A stretch of DNA of 64,000 nt from Bacteriovoracaceae bacterium (lineage in GTDB: Bacteria > Bdellovibrionota > Bacteriovoracia > Bacteriovoracales > Bacteriovoracaceae), in NCBI GenBank assembly GCA_048270185.1, contig JBLWTJ010000001.1, positions 1,696,001 through 1,760,000 on the forward strand, written 5' to 3'. The notes beneath the pieces were generated by a model that was given only the letters and a program-made list of their open reading frames with translations, had not been told where the DNA came from and did not search any database. Below are positions 1-64,000 of the stretch, piece by piece. Each line of letters starts with the position of its first letter. Positions within the stretch are counted from its first letter, which is position 1. Both the position numbers and the translations under genes were made by a program.

Positions 1-2
1 AT

Positions 3-2990
3 GCAGGATTCCTACTAAACTCAAGTACTGAATCATTCACAACAGACAGAGGGGCAACAGGTACAATTACGTATAAAGATAGTAATGGAAATATTTATGG
101 TACATTAACTTCAGGTCGAGTATATCCAGGAGATGTAATTGATAATGCCTTTCCATTTTCAAATGCAGAAGCAACAATTACAAATCTAAAGTATTTCTTC
201 CAACCAGATTCAAATATAAATCTGAAATTAGTTAATAACACTGCTGTTGCACCGGAGTCACATATTTCTTATGACAACAGCACAAAAATATCAATTACAC
301 CAGATCTACCGTCTTCTCTAAGGCTAGTAAAAGATGTTGATAGTCCTCTTTTTGGATATATTATCGATATTTCAGGAGCCAGCGATCACACATATCAAGC
401 GGCTAAAGAGTATACTGTTACCGTAGAAAATGATCTTACAGAGCGAACTTTTAAATTTGAACTTGGAATTGTAAACCCTCCAAGTAATCTCTCTTATTCT
501 CAAATGGCCGCTTTTAGAGTGAAGAACCTTATTCAGGCAACATCAGACTTTGTTGTAGGACAAAAAGTCTCTTCAGCACCTCTACCTCCATTAAGCTCTG
601 GAGCAACAGGTATCATTAAAAGAATTCTTGATATCGATGGAAATGAAAAGTATCTAATTGTCCAAGTTATCGATGGTGAATTCGTCAAAGATTCTTCACT
701 TGATAATTATAAGTCTTTCATTGATGAGGAAGCAGTCATACTTGATGATCCGAAAAGTCTTACTCACGTTATGCAAATAAACTCGACAGCAGACTTTAAC
801 CCTACTTATATCGCCGAAAGCCCATCTCTATGTATGAACTTTGGTGGTTCACCAACAGAATATGCAAGAGCAGTTGTTACGGCCAACCCAACAGAAAATT
901 CTACTAATCCGGCAGACCTTGACGGAACATTAAGCAAGTACCTATTTCTAAATCAAATTAGAGATCTTAATGATCCAAATTCAATGCATAACTTCAGGTC
1001 AAATATTACAACAGTTGAAGATTGTGATACAGCGGCAACCTACACAATGGAAGAGCTCTGGGCGCCTGTTATGCAAGCGACATTTTCAAATACATCAAAT
1101 CTTGTAAGTGGAATGGATTTATTAACAAATTCAGATCGAGCTAACCTTGTTGTTTCTGAAATTACAGGTACCACAGCACAACTTCAAAGTACAGATGGTA
1201 AAAGAATTACACTTGCATCAGGTGAACAATTCTCATACGTAAGACCATATACTACAGCTGTAGGTAGTACTATCACTCGATTTGATACTCTTGTAACATT
1301 TGAACTACAAAGAGGTGTTGAATCAAGTATTATTCCGACTCTTCCAAGAGGTGAGAGTATTACATATACGGTTTCTCCAGATCTACCACCAGGACTAAGT
1401 CTTGATGAAAGTACTGGTTTCATTTCAGGTTCTCCTGAAGTAGCAGCCGCTTCAAAGGAATATATTGTAACTGCTACAAATATTCTAGGTACTGCTTCTA
1501 CTGCATTTAACTTAATTATTGAGGACTATTTTGAAGTTGAAATTGATATTGCAAGTACTCCTAAATTTTATAGTCACAAAGATGGTGAATCCAACTTCTT
1601 TAATAAGTGTCGAATTAAAAAGCGTGATATTGCAAGTAATCCAAAATCAACCACGGCTGAAGTTGAAGATGTTGTAGATATCGATTGTTTTGTCGATGTA
1701 GGAGAAAATGATCTATACGGAAGTGATATAAACTTTAACGTAAAAGCTGGTCCAGGTATCTGTCATTCGGTTGAATACAAGCCATACTCATTCTTCAAGA
1801 GAAGACCTAACAAAACAACTGGTTCAAACTCAGGGATTGATTATGATGCATCAGCTCGTTATATTGTTCAAGTTGTAACGGGAGCGTCATCAGATTGTGT
1901 AGCAGCAACTGATACATCAGGTATCACAGATGACCTTGGAAATGTGACAGGAGTTTTAGGTTATACAGGAGATGGTATGTACATCAATAGTACCCTATTT
2001 GAAGGTGGTCTAGATGATTTATGTACAGGGAAGTATAACGATATCAACTGTGACAATGGCTCATTCGCGTATGCAACGATTAGCTATGCATATACACCAG
2101 AAGAAGTTGATCCAGATACAGGAACTGTAACAACTCCATCAAGCTGTGAAACGTCAGTCGAAACATTTACTCATAATTGTGAAGGAGATCCAAGAGCTTG
2201 TCTTGACGGACCTCTTGTATCACAAGTTGGTAGAGCTGCCGTTGACGGAGGAATGGTTGGAGTTATAACAAACTCTTTTTCGGGACTTGATACGACATAT
2301 ACACCGGATCGACCAATTGATAAGAGTGGTGCTTCAAACGTTTTTATTGCAAACTATACAAATAGTATTTCATGTGAAGATCCTACAAGAGTTGACTATT
2401 ACTCGGATGGAGTTAAGGCCCATGCGGCAAGAGCAAATATGTTCTTCTCTCCACAGAATATTGTTGACCCGTTAATTGGAGCTAATCCATTCTATACATT
2501 CAACTGTCTAGATCAAGCAAATGACCTACAAGCGAGAATTAATATTCATGTTAGAGATTGGGATTCTAAATTTGATCTAGCTAATATTGACAAAACAAGC
2601 CAGGCAACAGATTGGGGAATGGATAATGATAGTCTTGATGTCTTTGGTGAGTCATTTAATAAGTATAGTGACTGGGATGACTTAAATGAAGGATCTCAGT
2701 ATAGTGCCTGTGGTCCATCGACGGCCCCTACAATGGCAAATACTTATACTGCATTCCCAATTACAGCATCAGGCGATGCTAATAGTCTCTCCGTCGATAT
2801 TGCAGGTGGTGCTCCTTATGACTATGTTTATCCAGGTATGGACATTCAAATCGCTGGTGTAAACTATCAAGTAAAGGATGTTGGTGTTGATCAAATCTCA
2901 CTAACACTACCTCTTGAAACGACTGTTTCAGGAGCCGCTATTCAAGGTATACAGAGAATTCGATTCCCGGCATACCTATACGACTACTAA
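3..2990 (+). CDS. Large secreted/surface protein with putative Ig (He_PIG-like) repeats and Cys-rich C-terminal region; 5' end outside the window
   Basis: The frame of ORF 504..2990 is open back to position 3. It carries Ig-like repeats (ISITPDLPSSLRL...KEYTVTVEN; YTVSPDLPPGLSLDESTGFISGSP...YIVTATN) and is rich in S/T/D/N and Cys. Confidence 0.75.
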   Translation, partial: AGFLLNSSTESFTTDRGATGTITYKDSNGNIYGTLTSGRVYPGDVIDNAFPFSNAEATITNLKYFFQPDSNINLKLVNNTAVAPESHISYDNSTKISITPDLPSSLRLVKDVDSPLFGYIIDISGASDHTYQAAKEYTVTVENDLTERTFKFELGIVNPPSNLSYSQMAAFRVKNLIQATSDFVVGQKVSSAPLPPLSSGATGIIKRILDIDGNEKYLIVQVIDGEFVKDSSLDNYKSFIDEEAVILDDPKSLTHVMQINSTADFNPTYIAESPSLCMNFGGSPTEYARAVVTANPTENSTNPADLDGTLSKYLFLNQIRDLNDPNSMHNFRSNITTVEDCDTAATYTMEELWAPVMQATFSNTSNLVSGMDLLTNSDRANLVVSEITGTTAQLQSTDGKRITLASGEQFSYVRPYTTAVGSTITRFDTLVTFELQRGVESSIIPTLPRGESITYTVSPDLPPGLSLDESTGFISGSPEVAAASKEYIVTATNILGTASTAFNLIIEDYFEVEIDIASTPKFYSHKDGESNFFNKCRIKKRDIASNPKSTTAEVEDVVDIDCFVDVGENDLYGSDINFNVKAGPGICHSVEYKPYSFFKRRPNKTTGSNSGIDYDASARYIVQVVTGASSDCVAATDTSGITDDLGNVTGVLGYTGDGMYINSTLFEGGLDDLCTGKYNDINCDNGSFAYATISYAYTPEEVDPDTGTVTTPSSCETSVETFTHNCEGDPRACLDGPLVSQVGRAAVDGGMVGVITNSFSGLDTTYTPDRPIDKSGASNVFIANYTNSISCEDPTRVDYYSDGVKAHAARANMFFSPQNIVDPLIGANPFYTFNCLDQANDLQARINIHVRDWDSKFDLANIDKTSQATDWGMDNDSLDVFGESFNKYSDWDDLNEGSQYSACGPSTAPTMANTYTAFPITASGDANSLSVDIAGGAPYDYVYPGMDIQIAGVNYQVKDVGVDQISLTLPLETTVSGAAIQGIQRIRFPAYLYDY

Positions 2991-4372
2991 AGAACGCGAC
3001 CAACTAAATCAAAATCTAATACATCGGTGATCTCAACTTTAACGAGGTCACCGATTTCTAGCTCAGCCTCATTTAAGTCATTAATAATCACCTTTCCATC
3101 AATATCAGGAGCCTGACCAAAGTGGCGTCCAACAATTAATAGATCAGTATCTTCGTGAGTTCCTTCAACTAAGACTTCAACTGTCTTACCAAGAAAATCT
3201 TGATTAAGCTCACGAGCAATTTCTTTTTGGACTTCATAAAGGCGATCAAATCTTTCATCAATCACTTCTTGTGAGTTCTTATCTTTTAGGCGGTATGCTG
3301 GTGTCCCTTCCTCATCTGAATAGCGAAAGATACCAAGGTGATTAAAGCGTGCTTTCTGCACACCATCAAGAAGCTTTTGAAAATCTTCTTCTGACTCACC
3401 TGGAAAACCAACAATAATTGAAGTTCTAAGAACAATACCAGGGATTCTTTCACGGAGCTTTACAATTCTCTCCATGATCTTCTCACCCGTAATCTTACGA
3501 TTCATTCTCTTTAGAACGTAGTCTGAGAAATGTTGAACAGGCATATCAAGGTACTTACATACCTTTGAAGACGTTGCCATCTTCTCAATTACTTCATCAG
3601 TTAATTCATCAGGGTAAAAGTAGAATAATCGAACCCAATCAACCCCATCAACAGTCTCAAGACCAGATAGAAGTTCAAACAAATTATTTTCATCACTTAG
3701 ATCGACTCCATAATCAGATAGATCTTGTGAAATAAGATTTAATTCTCTAACACCTGATTCAGCTAATTGATTTGCTTCTTGAACAAGTGATTCAACTGTT
3801 CTTGATCTTAGGCGACCACGAAGAGTTGGAATAATACAAAATGTACAATTTCTATTACACCCTTCAGAGATTTTTAACCATGCCGTATAAAATGGTGAAG
3901 TGTTTAAACGTGGATCGAATTCAGTATGAATAAAGCGTGGAACTTCAACGAAAGACTTCTTCTCTAATTTATTATTTTCAAGGGCGGTTAAAAGTGGAAC
4001 GATTTTATTATACTCACCTGTTCCGATAAACATATCAACTTCAGGTAAACTCTTTTCTAACTCATCAGAGTATCTTTGGGCCATACAACCAGAAACAACA
4101 AGGGCCTTACACTTACCCATTTCTTCATTCTTATAATCTGCAAGATCAAGAATCATTTCAATAGACTCTTGTTTTGCAGCTTCAATAAAGGAGCAAGTAT
4201 TAACAACGATAACTTCACTTTTTTCTGGTTCAGTTTCGACTTTAAATCCATTCAGTCCCATATGCCCAAGCATAACCTGTGCATCAACTAAGTTCTTTGA
4301 GCAACCTAGTGAAGTAAAGTAAACCGTGCGGTCATTAAATTTTTGGTTAACTTGAGATGAAATCTCAGACAT
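2987..4372 (-). CDS. rimO: Ribosomal protein S12 methylthiotransferase RimO
   Basis: SLGCSKNLVD, NTCSFI, radical SAM CNRNCTFC, C-terminal APDIDG/TRAM domain. Start moved to the ATG at 4372, which follows a GGAG RBS. Confidence 0.95.
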   Translation of the reverse strand: MSEISSQVNQKFNDRTVYFTSLGCSKNLVDAQVMLGHMGLNGFKVETEPEKSEVIVVNTCSFIEAAKQESIEMILDLADYKNEEMGKCKALVVSGCMAQRYSDELEKSLPEVDMFIGTGEYNKIVPLLTALENNKLEKKSFVEVPRFIHTEFDPRLNTSPFYTAWLKISEGCNRNCTFCIIPTLRGRLRSRTVESLVQEANQLAESGVRELNLISQDLSDYGVDLSDENNLFELLSGLETVDGVDWVRLFYFYPDELTDEVIEKMATSSKVCKYLDMPVQHFSDYVLKRMNRKITGEKIMERIVKLRERIPGIVLRTSIIVGFPGESEEDFQKLLDGVQKARFNHLGIFRYSDEEGTPAYRLKDKNSQEVIDERFDRLYEVQKEIARELNQDFLGKTVEVLVEGTHEDTDLLIVGRHFGQAPDIDGKVIINDLNEAELEIGDLVKVEITDVLDFDLVGRVL

Positions 4373-4516
4373 ATAATTCTCCATTGAATAGATAAAGTAG
4401 GTACTTATAGTGGTGAAGCTACGTTTTTTCAAGCGGTTATGTAATTTTTTTAGGACGACTTCTGCCTATTTTCAGATACTTGAAGTAACTTCTAATAGGG
4501 CCTATGCTAGTAATTA

Positions 4517-6475
4517 ATGAAATTAATTAACTTAAGTATATTTATTTTGATATTGGCCTCTTGTACGAATTTATCAAGGCCTCCAAAGACTCGGGAAGAA
4601 TCTGGTGCGCTTACAAATTTACTCGTCAAGATAACAAAGAATAATCGTGTTTCATGTGAGGAATATAGTAAGCATATCTACACGCAATTTCCTCTTACTC
4701 CATGGCTAAAGGCAAATTATTATAAGAATTGCGCTTCTTCTTATGAGGAATTATCAACGCAGTATCTTGATACTAAGAGCTATCCTTTTTGGGCAAGAGA
4801 AGAACTAATCGATGCGATTATTGAAAGAAAGTCTTATGACGATACATATGTAAGTGCTGTTCTTAATAAAGTTGATTACTTAAACACAAGCGGTGAAATT
4901 GAAAGACTTCTAAAGGAAGCTCTAAGTAATTTTACAAAAGGTAGCCCGGGTTATGAAAAGATCTACAATAAGTTAATCGACCAATCTCCACGCTATATCG
5001 AAGTCCCAAAAAAAGAAGATTTCTATAATGTTGGTAAATCATTTGAGCGCGATCGCCAATTCGACAAGGCTCGTATCTTCTATCGTAAGATTATCAATGA
5101 TAAGGAAACGACCAAGGAAGATAAGGTTAAGGCCTGGTATCGACTTGCCTATGCATATAAGAGAGAACGCAAGGGTGATAGCTACCGCGATAATATTAGA
5201 GGTCTTGTCCTCTATCTACAAAAGAATCGTGATACACAGGAATTGAAAGAAGCTCATGCTGAACACACAATTACGCTTGCAAGAATCTACTGGACAGAAG
5301 ATAAGCTCCAAAGGGCAGTAAGAGTTCTTCGAAACTTACTACTGTATAAAGAAGTTCCAAATGAATTTATTGTCACTACATATTATACAATTGGTGGAAT
5401 CTTTGAAGACCTAAGAAAGTATGATCGCTCTATCAAGTTCTATAAGAAGGCCTTTGCTGCTATCGAAGGAGAGCATACACACCTAGAGAGTATCGTGTGG
5501 AATGTTGCTTGGACAAATTATAAAGCCGGCAATTACGAAGAGATGATTGATTGGTTTGATCGTTATCACACGCAAGCAAAAGAGACGAATTATCGTTTTC
5601 TTTATTGGAAATTTGTTGGCTTAAAAAAGCTTAACCGTTTTAATGATGCTCAGAAGCTACTTCTTAAAATACAAGAAGAAGATCAATTTGGTTACTACGG
5701 CCAGATTGCACACATGAATCACACCAAACTACAAAATATTGATTATCGAAAGCGTTATGATATCTCAATCGATGAACTTGCTTGGTCTGTCTATATTGGC
5801 AATACAGATCTTTCAAAGAAGATTATCGATAGTGAAGATAAAGTTGGATACAATGACCTCTATGCGGCCAAGTACTTCAATATTATGATTTTTAAATTCT
5901 TTAGAGAGAATGAGGAAAAGCAAAAAGAAATTCTGGCAAAGGACCCCCAGTTTGCATTCCCTCTAGCATTCAAGAATGAGTTTATTGAGAATAATCGTTC
6001 TAAAACTGTTACGACTCCACTGCTGATGAGTATTGCCAGACAAGAGTCTGCCTTTAATCAATATGCAAGATCTCCTGCTGATGCTTTTGGACTTCTACAG
6101 CTTATTCCAGAGCAAGGGAATAGATTATCAAAGAGATATAAGGTTCCCTTTGAAGGATACGAAGACCTTTATAATCCAAAGATTAATATTACTTTCTCAA
6201 GCCTACTTTTAAATGAGCTTATGATGAGAAGAAATAACAACTTCATCGATTTTGTTGCCAGTTACAATGCTGGAGGAACACCAGTAAAGAGATGGAGAAG
6301 TCGTATTAATCTTCCCGATCTTGAGTATATTGAAGAGATTCCATATAAGGAAACGAGAAAGTACGTAAAACTTGTCACAAGAAATTACCTAATTTACTCA
6401 AGACTTCTAAGTGATAAGCCACTTACACTAAAAGATAACTTTTTTAGAGGTGGATTTATTGATATGAAACATTAG
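4517..6475 (+). CDS. Lipoprotein lytic murein transglycosylase (TPR repeats + SLT domain)
   Basis: Lipobox LASC; TPR-like helices; SLT motifs RQESAF, GLLQLIP, SYNAG, ETRKYV. Confidence 0.9.
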   Translation: MKLINLSIFILILASCTNLSRPPKTREESGALTNLLVKITKNNRVSCEEYSKHIYTQFPLTPWLKANYYKNCASSYEELSTQYLDTKSYPFWAREELIDAIIERKSYDDTYVSAVLNKVDYLNTSGEIERLLKEALSNFTKGSPGYEKIYNKLIDQSPRYIEVPKKEDFYNVGKSFERDRQFDKARIFYRKIINDKETTKEDKVKAWYRLAYAYKRERKGDSYRDNIRGLVLYLQKNRDTQELKEAHAEHTITLARIYWTEDKLQRAVRVLRNLLLYKEVPNEFIVTTYYTIGGIFEDLRKYDRSIKFYKKAFAAIEGEHTHLESIVWNVAWTNYKAGNYEEMIDWFDRYHTQAKETNYRFLYWKFVGLKKLNRFNDAQKLLLKIQEEDQFGYYGQIAHMNHTKLQNIDYRKRYDISIDELAWSVYIGNTDLSKKIIDSEDKVGYNDLYAAKYFNIMIFKFFRENEEKQKEILAKDPQFAFPLAFKNEFIENNRSKTVTTPLLMSIARQESAFNQYARSPADAFGLLQLIPEQGNRLSKRYKVPFEGYEDLYNPKINITFSSLLLNELMMRRNNNFIDFVASYNAGGTPVKRWRSRINLPDLEYIEEIPYKETRKYVKLVTRNYLIYSRLLSDKPLTLKDNFFRGGFIDMKH

Positions 6476-7052
6476 CACCTTTAGGCACTTCTAAGATGAA
6501 GTGCTTCTTAGGGAAGCTTTTTACCGACTTAATATCAGATAACTCCAGATTAACCACTTTACCATCGGCATAGTTAATTTGGATTTGTGTAATATTTGCG
6601 AATTCCTTAGTACCATTAAAACTTAATTTCGTTTCAATCACTCCAAGTTGTTTAATAGCATCTTCGCTATAGACAAGAACACTATATTCTTTAGAATCCT
6701 TAACTTTATAACTCTTATTTGTCTTAAGCCCATGCTTTAAAAGATCAAAGAAATTAGAGAGACCTTTATCACTCCCCTTGTGAATGATAATTTCGGCAGG
6801 GTCTTCAGGCATGAATCCATCCCTTTTAATCCATGTTGTCTTTTCATTTGTTACATAAACAAGAGCGTCTGATCCACCTTGTACAAGTCTAAGCTTACCA
6901 GGATACTCATAATCGAAAGTACCATTTGAAACCTTTGGCGTTCCTGTAAGCTGGTTCTTAACAACTTGCTTGTAATTTGTTGAAAAAGACCTTGGGATAA
7001 AACCCAAGGCCATATTTGAAATTAGAATTAAAAGAAGTGCTTTAGTTTTCAT
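6456..7052 (-). CDS. lolA: Outer-membrane lipoprotein carrier LolA family protein
   Basis: Signal peptide; F..nYkQ...G.f.yeyPGKLR...yVtnekttW pattern; ~200 aa. Confidence 0.7.
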   Translation of the reverse strand: MKTKALLLILISNMALGFIPRSFSTNYKQVVKNQLTGTPKVSNGTFDYEYPGKLRLVQGGSDALVYVTNEKTTWIKRDGFMPEDPAEIIIHKGSDKGLSNFFDLLKHGLKTNKSYKVKDSKEYSVLVYSEDAIKQLGVIETKLSFNGTKEFANITQIQINYADGKVVNLELSDIKSVKSFPKKHFILEVPKGANVSYQ

Positions 7053-10000
7053 TACTGTAATTGTACCGAAACTGCCTTTGAAACACCAGGCTCCTGCATT
7101 GTTACCCCATATAGTGTATCATTTAGCTCCATTGTTTTCTTATTGTGAGTAATAAGGATGAATTGTGATTCAGCACTCATTTCACGAAGAAGTTCATTAA
7201 AGCGACCTACGTTGGCATCATCAAGAGGGGCATCAACCTCATCCAGAAGACAGAATGGTGATGGCTTAACAAGGAAGATTGAGAAGATAAGAGAAACGGC
7301 CGTCATTGCCTTTTCACCACCTGACATTAGGTTAATATTCTGCATTTTCTTCCCTGGAGGTTTGGCAATAATATCAACACCACACTCTGGATCATCAATA
7401 TCACCAACGACTTCAAGACGAGCTTCTCCACCACCAAAGATGATTGGGAATACTTTTCTAAATCTTGTATCAACCTCTTCAAAAGCGACTTTAAATCTCT
7501 CACGAGATTTCTCATCAATATGCTCAATAGCGGCCTGTAGATCTTCAAGAGATTTACGTAACTCAACTTCTTGAACTTTTAGGAAGTCATAACGTAGCTT
7601 TTGTCTGTCATAATCTTCAATTGCTTGCCAGTTAATTTCACCAAGGCGACCAAATTCAGATTTATAATTTTTAAGACGATGCCCTTGATCCTTAAGGTCT
7701 TGTCCATACTTTCTAATAAATTCAAATGACTCTTTTTCAATCTCTTTAGGGCCATTTTCTGTTTCCATAAAGTACATTGTTGAGATGTCATTGAGTTTTT
7801 CAAAGTCATCTTGACCGTACTCAAGATAACGTCCAATAGACTCACGAAGATCAACACGATATTTTTCAAAAATATTACGAACGTTTTCTTCTTCTTCATT
7901 TAGACATCTTTCAAGACGTACTTCTTTTTCAGTGATTTCTTTATCTGTCTTATTGATATTCTTTGTAAGTTCCTTAACTTGATCTTCACGCTCTTGCATC
8001 GCAAGTAGAAGCTCAGAGAACTCATCTTTCATAAGACTTAAAACCTCATCCTTACTTGCAAGAATATCAGCTTTTTCATTATTGTCATTTTCTAGCGTTT
8101 CAATTTCAACCTGAACATTCTCTAGCTCTTCTTCAAGCTTTGTGATTAATTCAGTATTTGTTTCACGTCTAAGGTTTTGCTTCTCGATTTGCTTTTCGAT
8201 ATCTTCACTTTGTGAACGAAGAGAGTTTACACGTTGCTCGAAAGTCTTCGCTTCAACCTGCTTTGAAACATAAACTTCACGATCTGCTTCATAAACTTCA
8301 TTCATTTCATTATAGCTATCTTTAAAGTCTTGTACTCTTTCAGCAATCGTTGAGATCGCTTCCTCAACTTCTTGCTTATCCTTATTGAAAGACTCTTCCT
8401 TTTCAAGAATTGCAAGTCGAAGCTTTGATGTTTCATCTTTTCTATTTTTCAGAATATCAAGACGAGTATTTCCCGACTCCATTGAAGCTAACTTTGACTC
8501 AAGTGCAGAATTCTTAGCTGCGTAATCGGCACGAGATTCACTTAGATTTAGTCTTGCTTCTTCTAGCTCATTAATCTTTGCTCTGAGAAGTTCATTAGAA
8601 GCATTAACACTCTCCTCTAACTCAACTACTTTTTCATTAAGAGTTACGAGTTCAGTATCAAGTGATTCAATTGTATTATTTCTCTCAATTGCACTTTGAC
8701 CTTGCTCTTGACTACCCTTCACATGAAGAACAGTTGCATTTTGACGATTTCTAATTTGGATATTTCCACTTAGATCACAGATCCCACCAAATGAAATTGA
8801 ACTCTCAAGGCTTGTAACTTTATCAAGATCAATCTGATCAACGATAAATAGGCTTGATAGATATGGAGTTAATTTAGACTTATATTCTTCTGGAAGTTCG
8901 ATAATATCGCTAAGAGTTGTTAACTCACTACCAAGTTTAACCGATAATCTCTCGCGAGCTTCAGCTGAAATTACATCAGCAGTCTTATCTGCAAGAAGGA
9001 TCTCAAGTGCACTTTCATCATTTTCAGTTACCCAGTTTTTAAGAAGTGAAAGGTCACTTTCCGAAGTAACTAGAGACTCAAGGAACTCTCCCAATAGTGC
9101 TGTGACTGCATTAGTATATTTATCATCACATTTGATAATATTTCCAAGCACAGTGTACTTATCTGAGTCAACTTCACTTAGGAACTTAGAAACACCTTCT
9201 TTAGCTCCTTCAAGTGAAGCTTGAATTTCTTTTAGAGAAGCCAAGCGAGACTGTTTTGTGATTTGCTCTTTTGTAAGAGTTTTTAATTCACTTTCTAAAT
9301 CGCGATCTTTAATCGTCAATTCATTTACAGTCTCTTTTAGACTTACTTCTTTTTCAGTTAATTCATCCACTAAATTCTTAGCGGTCATAACTTCATCTCT
9401 TTCTTTTGCTAGCTCTGTTGAAACTCCTGAGTATTGTTTTTCAATAGCTTCAATTTCAGTAGCAAGATCTTGAAGAGTTGCAGCATATTCTTCAAGTTTA
9501 GAATTATTTTGGAAAGCTTGTTGTTCCATTTTAACAAGCTCTTCTTTCTTAATTGAGAACTCTTCTTCAAGCTCACTAATTTGTGATTGCTTGTCTTCAA
9601 GCTCAGTCTTCATTGATTCTAGTTTTTCACTAGCGGCCTCATAGTCGTAATCTTCTTTAGAAGAAGTGATTACGTCATTGATTTCAGTTTCGATTTCTTC
9701 TTTCTTAAGAAGTCTTTCTTCAATCTCTTGGGCAAGTTCTTCAATTTCTTTCTGTCTTTGTTCTAACTGCTCTTCTTTATCAGTTAGTGACTTACAAAGT
9801 GCATTCAGTCTTTCTTCTGCTGCTGCTAATTTATTAGAAACTTCATTTCTTTCTTTTTGTAGTTCATCGATACGAGCAGTCTTCTCTTCTCTTTCGAATC
9901 TTTCTTCTTCTAAAGAAATTTCAAGACTATCTTTTGTTGTACTCCACTGCTCTAGTTGCATCTTCTTTTCAGTAAGGTCAGAACCACCATCACGTAGCTC

Positions 10001-10735
10001 ACGTAGGTCTTCAAATACTTTATGAGCAACAACAGAGATTTCAGTACGTTTGATTTTATCTTTAAGCGTACGAGCTCTTTCTGCTTTCTCCGCTTGCTTT
10101 TGTAGAGACTTTAGATTTTTTTCAATTTCAATTGTAAGATCATTTAGACGGTTTAAGTTCTGCTCAGTGGCTTCGATTTTTCTCATCGACTCTTTTTTAC
10201 GAACTTTAAACTTTGTGATTCCTGCAACTTCTTCAATCATCGAGCGACGCTCAACAGGTTTAGCCTGAACAAGTCTGTTGATCTCACCTTGAGCAATGAT
10301 TGAATACGACTTTGCACCTGCACCAGTATCCATGAATACTTCTTGAATATCTTTTAGACGAGCTGGCTCACCATTAATACGATATTCAGTATCACCATTA
10401 CGATATAATTTTCTTGTGAGCTGAATCTCTGAAGGGTTTGCAACCTTTCCACCGATGTGAATATGCTTACCGTGAGTGTTTTCAAGAACGAGAGTCGCCT
10501 CGGCCCAAGCCGCTGGATTATATTTAGAAGAACCCGCAAAGATTAGATCCTTCATCGAGTTTCCTCTTAGGTGTTTTGCTGATTGCTCACCCATGATCCA
10601 AAATAAGGCATCTACGATATTAGATTTACCACAGCCGTTAGGCCCAACAATCCCAGTAATTCCGTCGTCAAAGTTAATAATGGTACGATCTTTAAAAGAT
10701 TTAAAGCCCTGGATAATTAGTCTTTTCAGTTGCAC
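7052..10735 (-). CDS. smc: Chromosome segregation ATPase SMC
   Basis: GFKSF, Walker A GPNGCGKSN, long coiled coils, MSGGEK signature, LLDEVDAPLD. Confidence 0.97.
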   Translation of the reverse strand: MQLKRLIIQGFKSFKDRTIINFDDGITGIVGPNGCGKSNIVDALFWIMGEQSAKHLRGNSMKDLIFAGSSKYNPAAWAEATLVLENTHGKHIHIGGKVANPSEIQLTRKLYRNGDTEYRINGEPARLKDIQEVFMDTGAGAKSYSIIAQGEINRLVQAKPVERRSMIEEVAGITKFKVRKKESMRKIEATEQNLNRLNDLTIEIEKNLKSLQKQAEKAERARTLKDKIKRTEISVVAHKVFEDLRELRDGGSDLTEKKMQLEQWSTTKDSLEISLEEERFEREEKTARIDELQKERNEVSNKLAAAEERLNALCKSLTDKEEQLEQRQKEIEELAQEIEERLLKKEEIETEINDVITSSKEDYDYEAASEKLESMKTELEDKQSQISELEEEFSIKKEELVKMEQQAFQNNSKLEEYAATLQDLATEIEAIEKQYSGVSTELAKERDEVMTAKNLVDELTEKEVSLKETVNELTIKDRDLESELKTLTKEQITKQSRLASLKEIQASLEGAKEGVSKFLSEVDSDKYTVLGNIIKCDDKYTNAVTALLGEFLESLVTSESDLSLLKNWVTENDESALEILLADKTADVISAEARERLSVKLGSELTTLSDIIELPEEYKSKLTPYLSSLFIVDQIDLDKVTSLESSISFGGICDLSGNIQIRNRQNATVLHVKGSQEQGQSAIERNNTIESLDTELVTLNEKVVELEESVNASNELLRAKINELEEARLNLSESRADYAAKNSALESKLASMESGNTRLDILKNRKDETSKLRLAILEKEESFNKDKQEVEEAISTIAERVQDFKDSYNEMNEVYEADREVYVSKQVEAKTFEQRVNSLRSQSEDIEKQIEKQNLRRETNTELITKLEEELENVQVEIETLENDNNEKADILASKDEVLSLMKDEFSELLLAMQEREDQVKELTKNINKTDKEITEKEVRLERCLNEEEENVRNIFEKYRVDLRESIGRYLEYGQDDFEKLNDISTMYFMETENGPKEIEKESFEFIRKYGQDLKDQGHRLKNYKSEFGRLGEINWQAIEDYDRQKLRYDFLKVQEVELRKSLEDLQAAIEHIDEKSRERFKVAFEEVDTRFRKVFPIIFGGGEARLEVVGDIDDPECGVDIIAKPPGKKMQNINLMSGGEKAMTAVSLIFSIFLVKPSPFCLLDEVDAPLDDANVGRFNELLREMSAESQFILITHNKKTMELNDTLYGVTMQEPGVSKAVSVQLQ

Positions 10736-10950
10736 TTTGATTCACTCCGTCAATTTATCTCTATAATGTGTGTTGTGTAGGCCTTTAATCTACCATTTTA
10801 AGCATCATATCGTACACTTTTAATATTTCAGTTGCGCTAAACTAAAAATGTAATATCAGTAACTTACAGACTCACAATCCTAACAAGAACTAACATACCA
10901 AATAACAAAGTATGTATTTCGTACTAAGACTTTATCATTCGATGAAATCT

Positions 10951-10958
10951 GCCGATAA
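10951..10958 (+). promoter_or_regulatory. Candidate sigma28 -10 element (GCCGATAA) for the HD-GYP gene
   Basis: Exact FliA -10 consensus 7 nt before ATG 10966; the -35 match is poor. Confidence 0.35.
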
Positions 10959-10965
10959 GACAAAA

Positions 10966-12099
10966 ATGGATAACAATTCAAAGAGCGTCTACTTCACAAT
11001 TGATTTTCACCTAGTGGTGCGAAATAAAGCACTGCCTTATAATATCTATATCAACTCTTCGACCATTAAGGGAAAAGATCACTATGTGAAAATAGTGAGA
11101 CCAGGTGAAACCCTTGATGATGCAGCTGTTGAAGATTTTAAAAAGTATCAAAGAATTCATGTTCTTGAATCTGAGCGTGGTCTTTATCTTCAATCGCTAG
11201 CAGAAGATGAAAGCTTTGACTCTCTTGATAAAGTTACGGCCATTAAAGACTCGGCCGTTAAGCACCTTGATGATATTTTTAATCCTGGTAAAGAATTTAA
11301 TACTGAAATTCTTGGAGAGGCCCTTGATGGTTGTCACGATTCAATGAAAGCGATGGTTGGTGTTATCAAAGATTATGATATCAACAGTCTGAAGAAATTA
11401 ATCGGTGAACTTTCTTTTCATGATTTTTACACATACGACCACTCGATAAATGTAAGTATGTATAGTGTTTTAATTCTAAAACAATATCGTCCTAAAGCTT
11501 CTGAAGCTGATCTTGTTGCTATCGGTCTAGGTGGACTTCTCCATGACTTAGGAAAAACAAAAGTCTCAACTGAGATCTTAAATAAAACAGGAAATCTCTC
11601 TGATGAAGAATTTGCTGAAATTAAGAAGCATCCTGAGTATGGTGTTGAATTATTTCGCGAGGCCAATCCAGACTTTCCGGGTCTAAAGAAAGAGTCCATT
11701 GAAAAAGTAATTATTGAACACCATGAAAATGTTGATGGCTCAGGTTATCCAAACGGTTTAAAGGGAGCTGATCACCATATGTTTTCGAAGGTCGTCTCAG
11801 TTGCTGACTTCTTTGATGCAATCACGACAAAGCGTTCATACTCACAGGCACTGCCTATTGAGGATGCTTTAGAAATTATGAAGAAAACTGTTGGGAAAAA
11901 AATAGATGGTGAAATTTTTGATTTCTTTGTAAAGAAAGTTTCAAAAGTTATCCTAACAGGTAAGACAATGGTTACTCTGCCCGATGACTTCAATACTGAA
12001 ATCGCTCATGCAGAGCTCCCAATTCAAAAGGTTCAACCTAAGAAGCTTGGCGAGAACTTTACAAAGGCCGAAGAAAACCCAAATAAAATTACAAAGTAA
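10966..12099 (+). CDS. HD-GYP domain cyclic-dinucleotide phosphodiesterase
   Basis: YTYDHS, LHDLGK, HHENVDGSGYP, VADFFDAITTKRSY; start uncertain (10912/10942/10966). Confidence 0.9.
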   Translation: MDNNSKSVYFTIDFHLVVRNKALPYNIYINSSTIKGKDHYVKIVRPGETLDDAAVEDFKKYQRIHVLESERGLYLQSLAEDESFDSLDKVTAIKDSAVKHLDDIFNPGKEFNTEILGEALDGCHDSMKAMVGVIKDYDINSLKKLIGELSFHDFYTYDHSINVSMYSVLILKQYRPKASEADLVAIGLGGLLHDLGKTKVSTEILNKTGNLSDEEFAEIKKHPEYGVELFREANPDFPGLKKESIEKVIIEHHENVDGSGYPNGLKGADHHMFSKVVSVADFFDAITTKRSYSQALPIEDALEIMKKTVGKKIDGEIFDFFVKKVSKVILTGKTMVTLPDDFNTEIAHAELPIQKVQPKKLGENFTKAEENPNKITK

Positions 12100-12690
12100 T
12101 CACACTAAGTAGATTGGGTATAGAGACGAAATTAAAAGTAGTGCCATGACGATATTAAAGATTCGTAGGCGTCTTTCATTTTCTAAAAATCCTTTAAGCT
12201 TAAGACCTGCAAAAACCCAAACAGTAATTGATGGCAAGTTCATTAAACTAAATGCCATAAGAATTGCAAGTAAGCTTAGAGTGTGTTCACCTGAATAAAT
12301 TGTTACTGCCGAAATGGCCATCGTCCAAGCTTTTGGATTTATCCACTGAAAAACAGCAGCTTCGACAAATGACATTGGCTTCTTGGCCTCTTGGTCTTGA
12401 GAATTAAATGTACTAAAGCCAATCTTAAAGGCAAGAACAAGAAGGTAACTTCCACACATCATCTGTAAAACTTTTTGAAGATTTGGATAGATCTTAAATA
12501 GGTCACTTGCTCCAAAACCAATAATGGCAACCATCAAGATAAAGCCAACATAAACCCCAAGCATATGAGGAATGGTTTTCTTAAATCCGTGGTTTGCTCC
12601 TGAGGTCATAAGAAGAATATTATTCGGACCAGGAGTGATTGATGAAACAAGGGCAAATGCGAATAGGGCGTATAGTGTTGTCGTGCTCAT
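12100..12690 (-). CDS. LysE/RhtB family amino-acid exporter
   Basis: SITPGPNN, FQWINPKAW, hydrophobic helices. Confidence 0.92.
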   Translation of the reverse strand: MSTTTLYALFAFALVSSITPGPNNILLMTSGANHGFKKTIPHMLGVYVGFILMVAIIGFGASDLFKIYPNLQKVLQMMCGSYLLVLAFKIGFSTFNSQDQEAKKPMSFVEAAVFQWINPKAWTMAISAVTIYSGEHTLSLLAILMAFSLMNLPSITVWVFAGLKLKGFLENERRLRIFNIVMALLLISSLYPIYLV

Positions 12691-12762
12691 AGGAGCAGTC
12701 TACATGATTTTGAAAATAGTTTATTGCAAAGAGTCGTTATCTGATGTTATATTTTGCAATAT

Positions 12763-13215
12763 ATGACGAAGATAGACTCAATTGACGAAAGAATATTGCA
12801 AGAATTGGAAAATAACGGAAGAATCAGTAATTCTGATTTAGCTGAGATTGTAGGACTTTCTCCTTCCGCATGCTTAAGGCGCGTGCAAGAACTTGAGAGG
12901 TCGAAGGTTATCACTGGCTACCGTGCAAGAATCAATCGTGCCAAACTAGGAACAACCTTTACTGCTTATATGACAGTTGGCCTTTCAAATCACACGAAGA
13001 AATCACAAAAAGATTTCGAAGCGGCCGTTGCGGATTCTCCAGAAGTTGTTGAATGTCACAACGTGACTGGTAGTTTTGAGTATATCCTGCGAATTGAGAC
13101 AACAGATCTAGCTTCGTATAAAATTTTTCACACAGAAGTTCTAGGTATTTTGCCACAAGTAAACTCCATCTCAACTTACGTTGTTATGGAATCTTCTAAA
13201 GACAAGCGTAAATAG
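12763..13215 (+). CDS. Lrp/AsnC family transcriptional regulator
   Basis: D.IDERIL.ELE.NGR.SN..LAE.VGLSPSACLRRV; divergent from the LysE gene. Confidence 0.95.
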   Translation: MTKIDSIDERILQELENNGRISNSDLAEIVGLSPSACLRRVQELERSKVITGYRARINRAKLGTTFTAYMTVGLSNHTKKSQKDFEAAVADSPEVVECHNVTGSFEYILRIETTDLASYKIFHTEVLGILPQVNSISTYVVMESSKDKRK

Positions 13216-13217
13216 GA

Positions 13218-13493
13218 TTACTTATAGAACTCAACGAAGAATTGAACCTCACCTAAAGGCTTTACGTGGTGTAAGACCTCTGGTTCAACAACACCGAATT
13301 TCTTCTCATTTAATTCAATCTCTTCTTGAACGCCCTCTTCAATTTTATAAAGGAGATTCCCCTTTATAATATTAATAAGCCCCCAACTTCCTTTCTTAGT
13401 TTTATGATTTTTAAGCAGGCCATTAGGAATAGTATCCTGATTGAAAATAGGTGTTTTCTTATATGCAGTAACATTGTCTGGTAGAACCTTCAT
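13218..13493 (-). CDS. DUF1971 (YeaR/TehB N-terminal-like cupin) protein
   Basis: YKKTPIF...IP.GLL..H.TK.G.WG...HHV.P...FFVEFY. Confidence 0.85.
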   Translation of the reverse strand: MKVLPDNVTAYKKTPIFNQDTIPNGLLKNHKTKKGSWGLINIIKGNLLYKIEEGVQEEIELNEKKFGVVEPEVLHHVKPLGEVQFFVEFYK

Positions 13494-13622
13494 ATATCCT
13501 CTTGATAAGAAATTAACGACTCTAACAACCTAATATTAGATTGTGATCTTATGATATCAAACAGAAATTTGAATTAGTAGTTAATTTGAGTATATGATCC
13601 TTAAACCTTTAGGGAGGCAAGT

Positions 13623-14471
13623 ATGAAGATTATCTTATTAGTGGTAGCACTTTTACCAATCTTAGCATTTTCAAAAACAACAAATCTTTCACAGAGCAAT
13701 CGACCGTCTCATTATTTCAAAAGAGAAAAAGCGATTTTAAATGTTGGCCTTGCCTACTACGGTGACTACTGGAAAGAGAATGATCTAAAACGAATCACTC
13801 CCATGTTAAAAGAAAGATTTGCCTTAGCAACTAATGAAGTACTTACTCTTAATATCGTTGCTATCGATGTCCTAAGCTATAAAACAAAATTTGACCCTGT
13901 CTTAATGAAGAAGACTTATCCACAAATTAAAGATGAAGCGCGACTGCAACGTGTTTACTACTATGAAACTTTAAAAGGAAATATTCTTTCTGAAGTTTAT
14001 GATGAATTTAAAAAAGCAAAACTTGGAAACTCTTATAAAAGTCTCGATGCACTTCTTGTTGTAACAGGTGCTCAATTTGATGGTCTAGGACTGGCCAACG
14101 GCCGTGTCGCTGTCACAGAGCAGCCACGAGAAATTGCTTGGGGACTACCTGACGGTGGTCGCACAGAAATCGTCAGTGATGAATCAATCGTCGATGAACT
14201 AATCCACGAACTTGGCCATATCATCTTCTTAGGTCACACTTCAACTCAATGTATGAAGCCAGACCTGACTCTTGAAGAGCGCAATCAATGTTGTGAAGCT
14301 TCCCCATCAAAGAACGATGTTATGAGCTATTGTCGCAATCGCAATGACGTCAATCACGGTGTCATCTTCGGTTTTGAATCATGTAATCGCGAAATGATCA
14401 ACGAACTCATCATTCCTGCCATGCTTAAAGGCAAGCGCTGGAACGTCAGCGGACGCCAAACCTGCAAGTAA
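13623..14471 (+). CDS. Secreted zinc metalloprotease (metzincin-like)
   Basis: Signal peptide; HELGHIIFLGH; Met-turn-like DVMSY; GGGAGG RBS. Confidence 0.7.
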   Translation: MKIILLVVALLPILAFSKTTNLSQSNRPSHYFKREKAILNVGLAYYGDYWKENDLKRITPMLKERFALATNEVLTLNIVAIDVLSYKTKFDPVLMKKTYPQIKDEARLQRVYYYETLKGNILSEVYDEFKKAKLGNSYKSLDALLVVTGAQFDGLGLANGRVAVTEQPREIAWGLPDGGRTEIVSDESIVDELIHELGHIIFLGHTSTQCMKPDLTLEERNQCCEASPSKNDVMSYCRNRNDVNHGVIFGFESCNREMINELIIPAMLKGKRWNVSGRQTCK

Positions 14472-14476
14472 GCAAA

Positions 14477-14612
14477 TGAAGAGTTAGCGAAGCGATACTC
14501 TTCAGACAATCTTCGAATTGTGCACGATGGTCGCAGCCACATCCTGCGGCCAAAAAGCAACGCTTTTTGACGCTGAGATGCTTAATTCCAAGAAATAAAA
14601 AAATAAGCGTCA
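14477..14612. repeat. Cluster of GC-rich inverted repeats (REP-like element, structured RNA or terminator)
   Basis: Hairpins at 14477-14504, 14506-14521, 14528-14552 and 14551-14569, plus TGACGCT/AGCGTCA (14568/14606). Confidence 0.55.
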
Positions 14613-14665
14613 GCGCCATTTTTTTATGACAGTTTTTATACGTGAAGTAAATGTCAGCTTATTTT

Positions 14666-14689
14666 AAAAAGAATGGTCGGAGCGAGAGG
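14666..14689. repeat. att core, distal copy (displaced 3' end of tRNA-Pro)
   Basis: AAAAAGAATGGTCGGAGCGAGAGG, identical to 23562-23585. Confidence 0.95.
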
Positions 14690-14779
14690 TTTCTACTACA
14701 AAAGTCGAAACTTACTATCCAACTGACTGAATTAACATTAATAACAAATAGTTATAAAGGTTTCCTAAGTTTTGGTATT

Positions 14780-14829
14780 TCACTTTTATTCATTTTATCT
14801 CACTACTTTTCACTGTATTGGCTGGGATT
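14780..14829. promoter_or_regulatory. att-arm repeats: four 10-bp-phased TCA(C/T)T units followed by GGCTGGGATT
   Basis: TCACT/TCATT at 14780, 14790, 14800, 14810; GGCTGGGATT at 14820 recurs at 23487. Confidence 0.55.
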
Positions 14830-15827
14830 TAGAACTCCCTAGCCCTTGCTTTTATAAGTGCAGGTGTAAAATCATGCTCATCAGTGTATGCCAAAAGTTT
14901 TTTCTTACCGTTCTTCTCACCAATTAATAATCTCTTAGTACCAGCAATACCTAAGCCAAGATTCTCACGAGGCAAGACATAGCCTCTATATATATTAACA
15001 CCATGAGCCTGACTTACAGAGGACTCCGAATGCCAATCAATTTTAAACTTTTTATCAGTAGCACCTCTTAAAGTAGGAAACGAGAGGGCTAAAAAACCAC
15101 AATAAGAGATTTGTTTCAAATCATCACAATTGCATTTCCTAATATCGCTTAAAAATTGTGGTATTACTTCGAAATTTGAAATTTTTGAAATATCTGATTC
15201 GTTCATTCCCTCAAAAAATGATTGTACAAAAGCAGAATATTTCAAACTTTCAAGACTACAATTTGAATAATTCTTTAGATAATCAAAAATTTCATCTTCA
15301 TTTTCCTTTAAAAACTTTTCAAGTACTTCTTGCTTTGGGCCAGAAGGAACAAAATTTAGAATATCAAGTTCTTTGCTACAATACAGCTTATCGTCCCCAC
15401 AAGTTGAACAATCATTTTTCAATAATCTTCGGTCTTCTATATCTACGACTATTGGAGACTTTCTAGTATAAAGTATATTTTGCAAAGCTAAGCTAACTGT
15501 AGTCAATCCAGCAGAAGTAGTGTGGCCATCAGGGAAACTGCTAAAATGTTTTTCAAGCTCTTCCTCGGGGCATAAGCTACTTTTTTTCATTGGCTTAAAA
15601 AGAATATTTGATCCCATTTTATTTACTGAGCTAACAAACACCTTGCCCTTTGCGTCACTTTGCAATATTGGATAAATTGAATACGGAACTAATATAATTA
15701 TAAAATGCTTCAGTTGAGTTGCAAGACTTTCTAGTTTGAATAAAAAATCCACGACATCACTAATATTAGTACGATATAGAACTAAATCTCTCTCAATGAA
15801 TGGGGAAATAAAGACTTCAAAACGCAC
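14829..15827 (-). CDS. Hypothetical protein; putative effector of the upstream ATPase, C-terminus possibly RelE-like RNase
   Basis: 332-aa ORF starting 7 nt after the ATPase stop; C-terminal F.V.PQF..DI...WH...IYR.YV...RL......LL.Y..EH pattern. Confidence 0.6.
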   Translation of the reverse strand: MRFEVFISPFIERDLVLYRTNISDVVDFLFKLESLATQLKHFIIILVPYSIYPILQSDAKGKVFVSSVNKMGSNILFKPMKKSSLCPEEELEKHFSSFPDGHTTSAGLTTVSLALQNILYTRKSPIVVDIEDRRLLKNDCSTCGDDKLYCSKELDILNFVPSGPKQEVLEKFLKENEDEIFDYLKNYSNCSLESLKYSAFVQSFFEGMNESDISKISNFEVIPQFLSDIRKCNCDDLKQISYCGFLALSFPTLRGATDKKFKIDWHSESSVSQAHGVNIYRGYVLPRENLGLGIAGTKRLLIGEKNGKKKLLAYTDEHDFTPALIKARAREF

Positions 15828-15834
15828 AACTAGA

Positions 15835-17325
15835 TTACACTTCTCCAGCTTCTATTTTTTCAAGTCGAAGCTTTGTTAGGTCATCTATTAGCTTATCTCT
15901 TTCATCCATAAAACCATCAGGAGGATTAATTATATATCCCATGTTGTCGTGTTCAATTTTTCGAGCAACAGCTTTTCCATCAATTCTCTCAACCCATAGC
16001 ATTTTTACTTCTTCAAATAGTTGAGGATATTTCACATTAAAATATACTAATTTACTCAATAAGCTTTCACTGTGAGTTTCGATTAGTACAACTTTTCCAA
16101 GTAAAGACATCTGCCCAAAAAAGTCAGCTAACTTAGACTGTGCACTTGGATGAAGGTGGATTTCAGGTTCATCAACAATACAAGTTTCAGACCTGTCAGA
16201 ACTAAGTACTCTGAAAATCACCGGTAAGATTTGACTTAAACCGTATCCCATATTGTTAATAGAAAGCTCTTTACCATCTAAAACTAATATAATTTCAGAA
16301 GTCAAACCTGATGCTATTGATCTGATATCAATCGTTTTTGCAATTTTAAAGAAGTTAACCCAATAATTTAAACTTTCCTCAAGTGTTTGCTGTACGATTT
16401 CATTTTTAGAAAAATCAAAATAACTATCTATTTTGTTATTTTTCTTCCTAATATAATCTTCTAGTGGATTATTAAATCCACCATCTGAATAGATACGATG
16501 AGGCTCGCCTCTAAATGGAGGAATGACAATGATTTTGTCTACTTCTATCTCAGGGATAAAATCAACATCAATACTATTATGAAGCTGAACATAGTCTCCA
16601 AATTTAGGCTCATTAATCTTTCTTAGATTATTAGCGACTACCCCTTTTTTAGTAAAAGCTTTTTTATATTCTTCACTTAAGCAGTCCTCAAGACTTTCTA
16701 TATTTAAATCAAAACTAAGAAGCATAAAATTTTTGAATTTTACATTTCTAACGTCCGAAAACTCAACAACACTACTGAATACACCGCTTGGCCTTACATT
16801 TTTTCCAGCTTTTGCTAATAAGTTAGTGATCATGTAATCAATAAACCTTCCCTCTGAGTAATCAGCAAAATGTACAAACTTTTCTGCTTTTATCTTCCAC
16901 TCACCTGTTGCAGTATTCATTTCTGCTTCAATTGAATGTTCTGGGCTTGCTCTATAAAACATCCTCTTCAGTAAAATATATTCAAAAGTATCTTTACCGT
17001 AATCTTCTCTATGTAGGAAAAATGTTAGCTCTGCATAACCTTGGTCAGATTCAAAAGATAAAAATACTTCCTCATCAGCTATATTGTTTAAAAGTTCCGA
17101 AGGCTTACCTATTTCTAAGTAAGGCCCATTCACTTTTAACATCGGGACTTCTGAGCCTAAATAGTTTTTAGTTTCATTATATGACTGAAGAATTATGAGT
17201 ATTGCTTGATATACAGAGCTCTTACCTGAACTGTTAACCCCTGACAGTAGAGTTAGCTTACTCAATTCTATATATTCAATATCTCCGAAAGACTTAAAGT
17301 TTTTTATTCCTATTTTTCTTAACAT
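15835..17325 (-). CDS. ABC-type ATPase (AAA_15/AAA_21-like) with C-terminal DUF3696-like tail; defence-associated family
   Basis: IKNFKSF, GVNSSGKS, NNMGYGLSQ, IVDEPEIHLHP, IETHSE, C-terminal G.I.NPPDGFMDE. Confidence 0.88.
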   Translation of the reverse strand: MLRKIGIKNFKSFGDIEYIELSKLTLLSGVNSSGKSSVYQAILIILQSYNETKNYLGSEVPMLKVNGPYLEIGKPSELLNNIADEEVFLSFESDQGYAELTFFLHREDYGKDTFEYILLKRMFYRASPEHSIEAEMNTATGEWKIKAEKFVHFADYSEGRFIDYMITNLLAKAGKNVRPSGVFSSVVEFSDVRNVKFKNFMLLSFDLNIESLEDCLSEEYKKAFTKKGVVANNLRKINEPKFGDYVQLHNSIDVDFIPEIEVDKIIVIPPFRGEPHRIYSDGGFNNPLEDYIRKKNNKIDSYFDFSKNEIVQQTLEESLNYWVNFFKIAKTIDIRSIASGLTSEIILVLDGKELSINNMGYGLSQILPVIFRVLSSDRSETCIVDEPEIHLHPSAQSKLADFFGQMSLLGKVVLIETHSESLLSKLVYFNVKYPQLFEEVKMLWVERIDGKAVARKIEHDNMGYIINPPDGFMDERDKLIDDLTKLRLEKIEAGEV

Positions 17326-17340
17326 TACATGTAGCCCAAT

Positions 17341-17369
17341 AAAAAAAGCCCTTTATGATAAAGGGCTTT
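17341..17369 (-). terminator. Intrinsic terminator or palindromic operator between the acidic peptide gene and the ATPase
   Basis: 12-bp perfect inverted repeat AAAGCCCTTTAT-g-ATAAAGGGCTTT ending in T7 on the minus strand. Confidence 0.8.
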
Positions 17370-17406
17370 ATATAATTCTTAATAATTTAGCTTAAATAGT
17401 TTATAG

Positions 17407-17523
17407 TTATTCGTCCACTTCGAGATCAGAAAATTCAGTTTCAGAGAATTCAAGATTTAGCTCACTTAAATCAAAATCAATCTCCATGATGTCAATTTGA
17501 TCGTAAATAGAGTTCACATTCAT
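17407..17523 (-). CDS. 38-aa highly acidic peptide absent from the ORF track (MNVNSIYDQIDIMEIDFDLSELNLEFSETEFSDLEVDE)
   Basis: Translated by hand; GGAGG 5 nt before the ATG; promoter upstream and terminator downstream; 13 D/E and no K/R/H. Confidence 0.75.
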   Translation of the reverse strand: MNVNSIYDQIDIMEIDFDLSELNLEFSETEFSDLEVDE

Positions 17524-17559
17524 ATATTCCTCCAAGAATTATTATATTAACCAATTATC

Positions 17560-17586
17560 TTATCGACATATTGGTAAAAACTTTTA
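17560..17586 (-). promoter_or_regulatory. Sigma28 (FliA)-type promoter
   Basis: TAAA-N15-GTCGATAA, one mismatch to TAAA-N15-GCCGATAA, 36 nt upstream of the peptide ATG. Confidence 0.7.
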
Positions 17587-17747
17587 GCCATAAATATACA
17601 CTTTGTAAATATATCTACGCTATACTTATTATAAATTTTACACCATTATATTCGAATTTCGAAGAAAAACAACTTTGCCTAGAGAAATCTTTATTTAATA
17701 AAACTTAATCACTGTTTTAACTATAAGCATAAGTTATTGATATTTAA

Positions 17748-17975
17748 CTAATCTCGAGTAAATAAGTCAGTAACCTCTACATCAAAGGCTACTGCTAGCC
17801 TATAAACAGACGAGAGGGAAGGACTATGGCCACCACTCTCTATTTTCTGATAATGCCTATAATTAAAGCCATACTGCACCATGTCCTCTTGTGTAAGACC
17901 TCTCGCCCTTCTAAGTTTCTTAATCTTAGAAGCTAATTTATAGATAAATTCTTCATAATTCTCACATGATGCCAT
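17748..17975 (-). CDS. XRE/Cro-C1 family HTH regulator (controller-protein size)
   Basis: IKKLRRARGLTQEDM...YQKIESG..SPSL...RLA.AFDV. Confidence 0.9.
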   Translation of the reverse strand: MASCENYEEFIYKLASKIKKLRRARGLTQEDMVQYGFNYRHYQKIESGGHSPSLSSVYRLAVAFDVEVTDLFTRD

Positions 17976-18008
17976 TCAAATATTATTGAATTCACGTACA
18001 AATTACAC

Positions 18009-18042
18009 CACGTACTATATAGTTCGTGTTCAGTGTTATAAT
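18009..18042 (+). promoter_or_regulatory. Palindromic operator plus extended -10 promoter of the nuclease gene
   Basis: CACGTACTATATAGTTCGTG (18009-18028, one mismatched pair); extra CACGTAC at 17993; TGTTATAAT at 18034-18042. Confidence 0.65.
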
Positions 18043-18062
18043 CACCTTAAGAGGTGAAATTT

Positions 18063-19661
18063 ATGAAATTTAATAACTATCTTTGGGATTTATATAAAAG
18101 CAATTCAAAGTCACTCGAGAATGATAAAGAGCTGCTATTTTCAAATGCGAGCTTTGAAGATGCGAATATCTACTTTACTTGCTTTGAAGCCGACTCTAAC
18201 TATGAGCCATTAAGTAAACCAAAAGAAATTGAGTGCCTAGTAGATTTAGTTCGAGTTATCAAAGATTTTGCAAAAGACGAAGAAGCTACAAGCATAGACG
18301 AAGCTGAAGAAATCTTCCGAGTTATTGCAGATGACAGGATTGACCTCTATTCAGGAGATGACTTCTATCTTCCTGATGAAGATAAAGATAAAAAATATAT
18401 TAGCTATTTGGGCGGTGGAATCGAGCATGAAAGATTCTATCAAACAGACATAATTTCTAATATTGAACATATAACACTAGGGCTACATCAAGCTTATCCG
18501 CAGTTCTTTTTTCCATATCTTTTTGTAAGAGAATTCAATCGACTTAATGAACTGGCCAATTTTTTTGATATCAAACTTCCATCGCTTCCAAAAAAGAGAC
18601 ATAAAAGAGACAGGGCATTCTACTATCTTGAAGTTAATCGAATATTTCAAGATCTAAGGGCCAAGCTAAAATTATCACCTACGGAGTTTAATTTCTTTAT
18701 ATATGACTTTGGATTAAAAAACTTAGAATCACTTAACACACATAGTAAAACCAAAGAAAATTTACCGAATCCTTCTAGGGCATGGCTCATTATTGGATAT
18801 GGTACAGGTATAGATGCTGAATTTTTAAATAATCTAAATGAAGAAACTGTAACACAATGGCAAGGAAAGATAGAAATGCGTGTAGGTGATATTGTACTTA
18901 TGTACCAACGTAATCCAAAAAGTAGCCTCCACTCTATTTGGCGAGTTGTTGAATCTGGCTTTAATGATCCATACGCATTCCACTATGCTCAAACAAAGAT
19001 TGGGTATCCAATTGAAATACCAAAGATTACATTTAAAGAAATAAGAGAAAATGAAATACTAGGCTTAATGCCAATAGTTAAGGCCTCATTTCAGGGTGCG
19101 ACAGGATCAACATTTTCTCTTAGCGAGTATAATGAAGTATTGAAATTAATTAATTCAAAAAATCCAAATATTAGAAACCTACCTCACTTACCAATTGTTG
19201 AAGAACTTAAGAATATAGAGATTTCTAACGAGAGAGATGTAGAAATAAACTTACTTGAGCCACTTCTTGAAAAGCTTGGTTTCGCGAATAATGAATGGAT
19301 CAGGCAATTTCCAGTAAGAATGGGAAGAGGTCAAAGAAACTATCCTGACTACGTTTATGGCGGTGACCCTACTCATGGCGAAGAAACAGCAAAGGCCTTA
19401 ATTGAATGTAAATATCACATAGATAGAGATGCAACTCTTACAGATACTTTTAAGCAAGCAAAATCTTACGCTCTGAGACTTAGAGCAAAGCTTTTTGCAT
19501 TAGCAGACAAGCAAGGTATTTGGATATTCAGATATGTTAATGATGACTTTAATCGAGATGTATTTGAATATATGAGCTGGGTTGAACTTCTTCATCATGA
19601 AAAACTACATGAGTTATCCTTGTTTATCGGAAAAGAGTTTATTGAGGATCATTGTCCTTAG
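18063..19661 (+). CDS. Putative restriction endonuclease: central EVE/PUA-like domain + C-terminal HsdR_N-like PD-(D/E)xK nuclease
   Basis: RAWLII...TQWQG...MRVGDIVLMYQ..P.S (EVE-like); ERDVE..LLEPLL..LG...YPDY...LIECKY...QAKSYA (nuclease). ATG 18063 follows GAGGTG. Confidence 0.75.
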   Translation: MKFNNYLWDLYKSNSKSLENDKELLFSNASFEDANIYFTCFEADSNYEPLSKPKEIECLVDLVRVIKDFAKDEEATSIDEAEEIFRVIADDRIDLYSGDDFYLPDEDKDKKYISYLGGGIEHERFYQTDIISNIEHITLGLHQAYPQFFFPYLFVREFNRLNELANFFDIKLPSLPKKRHKRDRAFYYLEVNRIFQDLRAKLKLSPTEFNFFIYDFGLKNLESLNTHSKTKENLPNPSRAWLIIGYGTGIDAEFLNNLNEETVTQWQGKIEMRVGDIVLMYQRNPKSSLHSIWRVVESGFNDPYAFHYAQTKIGYPIEIPKITFKEIRENEILGLMPIVKASFQGATGSTFSLSEYNEVLKLINSKNPNIRNLPHLPIVEELKNIEISNERDVEINLLEPLLEKLGFANNEWIRQFPVRMGRGQRNYPDYVYGGDPTHGEETAKALIECKYHIDRDATLTDTFKQAKSYALRLRAKLFALADKQGIWIFRYVNDDFNRDVFEYMSWVELLHHEKLHELSLFIGKEFIEDHCP

Positions 19662-20148
19662 TATCTACAAAATGAATGACAATTTCATCATTTTCCTCTT
19701 CTTCACTAATACTATCGAAAGATGAGCCATCACTCTTATCTCCCCATTTCTCAGGTGAGCGTCTACTTAATCGGTATGCTGATGCTTTCCAGTCAGGCTT
19801 CACAAGATATGAAGATACGACAGGATATCCCAACTCATCTAGTATTGGTTCGCCATTATCATCTAGCTTATACGACTTAGGTATTCCAAATGCCGCTTGG
19901 TTGATAACACCTAAGTGCCTTACTTCATCCTCTGCAATAGCAAGCCGTATCGCGTCCGATAATTTCACACATCTAGGGTTTGCATCTTCACTTTTAGCAT
20001 CTCTCAACCAACGATATAAAGTAGACTTACTAACTCCAACCAGTGCCGCGGCTGTTTCGATAAATGCTCCATGCTTTATTGCTGCATATATTTCAGAAAT
20101 CAGTTTATCTGTTAGTTTTGGTGATGAGTTCTTAGGGTATCTAGCCAT
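19639..20148 (-). CDS. Terminase small subunit-like HTH protein
   Basis: KLT...I..AI..G...ETAA..VGVSKSTLYRWL, then DWKASAYRLSRR.PEKWG and an acidic tail ending IVIHFVD; AGGAG RBS. Confidence 0.6.
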   Translation of the reverse strand: MARYPKNSSPKLTDKLISEIYAAIKHGAFIETAAALVGVSKSTLYRWLRDAKSEDANPRCVKLSDAIRLAIAEDEVRHLGVINQAAFGIPKSYKLDDNGEPILDELGYPVVSSYLVKPDWKASAYRLSRRSPEKWGDKSDGSSFDSISEEEENDEIVIHFVDTKDNDPQ

Positions 20149-20261
20149 TTATATTCTCCTATATAGAGATTCTAGCAATGAGCCTATTGCCTATAAATAC
20201 ACCATGTGTTTTAACTATTTACGAATATGTATAAGTATCTATAGAAATTGAGAATTAAATA

Positions 20262-20855
20262 ATGCAAGAAGAATCATCAATCGATCAAATACCTCGAAAA
20301 CTACATAAAGAACTCATGCGAGTACATAACACAGCTCTTCTTCTAAGATACGACAAAGAAATACTATACCTTGAGAATGAATTGGAAATATCAAACCAGC
20401 TTCTAAAGACAATAAATAAGTCTGTTGGTGAAAAGTCTAATGTAAACTTAGGTAAATCAATAGGAGATAGTCTAATTAGAGGGTCATACCTAAACACTAA
20501 CTTTAATAAAGTTCAAATTAAAAAGTCTATAGAACAGGATAAAAAAGAACTAAAATCTGGAATGAAGAACATAAAAGACTATATTGAAAAACTTCACACT
20601 GATAAAGAAGTTGGACTCTTTTATCAAGAAATTAAAAACTCTAAGACTAGTAAGCCAGTTGACTTACTCTGTACAAGAATTATATTCTTACTTTATCAAG
20701 AACTTAAAAGTGCAAACAAGGTCCATAGCTATCTTTTAAAACATACTGCTATACTTGAAGACTTATCCCCTATTCCTTCAATTAGATCCATTTCTAATCG
20801 AGTCAGAAACTATAAGAAAAAGTATCATACATATTTTGAATCAATACACGATTGA
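20262..20855 (+). CDS. Hypothetical protein, possibly a C-terminal helical DNA-binding domain
   Basis: 197-aa ORF inside the island; no family recognised. Confidence 0.6.
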   Translation: MQEESSIDQIPRKLHKELMRVHNTALLLRYDKEILYLENELEISNQLLKTINKSVGEKSNVNLGKSIGDSLIRGSYLNTNFNKVQIKKSIEQDKKELKSGMKNIKDYIEKLHTDKEVGLFYQEIKNSKTSKPVDLLCTRIIFLLYQELKSANKVHSYLLKHTAILEDLSPIPSIRSISNRVRNYKKKYHTYFESIHD

Positions 20856-20910
20856 CAATTTTTACACAAAATACTCATCAAACGTGAATATCCACTCTCC
20901 TTAATAAAAA

Positions 20911-20950
20911 GTTACTGTGAATACAGTTTTACATAATCGTAAACAGTAAC
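20911..20950. promoter_or_regulatory. Nested inverted repeats upstream of the xis-rep-xis-int operon
   Basis: GTTACTGT(20911)...ACAGTAAC(20943); inner ACTGT-gaat-ACAGT. Confidence 0.45.
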
Positions 20951-20974
20951 AACTATAAACAGGGAGAATAATCA

Positions 20975-21151
20975 GTGAAATCAAATGACGACTATCTAAT
21001 GACCACCAAAGAGCTTGCCAAGAAGCTAAGCGTAAAGGTTTCCTATATTAGATATCTGAAGATGAATAATCGAATTCCTTATATCAAAATTGGTAAACTG
21101 ATACGTTACTCAAGCAAAGAAATAGCCGTATGGCTCAATAACCAAAACTAG
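20975..21151 (+). CDS. 58-aa excisionase/AlpA-like HTH_17 protein, absent from the ORF track
   Basis: GTG start after GGGAG; MKSNDDYLMTTKELAKKLSVKVSYIRYLKMNNRIPYIKIGKLIRYSSKEIAVWLNNQN. Confidence 0.85.
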   Translation: MKSNDDYLMTTKELAKKLSVKVSYIRYLKMNNRIPYIKIGKLIRYSSKEIAVWLNNQN

Positions 21152-21207
21152 AAACTAAACAACATGCAAAAAAGAACAATGCTCGAATTTCGAGTAAAGG
21201 AGTCACT

Positions 21208-22155
21208 ATGTCAATTTCTCTAAAAAATATAAGAGAAAACAAAAAACAATCTGAAGATACAGTACTTCCCTTATTAAGTGGGAAAGTAGAATCAATTTGT
21301 ATAAATCCAAGTGAAATTAATACAGGAATAGATAGAATAGAAGGAAACCTAACCCATCTCAGTATAGCCGACATTAGAAAGCTTAGAGAAGTAGACAAGT
21401 GCCCTGTAGAGAAGCATATCAAAGGCCTAGGCTACATACGTTCGTTTAAATTAAAGTTAATCACACTTAATCTCTGCTATATGAAACAGACACATATATT
21501 GCCATATAAGTTTTACTTTAATCTTAATCACTCAAATGACATAAATATACAGTTACAAGATTTAATCAACCACTTCAAAACAGCCCTAGATAAATCAAGA
21601 ATTGTTAGAGTCGACTTGAATGCTGACTTTAAGTCGTCAATTCAAAACATGTTAATTAACCTACAGGTGAAAAATAAACAGATGTCAAAAGAATATAGGT
21701 GCACGCATAACAATATTGAAGGTAAATCTTGGGGAAAAGATGATGAAATCATAAGAATATATACATATGAAAATAATGAAGATGAGCCTATTACTCGTCT
21801 TGAAGTTCAAATCAGGAATAAGAAGCTCCCAAGAGATAGAAGTTTTTCAAATATACTTAAGTGGTTAAAGACTAATACTTTCTTTGAATCCATACAATTT
21901 TGGAACATCAATGGAATCAACAGTACTCCATTTAAAAAAATTAAACAGCTTGATTTTTATAGGTACTACGTAAAGTTTTTTAATCTTATAAATCTACAAA
22001 CACTTGGTTTTACAGAAGCAAGAAGTAGGTCAAAAGAACCAAAGAACTTCATGAGGAGTCTTCGGAGACACTTAAAAATAGAAAAATCTGACATCTCATT
22101 AATGAAAATATTTCGCCATCAGGTGACAAGTCAGCTGGGATCAAAGTATGAATAA
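21208..22155 (+). CDS. Rep_trans-like rolling-circle replication initiator/relaxase
   Basis: RVDLNAD, IRIY (candidate catalytic Tyr) and RLEVQIR occur in the order seen in pT181 RepC/MOBT proteins; AAGGAG RBS. Confidence 0.65.
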   Translation: MSISLKNIRENKKQSEDTVLPLLSGKVESICINPSEINTGIDRIEGNLTHLSIADIRKLREVDKCPVEKHIKGLGYIRSFKLKLITLNLCYMKQTHILPYKFYFNLNHSNDINIQLQDLINHFKTALDKSRIVRVDLNADFKSSIQNMLINLQVKNKQMSKEYRCTHNNIEGKSWGKDDEIIRIYTYENNEDEPITRLEVQIRNKKLPRDRSFSNILKWLKTNTFFESIQFWNINGINSTPFKKIKQLDFYRYYVKFFNLINLQTLGFTEARSRSKEPKNFMRSLRRHLKIEKSDISLMKIFRHQVTSQLGSKYE

Positions 22156-22336
22156 TCAGCTCTTTAACAAACGAATATGGAAAATAAAAGATGTAGCTGA
22201 GTATCTACAATGTTCAGTAGGAACTATCTACAACAAGACGAGTAAAGGTGAAATACCATTCTTTAAGAAAGGAAAATCTTTATACTTTTCCCCAGAAGAA
22301 ATTGAAAACTGGGTACAGGAGGGAAACCTTGAATAA
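22148..22336 (+). CDS. Excisionase-like HTH_17 protein
   Basis: WKIKDVAEYLQCSVGTIYN....EIPF.K.G..LYF..EEI..W. Confidence 0.9.
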   Translation: MNNQLFNKRIWKIKDVAEYLQCSVGTIYNKTSKGEIPFFKKGKSLYFSPEEIENWVQEGNLE

Positions 22337-23474
22337 GTATAAAAAACTCAAACATCATACTGGAATTAGAAAAGTATTATCTAGCGGTAACTATGAAGCT
22401 TCAAAAAAGATTAAAGGAAAGACTTACTCTCAAACCTTTAAGACTATAAGACAAGCTCAGCACTGGAGAAACACTTATAACCCTTTCTTAAGCTTTACAC
22501 CTGAGACTAACGGCATGAAGTTCAAGGAGCTATGGGAAAAATATGAGGAAGCCTACTTCCCAGAAATTGAAAAATCATCGCAAGGAATCAAGAAACAAAG
22601 GATTAAAGTTTTCAAACACCATTTAGATGATATCTCTGTATATGAAGTAACTCCTGAGTATATAGATCATATAGTTAAGCTAGAGAAAAAACTTGCTATC
22701 AGTAACCCAAATAGTAAAAGGTGTAACTTCAAAAGTAGTCTAGATGAAGTTAAGGCTGCATTTAACTGGTATCGTGAAAACTATGACTATCAATTCCATA
22801 GTCCAGTATTAAAAAGGCATTACACTATTGGAATTATCAGAAAAACTGAGAAAAGAGAGAGAATCTTAACTAAGGATCAAGTTGTTAGATTCTTTAAAGC
22901 GATAGACAATCCTTTATTTCAAGATTTTGCAATTATTCAATTCTTTTGTGCTTCGCGATTTGGAGAAGTAGCAGGAATACAAATAAAAAACATAGACTTT
23001 GAAACAGATTCTCTATTAATAAAGGAAGTTGTAGTTGAAGATCAAAGTAAAAAGTTTCTAGAACTAAAACCATACCCTAAAAATGGGCACGCTAGAGTTG
23101 TAGCAATTACTTCAGCTATTTTCAAAGCTGCTATTCAGAGAAGAATGGCTGATAGAGTAAAAGGATCAAACTACTTAATACATAGAAATGGCAATCCCAT
23201 GAGCTATCGTTCAGTTCAATTCCAATATAACAAAGCTTTAAAAAAGGCTGGATTACACCCAGAGTTTAGCTCTACACATATCTTAAGATATTCAATGGCT
23301 TCAGAGTCAAGACGTATAATGGGCTCTCTAGATGCTGCACAGGCTATTACTGGCCACAAGTCGATTAAGATGATTGAACACTATGCAAGAGTACCAACTA
23401 TGCTTCAAGGTGAGACTATTTCTAAAGTGAGTTTTGAAATTGAAAATACTTGGAAAAGCATACAAAAGCCTAAT
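22329..23474 (+). CDS. int: Tyrosine recombinase/integrase
   Basis: R (ASRFGE), K (PKNG), HILR, GHKS, HY catalytic set; likely TTG start at 22329 overlapping the xis stop; end placed at the TAA just after ...QKP/N (track gives 23477). Confidence 0.93.
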
Positions 23475-23561
23475 TAAGCTGGGAAAGGCTGGGATTATAA
23501 AATAAATATCAAAGGAGAATTTAGTAAACTATTAAAAACACTGAAGAAATTAAAGTTTATA

Positions 23562-23585
23562 AAAAAGAATGGTCGGAGCGAGAGG
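23562..23585. repeat. att core, tRNA-proximal copy
   Basis: Identical to 14666-14689; overlaps the tRNA 3' end. Confidence 0.95.
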
Positions 23586-23646
23586 ATTTGAACCTCCGAC
23601 CCCTTGCTCCCAAAGCAAGTGCGCTACCAAACTGCGCTACGCTCCG
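23570..23646 (-). tRNA. tRNA-Pro (anticodon TGG)
   Basis: CGGAGCG...CGCTCCG-ACCA acceptor stem; anticodon arm CTTGC-TTTGGGA-GCAAG; GGTTCAAATCC T-arm; 77 nt. Confidence 0.98.
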
Positions 23647-23666
23647 ATTCAGATTTTGGTAGGGTA

Positions 23667-23695
23667 TTTATAAGTGATCTAAAGCTTTTTGGCAA
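23667..23695 (-). promoter_or_regulatory. Sigma70-type promoter for tRNA-Pro
   Basis: TTGCCA-N17-TATAAA. Confidence 0.55.
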
Positions 23696-23719
23696 CCTAG
23701 AATTTCAAAGATATGAAAC

Positions 23720-24301
23720 TTATTTAAGCTCACTAAAAAACTTGATGGCACTGGCCACGGCCTTAGCACGGTGTGAATTCTCATTTTTCCACTCTTCCAG
23801 CTGCGCTACAGTGGTATCAGCAAAGGCTTTCGGGCAAAACACAGGGTCATATCCAAAGCCACCATCACCTTCATAACTATCTGAAATCTCACCTTCCATA
23901 CGTCCCTCAAAAAAATATATTTCCTCAGGACTTAAGTAGAAACAAAGGACACAAGTAAAATAAGCGTCGCGATTATTCTCTCCTTCAAGCTTTTTTAGAA
24001 GAAGTTCAGCGCGCTGACGATCAGTTAGGTTCTCGCCACCAAAGCGGGCCGAGTAAATACCTAACTCATCAGGAAGAACCTCAACATTTAAGCCAGAGTC
24101 GTCGGCAACAACCGGAGTTTTAAACTCTTCATAATAGGCTTGTGCTTTTTTTAGAGCGTTTTCTTGGTAGGTATTCCCATCTTCAACGACTTCAAGTTTC
24201 TTGGATGCGGCCTTGATTGTAATATTCGTATCCTTAAAAAGAATTGCGAACTCTTCGGCCTTGTGAGCATTTCCAGTTGCTAGAATAAAGTCGTGTTTCA
24301 T
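23720..24301 (-). CDS. rdgB: Non-canonical purine NTP pyrophosphatase (RdgB/HAM1)
   Basis: ATGNAHK, ADDSGL, GFGYDPVF, SHR; directly after rph. Confidence 0.95.
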   Translation of the reverse strand: MKHDFILATGNAHKAEEFAILFKDTNITIKAASKKLEVVEDGNTYQENALKKAQAYYEEFKTPVVADDSGLNVEVLPDELGIYSARFGGENLTDRQRAELLLKKLEGENNRDAYFTCVLCFYLSPEEIYFFEGRMEGEISDSYEGDGGFGYDPVFCPKAFADTTVAQLEEWKNENSHRAKAVASAIKFFSELK

Positions 24302-24307
24302 TATAAC

Positions 24308-25015
24308 CTACTTACCGAGAGCTTCTTTTTGTTTTGTGAATACAACTTTCAGTGACTCAGCAGCACAATCTAATAAAGCATCCATTTGCTCACGAGAAAA
24401 GGCCATTCCTTCCGCTGTTCCTTGAACTTCGATGAATTTTCCAGACTCAGTCATGACAATATTCATATCAGTTTCACAACTTGAATCTTCTTCATAATTA
24501 AGGTCAGCAATAATCTTACCTTCTTTATTAATTCCACAGCTAATTGCTGCAAGAGGCTCAATAAGAGGGCTTTCAGAAAGGTCACCACTAACAATTAGAC
24601 TTTGAATTGCAAGTTCAAGGGCAACGAATGCTCCAGAGATTGAAGTTGTACGAGTCCCACCATCTGCAACCATAACGTCACAATCAAGGGTAATCATTCT
24701 CTCACCTAGTTTTTCCATATCGACAACAGCTCTTAGGCTTCGTCCAATAAGTCTTTGAATCTCTTGGGTTCTTCCACCAACTTTTGAACGCTCTCTTCGA
24801 GAACGAGTATGAGTTGAACTTGGAAGCATTGAATATTCAGCAGTCACCCACCCCTTACCTGTTCCTCTCATCCAAGGTGGAACACCATCTTCAATAGATG
24901 CCGTGATATGAACTTTTGTATTACCAAATTCGGCAAGAACACTTCCCGCTGCATATGGGTTAATATTAATTGAAAATTTTACTTCTCTTGGAGTCGAGCG
25001 CTCGATTAATGACAT
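24308..25015 (-). CDS. rph: Ribonuclease PH
   Basis: GWVTAEYSMLP, EIQRLIGRSLR, ADGGTRT, EVQGTAE. Confidence 0.97.
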   Translation of the reverse strand: MSLIERSTPREVKFSININPYAAGSVLAEFGNTKVHITASIEDGVPPWMRGTGKGWVTAEYSMLPSSTHTRSRRERSKVGGRTQEIQRLIGRSLRAVVDMEKLGERMITLDCDVMVADGGTRTTSISGAFVALELAIQSLIVSGDLSESPLIEPLAAISCGINKEGKIIADLNYEEDSSCETDMNIVMTESGKFIEVQGTAEGMAFSREQMDALLDCAAESLKVVFTKQKEALGK

Positions 25016-25059
25016 ATTGAATACCTCTGAATTTATTAGTATTCTTCGATAATAACATA

Positions 25060-25737
25060 ATGAGAAAATCTATGAAACATATTCATTTTAAGGAAATTGA
25101 TTCAACGCAAACGAAAGCTACTGAGCTGGCCAAAGAAAACAATGAAGTTTTAGTAACTGCGCAGAAACAGATTAAAGGTCGAGGCCGCCGCGATAATCAG
25201 TGGCTTGATCTCGACAATAGTCTCGCCATGTCCATGAAACTCGTACCAGGTGATAAACCAACACTCCTTGCACTCGAAGTGGCCGTTCTCTTAGCTGAAT
25301 ATTTTCACAAAGATGATCTAGTTCTAAAATGGCCAAATGATATTTACAACCGACAAGGTCAAAAAGTGGCAGGTATCCTTGTAACTAAAAATGATGAAAA
25401 CTATATTGTTGGAATCGGCATCAACTTTGGCCCGGACGATAATATTAAAGACAAGAAATTTGGCCAACTAGAATCAGGCTATGCTCTTTCTCCAAAGGAG
25501 TATGAAAGTATTCCTAAAGATATTTATCAGTATATTAAATCTCGTCGTTTGAATGATTCACAAATAATCACCAAGTGGAATGATCGATGCTTTCATCTTA
25601 ATCAAAATTGTAAAATTATTGATGATAACGAGATTCTCGAAGGTCTATTTAAAGGGATTGGACAATTTGGAGAAGCTTTAATTGAGATGGAAGGAAAAGT
25701 TGAGAAAGCCTATACAGGCTCTCTCCTATTTGAATAA
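25060..25737 (+). CDS. birA: Biotin-[acetyl-CoA-carboxylase] ligase (no N-terminal HTH)
   Basis: DSTQ, Q.KGRGRR, LKWPND, KVAGIL. Confidence 0.92.
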   Translation: MRKSMKHIHFKEIDSTQTKATELAKENNEVLVTAQKQIKGRGRRDNQWLDLDNSLAMSMKLVPGDKPTLLALEVAVLLAEYFHKDDLVLKWPNDIYNRQGQKVAGILVTKNDENYIVGIGINFGPDDNIKDKKFGQLESGYALSPKEYESIPKDIYQYIKSRRLNDSQIITKWNDRCFHLNQNCKIIDDNEILEGLFKGIGQFGEALIEMEGKVEKAYTGSLLFE

Positions 25738-25738
25738 T

Positions 25739-26971
25739 TTATTCTGAAATTGAAGTTAGAACTTGTTTACTGATATTCTTTAATTCTTTTTTAATTAAAT
25801 TTTCAGCTAGATCTGGAACAATTTCCCAAATGATTTTCTCAATATTTTGCTCACAGTATTCACGTGCATACTTTTCAATAACTGGACCAATTTCACTTCT
25901 TAAATCATTCTTCAAAGCTTCCATGTCAAGTGCTGGAGCTTTAACTGCTGATTTAATATGAGCAGTTGTCTTTGTACTTCCAAATGAAAAATCATCATTC
26001 ATACTTTGATTATTTGAAATATCAATTTCGTGCTCATCTTCTGTTTCAGAAGAAAAAGTTTGTGACATATCTTCATCTACATCCCAAAGATTATCATCAG
26101 AAATCTCTTCAAAGTCGTCTGAATCATCTTCAAAAGTACTTAGAGCTTCCATCGGTACTTCTTCCATTTCATCTAATTCATCGATATTAGACTGGGCCGG
26201 TATTTCAAAATCTTCATCTAGTTCATCGTCAAGATTACCGACAAAACTGCTAACATCTAAAACAGAAGTTGGAGATTCTGGACCTTCTTCAAATTCGTCT
26301 TGAGTATCAATCTCTTCGCTAGCTTCAATAACAGGTGGTAGCGTATCGAAATTCCCCGTGACGTCACTTCCCTTAAGGTTCGTTGGATCAAATCCCCAAC
26401 CATCAAGCTCTGACTCAAGATTATTATCTTCATCTTTAAGTGGTGCATGATCACTTAAATCAAATTCAACTGTTTTATCGTCTTCATGATCATGATCTTC
26501 TTCAGAAGGAGCTTCTGCTTGAACCAAAGAACTATCAACATCCCAACCAGAGAAATTATCATCTTCAGCTTCATTGGAATCTTCGTTTGGATAATCTTCT
26601 TGAGAAATTGATTGAACTTCACTTCCGATCATATCATTGCAAAGTGAAATGAATTTTTCTGTTTCAAAAGGCTTTACAACTTTGTCAGAAAAGCCACTAT
26701 TACGAAGCTTCGTTTCATCAACGATATCGAATGTACCGAGTAAAGCCAAGATAGGAGTATTTGGAAACTTTTCTCTCGTTCTTTGCCCAAGAGCATAACC
26801 ATCATCAGATAGGCCAAAATCAAGAAGAATCAAATCAAAGCTATCTTCAGCATTGAATAACTCTGATTCATCCAATACTGGAGTGATATCAAAATCTTGA
26901 TTTGCGAATGTAATTTTTATTACTTTTTGAATTGTCTGACTATCGTCAGCAACTAATACCTTTCTACTCAT
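25739..26971 (-). CDS. romR: RomR-like polarity response regulator (receiver, acidic linker, conserved C-terminal helix)
   Basis: VLVADDS.TIQKVI, LLD and KPF receiver motifs; C-terminal IEKIIWEIVPDLAENLIKKEL; ATG 26971 after GAGG. Confidence 0.8.
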   Translation of the reverse strand: MSRKVLVADDSQTIQKVIKITFANQDFDITPVLDESELFNAEDSFDLILLDFGLSDDGYALGQRTREKFPNTPILALLGTFDIVDETKLRNSGFSDKVVKPFETEKFISLCNDMIGSEVQSISQEDYPNEDSNEAEDDNFSGWDVDSSLVQAEAPSEEDHDHEDDKTVEFDLSDHAPLKDEDNNLESELDGWGFDPTNLKGSDVTGNFDTLPPVIEASEEIDTQDEFEEGPESPTSVLDVSSFVGNLDDELDEDFEIPAQSNIDELDEMEEVPMEALSTFEDDSDDFEEISDDNLWDVDEDMSQTFSSETEDEHEIDISNNQSMNDDFSFGSTKTTAHIKSAVKAPALDMEALKNDLRSEIGPVIEKYAREYCEQNIEKIIWEIVPDLAENLIKKELKNISKQVLTSISE

Positions 26972-27048
26972 ATAAAACCTCAATATATTGTTACGCAAAA
27001 AATCCAGCTAAGCAAGCATGAGTTTGCGATTGAGAGGTCCTAATTACT

Positions 27049-27792
27049 TTAAATTATAGAATAAATAATAGCCGACTGATTATCTAGATTACCTCTTCGA
27101 TTGGCGATACTAAATAAATTATCAATTTGTGAAACTTCATCACTACCAGACTCTTGAATGATTCTTTTGATATCATGAAGACTTAATGAACCATAGACAC
27201 CATCACTTAAAATGATGACTTTATCACCAGGTTCAACATTGAGTTCCCAGATTTTAGGAGAGATTTCATTATAAAGCCCAAGGGCGACAAGTGGAAAAGT
27301 GCTTTTATGATGTGAATTATCTGATATTGAAATTTGAGATACACAGTCGGGCGTACTTACTTGTGACAGATCTCCATCACGATAAATGAAGCTAACACAA
27401 TTACCACAACTAACAACAGACAGTATATTCTCAGAAAGCATGGTTAGAGCAATCGAAACTCCGCCTTTATCTTTCATTTCTTTTTTCTTATTAATATTAA
27501 GAAGATTCTTGTGAGCGATAAATAATGCATTTACCAGTGCATTTGTTTCGAGAATATATTGTGGTGAATAGAAATATGGCATCGTCGCATTTGGGTCACC
27601 AGAAAGTTTAGTGAAGTACAAATCGATTGATTTTTGAGCTGATTCCAAATTCGTTTCGGAAATCCCTGTTCCACCAAAACCATCTAGTACACCGAAGATT
27701 CTTTGTTTGATATTAATAAACGTCGTATCTTCATTAAGATTTAAGTATGGACCCTGATGAGTTCTTGCAAAGAAACTTTTGATTTCTCTCAT
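27049..27792 (-). CDS. PP2C-family Ser/Thr protein phosphatase
   Basis: NED, DGFGG, LSDGV, DNQS. Confidence 0.85.
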   Translation of the reverse strand: MREIKSFFARTHQGPYLNLNEDTTFINIKQRIFGVLDGFGGTGISETNLESAQKSIDLYFTKLSGDPNATMPYFYSPQYILETNALVNALFIAHKNLLNINKKKEMKDKGGVSIALTMLSENILSVVSCGNCVSFIYRDGDLSQVSTPDCVSQISISDNSHHKSTFPLVALGLYNEISPKIWELNVEPGDKVIILSDGVYGSLSLHDIKRIIQESGSDEVSQIDNLFSIANRRGNLDNQSAIIYSII

Positions 27793-30008
27793 AGATTCTT
27801 TAACCTTTCTTTTGCTTTACGGTAGTACTCATTATCAACAGGCGAGATCTGTTGAACTTCTTGAAACTTCTCTCTTGCATCTTCAAAAGATCCTAATGAT
27901 TCTGAGATCAGTCCCTGGCGATAAACTTTACGTGCACGTCCAGTTAATGTTTCATTTATTTCATCTAATTCATTTTGAGCTTCGATTTCATTAGGATTAT
28001 AGCGAAGTACATCTTTGAAAACTTCGTAAGCGGCCTTTAAATCCTCTGCTTCTTTGAGAGATCGAGCTTTCCCCATTAAAGGTCCTGTAATATTTTTAAG
28101 GTTCTGACGTGACTCTTTAAGCATCTTAACGGCCTTGGCCATTAGATCCTCATCCATTGATTTCTCAGAAATAAAAACTTCTAAAGCACCAATTGCCTTA
28201 AACCACTCTTCTTGAAGATATAATTTTTCACCCGGCTTTAACGCATCAACCATTCTTTGACGCTCGGCTTTTTTCTGAGCTTCTTCTAGCTCTTTACGAT
28301 TCTTTTCTTTGATATAGGCATTGAGCTCTAATTCAAGATTTGCTACATCATAATTATCAGGATCTAATTCTTTGACTTGTTGAAATAATCCACGTGCCAA
28401 GGTTACATTTCTCTCTTTTACAGCAGCTTCAGCTTTTTCTAAAAGCTTCTGAACTTTTGCTTGAATTAACTTTCTCTTTTCCTCAGCTCTTCTTTCAAGC
28501 TCAGCTTTTTCTAGCTCAGCATACTTATCTTTGGCCAATTGATAGAAAGTCTGTGCCTGTTTGTAATCTTTTGTGATTAAGAATAGACGTTCAAATTCAG
28601 TAATCGCTTCTGCAACATTACCTTCATTTGCATAACGAGTTGCTAGTTGATAAAGAGCTTCGGCCCTCTCTTCCTGTTCTTTTGTTAACTTAACATCAGT
28701 CGAAGTAACAACTTTTTTCTTCTTCGGTTGTTGTTTGGCTTGCTGATCTTTTTTTGTCTTATCGGTATCTGCTCCCTCGTCACCGAGTAGAACCCATGCC
28801 ATCACTATCGCAACAAGTGGATAGAGTATAAATTTCTTTCTCTTTTCTGGATCTTTTAAGATTGATTTTAAATCATTTTTTGAAGATGCAGACGCAGGAG
28901 CATCAGAGAGTTCAAGATCATCAAAGTCATCCATATCATCAGAAACCTCGACAATCTCTTCAATTTCAATCTCTTGATCTTCTTCAACAGGCATTAGCAT
29001 ATCTTGCTGACTCTTGATGAAGTCACTAGCAATTTTTACTGTAAACGTTGTTGATCCGATGATGAACTCATCACCATTTGTAATCTCTTTTTGATTGATT
29101 CTCTTTCCGTTAAGAATCGTACCATTTGCAGACTGAAGATCTTCTAAGACACAAGTGATCTTATTCTTTCTAATAACTGCATGGACAGAAGATACTTCTG
29201 GATCGTTTAAGACAATCTGACATTTCGCAGGATCACGTCCAATAAAGACTTCTGGTTGATCAAGATTAAAGTGATCATAAGGAATATCTTCACCAAATAA
29301 TTCAAGAATAAAATTCGCAAAGCCACTAAAAACTTGAGTACTATCTCCAGCGTCATCGTCTAGAGTATCGACGTCATATCCACCTTCGCCGTATTCATCA
29401 CCATATTCGTCACTGTAGCCATCTTCTTGGAATTCATCACCATACTCTTCGCTTTGAAAACCATCTTCTTGATTCCCACCATCATCAAAACCTGCATTAT
29501 CAAAATCACTTTGAGCAAAGTCATCTGCTGCAATTTCTTCAGGTGCTTCCTCCGTTGCTTCAATAATGGCGGTCTCTTCTTCCTCTTCAACAGGAATATC
29601 CGCACTCTCTTCTTCTAACTCGGGTAGCTCAGGTTCAACATATTCATCTTCATATGTTTCTTCTGGATCTAAAGTGACTTCTTCAGCTTGTTTAACTTCA
29701 AGTTCTTCAAATATAATTTTAAAATCATTACAATTTAAAAAGTGACCTGTTGCAACTTGAACTTCATCGAGCATCATAGGTGCATTATTTACAAGTACAG
29801 TATCGTAATCAGAAAGTTTAACAAGTTTCCAATTTGTCCCATCAAAATTGAGACTTGCTAACTGACGAGAGATTTGAGGATCATCCAGATGAATTGCCGC
29901 ATCTTGAGCTCGGCCAATAAGAAAGGTACAACTCTGCCCTACAACTACTTGGTCGCTAAAATCTAAACGATTAATAATCGTACCATGTCTAGAAACAGTA
30001 ATTATCAC
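27789..30008 (-). CDS. Double-FHA, single-TM, TPR/coiled-coil protein
   Basis: FHA motifs IGR...ISR and IGRD...VSSVHA...SANGT; acidic linkers; TM segment; TPR C-terminus. Confidence 0.85.
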   Translation of the reverse strand: MIITVSRHGTIINRLDFSDQVVVGQSCTFLIGRAQDAAIHLDDPQISRQLASLNFDGTNWKLVKLSDYDTVLVNNAPMMLDEVQVATGHFLNCNDFKIIFEELEVKQAEEVTLDPEETYEDEYVEPELPELEEESADIPVEEEEETAIIEATEEAPEEIAADDFAQSDFDNAGFDDGGNQEDGFQSEEYGDEFQEDGYSDEYGDEYGEGGYDVDTLDDDAGDSTQVFSGFANFILELFGEDIPYDHFNLDQPEVFIGRDPAKCQIVLNDPEVSSVHAVIRKNKITCVLEDLQSANGTILNGKRINQKEITNGDEFIIGSTTFTVKIASDFIKSQQDMLMPVEEDQEIEIEEIVEVSDDMDDFDDLELSDAPASASSKNDLKSILKDPEKRKKFILYPLVAIVMAWVLLGDEGADTDKTKKDQQAKQQPKKKKVVTSTDVKLTKEQEERAEALYQLATRYANEGNVAEAITEFERLFLITKDYKQAQTFYQLAKDKYAELEKAELERRAEEKRKLIQAKVQKLLEKAEAAVKERNVTLARGLFQQVKELDPDNYDVANLELELNAYIKEKNRKELEEAQKKAERQRMVDALKPGEKLYLQEEWFKAIGALEVFISEKSMDEDLMAKAVKMLKESRQNLKNITGPLMGKARSLKEAEDLKAAYEVFKDVLRYNPNEIEAQNELDEINETLTGRARKVYRQGLISESLGSFEDAREKFQEVQQISPVDNEYYRKAKERLKNL

Positions 30009-30975
30009 TTTTCTTCATCCCTAATTTTTCGGCCATATCATCAACATTCTTCTTTGCTTCAATATAGCGTTCATCAGTCTTATAATCTGATAATAATTTA
30101 TAAATGGCACAATATGTACCAAGGGCCCTCTGATATTTAAGAGAATCTTTATTCTTAGTTGCTTGCTCAAACATATCCTTAACTTTTTCATCAAGGCGCT
30201 GTTTAGCAATATTTAAATGATAGGCTGCTTCCCCATCATTAGGGTCAAGAGTAAGGGCCAGATTAAATTCCTGCATTGCCCTAAAATAATGCCCTTCGCG
30301 TGCTTCTCGTCGACCACGGTGAACATAGGCCTCAACTTTTTCTTTCACCTCTTGATCTTCTTTATATTGAACTCCAGTATTTCGACTTGAGTTTTCAATC
30401 ACATTACTTGTTGTTTTCTTCGGTGCTTTCTTTGTTGGTGTCTCAGAATCACCATCCATTAGAAAGAAAACGAGCATAATACCGACAAGCCCATAGATAA
30501 GTTTCTTTCGCTTAGCTTCTTTCGAATCAACTGGTTTCTTCTTCTTAGGCTTTGGCTTTTTTACCTCTTCTTCTTCCTCGTCATCCTCGTCCTCGTCCTC
30601 ATATTCGACTAGGGCAACTTCTTCTTTGATATGAATAAAAGAGTACTTAAAAACTGTTGAACCAATAATGATTTTATCACCGTTCTTGAGTTTATGCTGA
30701 GTCACCTTAAGATCGTTAACCATAACACCATTTTGTGACTTGAGATCTGTTAATGTATATTCACTGCCAACTCGACTAAGTTCAATATGTTCACGAGAAG
30801 CTTGTGTATCGAGAATCTGGATATCATTAGAGGCCAAGCGACCTAAAACAATACGATTGCCATTCATATAATAACAAACACCTTTATTCTTACCTGTCAT
30901 ACAGATCAAGCGATGGTAATTACCAGCGCTCTCAGGTGAAGATAAGTTTTTTGTCATTCTGACTGCAGCAACCAT
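29989..30975 (-). CDS. FHA-TM-TPR protein
   Basis: LGR...ASREH...SQNG; TM segment LIYGLVGIMLVFFL; TPR. Confidence 0.85.
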   Translation of the reverse strand: MVAAVRMTKNLSSPESAGNYHRLICMTGKNKGVCYYMNGNRIVLGRLASNDIQILDTQASREHIELSRVGSEYTLTDLKSQNGVMVNDLKVTQHKLKNGDKIIIGSTVFKYSFIHIKEEVALVEYEDEDEDDEEEEEVKKPKPKKKKPVDSKEAKRKKLIYGLVGIMLVFFLMDGDSETPTKKAPKKTTSNVIENSSRNTGVQYKEDQEVKEKVEAYVHRGRREAREGHYFRAMQEFNLALTLDPNDGEAAYHLNIAKQRLDEKVKDMFEQATKNKDSLKYQRALGTYCAIYKLLSDYKTDERYIEAKKNVDDMAEKLGMKKSDNYCF

Positions 30976-30981
30976 TAATTA

Positions 30982-32553
30982 TTAATCCTCTTTAATCAAC
31001 GTAATATAGAATGCCTTGGCAAAGTTATCTTTACCGATAAGGCTAGTAACAAATATATTATAAAAGTGTCCTGAGATTTCGTATTCACCTTTCTGAGATG
31101 TTCCACCGTTATCAGCAGATGCATCACAAAGTTCAATAATCGTTGCCGCAAAACCTTTTTCTCTTGCTACATCTAATAGACTCATCCCTTCAGATGAACT
31201 ACCACGAATGGCAGTAATATCTTCAGCAAGAGTATTTATATGAGCTAAATTCTTTTCTGAGTTCAGAACAAGAACAGCACCTTGTGCTCCTTGCATGAAT
31301 TCATAAAGACTTGCAACATAGTTCTCATCACTTTCCATCTCATCAAAACTCATATCATCATCAGTTTTTTGTAGCTCTCGAATCCTTTGGATCATGGAAT
31401 TTATAGAAGATCTTAGAGGATCGATTTCTGACCATAAGTACTCACTATCGATATTCTTACGATTTCCACGAAGGGCCTCTTCGATTTGAAACTTCATTTC
31501 GTCGAGGTGGCGAATGGTCATATAGTAAACAATTGCAAAGAAGATGATCGAAGCGATAAATGATGTAATGAGTGCTTCTAAATAGGCAATCCTACTTTTT
31601 GAAGCTTCATCTGTAATTGAAGATGGCTTAAAGCGAATAGCAATAACCCCTACAACATCAAGTGCACCAGTTTTTACATTTGTAGCCTTAATTTTCTGTC
31701 CAATTCCAATCTCACCATCAGCAAGACGTCTTACAATAGGTAGATCACCAGAGTTATTCATTGTTTTTTCGGCCCACTCACGAACTTGAACAGAAAAAGG
31801 GTCATCGATATACATATTAAGTTTTGTCAGTGGTCTAACAATACGTCCATCAATATCAAAAAGGTCATACGAGACGACACCGTTATTTCCCTGTTCAATA
31901 AACTTCGTATCGACTCGATCTAAGTCTTTACGAGCAAGTGCACCTCTATTTTGACGTTTAATCTCATCGGCATAGTGAGCACCACGTTTTGCAACCTCCA
32001 TGAGAAGTAAGCTTTGCGATGTCTTCATAACTGGGAAGATTGTTAGCGTCACTGTCACAAGAACAAAGATGGCCAATAGAATACCAGTTAGAACTCTCCA
32101 TTCATATTCTTCGTTTATTCCGTGAACAAGTGGCATCAATCGGTATTTGAACAACCAAATCACTTTACCAAAGATATTCTCTGGCATTTCACCACCAGTG
32201 ATATATGTTGGCTCATCATCTTCTTCTTGAGCTTCGACTCTTTTCTTTATAATTTTTTTCTTTTCTTTTACATAGACAACTTGAATGATGGAATCAGGTA
32301 GAGCAATTTTATCACCATTCTTAACCGTGGCACGCTTAACGGCTTTACCATTAATAAATGTACCATTTGAACTTCCTAAATCTTTTACGAAAGCAACATC
32401 TTGAGTAACAGTTACAGATAGGTGCTTTTTTGAAACACCATTCACTGGAAAGTGAACATTACAATCCTCACTTCGCCCAAGAGTGTTTTCACCTTCCTCT
32501 AGAATATATTCTTGTCCACGTAGCTTTCCAGCTACAACTACTAGTTTGTACAT
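30982..32553 (-). CDS. FHA domain protein with two TMs, periplasmic domain and HAMP/PAS-like tail
   Basis: LGR...VSKKH...SSNGT; two hydrophobic segments. Confidence 0.8.
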   Translation of the reverse strand: MYKLVVVAGKLRGQEYILEEGENTLGRSEDCNVHFPVNGVSKKHLSVTVTQDVAFVKDLGSSNGTFINGKAVKRATVKNGDKIALPDSIIQVVYVKEKKKIIKKRVEAQEEDDEPTYITGGEMPENIFGKVIWLFKYRLMPLVHGINEEYEWRVLTGILLAIFVLVTVTLTIFPVMKTSQSLLLMEVAKRGAHYADEIKRQNRGALARKDLDRVDTKFIEQGNNGVVSYDLFDIDGRIVRPLTKLNMYIDDPFSVQVREWAEKTMNNSGDLPIVRRLADGEIGIGQKIKATNVKTGALDVVGVIAIRFKPSSITDEASKSRIAYLEALITSFIASIIFFAIVYYMTIRHLDEMKFQIEEALRGNRKNIDSEYLWSEIDPLRSSINSMIQRIRELQKTDDDMSFDEMESDENYVASLYEFMQGAQGAVLVLNSEKNLAHINTLAEDITAIRGSSSEGMSLLDVAREKGFAATIIELCDASADNGGTSQKGEYEISGHFYNIFVTSLIGKDNFAKAFYITLIKED

Positions 32554-32879
32554 ATTTCTAAAGTATCCCCTTCCTTAATACTTTCGTGTAATTGTCCTTC
32601 GGCTAATTCTAAAACGCGGCTAGCGCTAAATACAATTTGCGTATGACGCCATGGCCTTAGGCCACGATATATTTTTTTTATTTCATTTTTTCTATTAAAA
32701 AAAACAACATCGATATTATATCGCATGAAACAAGTATGAATTGAGTTCGTACCGTAAAAGATCAGTCCGTCAAAACCATCAAACTTGTCTGAAAACATTA
32801 GACCTTTCAATTTCTTATAGAATGAATCTGCTACAATAGCATTATTGCAAATTTCAATATTATTACACTTTATCAACAT
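32541..32879 (-). CDS. DUF192 family protein
   Basis: ADSF...KGLM...SIHT.FM...IDVVF...VLEL. Confidence 0.9.
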   Translation of the reverse strand: MLIKCNNIEICNNAIVADSFYKKLKGLMFSDKFDGFDGLIFYGTNSIHTCFMRYNIDVVFFNRKNEIKKIYRGLRPWRHTQIVFSASRVLELAEGQLHESIKEGDTLEICTN

Positions 32880-34099
32880 TAGTTACCTCCTACTAGGTCA
32901 ACAACTAATGGAGCAAAGATCATAAGAAGAACTGAAGGAACAACAAAGGCCATCATTGGAAATAGTATTTTCGTCGCAGCTGTCGCACCATCTTTTTCAA
33001 TCTGTGATGATCTCTTTTGTCTAATCTCAACTGACAATGCTTTTAGAATTGGTCCAATTGAAGCACCAACCGAATCCGCGGCAATTAGAGTCGCACAAAA
33101 AGAAGATATTTGAATGAGATCCACACGCCAGGCCATATTTCTTAAGGCTTCTGCACGACTGGCCCCTATTTTAATTTCTTTAAGTAGAATTTCAAACTCT
33201 TGTGTTAATGGACCTGGTTTTGCTTTATCAACAACCTTAGTCATGGCAGCGATAAAATCTAATCCTGCTTCAACAGATAAGGCAAGCATATCGACACAAA
33301 ATGGCATTCCACTAATGAGTTCTTTTTGACGTGTTTCAATCTTTCCTTTTATCCAAATATCAGGATAGATAAAACCAACAACTGCGACTACAGGAATTAG
33401 TGATAGTGGCCAATCTGTTTCCATAAACTGACGAAGTGCTAAGAAAACAATTGGAAAACCAATAATAAGAAATAATTTGAAGGCGTAGAAATCCTCCGTT
33501 GTCATATCTTCAGTTAAACCAGCGCTTGCTAGTTTTCTTCTATATTTCTCTTTAATCTTATTCTTACTCTTCATGGAAGAGACGATTGGAGAAATATACC
33601 GTTTAAAAAATGGTCTTGAATATTGAAGAACGATTCCGTGTTGTTTGAAGTCCTTATCTTTCTTAGTTTCTCGATCATCGAGCTTTTGTGCCGCTTGGAA
33701 TGACTCATTATCTTGAAACATCATTTGTGTAACAAGATAGACGGCAATACCAATAAGAATAACACCGGCCCACATAACTAGTTGTGAACTTTCAAAAAGA
33801 GTTGCACCCTTTAAAAAGTCACATGCATTTCTTTCACCATTTTTACAAGCTTGTGCAATTAACTTTGCTCCTTCTTTAGGATAGTTAACTCCATCTTGTT
33901 TAAAATTCTTCGATGTAAAAGTTTGGTAAAGAAGACCTAACTCAAAACAACTTGATTCTTCACCTTTCTTACAAGACTCATCAAGAAGTTGTGCGTGATC
34001 GCGTTGCGAATAGTTTGCGTAGGATTGCCCATGAGCATCTGGTGTTACCCAGAAGATAAGCATCGATAAAAATAGAGAAGTTATAAGACTCTTAGTCAT
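32879..34099 (-). CDS. tadC: TadC-like (T2SS F family) inner-membrane platform protein with N-terminal Sel1-like extension
   Basis: DMLALSVEAGLDF, GASRAEAL, KILFPM. Confidence 0.85.
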   Translation of the reverse strand: MTKSLITSLFLSMLIFWVTPDAHGQSYANYSQRDHAQLLDESCKKGEESSCFELGLLYQTFTSKNFKQDGVNYPKEGAKLIAQACKNGERNACDFLKGATLFESSQLVMWAGVILIGIAVYLVTQMMFQDNESFQAAQKLDDRETKKDKDFKQHGIVLQYSRPFFKRYISPIVSSMKSKNKIKEKYRRKLASAGLTEDMTTEDFYAFKLFLIIGFPIVFLALRQFMETDWPLSLIPVVAVVGFIYPDIWIKGKIETRQKELISGMPFCVDMLALSVEAGLDFIAAMTKVVDKAKPGPLTQEFEILLKEIKIGASRAEALRNMAWRVDLIQISSFCATLIAADSVGASIGPILKALSVEIRQKRSSQIEKDGATAATKILFPMMAFVVPSVLLMIFAPLVVDLVGGN

Positions 34100-34160
34100 A
34101 ACATAAGAATATCAAAAATAATTGATTTCAAGCAGTTAGAGGAAATATTGGCCCTTTGAG

Positions 34161-35228
34161 TTAAACCTGAGTAACTTGCTCGACAACTTCGCGATTCTCT
34201 TGTGTTCCAACACGCCCTGAAACATCAGGAATATAGATTGGTGAATAATTTGATAAGTACTTCTTCTTTAGATCAAGAATTCGTTCATGCTTGTCATTTA
34301 TCATTGTCACTGAGATTTCATTCTTGGCAACGGCCTCTTTAACAAAGAGATAGGCTTCACGACAGGCTTCAAATGAACGGTACTCTACAAGGTCTGCGCC
34401 CGCCAGAAGAGCCTTCAGGGCCGCTTGCCCAAGACTTAGGTCTTCAGAGATGGCCTTCATCTCCATATCATCAGTAATGATAACCTTCTTAAACTTAAGA
34501 TCAGATCTGATAAGGTCATATGCTGCTTTAGAGAAAGTACAAATATTTTCTGGATCAATTGCATCAACTTTAAGGTGGGCCATCATGACCATGTCGACAC
34601 GAGACTTAACCGCTTTAATGAACGGTTGAAACTCTAGAGCTCTTAATTCCTCAAGCGATTTATTAATAACTGGTAATTTAAAATGTGAATCTTCTAAAGT
34701 ATCACCATGGCCTGGAAAATGTTTGGCACAAGACATAATACCCGATGTTTGTTGTCCTCGAATAATGGCCGATACATATTTATTAACTTCATTTACATCA
34801 CTTCCAAACGAACGATCACCAATGACCGTATTCTTAGGGTTTGTGAAGATATCGCAAACGGGACCAAGATTGAGGTTTACCCCACAACTTAGAAGCTCGT
34901 TAGACATTAACTGAGAAATTTCAAAGCATAGTTTTGGAGATTGAGTCTTGGCCACTTCAAGCATTGGAGGAACGAGTGTAAAACCATCTTTAAATCGCTG
35001 AACTCTTCCACCTTCATGGTCTGTTGCAATAAATAATGGAAAGTTATCACGTAGTGACTGGATATTATTAACAAGCTCAGCAAGTTGAGCAGGTGATTCG
35101 TAATTATTTTTAAAAAGAATTACACCACCTATATTCTCCTTCTGGATGAATTGTTCCTCCTCTAGAGTAAGCTGCTTTCCTGAAATACCTGTTATGAATA
35201 ATTGTCCGAGGTTATTATACATCGTCAT
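34161..35228 (-). CDS. nagZ: Beta-N-acetylhexosaminidase (GH3)
   Basis: DHEGGRVQR, KHFPGHG...DSH, ITDDMEM. Confidence 0.93.
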   Translation of the reverse strand: MTMYNNLGQLFITGISGKQLTLEEEQFIQKENIGGVILFKNNYESPAQLAELVNNIQSLRDNFPLFIATDHEGGRVQRFKDGFTLVPPMLEVAKTQSPKLCFEISQLMSNELLSCGVNLNLGPVCDIFTNPKNTVIGDRSFGSDVNEVNKYVSAIIRGQQTSGIMSCAKHFPGHGDTLEDSHFKLPVINKSLEELRALEFQPFIKAVKSRVDMVMMAHLKVDAIDPENICTFSKAAYDLIRSDLKFKKVIITDDMEMKAISEDLSLGQAALKALLAGADLVEYRSFEACREAYLFVKEAVAKNEISVTMINDKHERILDLKKKYLSNYSPIYIPDVSGRVGTQENREVVEQVTQV

Positions 35229-35238
35229 CCTTTTAATT

Positions 35239-36051
35239 TTAGCTTTTTAATTTTGGATCTAAGTAATCTCTTAATCCATCACTAAATAAATTCAGTGAAA
35301 TTATTAGTCCCGTCATCAGTAAACTTGTTACAAGGACTACATGAGGAGCCTCTAATAGAACAAGTTTTGCCATCGCAAGGATTGCTCCCCAAGAATATTC
35401 ACTTGCCCCAAGACCAAGGAATCCTAAACTTGCCTCACTAATTATAACTCCACTTATTCCAAGTACAAAATGAATAGATATTACTGGAATTATACTCGGA
35501 AGAATCGACTTATAAAATAAGCGAAATTCACCTACTCCAATTGCACGAGCACTTTCGACATATCCTAGGTTTAAGACTCTCATCGTCTCTCCACGAGCTA
35601 TTCGAGCATAACCAGGCCAAGAAGTGAAAATAAGACATAGAACTAATCCAGTAAACGATTGACCTGAAAAAGACATCACTAGGATTGCAAGTAAGATACT
35701 AGGGAAAATAAAAATTAAGTTTGTTAACATGTCCATTACTTCAGAAATAAACTTTATTTTAATTGCTGAAAGGTAGCCAATTGTGATTCCAATCATACAA
35801 GCACTGAAACTTATAAGTAGTGAAATACCCGTCGTATAAACAAGCCCAACACTTAGAACTTCAAAAAGACTTCGACCATTGATATCAGTTCCAAAGATAT
35901 ACTGACTCGTTGATGGTGATAGTAATTCATTGGCAATAATACTAGACGGAATATAGCTACTTCCCTTCATCAATAACCAAGTAAAGGCCCAAATAATGTA
36001 ACAAGATAGAAGTAGCCCACCAAAGATCATTTCTTTATTAAACTTCTTCAT
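35239..36051 (-). CDS. Peptide ABC transporter permease (DppC/OppC family)
   Basis: FGTD.NGR, YVESARAIG, EASLGFLGLG. Confidence 0.92.
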   Translation of the reverse strand: MKKFNKEMIFGGLLLSCYIIWAFTWLLMKGSSYIPSSIIANELLSPSTSQYIFGTDINGRSLFEVLSVGLVYTTGISLLISFSACMIGITIGYLSAIKIKFISEVMDMLTNLIFIFPSILLAILVMSFSGQSFTGLVLCLIFTSWPGYARIARGETMRVLNLGYVESARAIGVGEFRLFYKSILPSIIPVISIHFVLGISGVIISEASLGFLGLGASEYSWGAILAMAKLVLLEAPHVVLVTSLLMTGLIISLNLFSDGLRDYLDPKLKS

Positions 36052-36947
36052 TAGCCAATCCTCGGATCTAGTTTCTCATTTAGATAGTCTACAATCACAT
36101 AGACAAGCATATAGATAACAGTTGAATAAGCGATAATTCCTTGAACGAGTGGGTAGTCTCTATTATTGATGGCCTCAAATAGTAATGAACCAAGGCCTGG
36201 AATATCGAATATTGTTTCGGTAATAACTGTTCCAGCGAGAACAACTGATAATTGAATTGCCACGACATTTAAAATTGTTGGCATACAAATCTTAACTAAT
36301 CTTGTTATGACGGCCATATTTGAAAGACCTTTAGCATTTAGAACAAGAACCCAAAGTTGAGATTCTTCTTCTAAGTATTTATTTCTCATAACTCTAACAA
36401 TGACAGAAGACAGTGGAAGTACTAGCGTCACAACAGGAATAATCATGTGTTTTACAGATAGCCATTGTGAGACAGGAAATATTCCAAGCCAAATTGAAAA
36501 AACTAAAACAAGCATTGGAGCAAGAGAGAAAATTGGAAATGATAAGAGAGTAAGAGATACTAAACGTATTGTAGTATCAGGTATACGTGATTTAAAAACG
36601 GCCGAGACGACACCAATAAGAACACCTAGTGGAGCGGCCAATATAATCGAAACCAGTGCCAGCACAACAGTTGGAGATAAGTGTTCTTGAATAAGTTTAA
36701 CAACTTCCTTCTTTTTAAAAAATGATTTCCCTAGGTCAAATGAAATTATCCCCTGTGCAAAGTCAATGTATTGGGCAACAAGACTCTTATCAAGTCCTAG
36801 CTCAGCTCGATACTTTTGAATTTCTTCAACTTGAGCTTCCGGACCAAGTAGCCTTTCAACAGGATCCCCCGGAGTTAATCTCAAGGCGAAGAAAATCGTT
36901 GTGATAGCAAAGAATAATGTCATTAAAGACTTGAGAATCAACTTCAT
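36051..36947 (-). CDS. Peptide ABC transporter permease (DppB/OppB family)
   Basis: PGDP, LGLDK, ETIFDIPGLG, RDYPLVQG, LDPRI. Confidence 0.92.
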   Translation of the reverse strand: MKLILKSLMTLFFAITTIFFALRLTPGDPVERLLGPEAQVEEIQKYRAELGLDKSLVAQYIDFAQGIISFDLGKSFFKKKEVVKLIQEHLSPTVVLALVSIILAAPLGVLIGVVSAVFKSRIPDTTIRLVSLTLLSFPIFSLAPMLVLVFSIWLGIFPVSQWLSVKHMIIPVVTLVLPLSSVIVRVMRNKYLEEESQLWVLVLNAKGLSNMAVITRLVKICMPTILNVVAIQLSVVLAGTVITETIFDIPGLGSLLFEAINNRDYPLVQGIIAYSTVIYMLVYVIVDYLNEKLDPRIG

Positions 36948-37705
36948 TAAATGCGCTCTTTTGATAGACCTTGAGCTGTCCAATAATGCCCAATGATATC
37001 TAACTTTTTATTTAGGATATAGACGATTGACTGTCCTCCAACACTTAGGAGGAATCGATAATTTCCTTTCTTGTCGAGTTGGTCATAACTTAAAACAGCT
37101 TGTGAAAGAATTTCTTTGGGCATATTTAAGTATTGTTCTTGAAAGTATGGGTAACTCTCCCAAAGAACATGAAAATTCATATCACCATTCTTACGTTCAA
37201 TCGCTTTTGAAATAAAGCCTGAAACAATTCCACATTCAATAATTGTGGCATAGAAGCAAATGGCCTTAACATTGTCTTGAATTTGATAAGATTTTTGCCC
37301 TAACCATTTATACTCTGGAGAATTGAGATTATAGACAATCTCCTTCTTCTTTAAGTCAAGCTCTCCAGTCACTGTATAGATATCATTATTCAAATAGTAA
37401 GTTGCTTCATATTTATAAGGAACGAGAAAAGTAACTTGTGAATTAATTGCCTTTCTTTTTGAAATGACAATATTCTTTTCAAATACTTTGCTACGATTTT
37501 GAGATGAAACAATTTTTTGTTTCTTAATGAATTCTTTGTTTTTGCCAAAACCTGAAATGCTCTCAGTTATGTACTCACCACTAACTTCGAGTTGTTTATA
37601 AGTAACTTCCCTTGCTTCAAGAGAAGTGGAATGATTAACTCGATTTAGAGAACATGAACTTAGAATGAAAATAAATAAAATTATAAAACCGAGAGGTCGT
37701 ACCAT
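36947..37705 (-). CDS. Hypothetical lipoprotein
   Basis: Lipobox LSSC. Confidence 0.7.
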   Translation of the reverse strand: MVRPLGFIILFIFILSSCSLNRVNHSTSLEAREVTYKQLEVSGEYITESISGFGKNKEFIKKQKIVSSQNRSKVFEKNIVISKRKAINSQVTFLVPYKYEATYYLNNDIYTVTGELDLKKKEIVYNLNSPEYKWLGQKSYQIQDNVKAICFYATIIECGIVSGFISKAIERKNGDMNFHVLWESYPYFQEQYLNMPKEILSQAVLSYDQLDKKGNYRFLLSVGGQSIVYILNKKLDIIGHYWTAQGLSKERI

Positions 37706-37709
37706 TGAT

Positions 37710-38498
37710 TTACTCCTCTAGTTGCTGATTTATATACTTATTAAATTCCTCATCAAGTGAAGTTAAAATAATTGATTTGTCATCAAGCTCACTTAAGTAA
37801 TCTTTTAAACCATCAACATTTTTAAATGAAATCCCAATTTTCTTCATTGGGATATTATCAAGTCTGAAATTAACGTAATCGATATCATATACTTTTTCGA
37901 TTTCCGAAATTTCATAAGAATTTTTCTCAAGAACAATTGTACCCATCGAAAAACGATTATTCATAAAGCTTTTATAATCTTGTAATGGCATAACAAAAGA
38001 AGCTCCATTACTCGATATATCAACAAGCTTTGCTCCCCTTAATTCAGGGAAGTCATCAATTGAATTTGAAAAATCTTTAATAAAACTCTCTTCTTTATTC
38101 TTAGTCTTATTAAAGTGTAAAACATTATCCGGAGCTTCTTCTTCGCTAATTAAGTCAAAGTAAAGATAAGAAGAACTCATATATGAAACATTAAATCTCA
38201 TATCACCTCTTCGCTCACTTCGATAAACTTTACCAATGAGCTTAAGGCTTTCTGCCTCAATCTCACCCTTAAAGAAGTAACTCATGTGACGAAGATTGAA
38301 GTTGGCCATTACCTGACCTTCAAGGCCATGGTCTGCATCAATATGTAGTGTATTACCATCAACACCTGTAATTTTAACAGATGCAACATGCTGAGAATTT
38401 GACCAAACTTTTAGATTACTTTTGGTGGCCATGAGCTCTCTAATTTTTAAATTAATATCAGAGAGCTCAAGTTCAATAAATAAATTTTGCGAATTCAA
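37710..38498 (-). CDS. PilZ-like domain protein
   Basis: ERRGDMR (RxxxR) and DISSNG (D/NxSxxG). Confidence 0.65.
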   Translation of the reverse strand: MNSQNLFIELELSDINLKIRELMATKSNLKVWSNSQHVASVKITGVDGNTLHIDADHGLEGQVMANFNLRHMSYFFKGEIEAESLKLIGKVYRSERRGDMRFNVSYMSSSYLYFDLISEEEAPDNVLHFNKTKNKEESFIKDFSNSIDDFPELRGAKLVDISSNGASFVMPLQDYKSFMNNRFSMGTIVLEKNSYEISEIEKVYDIDYVNFRLDNIPMKKIGISFKNVDGLKDYLSELDDKSIILTSLDEEFNKYINQQLEE

Positions 38499-38505
38499 AT
38501 CTTAC

Positions 38506-39549
<1,044 letters not shown>

Positions 39550-39566
39550 TTATTCCTTTATTAATT

Positions 39567-40625
39567 TTACCAGTGATAGTGTCTAATATTCTCACCACGT
39601 TCAGCAATATCGGCCATTGCCTCAATACCTAGTTCAATGTGAATATCTGTGTACTTCTTAAAGACTGACTTAGCAGACTTTTTAGTCTTAATCCCATCCT
39701 TTGTCATAGGACAGTCAGAGATTAATAGCAGAGCACCAATATTTACCTTACTAACAAAACAAGACACAAATAAAGCCGCTGTTTCCATTTCAACTGCAAG
39801 AACTCTTTGTTCAATTAATCGCTCTTTGAAACGATCATCAAATTCCCAGAATCGATAGTCAGTTGAATGTATTGTTCCGGTCCTATAATCATGTCCATGT
39901 TCTAATAGTATTTGAGAAACGAATTTTTGTACTTTAAATGTTGGAAGGGCAGGAACTTCCCTAGGAAGAAAGTGCTCAGTAACACCTTCTGCTCTAATTG
40001 AAGCAATCGGTAGAACGAAGTCACCAACCTTTAAAGAAGGATGAACAGATCCTGCAAGCCCTAAAAATAGAACCGCTTTTGGGCGGACAACAGAAATAAG
40101 TTCACCAATAAGAGCGGCCATCGCTGCCCCTACACCAAACTCTATAATTGTTACTTTTGCCTTCTTCGAACTCGAAGCCTTAAATGCTGAACCTTGTGTA
40201 TAAATATGGTCGTCTAATAGAGCATTAAACCTTTCAACATAGTAGTGAAAATTAGTTAGAATAATTTGTTCCTGAAAATCACCGAAGTCATGACCAGTGT
40301 AGCGCTCAAGCATATCAATAGCGATCTTGCGCTTATCTTCATTCCAGTGGATACGACGAGCACGAAGTGCAGCTTTCTTCATTTCAAGATTTGCAGAGAG
40401 CTCTTTCTTTGTTTTAGCTTTGTCGTCAAATAGCAACTCATCAACAAAGGCCGTCGATAGACTAGGTCCTTTTTGACGAGAACTTGTCTTCTTAGGAGTT
40501 ACTTTCTTCTTAGAAACTTTTGTATTTTTGGCCGTTACCTTTTTCTTAGTAACTTTTTTTGTATTTTTAGATATTTTTTTCGTAGCTTTCTTCTTTGAAG
40601 CTACCTTCTTCTTTGCAGCGCACAT
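39567..40625 (-). CDS. amn: AMP nucleosidase (PNP/UDP family) with Lys-rich N-terminal extension
   Basis: MLERYTG, ILTNF, PIASIRAEG, VEMETA, LLLISD.P. Confidence 0.85.
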   Translation of the reverse strand: MCAAKKKVASKKKATKKISKNTKKVTKKKVTAKNTKVSKKKVTPKKTSSRQKGPSLSTAFVDELLFDDKAKTKKELSANLEMKKAALRARRIHWNEDKRKIAIDMLERYTGHDFGDFQEQIILTNFHYYVERFNALLDDHIYTQGSAFKASSSKKAKVTIIEFGVGAAMAALIGELISVVRPKAVLFLGLAGSVHPSLKVGDFVLPIASIRAEGVTEHFLPREVPALPTFKVQKFVSQILLEHGHDYRTGTIHSTDYRFWEFDDRFKERLIEQRVLAVEMETAALFVSCFVSKVNIGALLLISDCPMTKDGIKTKKSAKSVFKKYTDIHIELGIEAMADIAERGENIRHYHW

Positions 40626-40761
40626 TCCATTATACCCTTTCAACAGCATTTCATTTGCTCTTATTATGTAAAATGTACCATTTAGAGCGTTTTATTGACA
40701 AGTAATAAGAATTATTGGGCGATGCGCATCTCGATAAATATTAGCAATTCACACTTGGCCC

Positions 40762-40790
40762 TTGTCAAAATCCATATTTTTGACTAGTAT
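40762..40790 (+). promoter_or_regulatory. Sigma70-type promoter with overlapping inverted repeat
   Basis: TTGTCA-N17-TAGTAT; GTCAAAA...TTTTGAC at 40764-40784. Confidence 0.6.
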
Positions 40791-40828
40791 ATCCAAACTA
40801 TTTCTAACACTACGCAAAAGGATAAGTT

Positions 40829-40933
40829 ATGGGTGCAGGTAGAAAGAAAACTATTGCAAAGATGAGTAAGAAAAAAGCTCAACTTAAGAAAAAAGCAAGA
40901 ATTTTACGCAGAATTAACGCTGCTAAGAAGTAA
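40829..40933 (+). CDS. 34-aa basic protein absent from the ORF track; bS22/mS38-like ribosomal protein candidate
   Basis: MGAGRKKTIAKMSKKKAQLKKKARILRRINAAKK; AAGGA RBS, upstream promoter, downstream hairpin 40936-40959. Confidence 0.75.
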   Translation: MGAGRKKTIAKMSKKKAQLKKKARILRRINAAKK

Positions 40934-40952
40934 TATAACTGGCGCATAGGCG

Positions 40953-42947
40953 TCAGTTACTTACTTCTTCCACTTCAATCGATTTTTCAGTCGTCAATTT
41001 CACTTTATTTAAACGACCTCGATAGAGGCTCATTAGATTCATGTCTTTCATCCAGACATCATCTTCTAATCTCCAAGATCCTGTGATCCCAGCAACTTTT
41101 TGTGAGTTCATGATTGTTGATTCTAATTCATCACGACTATTAAAATTTCCTAAAGATAAAATATTCGCCGCTAAGGCCATACTCTCAAAACCTAAGATTT
41201 CAACTACACCTGGTCTTTGACCGTAGCGCTCCTGATAGCTTGAGACAAAGTTCGAGTCTCCTTGTGGAACTTCTGAATCCACAAAGTAGAGCTTTCCTAG
41301 TTTTGATGTTTCTTTTGAGATACGACGTGAACGCCAATTTGGCCCACCAACAAGAGTTACATTAAAGGCATCATAGTAATTGAATGATGGTATCAACTGA
41401 AGAGCATCATTCGGAGCTGCAGGTAATAGAACCCAATCAAAATCAACGATTGGACCTAAAGTTTGAACACGTCTAATTGATGTATTTCCCTCAAGCTTAT
41501 GAACCTCTTTTAATAGTTCATACTCTTCTTGTCTTTCACGAGTAAAGTATAGACCTAGAACCTTAGCTACAGTAGATCTGTGATCCGTTTGATTGTGATC
41601 AAAAGACTGAATACTAACAATTTCAGCACCTGATTTTTGTGCCATCTTCCAAGCAGAATCAACGTACGAATTTCCAGTATCAGTGTTTGGATAAATAATT
41701 GATACTTTATTTCCAAATTTAGAAAGGTACTTATTAGAGAAAAGAAGTGCTACTTGTGATTCAACTGAACCAGGTACTTCTATTAGTAAATGATTCTTTT
41801 CATCCTTACTCGTATAAATCTGGCTTAAAGAAATAAAGAATGCTCCATATTTTCTGGCCGCTTCATACTCTGCACTTGCTTCTTCTTTTAAAAGTCCACC
41901 GATTATAATTGAAGAATTTTCTCGTTCAATCATCTCTCGAACTTTCTCTTTTCCGACAATTGCACTACCCATGCTATCAAAGATTTTAATTTGTATTGGT
42001 TGAAAATTAGGTTGGCCGTTATTTTTCTCATTATACTTTCTAACGGCGTGATCAATTCCAGATAGCGCGCGTTTACCAAATTTACTCTTGTCTCCAGTCA
42101 GTGGAAGAACAACTCCGATAGAGCGCATATTAATCTTGCTATATTTCTTCAAATTCTCAAAACGAGTACTTATAAGAGCAATCACTTCTGGATACATACT
42201 GTAATTAGACTTTACCCAGTCCCCTACTTCTTGGGCCTTAGCTTTATTTCCCTCATTAATTAATTGCTCAACTTCCAAATAAGAAAGGTAAGCACAAACA
42301 AAGTCTTTCCCCTCTTTAAAATCTTGAACAAGCTTTACTCTTTCGACTTGATCGACAATGAAATACTGAGTGATTAATTGGCCATAGAATTTCTTCGCCT
42401 TAAGATCATCAACTGTTTCGACTCCTGAATTTAACCAAAGAAGTGAATCGAGAGCGACTGTTTGAAAGTCTAGCTCTTTTGAAACTCGATATCTCAATTT
42501 GTGAAAATTTTCGAGATCTCGATTTTGCAAATAACGAGAGTCTGTACCATCAAGAGTTTTAAACGTATTTTCTAAATCATTTAACTTATAATAACTACTG
42601 GCCAGATTAAGCTTGATTTGAGCATTCAGTTCACCATCTTCGCCTGAACTATTTAAGGCCATATTAAATTGAAAGATTGCTTGTTCATAGCTTCCTTCAG
42701 AATAGCTAATAACACCAATGAGATTATTCTTTGTTGCTATTTCTGCAGGCTTTAGTTTTGCATCTTGAATTGCATTTAACTGCTTAAGGGCCAATGGCTT
42801 ATTGCCATCAATAAAGCTTTTCTTTGCCACATCAAATTCTTTTAAAAACTTTTCAGTATAAAGATGAGAAGTATCACGATTAATCATTTGGATACCACTA
42901 CAACTCACAAGAAATGCGATGACTAACAAATTAATATACTTATACAT
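40953..42947 (-). CDS. LpoA/LppC-like lipoprotein (TPR + periplasmic binding fold)
   Basis: Lipobox VSC; IGVVLPLTG; LGFES. Confidence 0.8.
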   Translation of the reverse strand: MYKYINLLVIAFLVSCSGIQMINRDTSHLYTEKFLKEFDVAKKSFIDGNKPLALKQLNAIQDAKLKPAEIATKNNLIGVISYSEGSYEQAIFQFNMALNSSGEDGELNAQIKLNLASSYYKLNDLENTFKTLDGTDSRYLQNRDLENFHKLRYRVSKELDFQTVALDSLLWLNSGVETVDDLKAKKFYGQLITQYFIVDQVERVKLVQDFKEGKDFVCAYLSYLEVEQLINEGNKAKAQEVGDWVKSNYSMYPEVIALISTRFENLKKYSKINMRSIGVVLPLTGDKSKFGKRALSGIDHAVRKYNEKNNGQPNFQPIQIKIFDSMGSAIVGKEKVREMIERENSSIIIGGLLKEEASAEYEAARKYGAFFISLSQIYTSKDEKNHLLIEVPGSVESQVALLFSNKYLSKFGNKVSIIYPNTDTGNSYVDSAWKMAQKSGAEIVSIQSFDHNQTDHRSTVAKVLGLYFTRERQEEYELLKEVHKLEGNTSIRRVQTLGPIVDFDWVLLPAAPNDALQLIPSFNYYDAFNVTLVGGPNWRSRRISKETSKLGKLYFVDSEVPQGDSNFVSSYQERYGQRPGVVEILGFESMALAANILSLGNFNSRDELESTIMNSQKVAGITGSWRLEDDVWMKDMNLMSLYRGRLNKVKLTTEKSIEVEEVSN

Positions 42948-43032
42948 AAAGAACCTTTTTTATTTTATTCAGGATCTATTTTATTGGAAATGGTGATAGA
43001 TGAAAACAGGAGAAATATAGGGTTTTTGGGTA

Positions 43033-43063
43033 ATTGGGAGACCAAATTACTCAGTCTCCCAAT
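43033..43063 (-). terminator. Hairpin downstream of dnaJ
   Basis: ATTGGGAGAC...GTCTCCCAAT, 10-bp stem. Confidence 0.65.
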
Positions 43064-43077
43064 AATATACAAAGAAA

Positions 43078-44220
43078 TTAACTAAATAATTCTTTAACTT
43101 TATCAATGAAGCCATGACTCATTGGATGACATTGTTTACCTTCAAGCTTTGCAATTTGCTCAAGTAATTCTTTGTGCTCTTTTGAAAGCTTTGTTGGAGT
43201 CTCAACATGAACAGTTAGAATTGCATCTCCAGTTCCATAGCCACCAAGCTTTTGAATACCTTTACCTTTAAGGCGCATCTTCTTACCTGACTGAGTTCCA
43301 GCAGGTAGATCCACAACGACTTTTCCATCAAGAGTTGGAACTTCAACCTCTGCACCTAGAGCAGCTTGCGAGAAGCTGATTGGAACAGTGTAGAGAACAT
43401 TAAAGCCTTCACGAGTGAAAATCTCATGCTCTTTAACATCAACAACAATGTAAAGGTCTCCATTTGGTCCACCTTGAGCACCAGCATCACCTTCACCAGA
43501 AAGCTTTAGACGCTGACCATGATCAATACCAGCAGGAATTGTCACCTCTAACTCAACTTGTTTCTTCTTACGTCCTTGCCCGTGACAAGTACCACAAGGA
43601 TCTTTGATCATTGTTCCTGCACCATTACACTTTGGACATGTTGAAGCTACAGTAAAGAAGCCTTGCTGACGACGTACTTCTCCAGCTCCGTGACACATAT
43701 CACAGTTAACTGCTTCCGATCCGGCCTTAGCTCCAGAACCATTACATGTTTCACATGTTGTTTCTTTATTTATTGAAATCTTCTTCTTAGCTCCAAAAGC
43801 AGCTTCTTCAAATGTCACATTAACAGACATTTGTAGGTCATTTCCAGGAACACCCGAACGACGACGTCCGCGACGGCCACGGCCTCCGCCGCCCATCATA
43901 TCGCCAAAAATATCACCAAAGATATCGCCTAGGTCGCCGAAGTCACCAAATCCACCTTGGAAGCCTCCGCCACCAAAGCCTCCACCTTGACCATTTACTC
44001 CAGCGTGACCAAATTGATCGTAACGCTGACGTTTACCATCATCTAATAAAACTTCCGCTGCTTCAGAAGCTTCTTTAAACTTAGCTTCTGCTTCAGCATT
44101 ATCAGGGTTGCGGTCTGGGTGATACTTCATGGCCATCTTACGATAGGCTTTCTTAATCTCTGCCTTATCTGCGCCCTTGGCCACACCAAGAATGTCGTAA
44201 TAATCTCTTTTATCACTCAT
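43078..44220 (-). CDS. dnaJ: Chaperone DnaJ
   Basis: HPD motif, G/F-rich region, four CxxCxGxG repeats. Confidence 0.98.
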   Translation of the reverse strand: MSDKRDYYDILGVAKGADKAEIKKAYRKMAMKYHPDRNPDNAEAEAKFKEASEAAEVLLDDGKRQRYDQFGHAGVNGQGGGFGGGGFQGGFGDFGDLGDIFGDIFGDMMGGGGRGRRGRRRSGVPGNDLQMSVNVTFEEAAFGAKKKISINKETTCETCNGSGAKAGSEAVNCDMCHGAGEVRRQQGFFTVASTCPKCNGAGTMIKDPCGTCHGQGRKKKQVELEVTIPAGIDHGQRLKLSGEGDAGAQGGPNGDLYIVVDVKEHEIFTREGFNVLYTVPISFSQAALGAEVEVPTLDGKVVVDLPAGTQSGKKMRLKGKGIQKLGGYGTGDAILTVHVETPTKLSKEHKELLEQIAKLEGKQCHPMSHGFIDKVKELFS

Positions 44221-44237
44221 AATTTTCTCTTCTTAAG

Positions 44238-44264
44238 AAAAAAGGGAGCACACGGCTCCCCTTT
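44238..44264 (-). terminator. Intrinsic terminator after dnaK
   Basis: GGGAGC-cgtgt-GCTCCC followed by T6 on the minus strand. Confidence 0.8.
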
Positions 44265-44281
44265 AGCAATTTATCTTTTAA

Positions 44282-46195
44282 TTAAACTTCTTTGAAGTCT
44301 GCATCAACGACATCATCATCTTTCTTGTCGTTGCCAGCGTTTGCTCCAGCATTTGCTTCTGGACCTGCTTGAGCGCCTGCATCAGCACCTGGTTGTTGGT
44401 ACATTTGTTGTGCAACTGCGTGTGAAGCATTTGTTAGAGTTTCTTGAGCAGCTTTAAGCTCATCAAGATTCTCAGAAGCTAGTTTTGCTTTCGCATCAGT
44501 GATAGCAGCTTCTAACTTAGACTTATCTTCGTCAGAAATTTTACCTTCACCGTCTTTGATCATTTTTTCACAGCTTAAGATTAGAGCATCAAGATTATTT
44601 CTTGTATCAACAACTTCACGTGCTTTCTTATCTGCTTCTTTATTTGCTTCAGCTTCTTGTACCATTCTTTCAATCTCTTCATCCGAAAGACCTGAACCAG
44701 CAGTGATCTTAATTTCTTGAGATTTACCAGTTGCCTTATCTACAGCTGAAACGTGAACGATACCGTTAGCATCAATGTCAAAAGTTACTTCGATTTGTGG
44801 AACACCTCTTGGCGCTGGTGCAATTCCGCTTAGGTCGAAACGCCCTAATGACTTATTATCTTTTGCGAATTCACGTTCACCTTGGCATACGTGAATTGTA
44901 ACTGCTGGTTGGTTATCAACTGCAGTTGAGAAAGTTTGTGACTTCTTAGTTGGGATTGTTGTGTTCTTCTCAATAAGAGTTGTCATAACACCACCAAGAG
45001 TCTCAATACCAAGAGTTAGTGGAGTAACGTCTAGTAGAAGTACATCTTTAACGTCACCAGCTAGTACACCACCTTGAATAGCAGCACCTGCAGCTACAAC
45101 TTCGTCAGGGTTAACACCTTTAGAAGCTTCTTTCCCAAAGATTTCTTTTACTCTTTCTTGAACAGCTGGGATACGAGTTGAACCACCTACAAGGATAACC
45201 TCATCGATTTCGCTCTTCTCAAGACCAGAATCTTCAAGACAAGTTAAACATGGTTTTGCAAGAGCAGTTAAGTGGTCAGCAATTAGAGACTCAAACTTCG
45301 CTCTTGAAAGATTTACGTTTAAGTGTTTTGGACCTGAAGCATCAGCAGTGATGAATGGAAGGTTAACATCTGTCGAGTTAACGTTCGATAGTTCGTGCTT
45401 AGCTTTTTCAGCAGCTTCTTTAAGTCTTTGAAGTGCCATTTGGTCTTTTCTTAAATCAATTCCTTCTTGCTTTTGAAATTCTTCAGCAAGGAAGTTGATA
45501 ATATTTTCGTCGAAGTTTTCACCACCAAGGAAAGTGTCCCCGTTAGTTGCCTTTACTTCAAATACACCGTCTGAAGTGATCTCAAGAATTGAGATGTCGA
45601 AAGTACCACCACCAAGGTCAAATACTGCAATATTCTTATCTTGCTTAGACTCTAGTCCGTATGCAAGAGCAGCTGCTGTAGGCTCGTTGATAATTCTTTT
45701 TACTTCTAGCCCTGCAATTTTACCTGCATCTTTTGTTGCCTGTCTTTGAGAGTCATTGAAGTAAGCTGGTACTGTAATTACAGCTTCAGTAACAGTCTCA
45801 CCTAGATAGTCTTCAGCAGCTTTTTTAAGTTTTTGAAGTACCTTTGCCGAGATCTCTTGTGGAGCCATTTCGTTTCCATCAACTTTTACCCAAGCGTCAC
45901 CATTCTTATTTGCAAAAATTTCAAATGGAGCTACATCAGCAAATTGCTTAGCTTCTGGTGTTGCAAACTTACGTCCAATAAGTCTTTTAATACCGTATAG
46001 AGTTTTTGATGGATTCGTTACTGCTTGTCTTTTTGCAACTTGTCCAACAAGTGTCTCACCATTATTTGCGAAACCAATAACAGATGGTGTTGTATTGTGT
46101 CCTTCTGCGTTTGGTACGATTTTGTATTTACCGTTTTCTAGTACGGCAACACATGAGTTAGTTGTTCCTAAATCGATTCCAATAATTTTTCCCAT
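44282..46195 (-). CDS. dnaK: Chaperone DnaK
   Basis: [24 protein letters not shown]. Confidence 0.98.
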
Positions 46196-46219
46196 TAGTA
46201 ATCTCCTTGTATATTTATC

Positions 46220-46783
46220 TTAGTTTTTAACTACTACTACTTTAGCTGCTCTAATAACTCTTCCATTTAGAGAATAGCCATTTTGATATGTTTGTAGAAT
46301 TTCCTGATCTTCTTTTCCTTCAGCTGGCATTTGGGCCATTGCTTCATGGAAGTGTGGATCGAAAACCTTTCCTTCAGTTTCAATTTTTTCAAGGCCATTT
46401 GATTTCAGACATTCTAAGAATTGTCCTCTAACCATATCTACACCTGTGAAGATATTTTTAACTTTTTCATCTTCATCATTTTCAATTGCTTGCAGAGTTC
46501 TTTCTAAATTATCAACAACATCCAAAAGTCCCATCATTACTTTCTCAGTTCCAAATTTAATTTGATCCTGAAGTTGCTTTTCATGACGTCTCTTTATGTT
46601 CTCCATTTCAGCAGCAACATAATAGAACTTATCTTTAAACTCTAAAAGCTCTTTCATATCCTCAGAGATTGCTTCAACATTATCTTCAGTATCTACACTA
46701 GATTCCTCAGAAGCTGTTTCATCAACCTTCGCTTCTGCACCTAGTTCTTTTTCATTTTCTTCATTAACATGCGTTTCAGACAT
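46220..46783 (-). CDS. grpE: Nucleotide exchange factor GrpE
   Basis: AEMEN..RR, FDPHFHEA, GRVIRAAKV. Confidence 0.97.
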   Translation of the reverse strand: MSETHVNEENEKELGAEAKVDETASEESSVDTEDNVEAISEDMKELLEFKDKFYYVAAEMENIKRRHEKQLQDQIKFGTEKVMMGLLDVVDNLERTLQAIENDEDEKVKNIFTGVDMVRGQFLECLKSNGLEKIETEGKVFDPHFHEAMAQMPAEGKEDQEILQTYQNGYSLNGRVIRAAKVVVVKN

Positions 46784-46817
46784 TTTCAGTTACCTCTTTA
46801 AATTTATCTCTAATCTA

Positions 46818-46845
46818 AAGATGGTAGTACTAGGCCCTGTGTCAA
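46818..46845 (-). promoter_or_regulatory. Candidate promoter of grpE-dnaK-dnaJ
   Basis: TTGACA-N16-CATCTT. Confidence 0.45.
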
Positions 46846-46891
46846 TGTTGTGACATGGTTTTTTTTTGATTAAACGTATAAGGCACTGAAA

Positions 46892-47992
46892 TTACTTAGA
46901 TATTTTAAAGATTTCATCAATAATTGAGTCTAATATTAGATAGCCGCGAGACGTCAAACGAAAGTGATCATGTCCAAGAATGGCCTGGCCACGGGATTTT
47001 AAATCATTTGCAAGGGCTGTTAGGTCTCCCCAATATGGATCATTTAGGGCAAAGCCAACACTCGAGCGAAGATTCATATAGAGCTTCTCAATTTGAAATT
47101 CTTCATCATTGAGTTTCTCTTCAATAAAGCCTGCTTCCTTTGTCTTCCACTTGTAACGGAAGCGAGTATTTGAGAGGAAGCCTGTAGCTGAAGGCCCTAA
47201 GGCCGCAACAGATTTCATTTTCCAATAATTGAGATTATGAACCGAAGCCTTAGATCTCTTGGCAAAATTAGAAACTTCATAATGTTCAAAACCATTTACA
47301 GCAAGGAAGTCTGCGACTTTCATATATTCGTCACTTATCCACTCTTCACTTGGAAGTTTGTCAAAGTGCTTATAGTGCTTGGGCACAGTTAGAATATAAA
47401 GACTAATATGACTTGGTCCGTAGGTTAAAATTTCTGTCAACTCGGCGATTATATCGCGATTATATTCCTCAGAAAATGGTAGTCCTATCATGAAGTCCAC
47501 AGAGAAATTAGAGTTGATTTCTTTGAAATATTTTAACGTTGTATGGACATCATCAACGTTATGGACACGGTCAATAATTTTTAAGAAGTTTGGGTTGATC
47601 GACTGAACCCCCAGAGAGTAGCGGTTTACTCCAGAGGTCTGCCAGCGATCAAGACCTTCTTTTGTCCAGGCCCCAGGGTTTACTTCTAATGTAAACTCGC
47701 AATGAGAAGCTAAAGAAATACTATTTTCATCAAGCCAGTCTGAGAGAAATTCGGCTCCCCTCGCCCCCCATAAACTTGGTGTTCCACCTCCGATATAGAG
47801 GCTTTCGAGCTCTTTCATTTCACAATGATTCGAACTTAATACCGCATTATGTTTGTCTGCCATTTGTTTAAATAAATCTTCAAAACTTGAAAGTTCACTA
47901 TCATCTTTTTTAATAGATTTATAGAAATCACAATAATTGCAAAGATGGCGGCAAAACGGAAAGTGAATGTATAACGACTTTATTTCTTCCAT
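46892..47992 (-). CDS. hemW: Radical SAM heme chaperone HemW (HemN-like)
   Basis: YIHFPFCRHLCNYCDF, GGGTPS, YEVSNF, HNLNYW. Confidence 0.9.
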   Translation of the reverse strand: MEEIKSLYIHFPFCRHLCNYCDFYKSIKKDDSELSSFEDLFKQMADKHNAVLSSNHCEMKELESLYIGGGTPSLWGARGAEFLSDWLDENSISLASHCEFTLEVNPGAWTKEGLDRWQTSGVNRYSLGVQSINPNFLKIIDRVHNVDDVHTTLKYFKEINSNFSVDFMIGLPFSEEYNRDIIAELTEILTYGPSHISLYILTVPKHYKHFDKLPSEEWISDEYMKVADFLAVNGFEHYEVSNFAKRSKASVHNLNYWKMKSVAALGPSATGFLSNTRFRYKWKTKEAGFIEEKLNDEEFQIEKLYMNLRSSVGFALNDPYWGDLTALANDLKSRGQAILGHDHFRLTSRGYLILDSIIDEIFKISK

Positions 47993-48052
47993 ATTAATTT
48001 CTTCAAACCCAGACTATAATAAACTGATACCTAAAATTAAAAGGCTATGTAA

Positions 48053-50638
48053 ATGAAATACGAAATAGAAAAGTTAAATAATGGTTTAGAAGTTATATTT
48101 GTGGACGTTCCAGGAAATACAAGTGCATCCGTACAAATTTGGTTTCGTGCAGGTTCAACTCTTGAAGATAAGAGTAATTATGGGATAGCTCACTTTTTAG
48201 AGCATATGTTCTTTAAGGGAACAAAGAAGAGGCCAGGAGCAATGATTGCTCACGATGTTGAATCATTTGGAGGAGAAATTAATGCCTTCACTTCATTTGA
48301 TTACACTTGTTACTATATTAATTCACCAATTGCTTATTTTAATACTTCAATAGATATTATTATGGATATGGTTTCAAATCCGATGTTCAAGCAAGAAGAT
48401 CTTATTCCAGAAAGAGAAGTTGTGTTTGAAGAATATAGAAGAAGCCAAGATAACCCTGGTCAATTTTCTTTCCAAAGAATTCAAGAGATGGCCTTTAAAG
48501 GTGGATATGCTCACCCTATACTCGGTAACGAAAAAACGATTAAGAATTTCACACGTGAACAATTAAATGACTTTCGGAATAATCACTACAATAATGCCAA
48601 CGCATTCCTCGTTGTTGCGGGAGATATGAAGGATAAGGCAAAATATATAAAAACGATTGGAGGCTATAAGCTTCCAAAAGGAAACCTATCAGAAAGACCT
48701 GCTTTCTCACTTCAAAAGAAATCAACAATTGAAATTCACAAAAAAGATGTAAGAATGTGCCAACTAACAATGGCCATCGAATGCCCTCCCATGAAGTCTC
48801 TAGGCGCGGCCAGTGAAGACCTTGCTTACAATGCTCTAGGGTATGGTGAAACATCACCACTTTATAAAAATCTTGTTCTAAATAATACACTTGCAAATAA
48901 CTGTACTTCTTCATCAATGTTCTTTGCTGATGGTGGTATCCACTTTTTAAGAATTAATTTTCCAAAAGAAAATTACGCAAAAGTTATGGGTGAACTTGAG
49001 AAAACTATCTCAGAAGTTACTAATGTGGGACTTAAAGAAAGCGATATTAAAAAAATTAAAAACCAATATGTTGCTGCAAAAATATATGAAAAAGAATCTC
49101 TTGAATCTTATGCATTCTCACTTGGAAGCAGTTATGCTGGAGCAAAAGATCTCGAAGTAGAACAAGAGTTTATTAATAAGATCAAAAAAACAAGTCTTAA
49201 AGAAGTAAATAATAAGTATTCTGATATTTTTGGACGCTCAATTCATTTAAGTCTTCAGCTTCCAAACAATTTAAAACCTAATGATTTTAAACCAAGACTC
49301 GTTGAATTTAAAAACAAATTACAAAAGCTAAAATCAAAACAAAAAGAAAAACAAGTTAAAGCGATAAAGTCAAAATATGATCCAGCAACTCAAATGGTTG
49401 AGATCAAACCTGGAATCAATCTTCTATATCGTTACAATGCCATTACGCCAACATTTGTTATGCACGCCTATATTAAAGGTGGACTCGCTGATGAAACCTT
49501 GAAAAATAATGGACTATATAGTCTTATGAGTTCGCAACTAACAAAAGGTTATAAAGGGCTAACGTATGAAAAGTTAAAACTCGATCTCGACAATAAGTCG
49601 ACAATGTTTAATAGCTTTTCAGGAAAGAATGCTTACGGAATAACAATGCACGGACAGAGTGAGTATTTCTCTGATCTTTCAAAGCATTTCTTCAAATCGT
49701 TAATGAATCCAACATTCGTCGCAAAGCATATTAATCATGAAAAGAAACTTATGCTTAGAACAATAGAGGCCAACAAATCAGACCCAACGAGACATTGTTT
49801 CTATGAAGCAACTAATTTACTTTTTAAAGGACATCCATATGCCCTTTCGACAATAGGAACTGAAAAGACCATTAAATCTCTAAAACGAGATGAGCTAATG
49901 AAGGTTCACGATAAGAATATTAAATCGAAAGAAATGCTCATTACATTCTGCGGAGATCTAAGTCTTGACGAGGTAAAGTCAAAAATTGACTTCTACTTTG
50001 AAAATTCTAAACCAAGAAAGAGTAAAGCTAAAGCAATCAAGAAAGTTGCTAAAATGAAAACTGAAAATAAACATATTGAGTTTGATCGTGAACAAACACA
50101 GATTCTCATAGCCACTCAGACACAAAAGCTAACAGCAAAAGAGAATGTTGTTTTTAAGATGCTAACGACTCACCTATCAGGTCAGTCTTCAGAGTTATTT
50201 GTTGATGTACGAGATCGAAAAGGTCTATGCTACGTGGCCCAACCAATTCATATGAATGCTCTTGAAGCTGGTTATTGGGGGATCTACATGGCAAGTGGTC
50301 ATGATAAAACAACCGATGCCATCAATGCGATTAACTCAATCTTGGCCAAACTACAAAAAGATGGCCTATCGAAAAAAGACTTCGAAAGAATCAAAATGAT
50401 GATCGATGGACAAAACCAACTAAACCTACAAGTAAATGACGACTACGCTAATGTATATTCTGTGCCAGCACTTCATGGGCTAGGTATTGATTACTTTTAC
50501 AAGGCCAATAATGAAATAAGAAATTTCAAACATGAAGACTTTCAAAGAATCATTAAAAAGCTCCTGAAACAGAACTGGATTACAATTACAGTTGGAAAGA
50601 ATATTCAAGAAGATATTGTCTCTACGACACCTCTTTAG
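48053..50638 (+). CDS. M16 family zinc peptidase (two-module fusion)
   Basis: AHFLEHMFFKGT, NAFTS.D.T.Y, LF..VRD.KGL.Y. Confidence 0.92.
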   Translation: MKYEIEKLNNGLEVIFVDVPGNTSASVQIWFRAGSTLEDKSNYGIAHFLEHMFFKGTKKRPGAMIAHDVESFGGEINAFTSFDYTCYYINSPIAYFNTSIDIIMDMVSNPMFKQEDLIPEREVVFEEYRRSQDNPGQFSFQRIQEMAFKGGYAHPILGNEKTIKNFTREQLNDFRNNHYNNANAFLVVAGDMKDKAKYIKTIGGYKLPKGNLSERPAFSLQKKSTIEIHKKDVRMCQLTMAIECPPMKSLGAASEDLAYNALGYGETSPLYKNLVLNNTLANNCTSSSMFFADGGIHFLRINFPKENYAKVMGELEKTISEVTNVGLKESDIKKIKNQYVAAKIYEKESLESYAFSLGSSYAGAKDLEVEQEFINKIKKTSLKEVNNKYSDIFGRSIHLSLQLPNNLKPNDFKPRLVEFKNKLQKLKSKQKEKQVKAIKSKYDPATQMVEIKPGINLLYRYNAITPTFVMHAYIKGGLADETLKNNGLYSLMSSQLTKGYKGLTYEKLKLDLDNKSTMFNSFSGKNAYGITMHGQSEYFSDLSKHFFKSLMNPTFVAKHINHEKKLMLRTIEANKSDPTRHCFYEATNLLFKGHPYALSTIGTEKTIKSLKRDELMKVHDKNIKSKEMLITFCGDLSLDEVKSKIDFYFENSKPRKSKAKAIKKVAKMKTENKHIEFDREQTQILIATQTQKLTAKENVVFKMLTTHLSGQSSELFVDVRDRKGLCYVAQPIHMNALEAGYWGIYMASGHDKTTDAINAINSILAKLQKDGLSKKDFERIKMMIDGQNQLNLQVNDDYANVYSVPALHGLGIDYFYKANNEIRNFKHEDFQRIIKKLLKQNWITITVGKNIQEDIVSTTPL

Positions 50639-51152
50639 TGAAGAGCAGAAACTGCTCTTCATTTAAGTTGCGATCACTTTGCAGTAGGCTCATCATATTT
50701 GTTATCTCATGAAACTGTTTTGAGATTAAATTAAAGAATCCTTCAAAGTCATAAAAAGTTCTCTGATAACTATCGAGCTTACTGTAGGCCGTTCGACCAA
50801 CTTCGCAATAGTAATTGATATCAATAATCTTTTCATTTATTGAGTTTGAGAAATATCCACATAGAAAAAGGGCCGTGTCACCAATATCTTTCAACTCACG
50901 TCTCTTCTCGGCTTCACTTAAATTCTCACATTTTAAAAGCTTTATCCCAAGAGTCTTCTCTCGAATCCTCCCATCATCTTGCTTTTCAAAATAATGTTGT
51001 GATAATCCAAAACGATCCATAACCAGTGATGAATAAAATAGTGATAGTTTTGGCAGTGGAGCTTGACGACGCTCATTAATGCGCAGCAGCTCGTCAAAGA
51101 AATATGCCTGTAGTGAGGCCTCAAGAGATATCGTTAGATTTGTCTTCGTCAA
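50622..51152 (-). CDS. Hypothetical protein
   Basis: 176-aa ORF with LKDIGDTALF..G.F...YY...G..AY pattern. Confidence 0.7.
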   Translation of the reverse strand: MTKTNLTISLEASLQAYFFDELLRINERRQAPLPKLSLFYSSLVMDRFGLSQHYFEKQDDGRIREKTLGIKLLKCENLSEAEKRRELKDIGDTALFLCGYFSNSINEKIIDINYYCEVGRTAYSKLDSYQRTFYDFEGFFNLISKQFHEITNMMSLLQSDRNLNEEQFLLFTKEVS

Positions 51153-51243
51153 AATCCCCTCCTGTTAATTAAATTATAACTTAATTGAATGACGCAAAAC
51201 AATAACGAAACAAATTCCTATGTTTTTATGGTATAAAAATCAC

Positions 51244-51891
51244 ATGAAAATTTCAGGTAATACACTCAATAATTTCAGTATCTTAAATGATGAGACCATC
51301 GAAGAAATCGTAGGTTACGCAAGTTCTTATAATTTCATTTTCTTTGATATGGACGGAACTATTTTAAATAGTGAACCCCTTCACTATCAGATCATCAAAG
51401 GCTACTGCACAAGGGGAGAGGCCCCTACAATGGAAGATATTTACGGAATTGCCGATGAAAATGTCTTTCCACTTATTAGCCAAGTCTGTGAGCTTTCTTC
51501 AAAAGAAGAATATATAACTCGTAAAAACGAGGACTTAGTTGAGTTAATTGGCCAGTCTGATCCAAATATTATAAGACATAAAAATATTCAAAAATTACTG
51601 AATCGCCTAAAGCAAGAGGGTAAGAAACTAGCACTAGTGACGGCCAGTCAGTATGAAGTTACCCACCCACTACTTAAACAATGTGAGCTTGATTCATATT
51701 TTGAAATTATTATAACAGAAAGAGAAGTCGAAAAATCGAAACCCGATCCTGCGCCATATTTACTTGCGCAGAGTTTTTTTAAAGCGAATACTTCTGAGTG
51801 CTTAATTTTTGAAGACTCACCAACTGGAGTACAAGCAGCAAAGAATGCGGGAATCGACCACTTTATCGTAAAGTGGTTTGAAGGAGAATAA
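51244..51891 (+). CDS. HAD-IA family phosphatase/hydrolase
   Basis: FDMDGT, KPDP.PY, FEDS..G..AA. Confidence 0.9.
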   Translation: MKISGNTLNNFSILNDETIEEIVGYASSYNFIFFDMDGTILNSEPLHYQIIKGYCTRGEAPTMEDIYGIADENVFPLISQVCELSSKEEYITRKNEDLVELIGQSDPNIIRHKNIQKLLNRLKQEGKKLALVTASQYEVTHPLLKQCELDSYFEIIITEREVEKSKPDPAPYLLAQSFFKANTSECLIFEDSPTGVQAAKNAGIDHFIVKWFEGE

Positions 51892-54021
51892 ATGTCAGAG
51901 TCAAATTTAGATGCTTGGAAAGAATTAGCAGATAAAGAAACTAAAGGTAAAGGCCCAAAAATAACTCAAACTCCAGAAGGAATTGACTTAAAGGCCCTCT
52001 ACACTAAAGAAGATATTAAAAATCTTAAGTACACTGATACCATGCCAGGTATGGATCCATTTATCAGAGGTCCACGTGCCACAATGTATACGGGACGTCC
52101 TTGGACGATTCGTCAGTATGCAGGTTTTTCAACAGCAAAAGAGTCAAATGACTTCTACAAGAAAGCACTCGCGGCAGGAGGACAAGGTGTTTCTGTTGCT
52201 TTCGACCTTGCGACTCACAGAGGATACGACTCAGATCACCCTCGTGTAAAAGGAGATGTTGGAAAAGCAGGTGTTGCCATCGATACAGTTGAAGATATGA
52301 AAGTTCTATTCGACGGAATACCTCTTGATAAAGTTTCAGTTTCAATGACAATGAATGGTGCTGTTCTTCCTGTACTTGCAGGTTATATTGTTGCAGCAAA
52401 AGAGCAAGGTGTATCACTTGATAAACTTTCAGGAACAATTCAAAATGATATTCTAAAAGAATTCATGGTTAGAAATACTTATATCTTCCCTCCTGCACCA
52501 TCCATGAAAGTAATTGCAGATATCTTTGAATACACTTCAAAGAATATGCCTAAATTTAATTCGATCTCAATATCTGGATACCACATTCAAGAGGCTGGTG
52601 CAGATGCTGCACTTGAGTTAGCCTATACTCTTGCTGATGGTAAAGAATATATTGATACGGCCATTAAAGCAGGAATGGAAATTGATCAATTCGCTCCAAG
52701 GCTTTCGTTCTTCTTTGGTATTGGTATGAATTTCTATATGGAGATTGCAAAGCTTCGTGCCGCAAGACTTCTATGGTCTGAAATTGTATCAAAATATAAT
52801 CCAAAAAATATTAAATCAAAAATGCTTCGAACACACTGCCAGACATCTGGTTGGTCACTGACAGAACAAGATCCATATAACAACATTATTCGTACGACAA
52901 TTGAAGCAATGGCGGCAGTATTTGGTGGAACTCAATCACTTCACACTAATTCTTTTGATGAGGCCATCGCTCTTCCAACAGAATTCTCAGCACGTATTGC
53001 AAGAAACACACAAATTATCCTCCAGGAAGAAACAGGTATTACAAATACAGTTGATCCATGGGGTGGTTCTTATATGATGGAAAGTCTGACACAAGAGATC
53101 GCAGATAAGGCCAGAAAACTTATCAATGAAATTGATGAAGCCGGCGGAATGGCTAAGGCCATTGAAACAGGTCTCCCAAAACTTAAGATCGAAGAAGCAG
53201 CGGCACTGAAACAAGCAAGAATCGATCGTGGAGAAGACGTCATCGTTGGTGTTAACAAGTACAAACCAACAAAAGAAGATCATGTTGAAGTTCTTGAAAT
53301 CGACAACGTTCAAGTACTAAAAGAACAAATTGAAAGACTTGAGCAAATCCGTGAAACACGCGACGAGAAAAAAGTAAGCGAGTGCATGGCCGCTCTAGAA
53401 TACTATGCTAAAACGGGTAATGGAAACGGACTTGAACTTGCTGTTGAAGCGATGGAAGCTCGTTGTTCAGTTGGAGAAATCTCTTACGCTCTAGAAAAAG
53501 AATGGGGGCGCTACAACGCTAACTCAAAAACTGTCTCTGGTGTATACGGAAAATCGTTTGAAAGTGATGAGGAATGGATGAGTATCAAAAGTGAAATTGA
53601 TCAATTTGAAAAAGACTATGGACGTCGTCCAAGAATCTTAGTTGCAAAAATGGGACAGGATGGTCACGACCGTGGAGCAAAGGTTGTTGCAACAGCTTAT
53701 GCCGATGTTGGTTTTGACGTTGACCTCTCTCCTTTATTTTCAACTCCAGAAGAAGTTGCAAAACAAGCTGTTGAAAACGATGTTCATGTAATTGGAGCCT
53801 CTTCACTTGCAGCAGGTCACAAGACATTAATTCCAGAACTAATTGCAGAGCTTAAAAAACTTGATGCTGAAGATATTATCGTAGTTGCTGGTGGTGTTAT
53901 TCCTCGTAAAGATTATGACTTCTTATATGAGTCAGGAGTTAAGGGAATTTACGGACCAGGAACAACAATTGCAGAAGCAGCTAAAGATGTTATTACAAAA
54001 ATAAAAGAGGCCCAAAAGTAA
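51892..54021 (+). CDS. scpA: Methylmalonyl-CoA mutase
   Basis: RQYAGF, RIARNTQ, B12-binding DGHDRG. Confidence 0.97.
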
Positions 54022-54980
54022 TGCAATTTGACCTAGAGAAACTTAAGCAAGGAAATATAAGGGCGCTTTCAAAGTTTATAACTTTGATAGAGAGCAAGAA
54101 AGCTGAACATCAAGCTGAAGCTCAAGACCTGCTTAATATTGTTTTACCTCTAACAGGTAAGGCCATGAGAATTGGTATTTCAGGAACACCAGGTGTCGGG
54201 AAATCAACTTTCATTGAAGCTCTAGGTCTCTACCTAATAAAAAAAGGACTTAAAGTAGCAGTCCTTGCCATCGATCCTAGTTCCCCTCTTAGTGGTGGAA
54301 GTCTTCTTGGAGACAAGACACGTATGGAGAAGCTGGCCCAAGAAAAGAATGCTTTCATTAGGCCTACCCCTTCCTCTGGAAACCTTGGTGGTGTCGCACT
54401 TAAAACAAGAGAAGTTATGCTAGCATGTGAAGCCGCTGGCTTTGATGTTGTCCTCATCGAAACAGTCGGTGTTGGACAGTCGGAATACGAAGTGGCCAAT
54501 ATTGTTGACCTCTTCTCTGTTCTACTACTCCCGGGAAGTGGAGACGAGTTACAAGGAATAAAGAAAGGCATCATCGAGCTATGTGACAATATTGTCATCA
54601 ACAAAGCCGATGGAGATAATAAGCAGAAGGCCCACGATACAATGGTACAATATAAGTCGGCCCTTGGAGTTATCAAGACAGATCAGAAAATTGGTGCAGA
54701 AGTTATAATGTCATCAGCTTTAAATAATTCTGGTATCGAAGAGTATTGGAATATGATTGAAGCAACTTATAAAGGTAATAAAGATAAGATTCAAGAAAAG
54801 CGAAAGAAACAAAACCTCGATTGGCTTAAGAAGTTATTTCAGGAACTATTAAATAATAAAATAAGCCAATCACCAGAACTACAAAAACAATGGGATGAGC
54901 TTAATCAAAATATTCTAAATGAGACTCAAACTCCTTTAAGTGGAGCTAAGAAGTTGATTAATATTCTATTTAAGAATTAA
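54021..54980 (+). CDS. meaB: Methylmalonyl-CoA mutase-associated GTPase MeaB
   Basis: GTPGVGKS, GDKTRM, ETVGVGQSE, NKAD. Confidence 0.96.
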   Translation: MQFDLEKLKQGNIRALSKFITLIESKKAEHQAEAQDLLNIVLPLTGKAMRIGISGTPGVGKSTFIEALGLYLIKKGLKVAVLAIDPSSPLSGGSLLGDKTRMEKLAQEKNAFIRPTPSSGNLGGVALKTREVMLACEAAGFDVVLIETVGVGQSEYEVANIVDLFSVLLLPGSGDELQGIKKGIIELCDNIVINKADGDNKQKAHDTMVQYKSALGVIKTDQKIGAEVIMSSALNNSGIEEYWNMIEATYKGNKDKIQEKRKKQNLDWLKKLFQELLNNKISQSPELQKQWDELNQNILNETQTPLSGAKKLINILFKN

Positions 54981-55289
54981 ACAATTCATTTTCTTTGTCA
55001 CACTTTTTCGACCAATGAGTTTTAACTCACCTTTATTACCTGTTAGTGAGAATCGATAAGCAAAGAAACCATCTTCACCAAGTAGTCCGGAATAGTTTGA
55101 ACCTGTTTTACGAACATCCATATCAAAAGTACTACGTGGTGTTTTAATCTGTCCACGATCTTCAATTACAAGAAATGAATATCCTTCGCCAGAACAGCTA
55201 ATTCCCTTGTCTTTTGCCTTGTTTGATTTAGCAAAAACCTGAGAACTTAAAACTAAAATCAAAATTGTATAGAATATATTTTTCATCAT
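54966..55289 (-). CDS. Small secreted hypothetical protein
   Basis: Signal peptide ending VFA; two Cys. Confidence 0.7.
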   Translation of the reverse strand: MMKNIFYTILILVLSSQVFAKSNKAKDKGISCSGEGYSFLVIEDRGQIKTPRSTFDMDVRKTGSNYSGLLGEDGFFAYRFSLTGNKGELKLIGRKSVTKKMNCLILK

Positions 55290-55313
55290 TAAATACCTTT
55301 TATCGTTCCTATA

Positions 55314-56753
55314 TTAAATTGCGATATAGAATTTTCCGTCTTTAAAACTTACAACACTACCGACCATTGCTTTTTGTATAATCTTTTCGATCAGCCAAAT
55401 CCACTTTACCTTTATAAAACCAAATGGAACAACAACATCTTTTACATCCAAGATGATCTCAGATGTTTCCTCAGAAAATGACACTTTAGCTGTCATATCA
55501 ATATCGAAATTTTTCTTAATAAGAATATTCTTATAGGCGTGAGCCTTAATTTTAGCAGTTCCATTCTTAATACTAATTTTTATATCTGATAAATCAGATT
55601 TATCAAGTGAGATATCCTTTAAAGGTCTATATTCATCTAACTCAATATTCGAATAGCGATCTGAAATTTGTGCTGCTTTTTTCTTTCGTCCTCTTCGGTC
55701 AAACTTGGCCGGTTTTCCCTCTTCAAATGTCTTAAGCTTTGAAATCGTCATCTCACCCGACTTAATACATTCTTTAACAACTGAAGGAATATCTAATAGG
55801 TCCGATTGATATTCTTTCTGACAATTAATGATCATATCCTTCACTGTCACAGACTTATACATGTCGATAAACTGAAAAACTTCAGAATCAAAATTTAAAA
55901 TTTCATTACGAACGTTTAATGTCTTAATATCAAAGTAAAACTTCGTTTTATCAGTATTATTTGTTACAAGAATTTTTGGTACATTTAGCTCAACAGTATT
56001 TTCACAACGTCCCATCATCTTTTCAGAATCAAGTTCATGTTGATCACTATCTTTTTCACACTTAAGAGTAGCGGACTTTGCCTCAACATCATATTGATTA
56101 TAATCCATAACAGTAATAGGAGAAGTTAGTTCCAGATATTGGCTACCTTGAAGGTTTAGCTTTCCAATATTCCCACTCATTGTAAGAATGGAGTTATCTC
56201 CTAGGTCCTTCTTAAAGACATACTCTACAGGTGCATCATAAGATTTAGGTGCAACATTAAGCTCAGTCATACAACCCTTAATAATTCCATCACCTGAGGC
56301 CATGTCATATTCAGGATCATTGGCAGTACAGAATAGGAAGAAGTTATTTGCATGGAGAACAACTCCATCTTGATCGTATTCAAAGTGACCGCCACTTAAG
56401 TTAAAATACGTTGGTGTGATTGCTGAATCAGCATTTTCAAGCTTTAAAACATTTAACGTATCTAAGAATCCATTGCCCGTCATATCAAACTGAGCAGAAA
56501 TCAAACCATTATCTATTTTAAGCAAGCTATTTGAATAGTAGATTTCAGCTTGTGCCTTATCCTTATTATTATTACCAAGATTAAAAGACATTACGTCCTT
56601 AGATAGAATTGCACTCTCATAAGTCAAAGCACCAAGTCGGCCATGCTCATTGAGATTTTTTCTTGATAGGTCCAGACTATGAACCTTGGCTTCAATGAAG
56701 CTATTGGCCATGGCCATAAATGGAAATAGTGATAGTAGGAATAATTTCTTCAT
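55314..56753 (-). CDS. Secreted hypothetical protein with repeated Cys pairs
   Basis: Signal peptide ending AMA; beta-rich; three C-x(15-18)-C units. Confidence 0.7.
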   Translation of the reverse strand: MKKLFLLSLFPFMAMANSFIEAKVHSLDLSRKNLNEHGRLGALTYESAILSKDVMSFNLGNNNKDKAQAEIYYSNSLLKIDNGLISAQFDMTGNGFLDTLNVLKLENADSAITPTYFNLSGGHFEYDQDGVVLHANNFFLFCTANDPEYDMASGDGIIKGCMTELNVAPKSYDAPVEYVFKKDLGDNSILTMSGNIGKLNLQGSQYLELTSPITVMDYNQYDVEAKSATLKCEKDSDQHELDSEKMMGRCENTVELNVPKILVTNNTDKTKFYFDIKTLNVRNEILNFDSEVFQFIDMYKSVTVKDMIINCQKEYQSDLLDIPSVVKECIKSGEMTISKLKTFEEGKPAKFDRRGRKKKAAQISDRYSNIELDEYRPLKDISLDKSDLSDIKISIKNGTAKIKAHAYKNILIKKNFDIDMTAKVSFSEETSEIILDVKDVVVPFGFIKVKWIWLIEKIIQKAMVGSVVSFKDGKFYIAI

Positions 56754-56852
56754 ATCAATAAATATAGAAGAAATCAGTTATTTGGGGGGTGTATTTGAAA
56801 AAATACCCTACCCTGTTCACTTTATGAACAAGGCCATAAGTATCTAAAATAA

Positions 56853-57476
56853 CTAAAGAATTCCCGCCCCTTGGCGGATTATATCTGCTTCACCACTAGT
56901 AAAATCAACAATAGTCGAGGCACCGACAAACTCATGCTCACCAGGATCGATAATCATTGAAAGTACACTACCAAGCTCTTCTTCAATCATATATGAATAG
57001 ACTTCATCAGGAGAAGATACCTTTGCAGTGAATTTTTCAACATCGATATTACTTGAGAGAACAGGCTGACCATGAACTTCTAGTAGGCGTTTAACCAGGG
57101 TTGAAGGGACAAAGCGGATTCCAACTTCATGATCAGTCTTATTAGCGGCAACGGCCTTGGTAATCTTCTTGCTAGCATTAAAGATAAATGTGAAGTGACC
57201 TGGAATGATTCTTTTAATATAGCGAAAAACACCGTCATCGATACTGGCCACTTCTGAGGCCATTGAAATCGAATCGCAAAGTAGTGAGAATGCTTTTAAC
57301 TTCGGCGCATCTTTATACTTATAAATCTTTTCCACACCTTTTTTACTAAACGGAGATGCTAGAACAACCCAATTAGTATCAGTTGGAAGACACACAAGCT
57401 CTCCATTATTGAGAGCTTGTGATACTTTATTTAAGACTCGATCGTCTGGGTTTTCTGCAATGATATACTCAATCAA
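56853..57476 (-). CDS. Sua5/YciO/YrdC family protein
   Basis: PTDT, PG.FTFI, STIVD, IIRQGAG. Confidence 0.9.
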   Translation of the reverse strand: MIEYIIAENPDDRVLNKVSQALNNGELVCLPTDTNWVVLASPFSKKGVEKIYKYKDAPKLKAFSLLCDSISMASEVASIDDGVFRYIKRIIPGHFTFIFNASKKITKAVAANKTDHEVGIRFVPSTLVKRLLEVHGQPVLSSNIDVEKFTAKVSSPDEVYSYMIEEELGSVLSMIIDPGEHEFVGASTIVDFTSGEADIIRQGAGIL

Positions 57477-57478
57477 AA

Positions 57479-58420
57479 CTACCTCAAGTATTTTAGAAAT
57501 TCATTATCGTTTGAGATGATGAATTTTGTCTTACCTTTAATCGAAGTCTTGTATGCTTCAAGAGATCGAACGAACTCAAAGAAATTAGGGTCTTGTGAAT
57601 ATGTCTTCGCATAAACTGCTGAAGCCTTCGCCTCTGCACGACCTTTAATTAATTGAGACTTACGATATCCTTCTGATTGGATCGTTTGAAGATCTTTAAC
57701 AAGACGACCTTCAATTTTTGCCTTCTCACCTTCACCAATCGAGCGAATTTTTTGAGCGATTCTCTGTCTTTCAGAAATCATACGCTCATAAACCTTCTTC
57801 TCAACTGACTTCTCATAAGAGATACGACGAAGTTGTACATCAATTAATTTAATTCCAAATTGCTCTAATTCACTATCGGCTTTTTCTACGATGAGTTGAG
57901 ATAACTTTTCACGGCCAACATCAACGTTTTCTATATCCCCAGTTATTTCTTCTTCAATTTGGTTAACATTAACTTTAGAGTTCTCGATTCTTTCAATTAT
58001 TGAATTTGAATTTCTTACGGCTTCAACTAAAGCGTGGGAAGAGATTACATTACGGGTAGCAGAGTCTAGAATTGTATCAATTCTTCCCTTAGCACCTTCT
58101 GTGTTTCGAACCGTTTGTATGAACTTTAGAGCGTCAACAACGCGAAACCTTGCCGTTGTATCAACTTTAATAAATTTCTTATCCTTTGTTGGAATCTGAT
58201 TAGGTGATCCATCCCAACTTAAGATACGTTTATCAACAAAGCGTACATCTTGAACAAATGGCTTCTTAAAATGAAGACCTGCATTTGTGATAGGCTTTCC
58301 AACAGGTTTACCAAACTCAGTGATAATCGCCTGACGTCCTTCACTGACAATGAATACAGATTGCTTTCCAAGAATGACCGCAACAAAGATAATAACTATT
58401 AATGGAACTAACTTATTCAT
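57479..58420 (-). CDS. hflC: FtsH protease modulator HflC
   Basis: GLHFK.PF, RMISER, Y.QDP.FF.F.RSL.AY. Confidence 0.95.
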   Translation of the reverse strand: MNKLVPLIVIIFVAVILGKQSVFIVSEGRQAIITEFGKPVGKPITNAGLHFKKPFVQDVRFVDKRILSWDGSPNQIPTKDKKFIKVDTTARFRVVDALKFIQTVRNTEGAKGRIDTILDSATRNVISSHALVEAVRNSNSIIERIENSKVNVNQIEEEITGDIENVDVGREKLSQLIVEKADSELEQFGIKLIDVQLRRISYEKSVEKKVYERMISERQRIAQKIRSIGEGEKAKIEGRLVKDLQTIQSEGYRKSQLIKGRAEAKASAVYAKTYSQDPNFFEFVRSLEAYKTSIKGKTKFIISNDNEFLKYLR

Positions 58421-59409
58421 TTCTTCGCTCCTTGATCAAAAACAGGCAGTAGCCCTTTAACCTTTGGATCAATAATCGTTAGATTATTATATTTCTTATA
58501 CAGTCCTTCCATTGCTTCAATATAGAGTCTCTTTCTTGTAATTTTTGGAGCTCTCTTATATTCACGAAGAACTTCTTTGAACTTAGCAACATCACCTTCG
58601 GCACGGTTTACAAGAGCTGCTGCATAACCTTCGGCTTCAGACACCATTTTATCGGCCTTACCACGAGCTTCTGGTATAACTTTGTTATAAGCGCCCTCTG
58701 CTTCGTTAATGGCCTTCTCTTGTTCTTGCTTAGCTTCGTTTACTTCATTGAAAGATGCCTTAACAACTTGTGGAGGGTTAACGTCTTGAAGTTTTACCGA
58801 GATAATATTAACTCCCATATCATACTTATCAACAACTTCTTGCATAAGAACTTTAGCATCAGATTCAATTTCAACCTTACCAACAGTTAAAACATCTGTT
58901 ACAGAACGATCTCCAACTACACGTCTCATAATTGATTCAGAGATGTCGCGAATATTTCTAATTGGCTCACTCGTTTGAAAGATGAATTTAAATGGATCTC
59001 GAACTTGATACTGAACGGCCCATTCAACAGAGGCAACATTAAGGTCACCAGTAAGCATTAATGATTCATCATCAAAATTTGCATTTGAGTAAGTCGATCT
59101 TCTCGATCTCGTACTCTTCGTACGAAATCCAAACTCTTCTTGAAGAACAGTTTTTACTTTTACCTTAATGACATTATCGACTCCAAAAGGAATCTTAAAG
59201 TGGAGACCAGGAGTATTTGTATTTACATACTTACCTAGTCTAATTACAACGGCCTCTTCATCAGGCTCAACTGTGTAAAATGAAGTGTATCCGAAAACAA
59301 TTAAAACAACGAAAATAAAAAAAGGCCCAAGTAACTTGAGCCCCTTATCTAAATCTTGTTTCATTTTTTCGAAGTCATTTCTGGGTGCTTGTCCATTATT
59401 ATAAGACAT
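58417..59409 (-). CDS. hflK: FtsH protease modulator HflK
   Basis: MLTGDLN, IPEARG, AP.ITR.RLY. Confidence 0.95.
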   Translation of the reverse strand: MSYNNGQAPRNDFEKMKQDLDKGLKLLGPFFIFVVLIVFGYTSFYTVEPDEEAVVIRLGKYVNTNTPGLHFKIPFGVDNVIKVKVKTVLQEEFGFRTKSTRSRRSTYSNANFDDESLMLTGDLNVASVEWAVQYQVRDPFKFIFQTSEPIRNIRDISESIMRRVVGDRSVTDVLTVGKVEIESDAKVLMQEVVDKYDMGVNIISVKLQDVNPPQVVKASFNEVNEAKQEQEKAINEAEGAYNKVIPEARGKADKMVSEAEGYAAALVNRAEGDVAKFKEVLREYKRAPKITRKRLYIEAMEGLYKKYNNLTIIDPKVKGLLPVFDQGAKK

Positions 59410-59433
59410 GTACTCTCCTTGGCATTACGCCTA

Positions 59434-59940
59434 TTATGCTTCTACTTCTAACATGAGGACATTTTCTTCTAAGGCGTCCCCTTCCTTTACGTGAATTGCT
59501 TTAACAACACCATCGATTCCACTCTTAATCTCGTTTTCCATTTTCATGGCCTCAAGAATAATTAGAGTTTCACCTTTCTTAACTGTTTGTCCTTCTTCAA
59601 CATTGATCTTAACAATCTTTCCTGGCATCTTTGTAAGAAGTTCACCAGCATCAGCACCACCAAGACCAGATGGCTTATAACCTCTAAAGATTGAGTAAAC
59701 CTTGTCGACGTTTACAATACGAGATGGAAGATCTTGACGTGGGATTTTCTTCCAACTTGTTTTATTAGTTGAAATAAAATACTGACCACAGATCTTTTTA
59801 AGCCACATTGTTTCGTGAAGTTTTCTTTCACCTTCAACAAGAGTTGAAAAATCAAATTCAACCAAGTTGTACTCGTGAACTTTTGTTCTCGTTAAATCAA
59901 CGATGATTTCTTCATTATCATTAATTAAATATGTTCTCAT
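59434..59940 (-). CDS. Biotin carboxyl carrier subunit of acyl-CoA carboxylase
   Basis: MPG...LEAMKMEN. Confidence 0.93.
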   Translation of the reverse strand: MRTYLINDNEEIIVDLTRTKVHEYNLVEFDFSTLVEGERKLHETMWLKKICGQYFISTNKTSWKKIPRQDLPSRIVNVDKVYSIFRGYKPSGLGGADAGELLTKMPGKIVKINVEEGQTVKKGETLIILEAMKMENEIKSGIDGVVKAIHVKEGDALEENVLMLEVEA

Positions 59941-59941
59941 A

Positions 59942-61393
59942 TTAAATACCCATCCTACGTGCTTCAGAACCAGCTAAGATTGTATAAACCTTCATATGGT
60001 CTAGGTCAGTTTTCACGCTATCTTGAGGTGCAATCTCTTTAATGTAGGCAGTTGAGTACTTACCTTCAGTAAATGTTTGCTCTTTCATAATCTCTTTTAG
60101 TAGAGGTAGGTTTGTTTTAAGACCTTCAATGAAAAGACCATCAAGTGCTGCTCTCATTTTTCTAACTGCAACGTCTCTTACAATACCCTTACATACTAAC
60201 TTACCAACCATTGGATCGAAGTCAGGTGTTACTTCTAGGCCCTTATATAAGCAGTGATCAAAACGTGTTCCTTGTGGGAAGTTCGTTTCAAAACCAGTTA
60301 CAAGTCCTGGAGCTGGAAGCATTGTTTTAGGGTCTTCAGCACAGATACGACATTCAATGGCGTGACCTGATCTTCTAATAAATTCTTGAGAAGGAATTCC
60401 TAACTCATCACCAAAAGCAGCTTGAATCATACAAACAATTAAGTCCATTCCTGTAATTTCTTCTGTAATTGGGTGTTCGACCTGAATACGAGTGTTCATT
60501 TCTAGGAAGTAAAATTGCTTATCTTCACCCATGATAAATTCAACAGTACCTGCTGAATCATAATCAACGGCTTTAGATAATTTCACAGCAGTTTCACAAA
60601 CTCTTTGACGAAGTTCTTCATCCGAACCAATGAATGGCGATGGAGCTTCTTCTATAATCTTTTGGTGTCTTCTTTGAACAGAACATTCTCTTTCAAAAAA
60701 GTGGAAAGTATTACCTTTCTTGTCTGCTAGAATTTGAACTTCAATATGTCTCGGATTAACAATAAGTTTCTCAACCAGTAGGTCACCATTATTGAATGCT
60801 GCCATTGACTCACGTCCAACGGCTTCAAATTGATCGCGAACTTCTTGCTCATTTTCACAAGCACGCATACCACGACCACCACCGCCGGCAACTGCCTTTA
60901 GTAGAACAGGGTAACCAATTTTATTTGCAATCTCAACTGCTTCAGCAACTGTAGGTACCGCATGATCTGTTCCAGGAACAGTTGGGACACCTGCATCGTT
61001 AGCAAGCTTCTTTGAAGTTGCCTTATCGCCCATTACCTTGATTGCTTCAACGTGTGGACCAATGAATACGATTCCAGCATCTGCAAGAGCGTTAGCAAAT
61101 GTAGCGTTCTCAGAAAGGAAACCATAACCAGGGTGAACACCATCAGCTTTTACTTCTTTTGCAAGAGCAACAAGTTTTTCAACGTTTAGGTATGTTTCTG
61201 CGTTTGTTGAACCTTTTAGGTAAATCCACTCATCACAAAATTGAAGGTGAGTTCCCTGTGGCTCGTTATCAGTATAGATACCAATTGCAGTATGCCCAAG
61301 CTCACGACAAGCTTTAGCAACACGTGAAGCAATCTCCCCACGGTTAGCAATCAGTACTCTTCTATGCATGTTCTGTGGTTGTCTAATCATCAT
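59942..61393 (-). CDS. Biotin carboxylase subunit (propionyl/acetyl-CoA carboxylase alpha)
   Basis: ANRGEIA, HPGYGFLSEN, GGGGRGMR, EMNTRIQVEH. Confidence 0.95.
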   Translation of the reverse strand: MMIRQPQNMHRRVLIANRGEIASRVAKACRELGHTAIGIYTDNEPQGTHLQFCDEWIYLKGSTNAETYLNVEKLVALAKEVKADGVHPGYGFLSENATFANALADAGIVFIGPHVEAIKVMGDKATSKKLANDAGVPTVPGTDHAVPTVAEAVEIANKIGYPVLLKAVAGGGGRGMRACENEQEVRDQFEAVGRESMAAFNNGDLLVEKLIVNPRHIEVQILADKKGNTFHFFERECSVQRRHQKIIEEAPSPFIGSDEELRQRVCETAVKLSKAVDYDSAGTVEFIMGEDKQFYFLEMNTRIQVEHPITEEITGMDLIVCMIQAAFGDELGIPSQEFIRRSGHAIECRICAEDPKTMLPAPGLVTGFETNFPQGTRFDHCLYKGLEVTPDFDPMVGKLVCKGIVRDVAVRKMRAALDGLFIEGLKTNLPLLKEIMKEQTFTEGKYSTAYIKEIAPQDSVKTDLDHMKVYTILAGSEARRMGI

Positions 61394-62964
61394 AACTGAA
61401 TATTCCCGTGTTTACGTTTTGGACGATCAACGTTCTTATCTTTAAGTACTTTTAGATATTCATATAGACGCTTTCTTGTTTCTTCAGGAAGAATTACAGC
61501 ATCAATATAACCTCTTTCAGCAGCAACATATGGGTTAGCAAAGTTATTTTCATAATTTGCAACTAGCTCTGCTTTCTTCTTATCGTATTCAGCACCCTCT
61601 AGTCCCTTCAGTTCATTTCTGAAAACGATATTAACCGCACCTTCGGCACCCATAACTGCAATCTCACCAGTTGGGTAAGCAAGGTTAACATCAGCTCTAA
61701 TATGCTTAGATGCCATAACGTCGTATGCACCACCGTATGATTTTCTTGTAATTAGAGTAATTAATGGAACAGTTGCTTCTGCGTATGCGTAAAGTAGTTT
61801 TGATCCATGCTTAATGATCCCACCGTACTCTTGAACTGTACCAGGTAAGAAACCAGGAACATCAACAAGTGAAATGATTGGAATATCAAATGAATCACAG
61901 AATCTAATAAAGCGTGCAGCCTTACAAGAAGAATCAATATCAAGAACACCAGCTAATACTTCTGGTTGGTTCGCTACGATACCAATTTTAATTCCACCAA
62001 TTGATGCAAATCCAACGATAATATTTCTAGCGTAGTCTTTATGCACTTCTAGGAAGTGGCCATCATCAACGATATCAAGAATTACTTCTTTCATATCATA
62101 TGGCTTCTTAGGATTACCTGGAACAACTTCTTTTAACTTCTTATTATCTCTGTAAACAGGATCTGACGTATATTTTGCTTCCTGTTTTCTAAAGTTTGAA
62201 GCAGGAAGATAGCTCAATAACTCTCTTACTCTTTCAAATGTTTCATCTTCGTCTTTACATTTAAACTGACATACACCAGATTTCTCAGAGTGAGCAGCTG
62301 CTCCACCTAGATCTTCTTTTGTTACTTCTTCGTGAGTTACAGTCTTGATAACATCTGGACCAGTAACAAACATGTATGATGATTTATCTACCATAAAGAT
62401 AAAGTCAGTTACTGCTGGAGAATAAACAGCTCCACCAGCTGATGGTCCCATGATTAATGAAATCTGAGGAATAACACCTGAAGCTTTAACGTTTCTATAG
62501 AAGATTTCAGCGTATCCACCAAGGGCATCAACACCTTCTTGAATACGTGCTCCACCTGAGTCTTGAATACCAATAACTGGAATTCTATTATCAAGTGCAA
62601 AGTCCATAATCTTACAAATTTTTCTAGCGTGAGCTTCACCAAGAGCTCCACCCCAGCAAGTAAAATCCTGAGAGTAGACTGCAATTTTTTGTCCGTTAAT
62701 TTCTGCAATACCTGTAACAACACCATCACCATAGAACTTCTTAATTTCCATTCCAAAGTTAACACAACGGTGAGTAACAAATTTATCAAATTCGATAAAT
62801 GTACCTGGATCAATTAATCTTTCGATTCTTTCTCTCGCAGTATACTTTCCTTGATCGTGTTGTTTTGCGATTCTCGCTTCTCCACCACCAAGCTCTGCTT
62901 CAGCTCTTCTTTCTAGTAATAGAGCTCTTTTTTGCTCTAATATATTTTCACTGGTTGTTGACAT
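61390..62964 (-). CDS. pccB: Propionyl-CoA carboxylase beta chain (carboxyltransferase)
   Basis: SGGARIQEG, GGAVYSPA, DVPGFLPG, KHGNI; ATG 62964 after GGAGGG. Confidence 0.92.
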   Translation of the reverse strand: MSTTSENILEQKRALLLERRAEAELGGGEARIAKQHDQGKYTARERIERLIDPGTFIEFDKFVTHRCVNFGMEIKKFYGDGVVTGIAEINGQKIAVYSQDFTCWGGALGEAHARKICKIMDFALDNRIPVIGIQDSGGARIQEGVDALGGYAEIFYRNVKASGVIPQISLIMGPSAGGAVYSPAVTDFIFMVDKSSYMFVTGPDVIKTVTHEEVTKEDLGGAAAHSEKSGVCQFKCKDEDETFERVRELLSYLPASNFRKQEAKYTSDPVYRDNKKLKEVVPGNPKKPYDMKEVILDIVDDGHFLEVHKDYARNIIVGFASIGGIKIGIVANQPEVLAGVLDIDSSCKAARFIRFCDSFDIPIISLVDVPGFLPGTVQEYGGIIKHGSKLLYAYAEATVPLITLITRKSYGGAYDVMASKHIRADVNLAYPTGEIAVMGAEGAVNIVFRNELKGLEGAEYDKKKAELVANYENNFANPYVAAERGYIDAVILPEETRKRLYEYLKVLKDKNVDRPKRKHGNIQL

Positions 62965-63031
62965 ACATCCCTCCACCAAGTTCTTAAAACTGTATGTAAT
63001 TAATTATGCGAGAATACTACACCTTTAAAGG

Positions 63032-63047
63032 TGCATTTGCCCAACCA
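63032..63047 (-). promoter_or_regulatory. Candidate sigma54 -24/-12 promoter for the pcc-hflKC operon
   Basis: TGG-TTGGGCAAAT-GCA (GG-N10-GC); IHF-like site at 63070-63082. Confidence 0.35.
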
Positions 63048-63097
63048 CATTGCGTTAATAAAAGAGTATTAAGTTACTGAAATTATAGGAATATAAA

Positions 63098-63121
63098 TAA
63101 AAAGGCCCTCGTAGAGGGCCC
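63098..63121 (-). terminator. Intrinsic terminator
   Basis: GGCCCTC-tac-GAGGGCC followed by a T-run on the minus strand. Confidence 0.8.
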
Positions 63122-63145
63122 AAAAGTGTCTATCTTAGTTTTTGA

Positions 63146-64000
63146 CTATTCATTAGCTGCTTTTGCACGTTTATCAAGGCCGTACTTATCGACCTTCATG
63201 ATAAGACTAGCGCGTGACATTCCTAGCTCTTTAGCTAGTTTTGACTTATTGAAGTTACATCTCTTAAGTCCTTCGCGAATCATTATAATTTCGAGTTCCA
63301 TAAGAGCGTCTTTAAGTTTACCTGCAGTATTTACTCCACGAGTAGTCTCAACTGGAGCTGCTCCATGATCGAGAACCTGTGGGCTTAAATTGTCTGGTGT
63401 AATCGATTTTTCATCTCCAGCAAGAACAACTAATCTTTCAACTTCGTTTTCTAGCTGACGGACGTTACCTGGCCATGGATAATCAAGCATCTTCTCCATA
63501 CATTTTTTAGAGAATGACTTCATTGGCATTCCAGACTCGTCACACTTCTTCTTAAGGAAATGCTCCATTAGAACAGGAATATCTTCTTTCCTATCTCTTA
63601 GAGGAGGAAGATTTACGTTAAGAACGTTAATTCTATAGTAAAGGTCTTCTCTGAATTCACCTTTGGCCATCATTGTTTTCAAGTCTTTATTTGTCGCTGC
63701 AATTATTCTTACATCAGTTCTTCTTGGAGCATCTGCACCAACAGGAAGATATGTACCTTCTTGAAGAACACGTAGAAGTTTTACCTGCATTGAAAGTGAA
63801 GTATCCCCGATCTCGTCAAGAAATAATGTTCCACCATTTGCTAGTTCAAATAGACCCGACTTCTCTTTATGAGCACCCGTAAATGAACCCTTAACGTGAC
63901 CAAATAGCTCTGAATCCAATAAGTTCTCGTTAAATGCAGAACAGTTAACAGCTAGAAATTGTGCATCTTTACGAGGAGAAGCAAAGTGAACTGCTTTAGC
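63146..64000 (-). CDS. Sigma54-dependent Fis-family activator, 5' end outside the window
   Basis: Frame open to the window end; [35 protein letters not shown]-terminal HTH. Confidence 0.95.

Follow-up and report, generated by a model that had tools for sequence, protein, structure and literature searches.

An integrase-bearing island with a Rep_trans-superfamily initiator and a small-terminase homologue in a Bacteriovoracaceae genome resembles a phage satellite

What kind of element combines an integrase, a rolling-circle-type initiator and a packaging-type gene? Such an island lies in the window, a 64,000-nucleotide stretch of DNA from a marine Bacteriovoracaceae bacterium, and a sequence-only reading had described it as a phage satellite in a probable predatory bacterium, a host description that holds at the level of the phylum only (Bdellovibrionota). 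Because it encodes an integrase, a Rep, a TerS and candidate anti-phage proteins and lacks genes for a virus shell, the island looks like a new kind of phage parasite.

Boundaries, occupancy and gene content

The island measures 8,923 bp between the outer ends of its repeats (14666 to 23588), in agreement with the earlier estimate of about 8.9 kb, and has tRNA-Pro(UGG) (23570 to 23646, minus strand; ARAGORN, tgg; Rfam tRNA, 68.2 bits) as its integration target, lying at the 3′ end of that gene. The att repeats (14666 to 14692 and 23562 to 23588; direct repeat D7) are the same at 26 of 27 nt, 24 of these forming an exact core, and are spaced 8,896 nt apart; the window contains two copies of the core, and 100 shuffles gave none. 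Given the position of the tRNA gene, the right repeat (attR) spans its intact 3′ end and 8 nt beyond, and attL is a displaced copy of that 3′ end with the 8 nt downstream. GC content is 0.327 in the island versus 0.364 to 0.370 in the flanks. The island is a discrete 8.9-kb insertion bounded by a 24- to 27-nt att repeat.

The same tRNA-Pro site also occurs unoccupied in natural populations. Marine metagenome contigs carry both flanks at about 99 to 100% identity with the interior missing (runs X1/X2 and X3, of which X1 and X2 are equal in size and probably one data set). The contigs span 14300 to 14683 and 23562 to 24000 (0 to 1 differences in long pieces), with a summed depth over the flanks of 8 to 38. 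Depth is 0 over 14948 to 16567 and 18836 to 23371, except for a 33-nt piece in X3 (21142 to 21174) that continues into unlike sequence at both ends; 16568 to 18835 holds scattered low-depth pieces only (X1/X2), and among those listed 18051 to 18198 and 18606 to 18751 are about 91% alike. In X3, a single contig of 91 nt links 14664 to 23560, omitting 8,895 nt and joined at the repeat. The comparison with relatives that had been suggested as a check found three same-genus genomes in which the Lrp-like gene directly adjoins tRNA-Pro.

Eleven island ORFs of at least 42 aa were scanned against Pfam and PHROGs. The att repeats, integrase, two xis-like genes, rep-like gene and terS-like gene listed by the sequence-only reading are all present, and the absence of capsid, portal, tail and conjugation genes was borne out: none of the 11 matched a family for capsid, portal, tail, large terminase or conjugation. 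The tyrosine integrase (22329 to 23477, plus strand; Phage_integrase, 8.5e-17; phrog_1, 1.2e-39) has its longest ORF from a GTG at 22248 (22248 to 23477) and a likely start at TTG 22329 behind AGGAGG; its nearest relative is in locus L040 (1.3e-74). Two plus-strand genes encode proteins with HTH_17 above the Pfam cut-off and the NCBIfam "excise" domain, namely a 58-aa excisionase/AlpA-like protein upstream of rep (20975 to 21151; HTH_17, 6.3e-9; TIGR01764, 6.4e-8) and a 62-aa excisionase-like protein overlapping the integrase start (22148 to 22336; HTH_17, 9.4e-14; "excise", 8e-9; MAD1-like, 1.4e-13, under cut-off). A 75-aa Xre/CI-type HTH_3 regulator (17748 to 17975, minus strand; HTH_3, 6.1e-9; phrog_3 "transcriptional repressor", 1.1e-11) is a candidate master repressor, and its relative in L047 (5.6e-22) lies directly upstream of the TerS gene of that island. 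It forms a unit with a very acidic 42-aa ORF (17407 to 17535, minus strand; 15 D/E; no Pfam or PHROGs match), which may or may not be a real gene; after the unit comes a terminator-like hairpin (17345 to 17369, minus strand; 11-bp stem with a T run), which at −11.2 kcal/mol is exceeded in stability by just one other 50-nt segment of the region.

The candidate defence cargo includes a 496-aa NsnB-like ATPase of the ABC/OLD class (15835 to 17325, minus strand; Pfam AAA_15, 5.7e-28, AAA_21, 5.5e-20, and DUF3696, 2.5e-5), matched in PADLOC by NsnB (7e-56), then HEC-03B and AriA. Directly downstream, a 332-aa protein of no known family (14829 to 15827, minus strand; no match in Pfam, PHROGs, PADLOC or NCBIfam) is a candidate effector or partner in a two-gene defence module with the ATPase. 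The Menshen (NsnABC) defence system has three genes, NsnA, NsnB and NsnC; NsnB alone was matched here, PADLOC recognising neither the 332-aa neighbour nor any other ORF. Atlas leads from the 332-aa protein to YoeB-toxin-named clusters are weak (0.92, low recognition). A 535-aa protein of a phage-borne family (18054 to 19661, plus strand; phrog_37753, 3.7e-88, residues 4 to 514), with no PADLOC or PDB match and weak leads to EVE (0.0041) and HSDR_N (0.025), both under the Pfam cut-off, is possibly a modification-sensing nuclease and cargo. The first gene of the plus-strand row encodes a 197-aa protein of no known family (20262 to 20855; no match in Pfam, PHROGs, PADLOC or NCBIfam), for which the related islands yielded no relative. 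The 332-aa, 197-aa and 42-aa ORFs and the Rep lacked a family match in every library scanned.

The presence of phrog families for TerS, the repressor and phrog_37753 would suit a decayed prophage remnant that had kept integrase, regulators and TerS by chance. Against this stand intact att sites, integrase and Rep, a coding share of 90% with no pseudogene debris seen, no TerL, portal or capsid remnants found, a compact layout with clean att boundaries that recurs in many genomes, and the exact presence/absence polymorphism at the repeat; we regard decay as highly improbable.

The initiator and the small-terminase homologue

Profile, predicted fold and motifs place the 315-aa product of 21208 to 22155 (plus strand) in the Rep_trans superfamily, as a putative rolling-circle initiator. 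It had no match in Pfam, PHROGs, NCBIfam or PADLOC, and 36 relatives were found among 1.84 billion representatives. Their profile matched RepDE (4cwe/4cwc) at 1.9e-4 across the motifs, in register on RxD..D, IY(D/N)K and RxE. With the AF2 model (pLDDT, 85.4; pTM, 0.83), the best 6 of 500 Foldseek matches were all Rep_trans initiators (7e-8 to 2e-6; 4cwc, 4cwe and 4cij), followed by TBPs; VIA alignment to three solved Rep_trans initiators gave Z scores of 10.9 (226 aligned; rmsd, 5.6), 10.8 and 8.0 (next fold, 6.3). The model has the crescent-shaped TBP-like catalytic fold of RepDE/RepSTK1, and the protein carries the pattern of a Tyr nucleophile, R-x-D-x3-D, R-x-E and a third, N-terminal acidic ligand. 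All 36 sequences share D136, D140, Y185, R197 and E199, and nearly all have D42 and R134. The HMM alignment sets the active-site residues on RepD R140, D142, D146, Y191, R212 and E214, the RepD residues in the alignment being the nucleophile Y191 with R140, D142, D146, R189, R212 and E214 (PMC4797284); D42 equates to RepD D46 from aligned ranges only. We propose Tyr185 as the catalytic residue and D42, D136 and E199 as metal ligands. Tyr187 aligns with RepD K193, which is critical for religation (PMC4797284).

Pfam PF02486 (gathering cut-off, 29.6 bits) matched neither the Rep nor any of the 36 family representatives; two relatives scored under the cut-off (L044, 24.8 bits, 1.8e-5; L053, 20.6 bits). 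The earlier Rep_trans identification stands at the superfamily level and fails for Pfam's own Rep_trans model, and the Rep belongs to a new, Pfam-blind family of that superfamily. It shares fold and active site (Tyr nucleophile, RxD..D, RxE, N-terminal Asp) with the pT181-family RepC/RepD and RepSTK1 (PF02486; PMC4797284) but is about 12 to 14% identical to pT181-family Reps, has Tyr at the K193 equivalent and fails the Pfam model; unlike them, it sits in the chromosome together with an integrase, and its phylum is Gram-negative.

Another reading is that of an integrative mobilisable element. Its Rep would serve at an oriT as a relaxase of MOBT type, and a conjugative element in the same cell would supply the mating pore for transfer. 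MOBT relaxases and Rep_trans initiators are relatives (PMC11389934), and Int, Xis and a Rep_trans-type protein make up the layout of streptococcal IMEs, which like the island are small and pair an integrase with a Rep_trans-related nickase (PMC7563843). Those IMEs are conjugation-mobilised (PMC7563843), and an extra HTH domain is part of their relaxase (PMC11389934); the island, unlike them, has a TerS, which does not fit mobilisation, and no such HTH domain or transfer genes were seen in it. In the Rep model, residues 1 to 21 fall below pLDDT 50, residues 21 to 30 average 65 and strands begin at 37; no folded domain is seen before residue 37, nor an HTH in front of the catalytic domain, and no HTH was matched in Pfam. 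The structural match to plasmid RepDE (residues 35 to 311) takes in the C-terminal helical part, whose helices 250 to 310 could serve in DNA binding, as they do in plasmid RepD. The island yielded neither a coupling protein nor any further transfer gene (Pfam, PHROGs), and the 95.9% complete genome no VirB4-type ATPase, in a search whose control was positive in only 1 of 14 genomes. Mobilisation seems to us improbable.

The 169-aa TerS homologue (19639 to 20148, minus strand) is transcribed divergently from the row of 197-aa, xis, rep, xis and int genes. It matches phrog_4102 "terminase small subunit" (5.7e-19; residues 11 to 86) and, weakly, three further TerS phrogs; no Pfam terminase model scored above cut-off (Sf6_terminase, 0.036). 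By tblastn it matches the HRTV-28 TerS gp1, which is next to TerL (gp2), on its upstream side. Relatives, 30 to 33% identical over residues ~10 to 140, occupy the place directly upstream of TerL in each of the 4 viral contigs, where portal and MuF then follow, and in 6 of the 14 genome loci tested (L062 to L066, L069). The phrog_4102 match and this slot uphold the original TerS-like call and indicate that the product is a true small-terminase homologue. The gene is single copy. The genome (95.9% complete) has no Terminase_6N gene, so the TerS does not belong to a resident prophage's packaging module.

The Rep family across the phylum

Of 401 genomes of the phylum, 28 carry the Rep family, and 20 loci were fetched (21 with the window island); because related genomes are kin, these genome and locus counts overstate independence. 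A tRNA gene is found at 16 of the 20, att repeats of 21 to 47 nt bound islands of 2.8 to 9.9 kb at 8, and a tyrosine integrase is present at 14 loci and a large serine recombinase at 6 (one locus has both, one neither). The family marks small integrase-bearing islands, mostly beside tRNA genes. No TerL, portal, capsid or tail family occurs among the 230 ORFs of these loci (Pfam).

TerS genes occur at 5 of the 21 loci (the window and 4 fetched) and belong to three families: Terminase_2/phrog_51 (L043, L052), phrog_309 (L040, L047) and phrog_4102 (the window). Since 16 of 21 loci have no recognised TerS, it is not a core gene of the Rep family. Terminase_2 occurs at 36 places in the 401 genomes, 2 of them within the ~337 kb fetched around Rep genes, where about 0.01 would be expected by our own arithmetic. 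The recurrence of TerS of three families in same-Rep islands lacking structural genes strengthens the satellite reading.

The distribution also bears on a rival, which we judge rather unlikely: an integrative replicative element or defence island without phage particles, which would excise, multiply as a rolling-circle plasmid and persist or spread via transformation, vesicles or generalised transduction, its TerS-like protein recruited as a DNA-binding regulator or as a packaging-blocking anti-phage decoy. The int/xis/Rep core without TerS at those 16 loci, the defence-like cargo, a TerS signal strongest in the N-terminal HTH part and the lack of relatives found in the viral collection all suit it. 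TerS relatives nevertheless align beyond the HTH, over residues ~10 to 140; a regulator poorly explains the gain of TerS of three unrelated families by same-Rep islands; and a decoy TerS would still be phage interference, a satellite-typical function.

The proposed satellite and the systems nearest to it

The gene calls behind the original satellite inference hold (Rep_trans superfamily, genuine TerS, discrete insertion with an empty site), and we give about an even chance to the island being a phage satellite that has a rolling-circle replicon and redirects packaging, VEIMEs and PICMIs being its nearest counterparts. We infer helper induction, excision, rolling-circle replication and packaging, as follows. 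The Xre-type protein would hold the element silent until helper-phage infection lifted repression; Int and an HTH_17 protein would excise a circle; Rep would nick an origin via Tyr185 and a metal held by D42/D136/E199; and host helicase and polymerase would copy the circle by the rolling-circle mode. The island TerS would then bind island DNA and recruit the helper's large terminase, probably of Terminase_6 type, the type in phages with related TerS genes, so that island DNA could be packed into helper capsids. The particle would carry it to a new cell, where Int would insert it into tRNA-Pro, and the ATPase pair and 535-aa protein may guard the host against other phages.

Several observations count against the satellite reading. 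TerS is confined to 5 of 21 Rep loci and its PHROG match to residues 11 to 86, with every Pfam terminase model under cut-off; Tyr187 occupies the K193 position, and no hairpin near rep stood out as an origin. The search for packaged copies among viral sequences came up empty, pattern scans with close (A4) and wider (A5) alignments finding no Rep relative in the viral-contig collection. Classical Rep_trans replication yields single-stranded monomer circles and headful terminases use double-stranded concatemers, a mismatch that also counts against the reading.

Besides an integrase, a repressor and Xis, SaPI-type PICIs have a replicon that works autonomously, accessory cargo and a TerS of their own, by which helper packaging is redirected. 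In PICIs replication depends on a primase/helicase initiator (Pri-Rep), and capsid-size genes are present in many. Among the 11 island ORFs no primase or helicase family was matched, and no capsid-size genes were found (Pfam, PHROGs). The hallmarks of cf-PICIs (own capsid and portal), P4 (psu, sid, delta and alpha primase) and PLE (large serine recombinase and PLE replication genes) likewise had no match in the island (Pfam, PHROGs). As first proposed, the island falls outside the gene sets of PICIs, cf-PICIs, P4 and PLE, and it is outside the PICMI set too. With SaPI-type PICIs it shares an integrase, a repressor, Xis, a putative replicon, a TerS and cargo; PMC9618062 summarises the general features of satellites.

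The closest known systems are marine VEIMEs and PICMIs. VEIMEs, virion-encapsidated integrative mobile elements, are marine phage satellites (Eppley et al. 2022, PMC9618062); more than 80% have a tyrosine and/or serine recombinase, AlpA/excisionase, replication and defence genes are common, many have small-terminase homologues (Dataset S5), and major capsid genes are lacking (PMC9618062). The island agrees in being small and marine and in its gene repertoire, but VEIMEs are defined by presence as concatemers inside virus particles, and the viral-contig scans found no copy of the island. For replication VEIMEs are listed with primase/helicases, RepA, COG5534, COG5527 and protein O (PMC9618062), whereas the island has a protein of Rep_trans type; seven VEIME supplementary tables contain no Rep_trans, PF02486 or Bdellovibrio, and Dataset S5 no "rolling" (PMC9618062). 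A Pfam-blind Rep of the island's kind would be left unannotated in those tables. PICMIs, the phage-inducible chromosomal minimalist islands of Vibrionaceae, are like the island minimal and marine, with int, an AlpA-type gene, their own replication gene and defence cargo and without capsid-remodelling genes; their helper phages are virulent (PMC10803314). The PICMI model needs int, AlpA and a DUF3987/DUF5906 primase at a site beside fis (PMC10803314); the island has int and HTH_17 genes, no DUF3987/DUF5906, and a tRNA-Pro site. The main text on PICMIs does not use the word "terminase" (PMC10803314), and the island has a TerS and a Rep_trans-type protein.

More broadly, and tentatively, at somewhat short of an even chance, Bdellovibrionota, marine predatory lineages included, may host a phylum-wide satellite family built on an undescribed Rep_trans initiator, with a tyrosine or serine integrase, that swaps TerS families per helper. 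If so, these would be the first satellites reported for Bdellovibrionota, a phylum in which phages and mobile elements have had little study, and the first with a Rep_trans-superfamily replication module; a Rep_trans nickase would join satellite replicons known so far as primase-helicases or RepA-type initiators. The Rep-family profile (alignment A1) is a marker for islands left blank by Pfam, PHROGs, NCBIfam and PADLOC and would permit a systematic census and a long-read virome search. The NsnB-like ATPase with its partner and the 535-aa phrog_37753 protein are candidate anti-phage systems, and the repeated, independent pairing of Rep with TerS of three families would offer a natural experiment on matching helper packaging.

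Target site, gene content, and empty form

The satellite-like island (14666–23588, 8,923 bp) lies in the 3' end of the only tRNA gene in the window, a minus-strand tRNA-Pro(tgg) (23570–23646; ARAGORN), and is bounded by a 27-nt direct repeat (14666–14692 and 23562–23588; 26/27 identical). The right copy comprises the final 16 to 19 nt of the tRNA gene plus 8 nt past its end, and the 24-nt exact core of the repeat has only these two copies in the window (shuffled sequences, 0/100). GC content was 0.327 in the island versus 0.364 to 0.370 in the flanks (window, 0.363; genome size, 3.35 Mb). Between the repeats, 90% of the sequence is coding, with 11 open reading frames (ORFs) of at least 42 amino acids (aa).

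Island ORFs were scanned against Pfam, PHROGs, PADLOC, and NCBIfam. The minus strand encodes a 332-aa protein (14829–15827; no family match and, in Atlas, weak YoeB-named leads and nothing firmer), a 496-aa ATPase (15835–17325; AAA_15, AAA_21, and DUF3696; top PADLOC match NsnB, 7e-56), a 75-aa HTH_3 regulator (17748–17975), and a 169-aa protein resembling terminase small subunits (TerS; 19639–20148). On the plus strand are a 535-aa protein of a function-unknown family (18054–19661; phrog_37753, 3.7e-88; 0 sequence matches in PDB), a 197-aa protein without family match (20262–20855), HTH_17 proteins of 58 aa (20975–21151) and 62 aa (22148–22336), a 315-aa Rep-like protein (21208–22155), and a tyrosine integrase (22248–23477; 409 aa as the longest ORF). 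The probable integrase start is TTG 22329, which has AGGAGG in front and gives an 8-nt overlap with the xis-like gene. None of the island ORFs matched a capsid, portal, tail, large-terminase, or conjugation family in the four libraries. Repeat, tRNA, and family scans, with the Rep analysis below, confirmed the inventory of the sequence-only reading, namely, att repeats, int, two xis-like genes, a rep-like and a terS-like gene, and no virion or conjugation genes within about 8.9 kb.

The remaining ORF (42 aa, 17407–17535, minus strand; no family match), with 15 Asp/Glu residues, is flanked by the HTH_3 gene and a strong terminator hairpin (17345–17369) and could be a small acidic regulator, a DNA mimic, or no gene. 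Promoter-like sites were not enriched (40 found, 36.9 expected), and Rfam returned nothing beyond the tRNA and one sub-threshold HTH-XRE motif.

The proposed comparison with relatives having an empty tRNA-Pro site found such sites in three same-genus genomes and in marine metagenome contigs. In the genomes (G011, G004, and G008), the Lrp-like gene that lies left of the island in the window is 12 to 28 nt from the tRNA-Pro region, so these species are without the island and without the 1.45 kb at 13216–14665; a search of 8 other same-genus genomes did not find the Rep gene. Three marine DNA runs hold small shares of the region, all as contigs; two of them (X1 and X2) agree in size and figures and probably represent a single data set, and the third (X3) is from another study. 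No RNA run among the runs listed holds the region. Contigs of all three match 14300–14683 and 23562–24000, with 0 to 1 differences in long pieces and a summed depth of 8 to 38. Coverage was zero at 14948–16567 and 18836–23371, except for a 33-nt X3 piece (21142–21174) that continues into unlike sequence at both ends. A 91-nt X3 contig fuses 14664 to 23560, skipping 8,895 nt at a depth equal to that of the flanks; its left side is just 24 nt, and so short a side calls for caution. An unoccupied attB with breakpoints at the repeat therefore exists in a near-identical natural population, as distinct from excision in the source strain, and the island represents a discrete insertion that has been mobile recently. 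Its flanks were present in metagenomes from seawater and plastic surfaces. Genome size and window GC content are close to those given for Halobacteriovorax marinus (3.39 to 3.44 Mb and 36.7%; PMC5760749), and a marine predatory lineage as host is consistent with these data, which do not amount to proof of it.

Between 16568 and 18835, scattered low-depth pieces were present in X1 and X2 only, the two listed (18051–18198 and 18606–18751) being about 91% alike. Both come from the gene of the 535-aa protein and lie in contigs without the rest of the island, which indicates that this gene circulates in other contexts.

The 1.45-kb stretch beside the island holds a 91-aa ORF (13218–13493, minus strand) and a 282-aa ORF for a secreted M12-like peptidase (13623–14471; Reprolysin_5 match below cut-off), with a GC content of up to 0.45 at 14000–14499. 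Its absence from the three same-genus genomes, together with the presence of its right end (14300–14683) in metagenome contigs that have no island, marks it as a difference between species next to this tRNA gene; it may be what is left of an earlier insertion.

The small-terminase homologue and the Rep-like protein

The TerS-like call was borne out. The profile phrog_4102 ("terminase small subunit") matches residues 11 to 86 (5.7e-19), weak matches come from three other TerS phrogs, and tblastn against annotated phages found HRTV-28 gp1, an annotated TerS whose gene overlaps the beginning of the TerL gene. Pfam terminase models stayed below cut-off; against PDB, the sequence gave matches with an E value of about 1 at best, and the profile only HTH-level matches to TetR. 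Viral contigs and species-representative genomes were scanned with models that included two close relatives (55% and 43% identity). In viral contigs, all 4 confirmed loci encode a 139- to 143-aa relative (30 to 33% identity over residues ~10 to 140) with a Terminase_6N/6C gene directly downstream; in the three where further downstream genes were scanned, portal and MuF genes follow and a ParB_N gene precedes. The species-representative genomes gave 14 loci, and the next gene encodes a Terminase_6N protein in six of them (L062 to L066 and L069); judging by gene arrangement, L071 has the same layout. By sequence, TerS is a real small-terminase homologue over most of its length.

TerS is single-copy, and no Terminase_6N gene was found in the source genome (95.9% complete), so that TerS is not a relic of a packaging module resident in this genome. 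A prophage remnant would account for a phage-type gene beside an integrase, yet in view of this we regard that explanation as very improbable.

Three other loci bearing TerS relatives have features of their own. One viral contig encodes, downstream of its TerS, TerL, and portal genes, a MuF head protein with a fused ADP-ribosyltransferase exoenzyme domain (L060:13916–15454). An Oligoflexia metagenome-assembled genome (L062:4256–11882) carries genes for a tyrosine integrase, an HTH_17 protein, and a DUF927 primase-like protein, divergent genes for TerS (44% identical to the island TerS) and a Terminase_6N large subunit, and then host-like genes. This small island encodes both terminase subunits, and no capsid gene was seen in its vicinity. 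A gammaproteobacterial contig (L067:2062–7872) has a DUF3987 primase gene, a TerS-like gene of the island TerS family, and an MmeI-type restriction-modification gene and, on its gene content, is a primase-type satellite-like island.

Rep matched nothing in the four family libraries, in PDB by sequence, or in annotated phages by tblastn, and a word-index search found Rep itself only. When 1.84 billion representatives were searched exhaustively with HMMER, 36 proteins (the query among them) reached E ≤1e-3, and 3 reached E ≤1e-30. Across their alignment, D136, D140, K157, G176, Y185, R197, and E199 are invariant, and D42 and R134 are nearly so. Against solved structures, the alignment profile matched RepDE (4cwe, 1.9e-4; 4cwc, 3.6e-4), running through "tRlDlniDf"/TRLDLAFDF, "iviYdK"/IRIYNK, and "ltRiElrL"/LWRVEIEL. 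In the parts consulted of a study of staphylococcal Rep proteins, Y191 is the nucleophile, R140, D142, A144, D146, R212, and E214 are strictly conserved, and E214, D142, and D46 are metal ligands (Carr et al., PMC4797284). Counted along the printed alignment, Y185, R134, D136, D140, R197, and E199 of Rep fall on those RepD positions; going by the aligned ranges only, D42 would be the equivalent of D46. The K193 position is Tyr187 in Rep and K or R in most relatives.

A single-sequence fold of Rep was uninformative (pLDDT, 35.8), and AlphaFold2 with the 36-protein alignment as input reached a pLDDT of 85.4 and a pTM of 0.83. Foldseek ranked three solved Rep_trans initiators first (six chains, 7e-8 to 2e-6) and TATA-binding proteins next; VIA-align gave Z scores of 10.9, 10.8, and 8.0 over 207 to 234 residues, the next fold scoring 6.3. 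A separate Atlas pointer to Rep_trans-named clusters is a lead only. The Pfam Rep_trans model was passed by 0 of the 36 proteins, and two further relatives, at 24.8 and 20.6 bits, fell short of the 29.6-bit cut-off. On this combination of profile, residue, and predicted-fold evidence with the failed Pfam model, Rep is filed as a new, Pfam-blind family within the Rep_trans superfamily and outside PF02486. No hairpin stands out near rep as a replication origin, the most stable windows being the tRNA and a terminator.

A recurring family of islands

A six-frame search with the Rep alignment located Rep in 28 of 401 phylum genomes, at 31 places. Up to 20 kb was fetched around 20 of these. A tRNA gene (Asp, Met, Leu, Pro, Gln, Cys, or Arg) is present in 16 of the 20 loci, and in 8 of them exact repeats of 21 to 47 nt overlapping the tRNA end bound islands of 2.8 to 9.9 kb. 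Pfam was run on 230 ORFs (87 from bounded stretches and 143 within 5 kb of Rep elsewhere), and PHROGs on the 93 that had no informative Pfam match. Tyrosine integrases occur in 14 loci and large serine recombinases in 6 (one locus has both, one neither), and HTH_17/MerR-type small proteins adjoin Rep in at least 9. Among the cargo genes are those for a reverse transcriptase, methylases, resolvases, M78/Xre pairs, and parts of toxin-antitoxin systems. Pfam matched none of the 230 ORFs to a TerL, portal, capsid, or tail family.

TerS is present in 4 of the 20 loci (L043, Terminase_2 at 4e-8 and phrog_51; L052, Terminase_2 at 1.4e-23; L040, phrog_309 at 7.9e-11; and L047, phrog_309 at 1.2e-25 and also phrog_4102), or 5 of 21 with the window counted, and falls into three families. 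In L047, it comes after a close relative of the island HTH_3 gene (5.6e-22). A 120-aa gene in L048 is a further candidate, its TerS profile match being just 3.8e-4. Terminase_2 occurs at 36 places in the 401 genomes; 2 lie within the ~337 kb retrieved around Rep genes, against ~0.01 expected, a comparison in which kinship inflates independence. The island belongs to a recurring family.

Two members carry other cargo. An RVT_1 reverse transcriptase gene (L037:368–1732) lies within 2.3 kb of Rep, in a stretch with a serine-recombinase gene beside tRNA-Asp, and is a candidate defence gene of the retron or DRT type. In an 8.5-kb island at tRNA-Met, the chief cargo gene encodes a 1,520-aa protein without Pfam or PHROG match (L048:6839–11401).

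Lifestyle and known relatives

The sequence-only reading had proposed a hybrid satellite that replicates by rolling circle and redirects helper-phage packaging, and it is partly supported. The empty site, the Rep_trans-superfamily Rep, the TerS homologue, intact-looking int and HTH_17 genes, the lack of virion and transfer genes, and the recurring layout speak for it; the lifestyle itself is an inference, and overall we give this reading about an even chance. Its weak point is the source of a packaging substrate, as classical Rep_trans replication yields single-stranded monomers. The suggested search for packaged copies found none: scans with the closest three Reps returned no relative from viral contigs or metagenome contigs, and scans with the wider Rep clade returned none from viral contigs and three loci from metagenome contigs, none with a terminal repeat, tRNA, or TerS. 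An integrative replicon or defence island that is not phage-borne would sit well with these scans, less readily with a TerS gene, and is a possible though rather unlikely explanation.

Conjugative mobilisation is suggested by MOBT-bearing integrative and mobilizable elements (IMEs), which share the pairing of integrase and Rep_trans with the island but move by conjugation. We consider it improbable here, as no VirB4-type gene was found in the source genome (95.9% complete). The helper-dependent satellite reading finds its closest functional counterpart in VEIMEs, described in the parts consulted as marine elements with integrases, AlpA/excisionases, replication genes, and often TerS, without capsid genes, and packaged as concatemers (PMC9618062). 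Their replication genes, in the supplementary tables consulted, are RepA, COG5534, COG5527, and protein O, never Rep_trans as in the island (PMC9618062). PICMIs have a minimal layout in common with the island, but a DUF3987/DUF5906 primase and a fis site are their defining features, and "terminase" is missing from the portion of the PICMI paper's text that was consulted. SaPI-type PICIs share the TerS strategy but, unlike the island, replicate with primase-helicases. In the literature as far as searched, no satellite with a Rep_trans replicon, and none in Bdellovibrionota, is described.

As a satellite, the island would be repressed by its Xre-type protein and induced by a helper phage. It would then excise and be copied by rolling circle from an origin, its TerS would recruit the helper's Terminase_6-type large subunit, and its cargo may serve in defence.

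Follow-up and report, generated by a model that had tools for sequence, protein, structure and literature searches.

Among described anti-phage systems, Menshen (NsnA-NsnB-NsnC; PMC12065111) is the closest to the locus analysed here. Beside its sensor NsnA (ParB-DUF262), it comprises a DUF3696-tailed ABC ATPase, NsnB, and then a two-domain effector of roughly 330 residues, NsnC, whose C-terminal nuclease domain is mostly of the BECR type and whose N-terminal domain is PIN-like and inactive (PMC12065111). Only for a few ABC-ATPase/nuclease defence pairs is it understood how infection is sensed and how the cell is spared its own nuclease. Within the window, a 64,000-nucleotide stretch of a Bacteriovoracaceae genome, we found a locus with an ATPase and a predicted effector related to those of Menshen, in the same order, which carries a short open reading frame (ORF) and a hairpin in the place of NsnA.

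All parts of the module lie on the minus strand. A candidate FliA/sigma28-type promoter, predicted from the motif TAAA-N15-GTCGATAA (17560..17586), is followed by the Shine-Dalgarno (SD) sequence GGAGG (17529..17533) and an ORF with an ATG start that encodes an acidic micropeptide of 38 residues (17407..17523) and occupies the gene position of NsnA in Menshen. An intrinsic-terminator-like hairpin of 11 pairs with a T-run (17340..17369) ends 14 nt before the start of the gene for an OLD-type, NsnB-like ABC ATPase of 496 residues with a C-terminal DUF3696 (15835..17325). Only 7 nt separate this gene from that of the NsnC-like effector, a protein of 332 residues assigned from its predicted fold and conserved residues (14829..15827). 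The initial annotation had given the same order (promoter, GGAGG, 38-aa ORF, terminator, two-gene operon), and we found each element where it had been placed. The gene of a 75-residue HTH_3 regulator (Pfam), located upstream of the promoter on the same strand (17748..17975), was rejected as a module part because it is not adjacent to the module in four relatives.

The ATPase matched the Pfam families AAA_15 (6e-28), AAA_21 and DUF3696 above cut-off. Its Walker A (GxxxxGKS), GxG signature, Walker B (DE) and switch H motifs are intact, and the motif columns are nearly invariant across 53 aligned rows; the Walker B motif differs from that of S. silvestris NsnB, which reads EN. The nearest PADLOC profiles are defence proteins throughout, and the model labelled HEC-03B matched the C-terminal third (2e-32). 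PADLOC recognised one half of the pair: NsnB was the best match of the ATPase (E 7e-56), but no NsnC profile matched any of the six effector family members scanned. The expectation of a defence-type ABC-ATPase/nuclease pair without a TOPRIM, HNH, reverse transcriptase or DUF262 partner was borne out by Pfam and PADLOC; scanned against Pfam, PADLOC and NCBIfam, the effector matched no TOPRIM, HNH or PD-(D/E)xK nuclease.

The effector had been annotated as unknown; we describe it as NsnC-like, with a C-terminal domain predicted to adopt the RelE/YoeB (BECR) RNase fold. The structural model was built on a 7-row alignment and has a mean pLDDT of 65 (39 for a single-sequence AlphaFold model); the C-terminal domain is its confident part. 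Twenty-one rows of the fold comparison reached Z ≥ 5.1, and 18 of them were of the RelE/YoeB/YafQ/HigB/ParE type or Cami1, the best with Z 6.7 (rmsd 3.2, 84 aligned residues), with all Z values under 8 and hence middling. The RelE-type matches cover model residues about 207-332. Foldseek returned no match for the model at E ≤ 0.001, and effector profiles had no significant sequence match in the PDB. All 77 aligned effector relatives keep the three residues H266, R299 and H318, which resemble the H-R-H triad of NsnC PB-BECR1 (PMC12065111). The last 110 residues are basic across loci (pI 8.6-9.5), and the effector is linked to YoeB-like clusters of the Atlas. The N-terminal domain, whose residues 1-170 were modelled at a pLDDT of mostly 35-65, appears to be alpha/beta, with weak PIN rows in Foldseek (E 0.5-1.8) beside generic alpha/beta rows. 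It contains four conserved cysteines (C86, C140, C143 and C150), a motif that, like the missing NsnC profile match, sets the effector apart from Menshen. A word-index search for homologues retrieved the effector alone, its profile version 3 proteins and a full HMMER search 82; the family has roughly 80 members. Profile comparison with the partners of distant ATPases was weak (E 0.021 with 7 rows; 3e-4 at a probability of 40% with 77 rows).

The layout of FliA-type -10 box, ribosome site, short ORF, hairpin, ATPase and effector was repeated in all four other Bdellovibrionota loci found, whose ATPases are 32-40% identical. Together, the five loci represent three families and two tRNA insertion types, and in the ATPase tree they group at two separate places; one of them (L091) lies in the complete genome of B. 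bacteriovorus strain kdesi. Adjacent ATPase and effector genes were obtained from the same genomes by the ATPase search (2/238 and 3/390 genomes) and by the effector search (2/201 and 3/390), and consecutive accessions, coordinates or contigs of equal size imply six further pairs. The module is rare, occurring in 5 of 628 genomes across two classes. Two other classes of the phylum, represented by 127 and 14 genomes, gave no match, and neither did 20 probe genomes. Scans of metagenome and genome collections, with patterns that were over-general, yielded at least one locus within the subfamily (L091) and at least 157 distant loci, which we used as controls. In viral collections, scans with the ATPase or a 5-row effector alignment gave nothing that could be confirmed, and plasmid and phage collections yielded distant ATPases alone, at ≤ 35% identity among the matches listed. 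The searches also brought up numerous DUF3696/BECR-like pairs without NsnA; like the effector family, these are missed by the NsnC models of PADLOC 2023.

None of the five loci has NsnA beside it, the gene upstream of the ATPase being the short ORF in every case. PF03235 had no match in the window's genome (G000, 95.9% complete) or in G332, G546 and G736, and the sole match in G051 lies on a contig other than that of the module. As the sensor NsnA is missing, the module is not Menshen proper. The interpretation in the initial annotation is supported in part: a DUF262 partner is missing, as it had stated, but the pair is not wholly new, since it is the NsnB+NsnC part of Menshen. A natural version without NsnA and with a peptide of 23-38 residues in the sensor's place offers a minimal, clonable test of the role of NsnA, and also bears on whether the ATPase alone senses phage.

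The initial annotation had further described the module as cargo of a tRNA-integrated element, which proved correct: a 27-nt direct repeat, 96% identical, bounds an 8.9-kb element, its left copy at 14666..14692 and its right copy at 23562..23588, where it overlaps the 3' end of tRNA-Pro(TGG) (23570-23646, minus strand). The GC content of the element is 0.328, compared with 0.366 for the genome. A tyrosine integrase (22248..23477, plus strand; Pfam Phage_integrase 8.5e-17; phrog_1) and a terminase small subunit-like (terS) gene (19639..20148, minus strand; phrog_4102 5.7e-19) were identified. Integrase, att repeats at a tRNA, an excisionase-like HTH and terS are thus all present, and no capsid or portal match was found among the element ORFs scanned; ORFs of 315 and 197 residues matched no Pfam, NCBIfam or PHROG family. 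With the terS-like gene as a pointer, we classify the element from its gene content as a PICI-like phage satellite. The modules of the window and L176 both lie on elements with integrase and terS, and a tRNA gene adjoins four of the five loci.

Placement on integrated elements, the RelE fold and the antitoxin-first order would suit a toxin-antitoxin (TA)-like addiction module that stabilises the PICI-like element, loss of which would let the peptide decay and the RNase poison the cell. We consider this quite improbable: a 496-residue ABC ATPase would be superfluous, the nearest profiles are all defence proteins, and the module is rare (5/628 genomes in two classes).

The micropeptide of the window contains 13 D/E among its 38 residues, and K, R and H are absent. 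Equally acidic ORFs make up 5 of the 828 SD-led ORFs of 20-50 codons in the genome (a background of 0.6%) and 3 of 4286 ORFs from shuffled sequence. The micropeptide has no Pfam or PADLOC match. Membership of a paralogous family was rejected after tblastn of the genome found no paralogue (best other E 0.12), as was a RiPP precursor, no modifying enzyme being recognised in the element. A conserved non-coding RNA was likewise rejected: the leader region had no Rfam match at E up to 1, and its DNA recurred elsewhere only as matches of 23-50 nt in 8 of 200 other genomes. The predicted leader folds are unlike one another across the five loci.

A GGAG-type site precedes the short ORF in all five loci. 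The peptides measure 23-38 residues (23-37 codons in the four ORFs outside the window) and share no sequence, motif or acidic-residue spacing. Three are strongly acidic (27-34% D/E), one mildly so and one, that of L091, neutral (4 D/E, 4 K); none is net basic, and that of L174 is rich in proline. The proposal that homologous operons carry a small acidic ORF upstream was accordingly upheld for the short ORF behind a FliA-type box (4/4), but acidity is not universal. Still, three strongly acidic peptides out of five, against a background of 0.6%, suggest selection on the product.

The peptide could serve as sensor or ligand of the ATPase, Ocr-like or as a bait replacing NsnA; it would bind the nucleic-acid surface of the ATPase, so that its loss, cleavage or displacement by a phage protein frees the effector. 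The peptide gene does occupy the position of NsnA, and the DNA mimic Ocr triggers PARIS and Gabija according to 10.1101/2024.01.29.577857; nevertheless, acidic-residue spacing is not conserved, one peptide is neutral and L178 has none, which makes this reading improbable. The Ocr-like idea of the initial annotation found no direct support, because the peptides share no sequence and their acidity is uneven. Nor is the peptide an obligatory third part of the subfamily, because L178, whose ATPase is nested in it on a different element, has no leader: the 330 nt upstream contain no SD-led short ORF or CGAT box (the partner gene is lost at the contig end). Distant DUF3696-ATPase/BECR-like pairs have neither NsnA nor leader, so that, on gene content, an ATPase-effector pair can exist without the peptide.

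FliA is encoded in the window's genome (TIGR02479, above cut-off). The -10 box of the window reads TCGATA, a form that is not enriched upstream of genes in that genome (0.37 vs 0.44 per kb), unlike CCGATA (0.38 vs 0.15 per kb). The -35 region of the window ranks in the top 3.4% of scores among [CT]CGATA sites on the largest contig. In all four Bdellovibrionota relatives, a CCGAT-type -10 box lies 22-27 nt ahead of the short ORF, and the -35 region scores well in only two of the five loci. A FliA-type box was found at only one of seven flagellin genes in a scan of the genome, and sigma-70-type sites occur in the element about as often as chance predicts (40 vs 38.3). PMC3627812 describes FliA as the attack-phase sigma factor of B. 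bacteriovorus. Judged by its motif, the candidate promoter is likely active in the hunting phase, and this role of FliA makes a link of the module to host development plausible.

With the -10 pattern and distance limits fixed after viewing the five loci, which share ancestry, the full leader was present in 5/5 Bdellovibrionota loci, compared with 0/56 and 0/35 distant ATPases and 0/14 neighbouring genes within the relatives' own loci. Among 590 genes with free upstream DNA in the window's genome, the promoter-SD-ORF-gap pattern occurs once, at the window's own ATPase gene. Short FliA-driven attack-phase RNAs exist in B. bacteriovorus (PMC3627812), and the short ORF might be an independent attack-phase small gene or sRNA with the operon merely downstream. 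This is largely disfavoured and highly unlikely, as a pattern seen at 1/590 genes stands at exactly the ATPase gene in five of five loci from three families.

In the chief rival reading, the short ORF and hairpin act in cis only, as an attenuator or damper on a strong FliA promoter ahead of a self-sufficient ATPase-RNase defence. Disturbed translation or a phage antiterminator would increase read-through, and the peptide sequence would be irrelevant as long as it is harmless. Layout and spacing are conserved (63-90 nt from the short-ORF stop codon to the ATPase start) and peptide sequence is not, the peptide is absent from L178 and the distant pairs, and selection on the RNA could favour the G/A-rich codons of acidic residues. 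Predicted hairpins have a clear U-run in only three loci (window, L091 and L172); in L171 and L174 they instead cover the ATPase start codon or SD, without a long U-run, which also fits action in cis. On the other hand, the predicted minimum-energy folds do not pair the ORF with the 5' arm of the hairpin into an antiterminator helix, no common run of regulatory codons was seen in the short ORFs, the ORF ends roughly 25-45 nt ahead of the terminator-like hairpin, and the acidity of three of the five peptides is far above background. Taken together, we regard this explanation as possible but doubtful.

The reading we favour, tentatively and somewhat short of calling it probable, is a Menshen-derived abortive-infection ATPase-RNase pair whose RNase is braked by an excess of short-lived peptide until host expression stops. 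In attack-phase cells, transcription of the leader would be driven by FliA/sigma28, as suggested by the motif and PMC3627812. The predicted hairpin would end most transcripts ahead of the ATPase or silence their translation, giving more peptide than ATPase and effector, much as type III TA loci make more antitoxin than toxin. By analogy to the Menshen model (PMC12065111), DUF3696 is likely the part by which the ATPase holds the effector, and the basic RNase domain would be shielded by putative binding of the peptide, which is acidic and probably disordered. Phage shut-off of host transcription, or a drop in FliA output on prey entry, would let the peptide decay, and the complex, armed or active, would then cut RNA and abort the infection. 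Against this braked pair, the variable peptide length (23-38 residues) and the absence of a motif fit a single binding site poorly, as do the neutral peptide of L091 and the proline-rich one of L174. Moreover, were FliA the sole promoter and the peptide the sole brake, the toxin would be released at every entry into the growth phase, so the reading has to assume that the ATPase acts as a second restraint.

A bolder version, which we think rather unlikely, has a fast-evolving micropeptide clock replace the Menshen sensor in predatory bacteria: attack-phase FliA would load the cell with the ATPase-RNase complex and an excess of peptide inhibitor, whose decay on phage shut-off or the switch to prey arms the nuclease. 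If true, it would be an anti-phage system timed by a developmental sigma factor, with a peptide antitoxin unconstrained in sequence. Because the genome that carries L091 is a complete one of B. bacteriovorus, a model genus is available in which to test whether immunity is tied to the attack/growth switch. Peptides of this kind are too short for gene calling and have no sequence in common, so other 'two-gene' systems may also have third components that go unnoticed.

Beyond Menshen, PARIS (AriAB), Septu, WonAB (PMC12137116), HEC-03 (10.1101/2024.01.29.577857) and PD-T4-4 resemble the module, in the descriptions consulted, by their ATPase and nuclease genes on mobile elements and by a likely sensor-effector logic that ends in a translation block. 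The effector here is of the RelE/BECR fold rather than TOPRIM, HNH, PD-(D/E)xK or VapC-like PIN, and those descriptions contain no micropeptide leader. HEC-03 pairs an ABC ATPase with a VapC-like PIN protein; our effector matches no HEC-03 model and ends in a predicted BECR fold, which the consulted description of HEC-03 does not include. Type III TA or RNA-antitoxin loci (ToxIN; AvcID, PMC10511110; AbiF/RCd22, PMC12373285) likewise place a short element, typically a terminator and then the toxin in a row, and from them we borrow, by analogy, the model of activation by transcription shut-off. Here, however, the upstream element looks translated, being an ORF with a strong SD, the leader has no conserved RNA motif or Rfam match, and an ATPase is interposed. 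Type II RelBE/YefM-YoeB systems share the RelE-fold toxin domain, and the complex of a RelB C-terminal peptide with RelE (2kc8) is among the fold matches. In contrast to these, no DNA-binding part is recognisable in the peptide here, a domain of 210 residues precedes the toxin domain in the same protein, and a hairpin and an ATPase gene stand between the peptide and effector genes.

On the minus strand of the window, all elements of the arrangement proposed in the initial annotation were found in order. A candidate FliA-type promoter, TAAA-N15-GTCGATAA (17586-17560), is followed by a GGAGG Shine-Dalgarno (SD) sequence (17533-17529), a 38-aa ORF, MNVNSIYDQIDIMEIDFDLSELNLEFSETEFSDLEVDE (17523-17407), with 13 D/E and lacking K/R/H, a hairpin of 11 pairs plus T-run (17369-17340), and the ORFs of a 496-aa ATPase (17325-15835) and a 332-aa effector (15827-14829). 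The 3' end of a tRNA-Pro gene is duplicated by a 27-nt repeat (copies at 14666-14692 and 23562-23588), between which lie an integrase, a terminase-small-subunit homologue (terS), two unknown ORFs, an HTH_3 gene, a small HTH-like ORF called by eye (20975-21151) and further cargo. Because this gene set comes without a capsid match among the scanned ORFs, we regard the element as a PICI-like satellite.

Two PICI-like elements of the host's family, each at its own tRNA-Pro gene, were seen: that of the window (14666-23588) and a second module-bearing one in a stretch from another genome (L176, ~8456-16700). Both contain an integrase, a small HTH gene and terS, lack a capsid match and carry the module at the end opposite the integrase. 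tRNA-Gln or tRNA-Pro genes adjoin the modules in L176, in L175 (a stretch of genome G332) and in L091, the locus of B. bacteriovorus strain kdesi; no att repeat was found in these three stretches. In L175 (11323-17908), the module adjoins tRNA-Gln and is accompanied by other cargo that looks defence-like by eye, including one protein of MazG type, a nucleotide-binding protein resembling TIR and an ORF of helicase/nuclease type; the 20-kb stretch covered showed no integrase. Within the window's element, a 535-aa cargo protein (18054-19661, plus strand) is a candidate modification-dependent restriction enzyme: it matches EVE and the restriction-nuclease-like HSDR_N weakly and phrog_37753 (function unknown) strongly. 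Immediately upstream of the integrase, a weak Rfam HTH-XRE match (22183-22261, plus strand) scores 30.5 bits against a gathering score of 49.8 and probably reflects a short coding region for an HTH protein.

In Pfam, the ATPase has matches to AAA_15, AAA_21 and DUF3696, and NsnB of Menshen leads the 120 matching PADLOC models by a wide margin (7e-56; runner-up 2e-32). It forms part of a distinct subfamily: the 56 matches listed at E ≤8e-46 are mostly full length and 29-40% identical to it, after which values fall to 2.5e-37. Across 53 aligned rows there is hardly any variation in Walker A, GxG, the Walker B DE or the switch His. Taxon labels include Candidatus Parcubacteria (one cluster member) and Oligoflexales (another ATPase).

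The effector had no family match in Pfam, PADLOC or NCBIfam. The Atlas linked it to YoeB-labelled clusters (score 0.91-0.92; label on 15% and 60% of members), at a recognition below the reliable level. An AlphaFold model built on 7 rows (mean pLDDT 65; residues 221-332 mostly 80-92) replaces the earlier label of an unknown effector with an NsnC-like protein of predicted RelE/YoeB-type C-terminal fold. Its C-terminal 110 residues align with RelE, YoeB, HigB, ParE, YafQ and Cami1 (best Z 6.7); the Z values of the model are middling, yet one superfamily over one domain dominates the top of the list. For the N-terminal domain, the Foldseek search advised earlier gave no more than weak rows of the PIN family. 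A full HMMER search yielded 82 matches at E ≤0.001, from which 74 rows (query included) were aligned with three loci, leaving out duplicates, short fragments and a single outlier of 2193 aa. Across these 77 rows, C86, C150, H266, R299 and H318 never vary, and C140, C143, D264 and R281 hardly do, so that H266, R299 and H318 look like catalytic residues; no invariant acidic residue was seen in the N-terminal domain, the highest being E12 (79%). The four cysteines in the N-terminal half (C86/C140/C143/C150) suggest a putative zinc site, a feature for which the accessible portion of PMC12065111 has no mention in Menshen NsnC.

Searches with the ATPase profile found the module in five genomes, 2 of 238 in the class to which the host belongs and 3 of 390 in that of B. 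bacteriovorus, and the effector profile recovered the identical five. The neighbourhood check advised earlier bore out the short upstream ORF: all four other Bdellovibrionota loci carry it behind a GGAG-type SD, with 63-90 nt between its end and the ATPase and 22-27 nt between a CCGAT box and its start; in the window, the distance from box to start is 37 nt. The claimed acidity of the peptide held at three of the five loci (vs 5 of 828 genome SD-led short ORFs and 3 of 4286 shuffle ORFs), but the peptides have no common motif and that of L091 is neutral (23 aa; 4 D/E, 4 K/R). The others comprise 37 aa (L171; 10 D/E, 0 K/R), 35 aa (L172; 12 D/E, 3 K/R) and 24 aa (L174; 5 D/E, 2 K/R, proline-rich). 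Three loci (the window, L091 and L172) show a hairpin with a U-run; at L171 there are two hairpins, one of 14 pairs and another across the ATPase ATG, and in L174 a hairpin covers the SD. The leader is conserved by layout, not by sequence.

With limits chosen after the five loci had been seen, and among kin that are not independent, the full leader pattern precedes 1 of 590 host genes that have ≥180 nt of free DNA before them, namely the module ATPase (17 of 590 without the promoter), and 0 of 56 and 0 of 35 distant ATPases (2 of 56 without the promoter). At the relatives' loci, 18 genes have free upstream DNA, and an SD-led ORF precedes 4/4 ATPases vs 0/14 other genes. The ATPases are nonetheless only 32-40% identical, L172 branching apart from the remaining four in the ATPase tree. 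A further locus found once the leader test was fixed, L178, nests within the subfamily and lies on an element that is AT-rich and encodes two serine recombinases; upstream of its ATPase, inside which the contig ends, there is neither an SD-led short ORF nor a CGAT box. Being present at 5/5 predator loci and absent from L178, the leader looks like a trait of predator-hosted copies rather than of the whole subfamily, in a comparison covering these six loci of a subfamily with ~50 further members. The FliA-type micropeptide leader is a real conserved feature of putative function.

The host, probably of the class Bacteriovoracia, shares a phylum with B. bacteriovorus, since genome G546, which carries the same-phylum label, corresponds by coordinates to the named record L091. 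In B. bacteriovorus, TTAAG-N16-CCGATA was mapped in 92 of 140 attack-phase promoters (Karunker et al., PMC3627812). The host genome encodes FliA. There, CCGATA is 2.5-fold enriched 5' of genes on the sense strand, with a TAA/AAA bias further upstream; a FliA-type promoter class thus exists in the host, indicating a predicted broad regulon like that of B. bacteriovorus. The window's own -10 is TCGATA, a form without such enrichment. Under a matrix trained on the host genome, the -35 region ranks in the top 3.4% of sites for the window, 2.2% for L172 and 13-53% for the other three, and only 1 of 7 flagellin genes has a box within 260 nt. Judged from sequence, FliA control of the leader is likely.

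We propose that FliA would drive the leader, the hairpin would keep ATPase and effector scarce, the ATPase would bind and gate the RNase, and activation would abort infection. Tentatively, the peptide may be a labile brake made in excess, a reading favoured by its high background-corrected acidity, by the strength of the SDs and by the basic character of the RNase domain (pI 8.6-9.5 in 7/7 rows, although any RNase would be expected to be basic). It would borrow the logic of AvcID and ToxIN (PMC10511110) and of AbiF with its upstream RNA (PMC12373285), examples of loci that transcription shut-off switches on. The missing common motif, the neutral L091 peptide and the leaderless L178 speak for a leader acting as a damper in cis only, which we consider somewhat less likely than the brake. 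Whichever of the two applies, an anti-phage role of the ATPase-effector pair is probable.

According to Li et al. (PMC12065111), Menshen NsnC combines an inactive PIN domain with a nuclease, most commonly BECR with an H-R-H triad, and is bound by DUF3696 of NsnB in AlphaFold 3 models; a preprint (10.64898/2026.08.28.747851) contests the inactivity of such PIN domains. Our matches, read with this description, make the pair NsnB/NsnC-like. DUF262 (PF03235), the NsnA sensor domain, was not found in the host genome or in G332, G546 and G736, genomes of relatives; that of the fourth, G051, has one on a separate contig from the module. NsnA-less pairs are not rare, and since the loci of Li et al. 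were gathered from DUF262 outward, such pairs would fall outside that set; Krishnan et al. 2020 may already have catalogued them. Among 38 distant DUF3696-ATPase loci with a BECR-like partner chosen by eye, upstream sequence of 1.5 kb or more was available for 30, and a motif test without a profile found an ORF with DGxQR in only 2 of these, neither an adjacent same-strand gene.

Many distant 600-650-aa DUF3696 ATPases (loci L012-L169, e.g. L016, L019, L026, L082, L104, L106) are followed downstream by a protein of ~345 aa whose C-terminal end carries an RRDIDxExHLHYW...HND motif; a DUF262 gene is absent, and several pairs lie right after a 900-970-aa gene. These partners go unrecognised by PADLOC 2023, and the pairs are possibly a widespread uncatalogued system, two-gene or embedded.

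As far as the accessible parts of the sources go, the effectors of WonAB (PMC12137116) and HEC-03 (10.1101/2024.01.29.577857) differ from that of the module. Searches of the literature on Menshen/NsnB/DUF3696, ABC ATPases with small peptides or antitoxins, anti-phage micropeptides with terminators, HEC-03, and Bdellovibrio phage defence and satellites, including few subscription papers, listed neither the module nor a micropeptide at NsnA's place. The initial annotation's new defence module is not wholly new, its pair being NsnB/NsnC-like; the distinctive part is the FliA-type micropeptide leader. The module falls outside Menshen proper, although its mode of action would resemble that of Menshen NsnBC or of other abortive systems pairing an ATPase with a nuclease.
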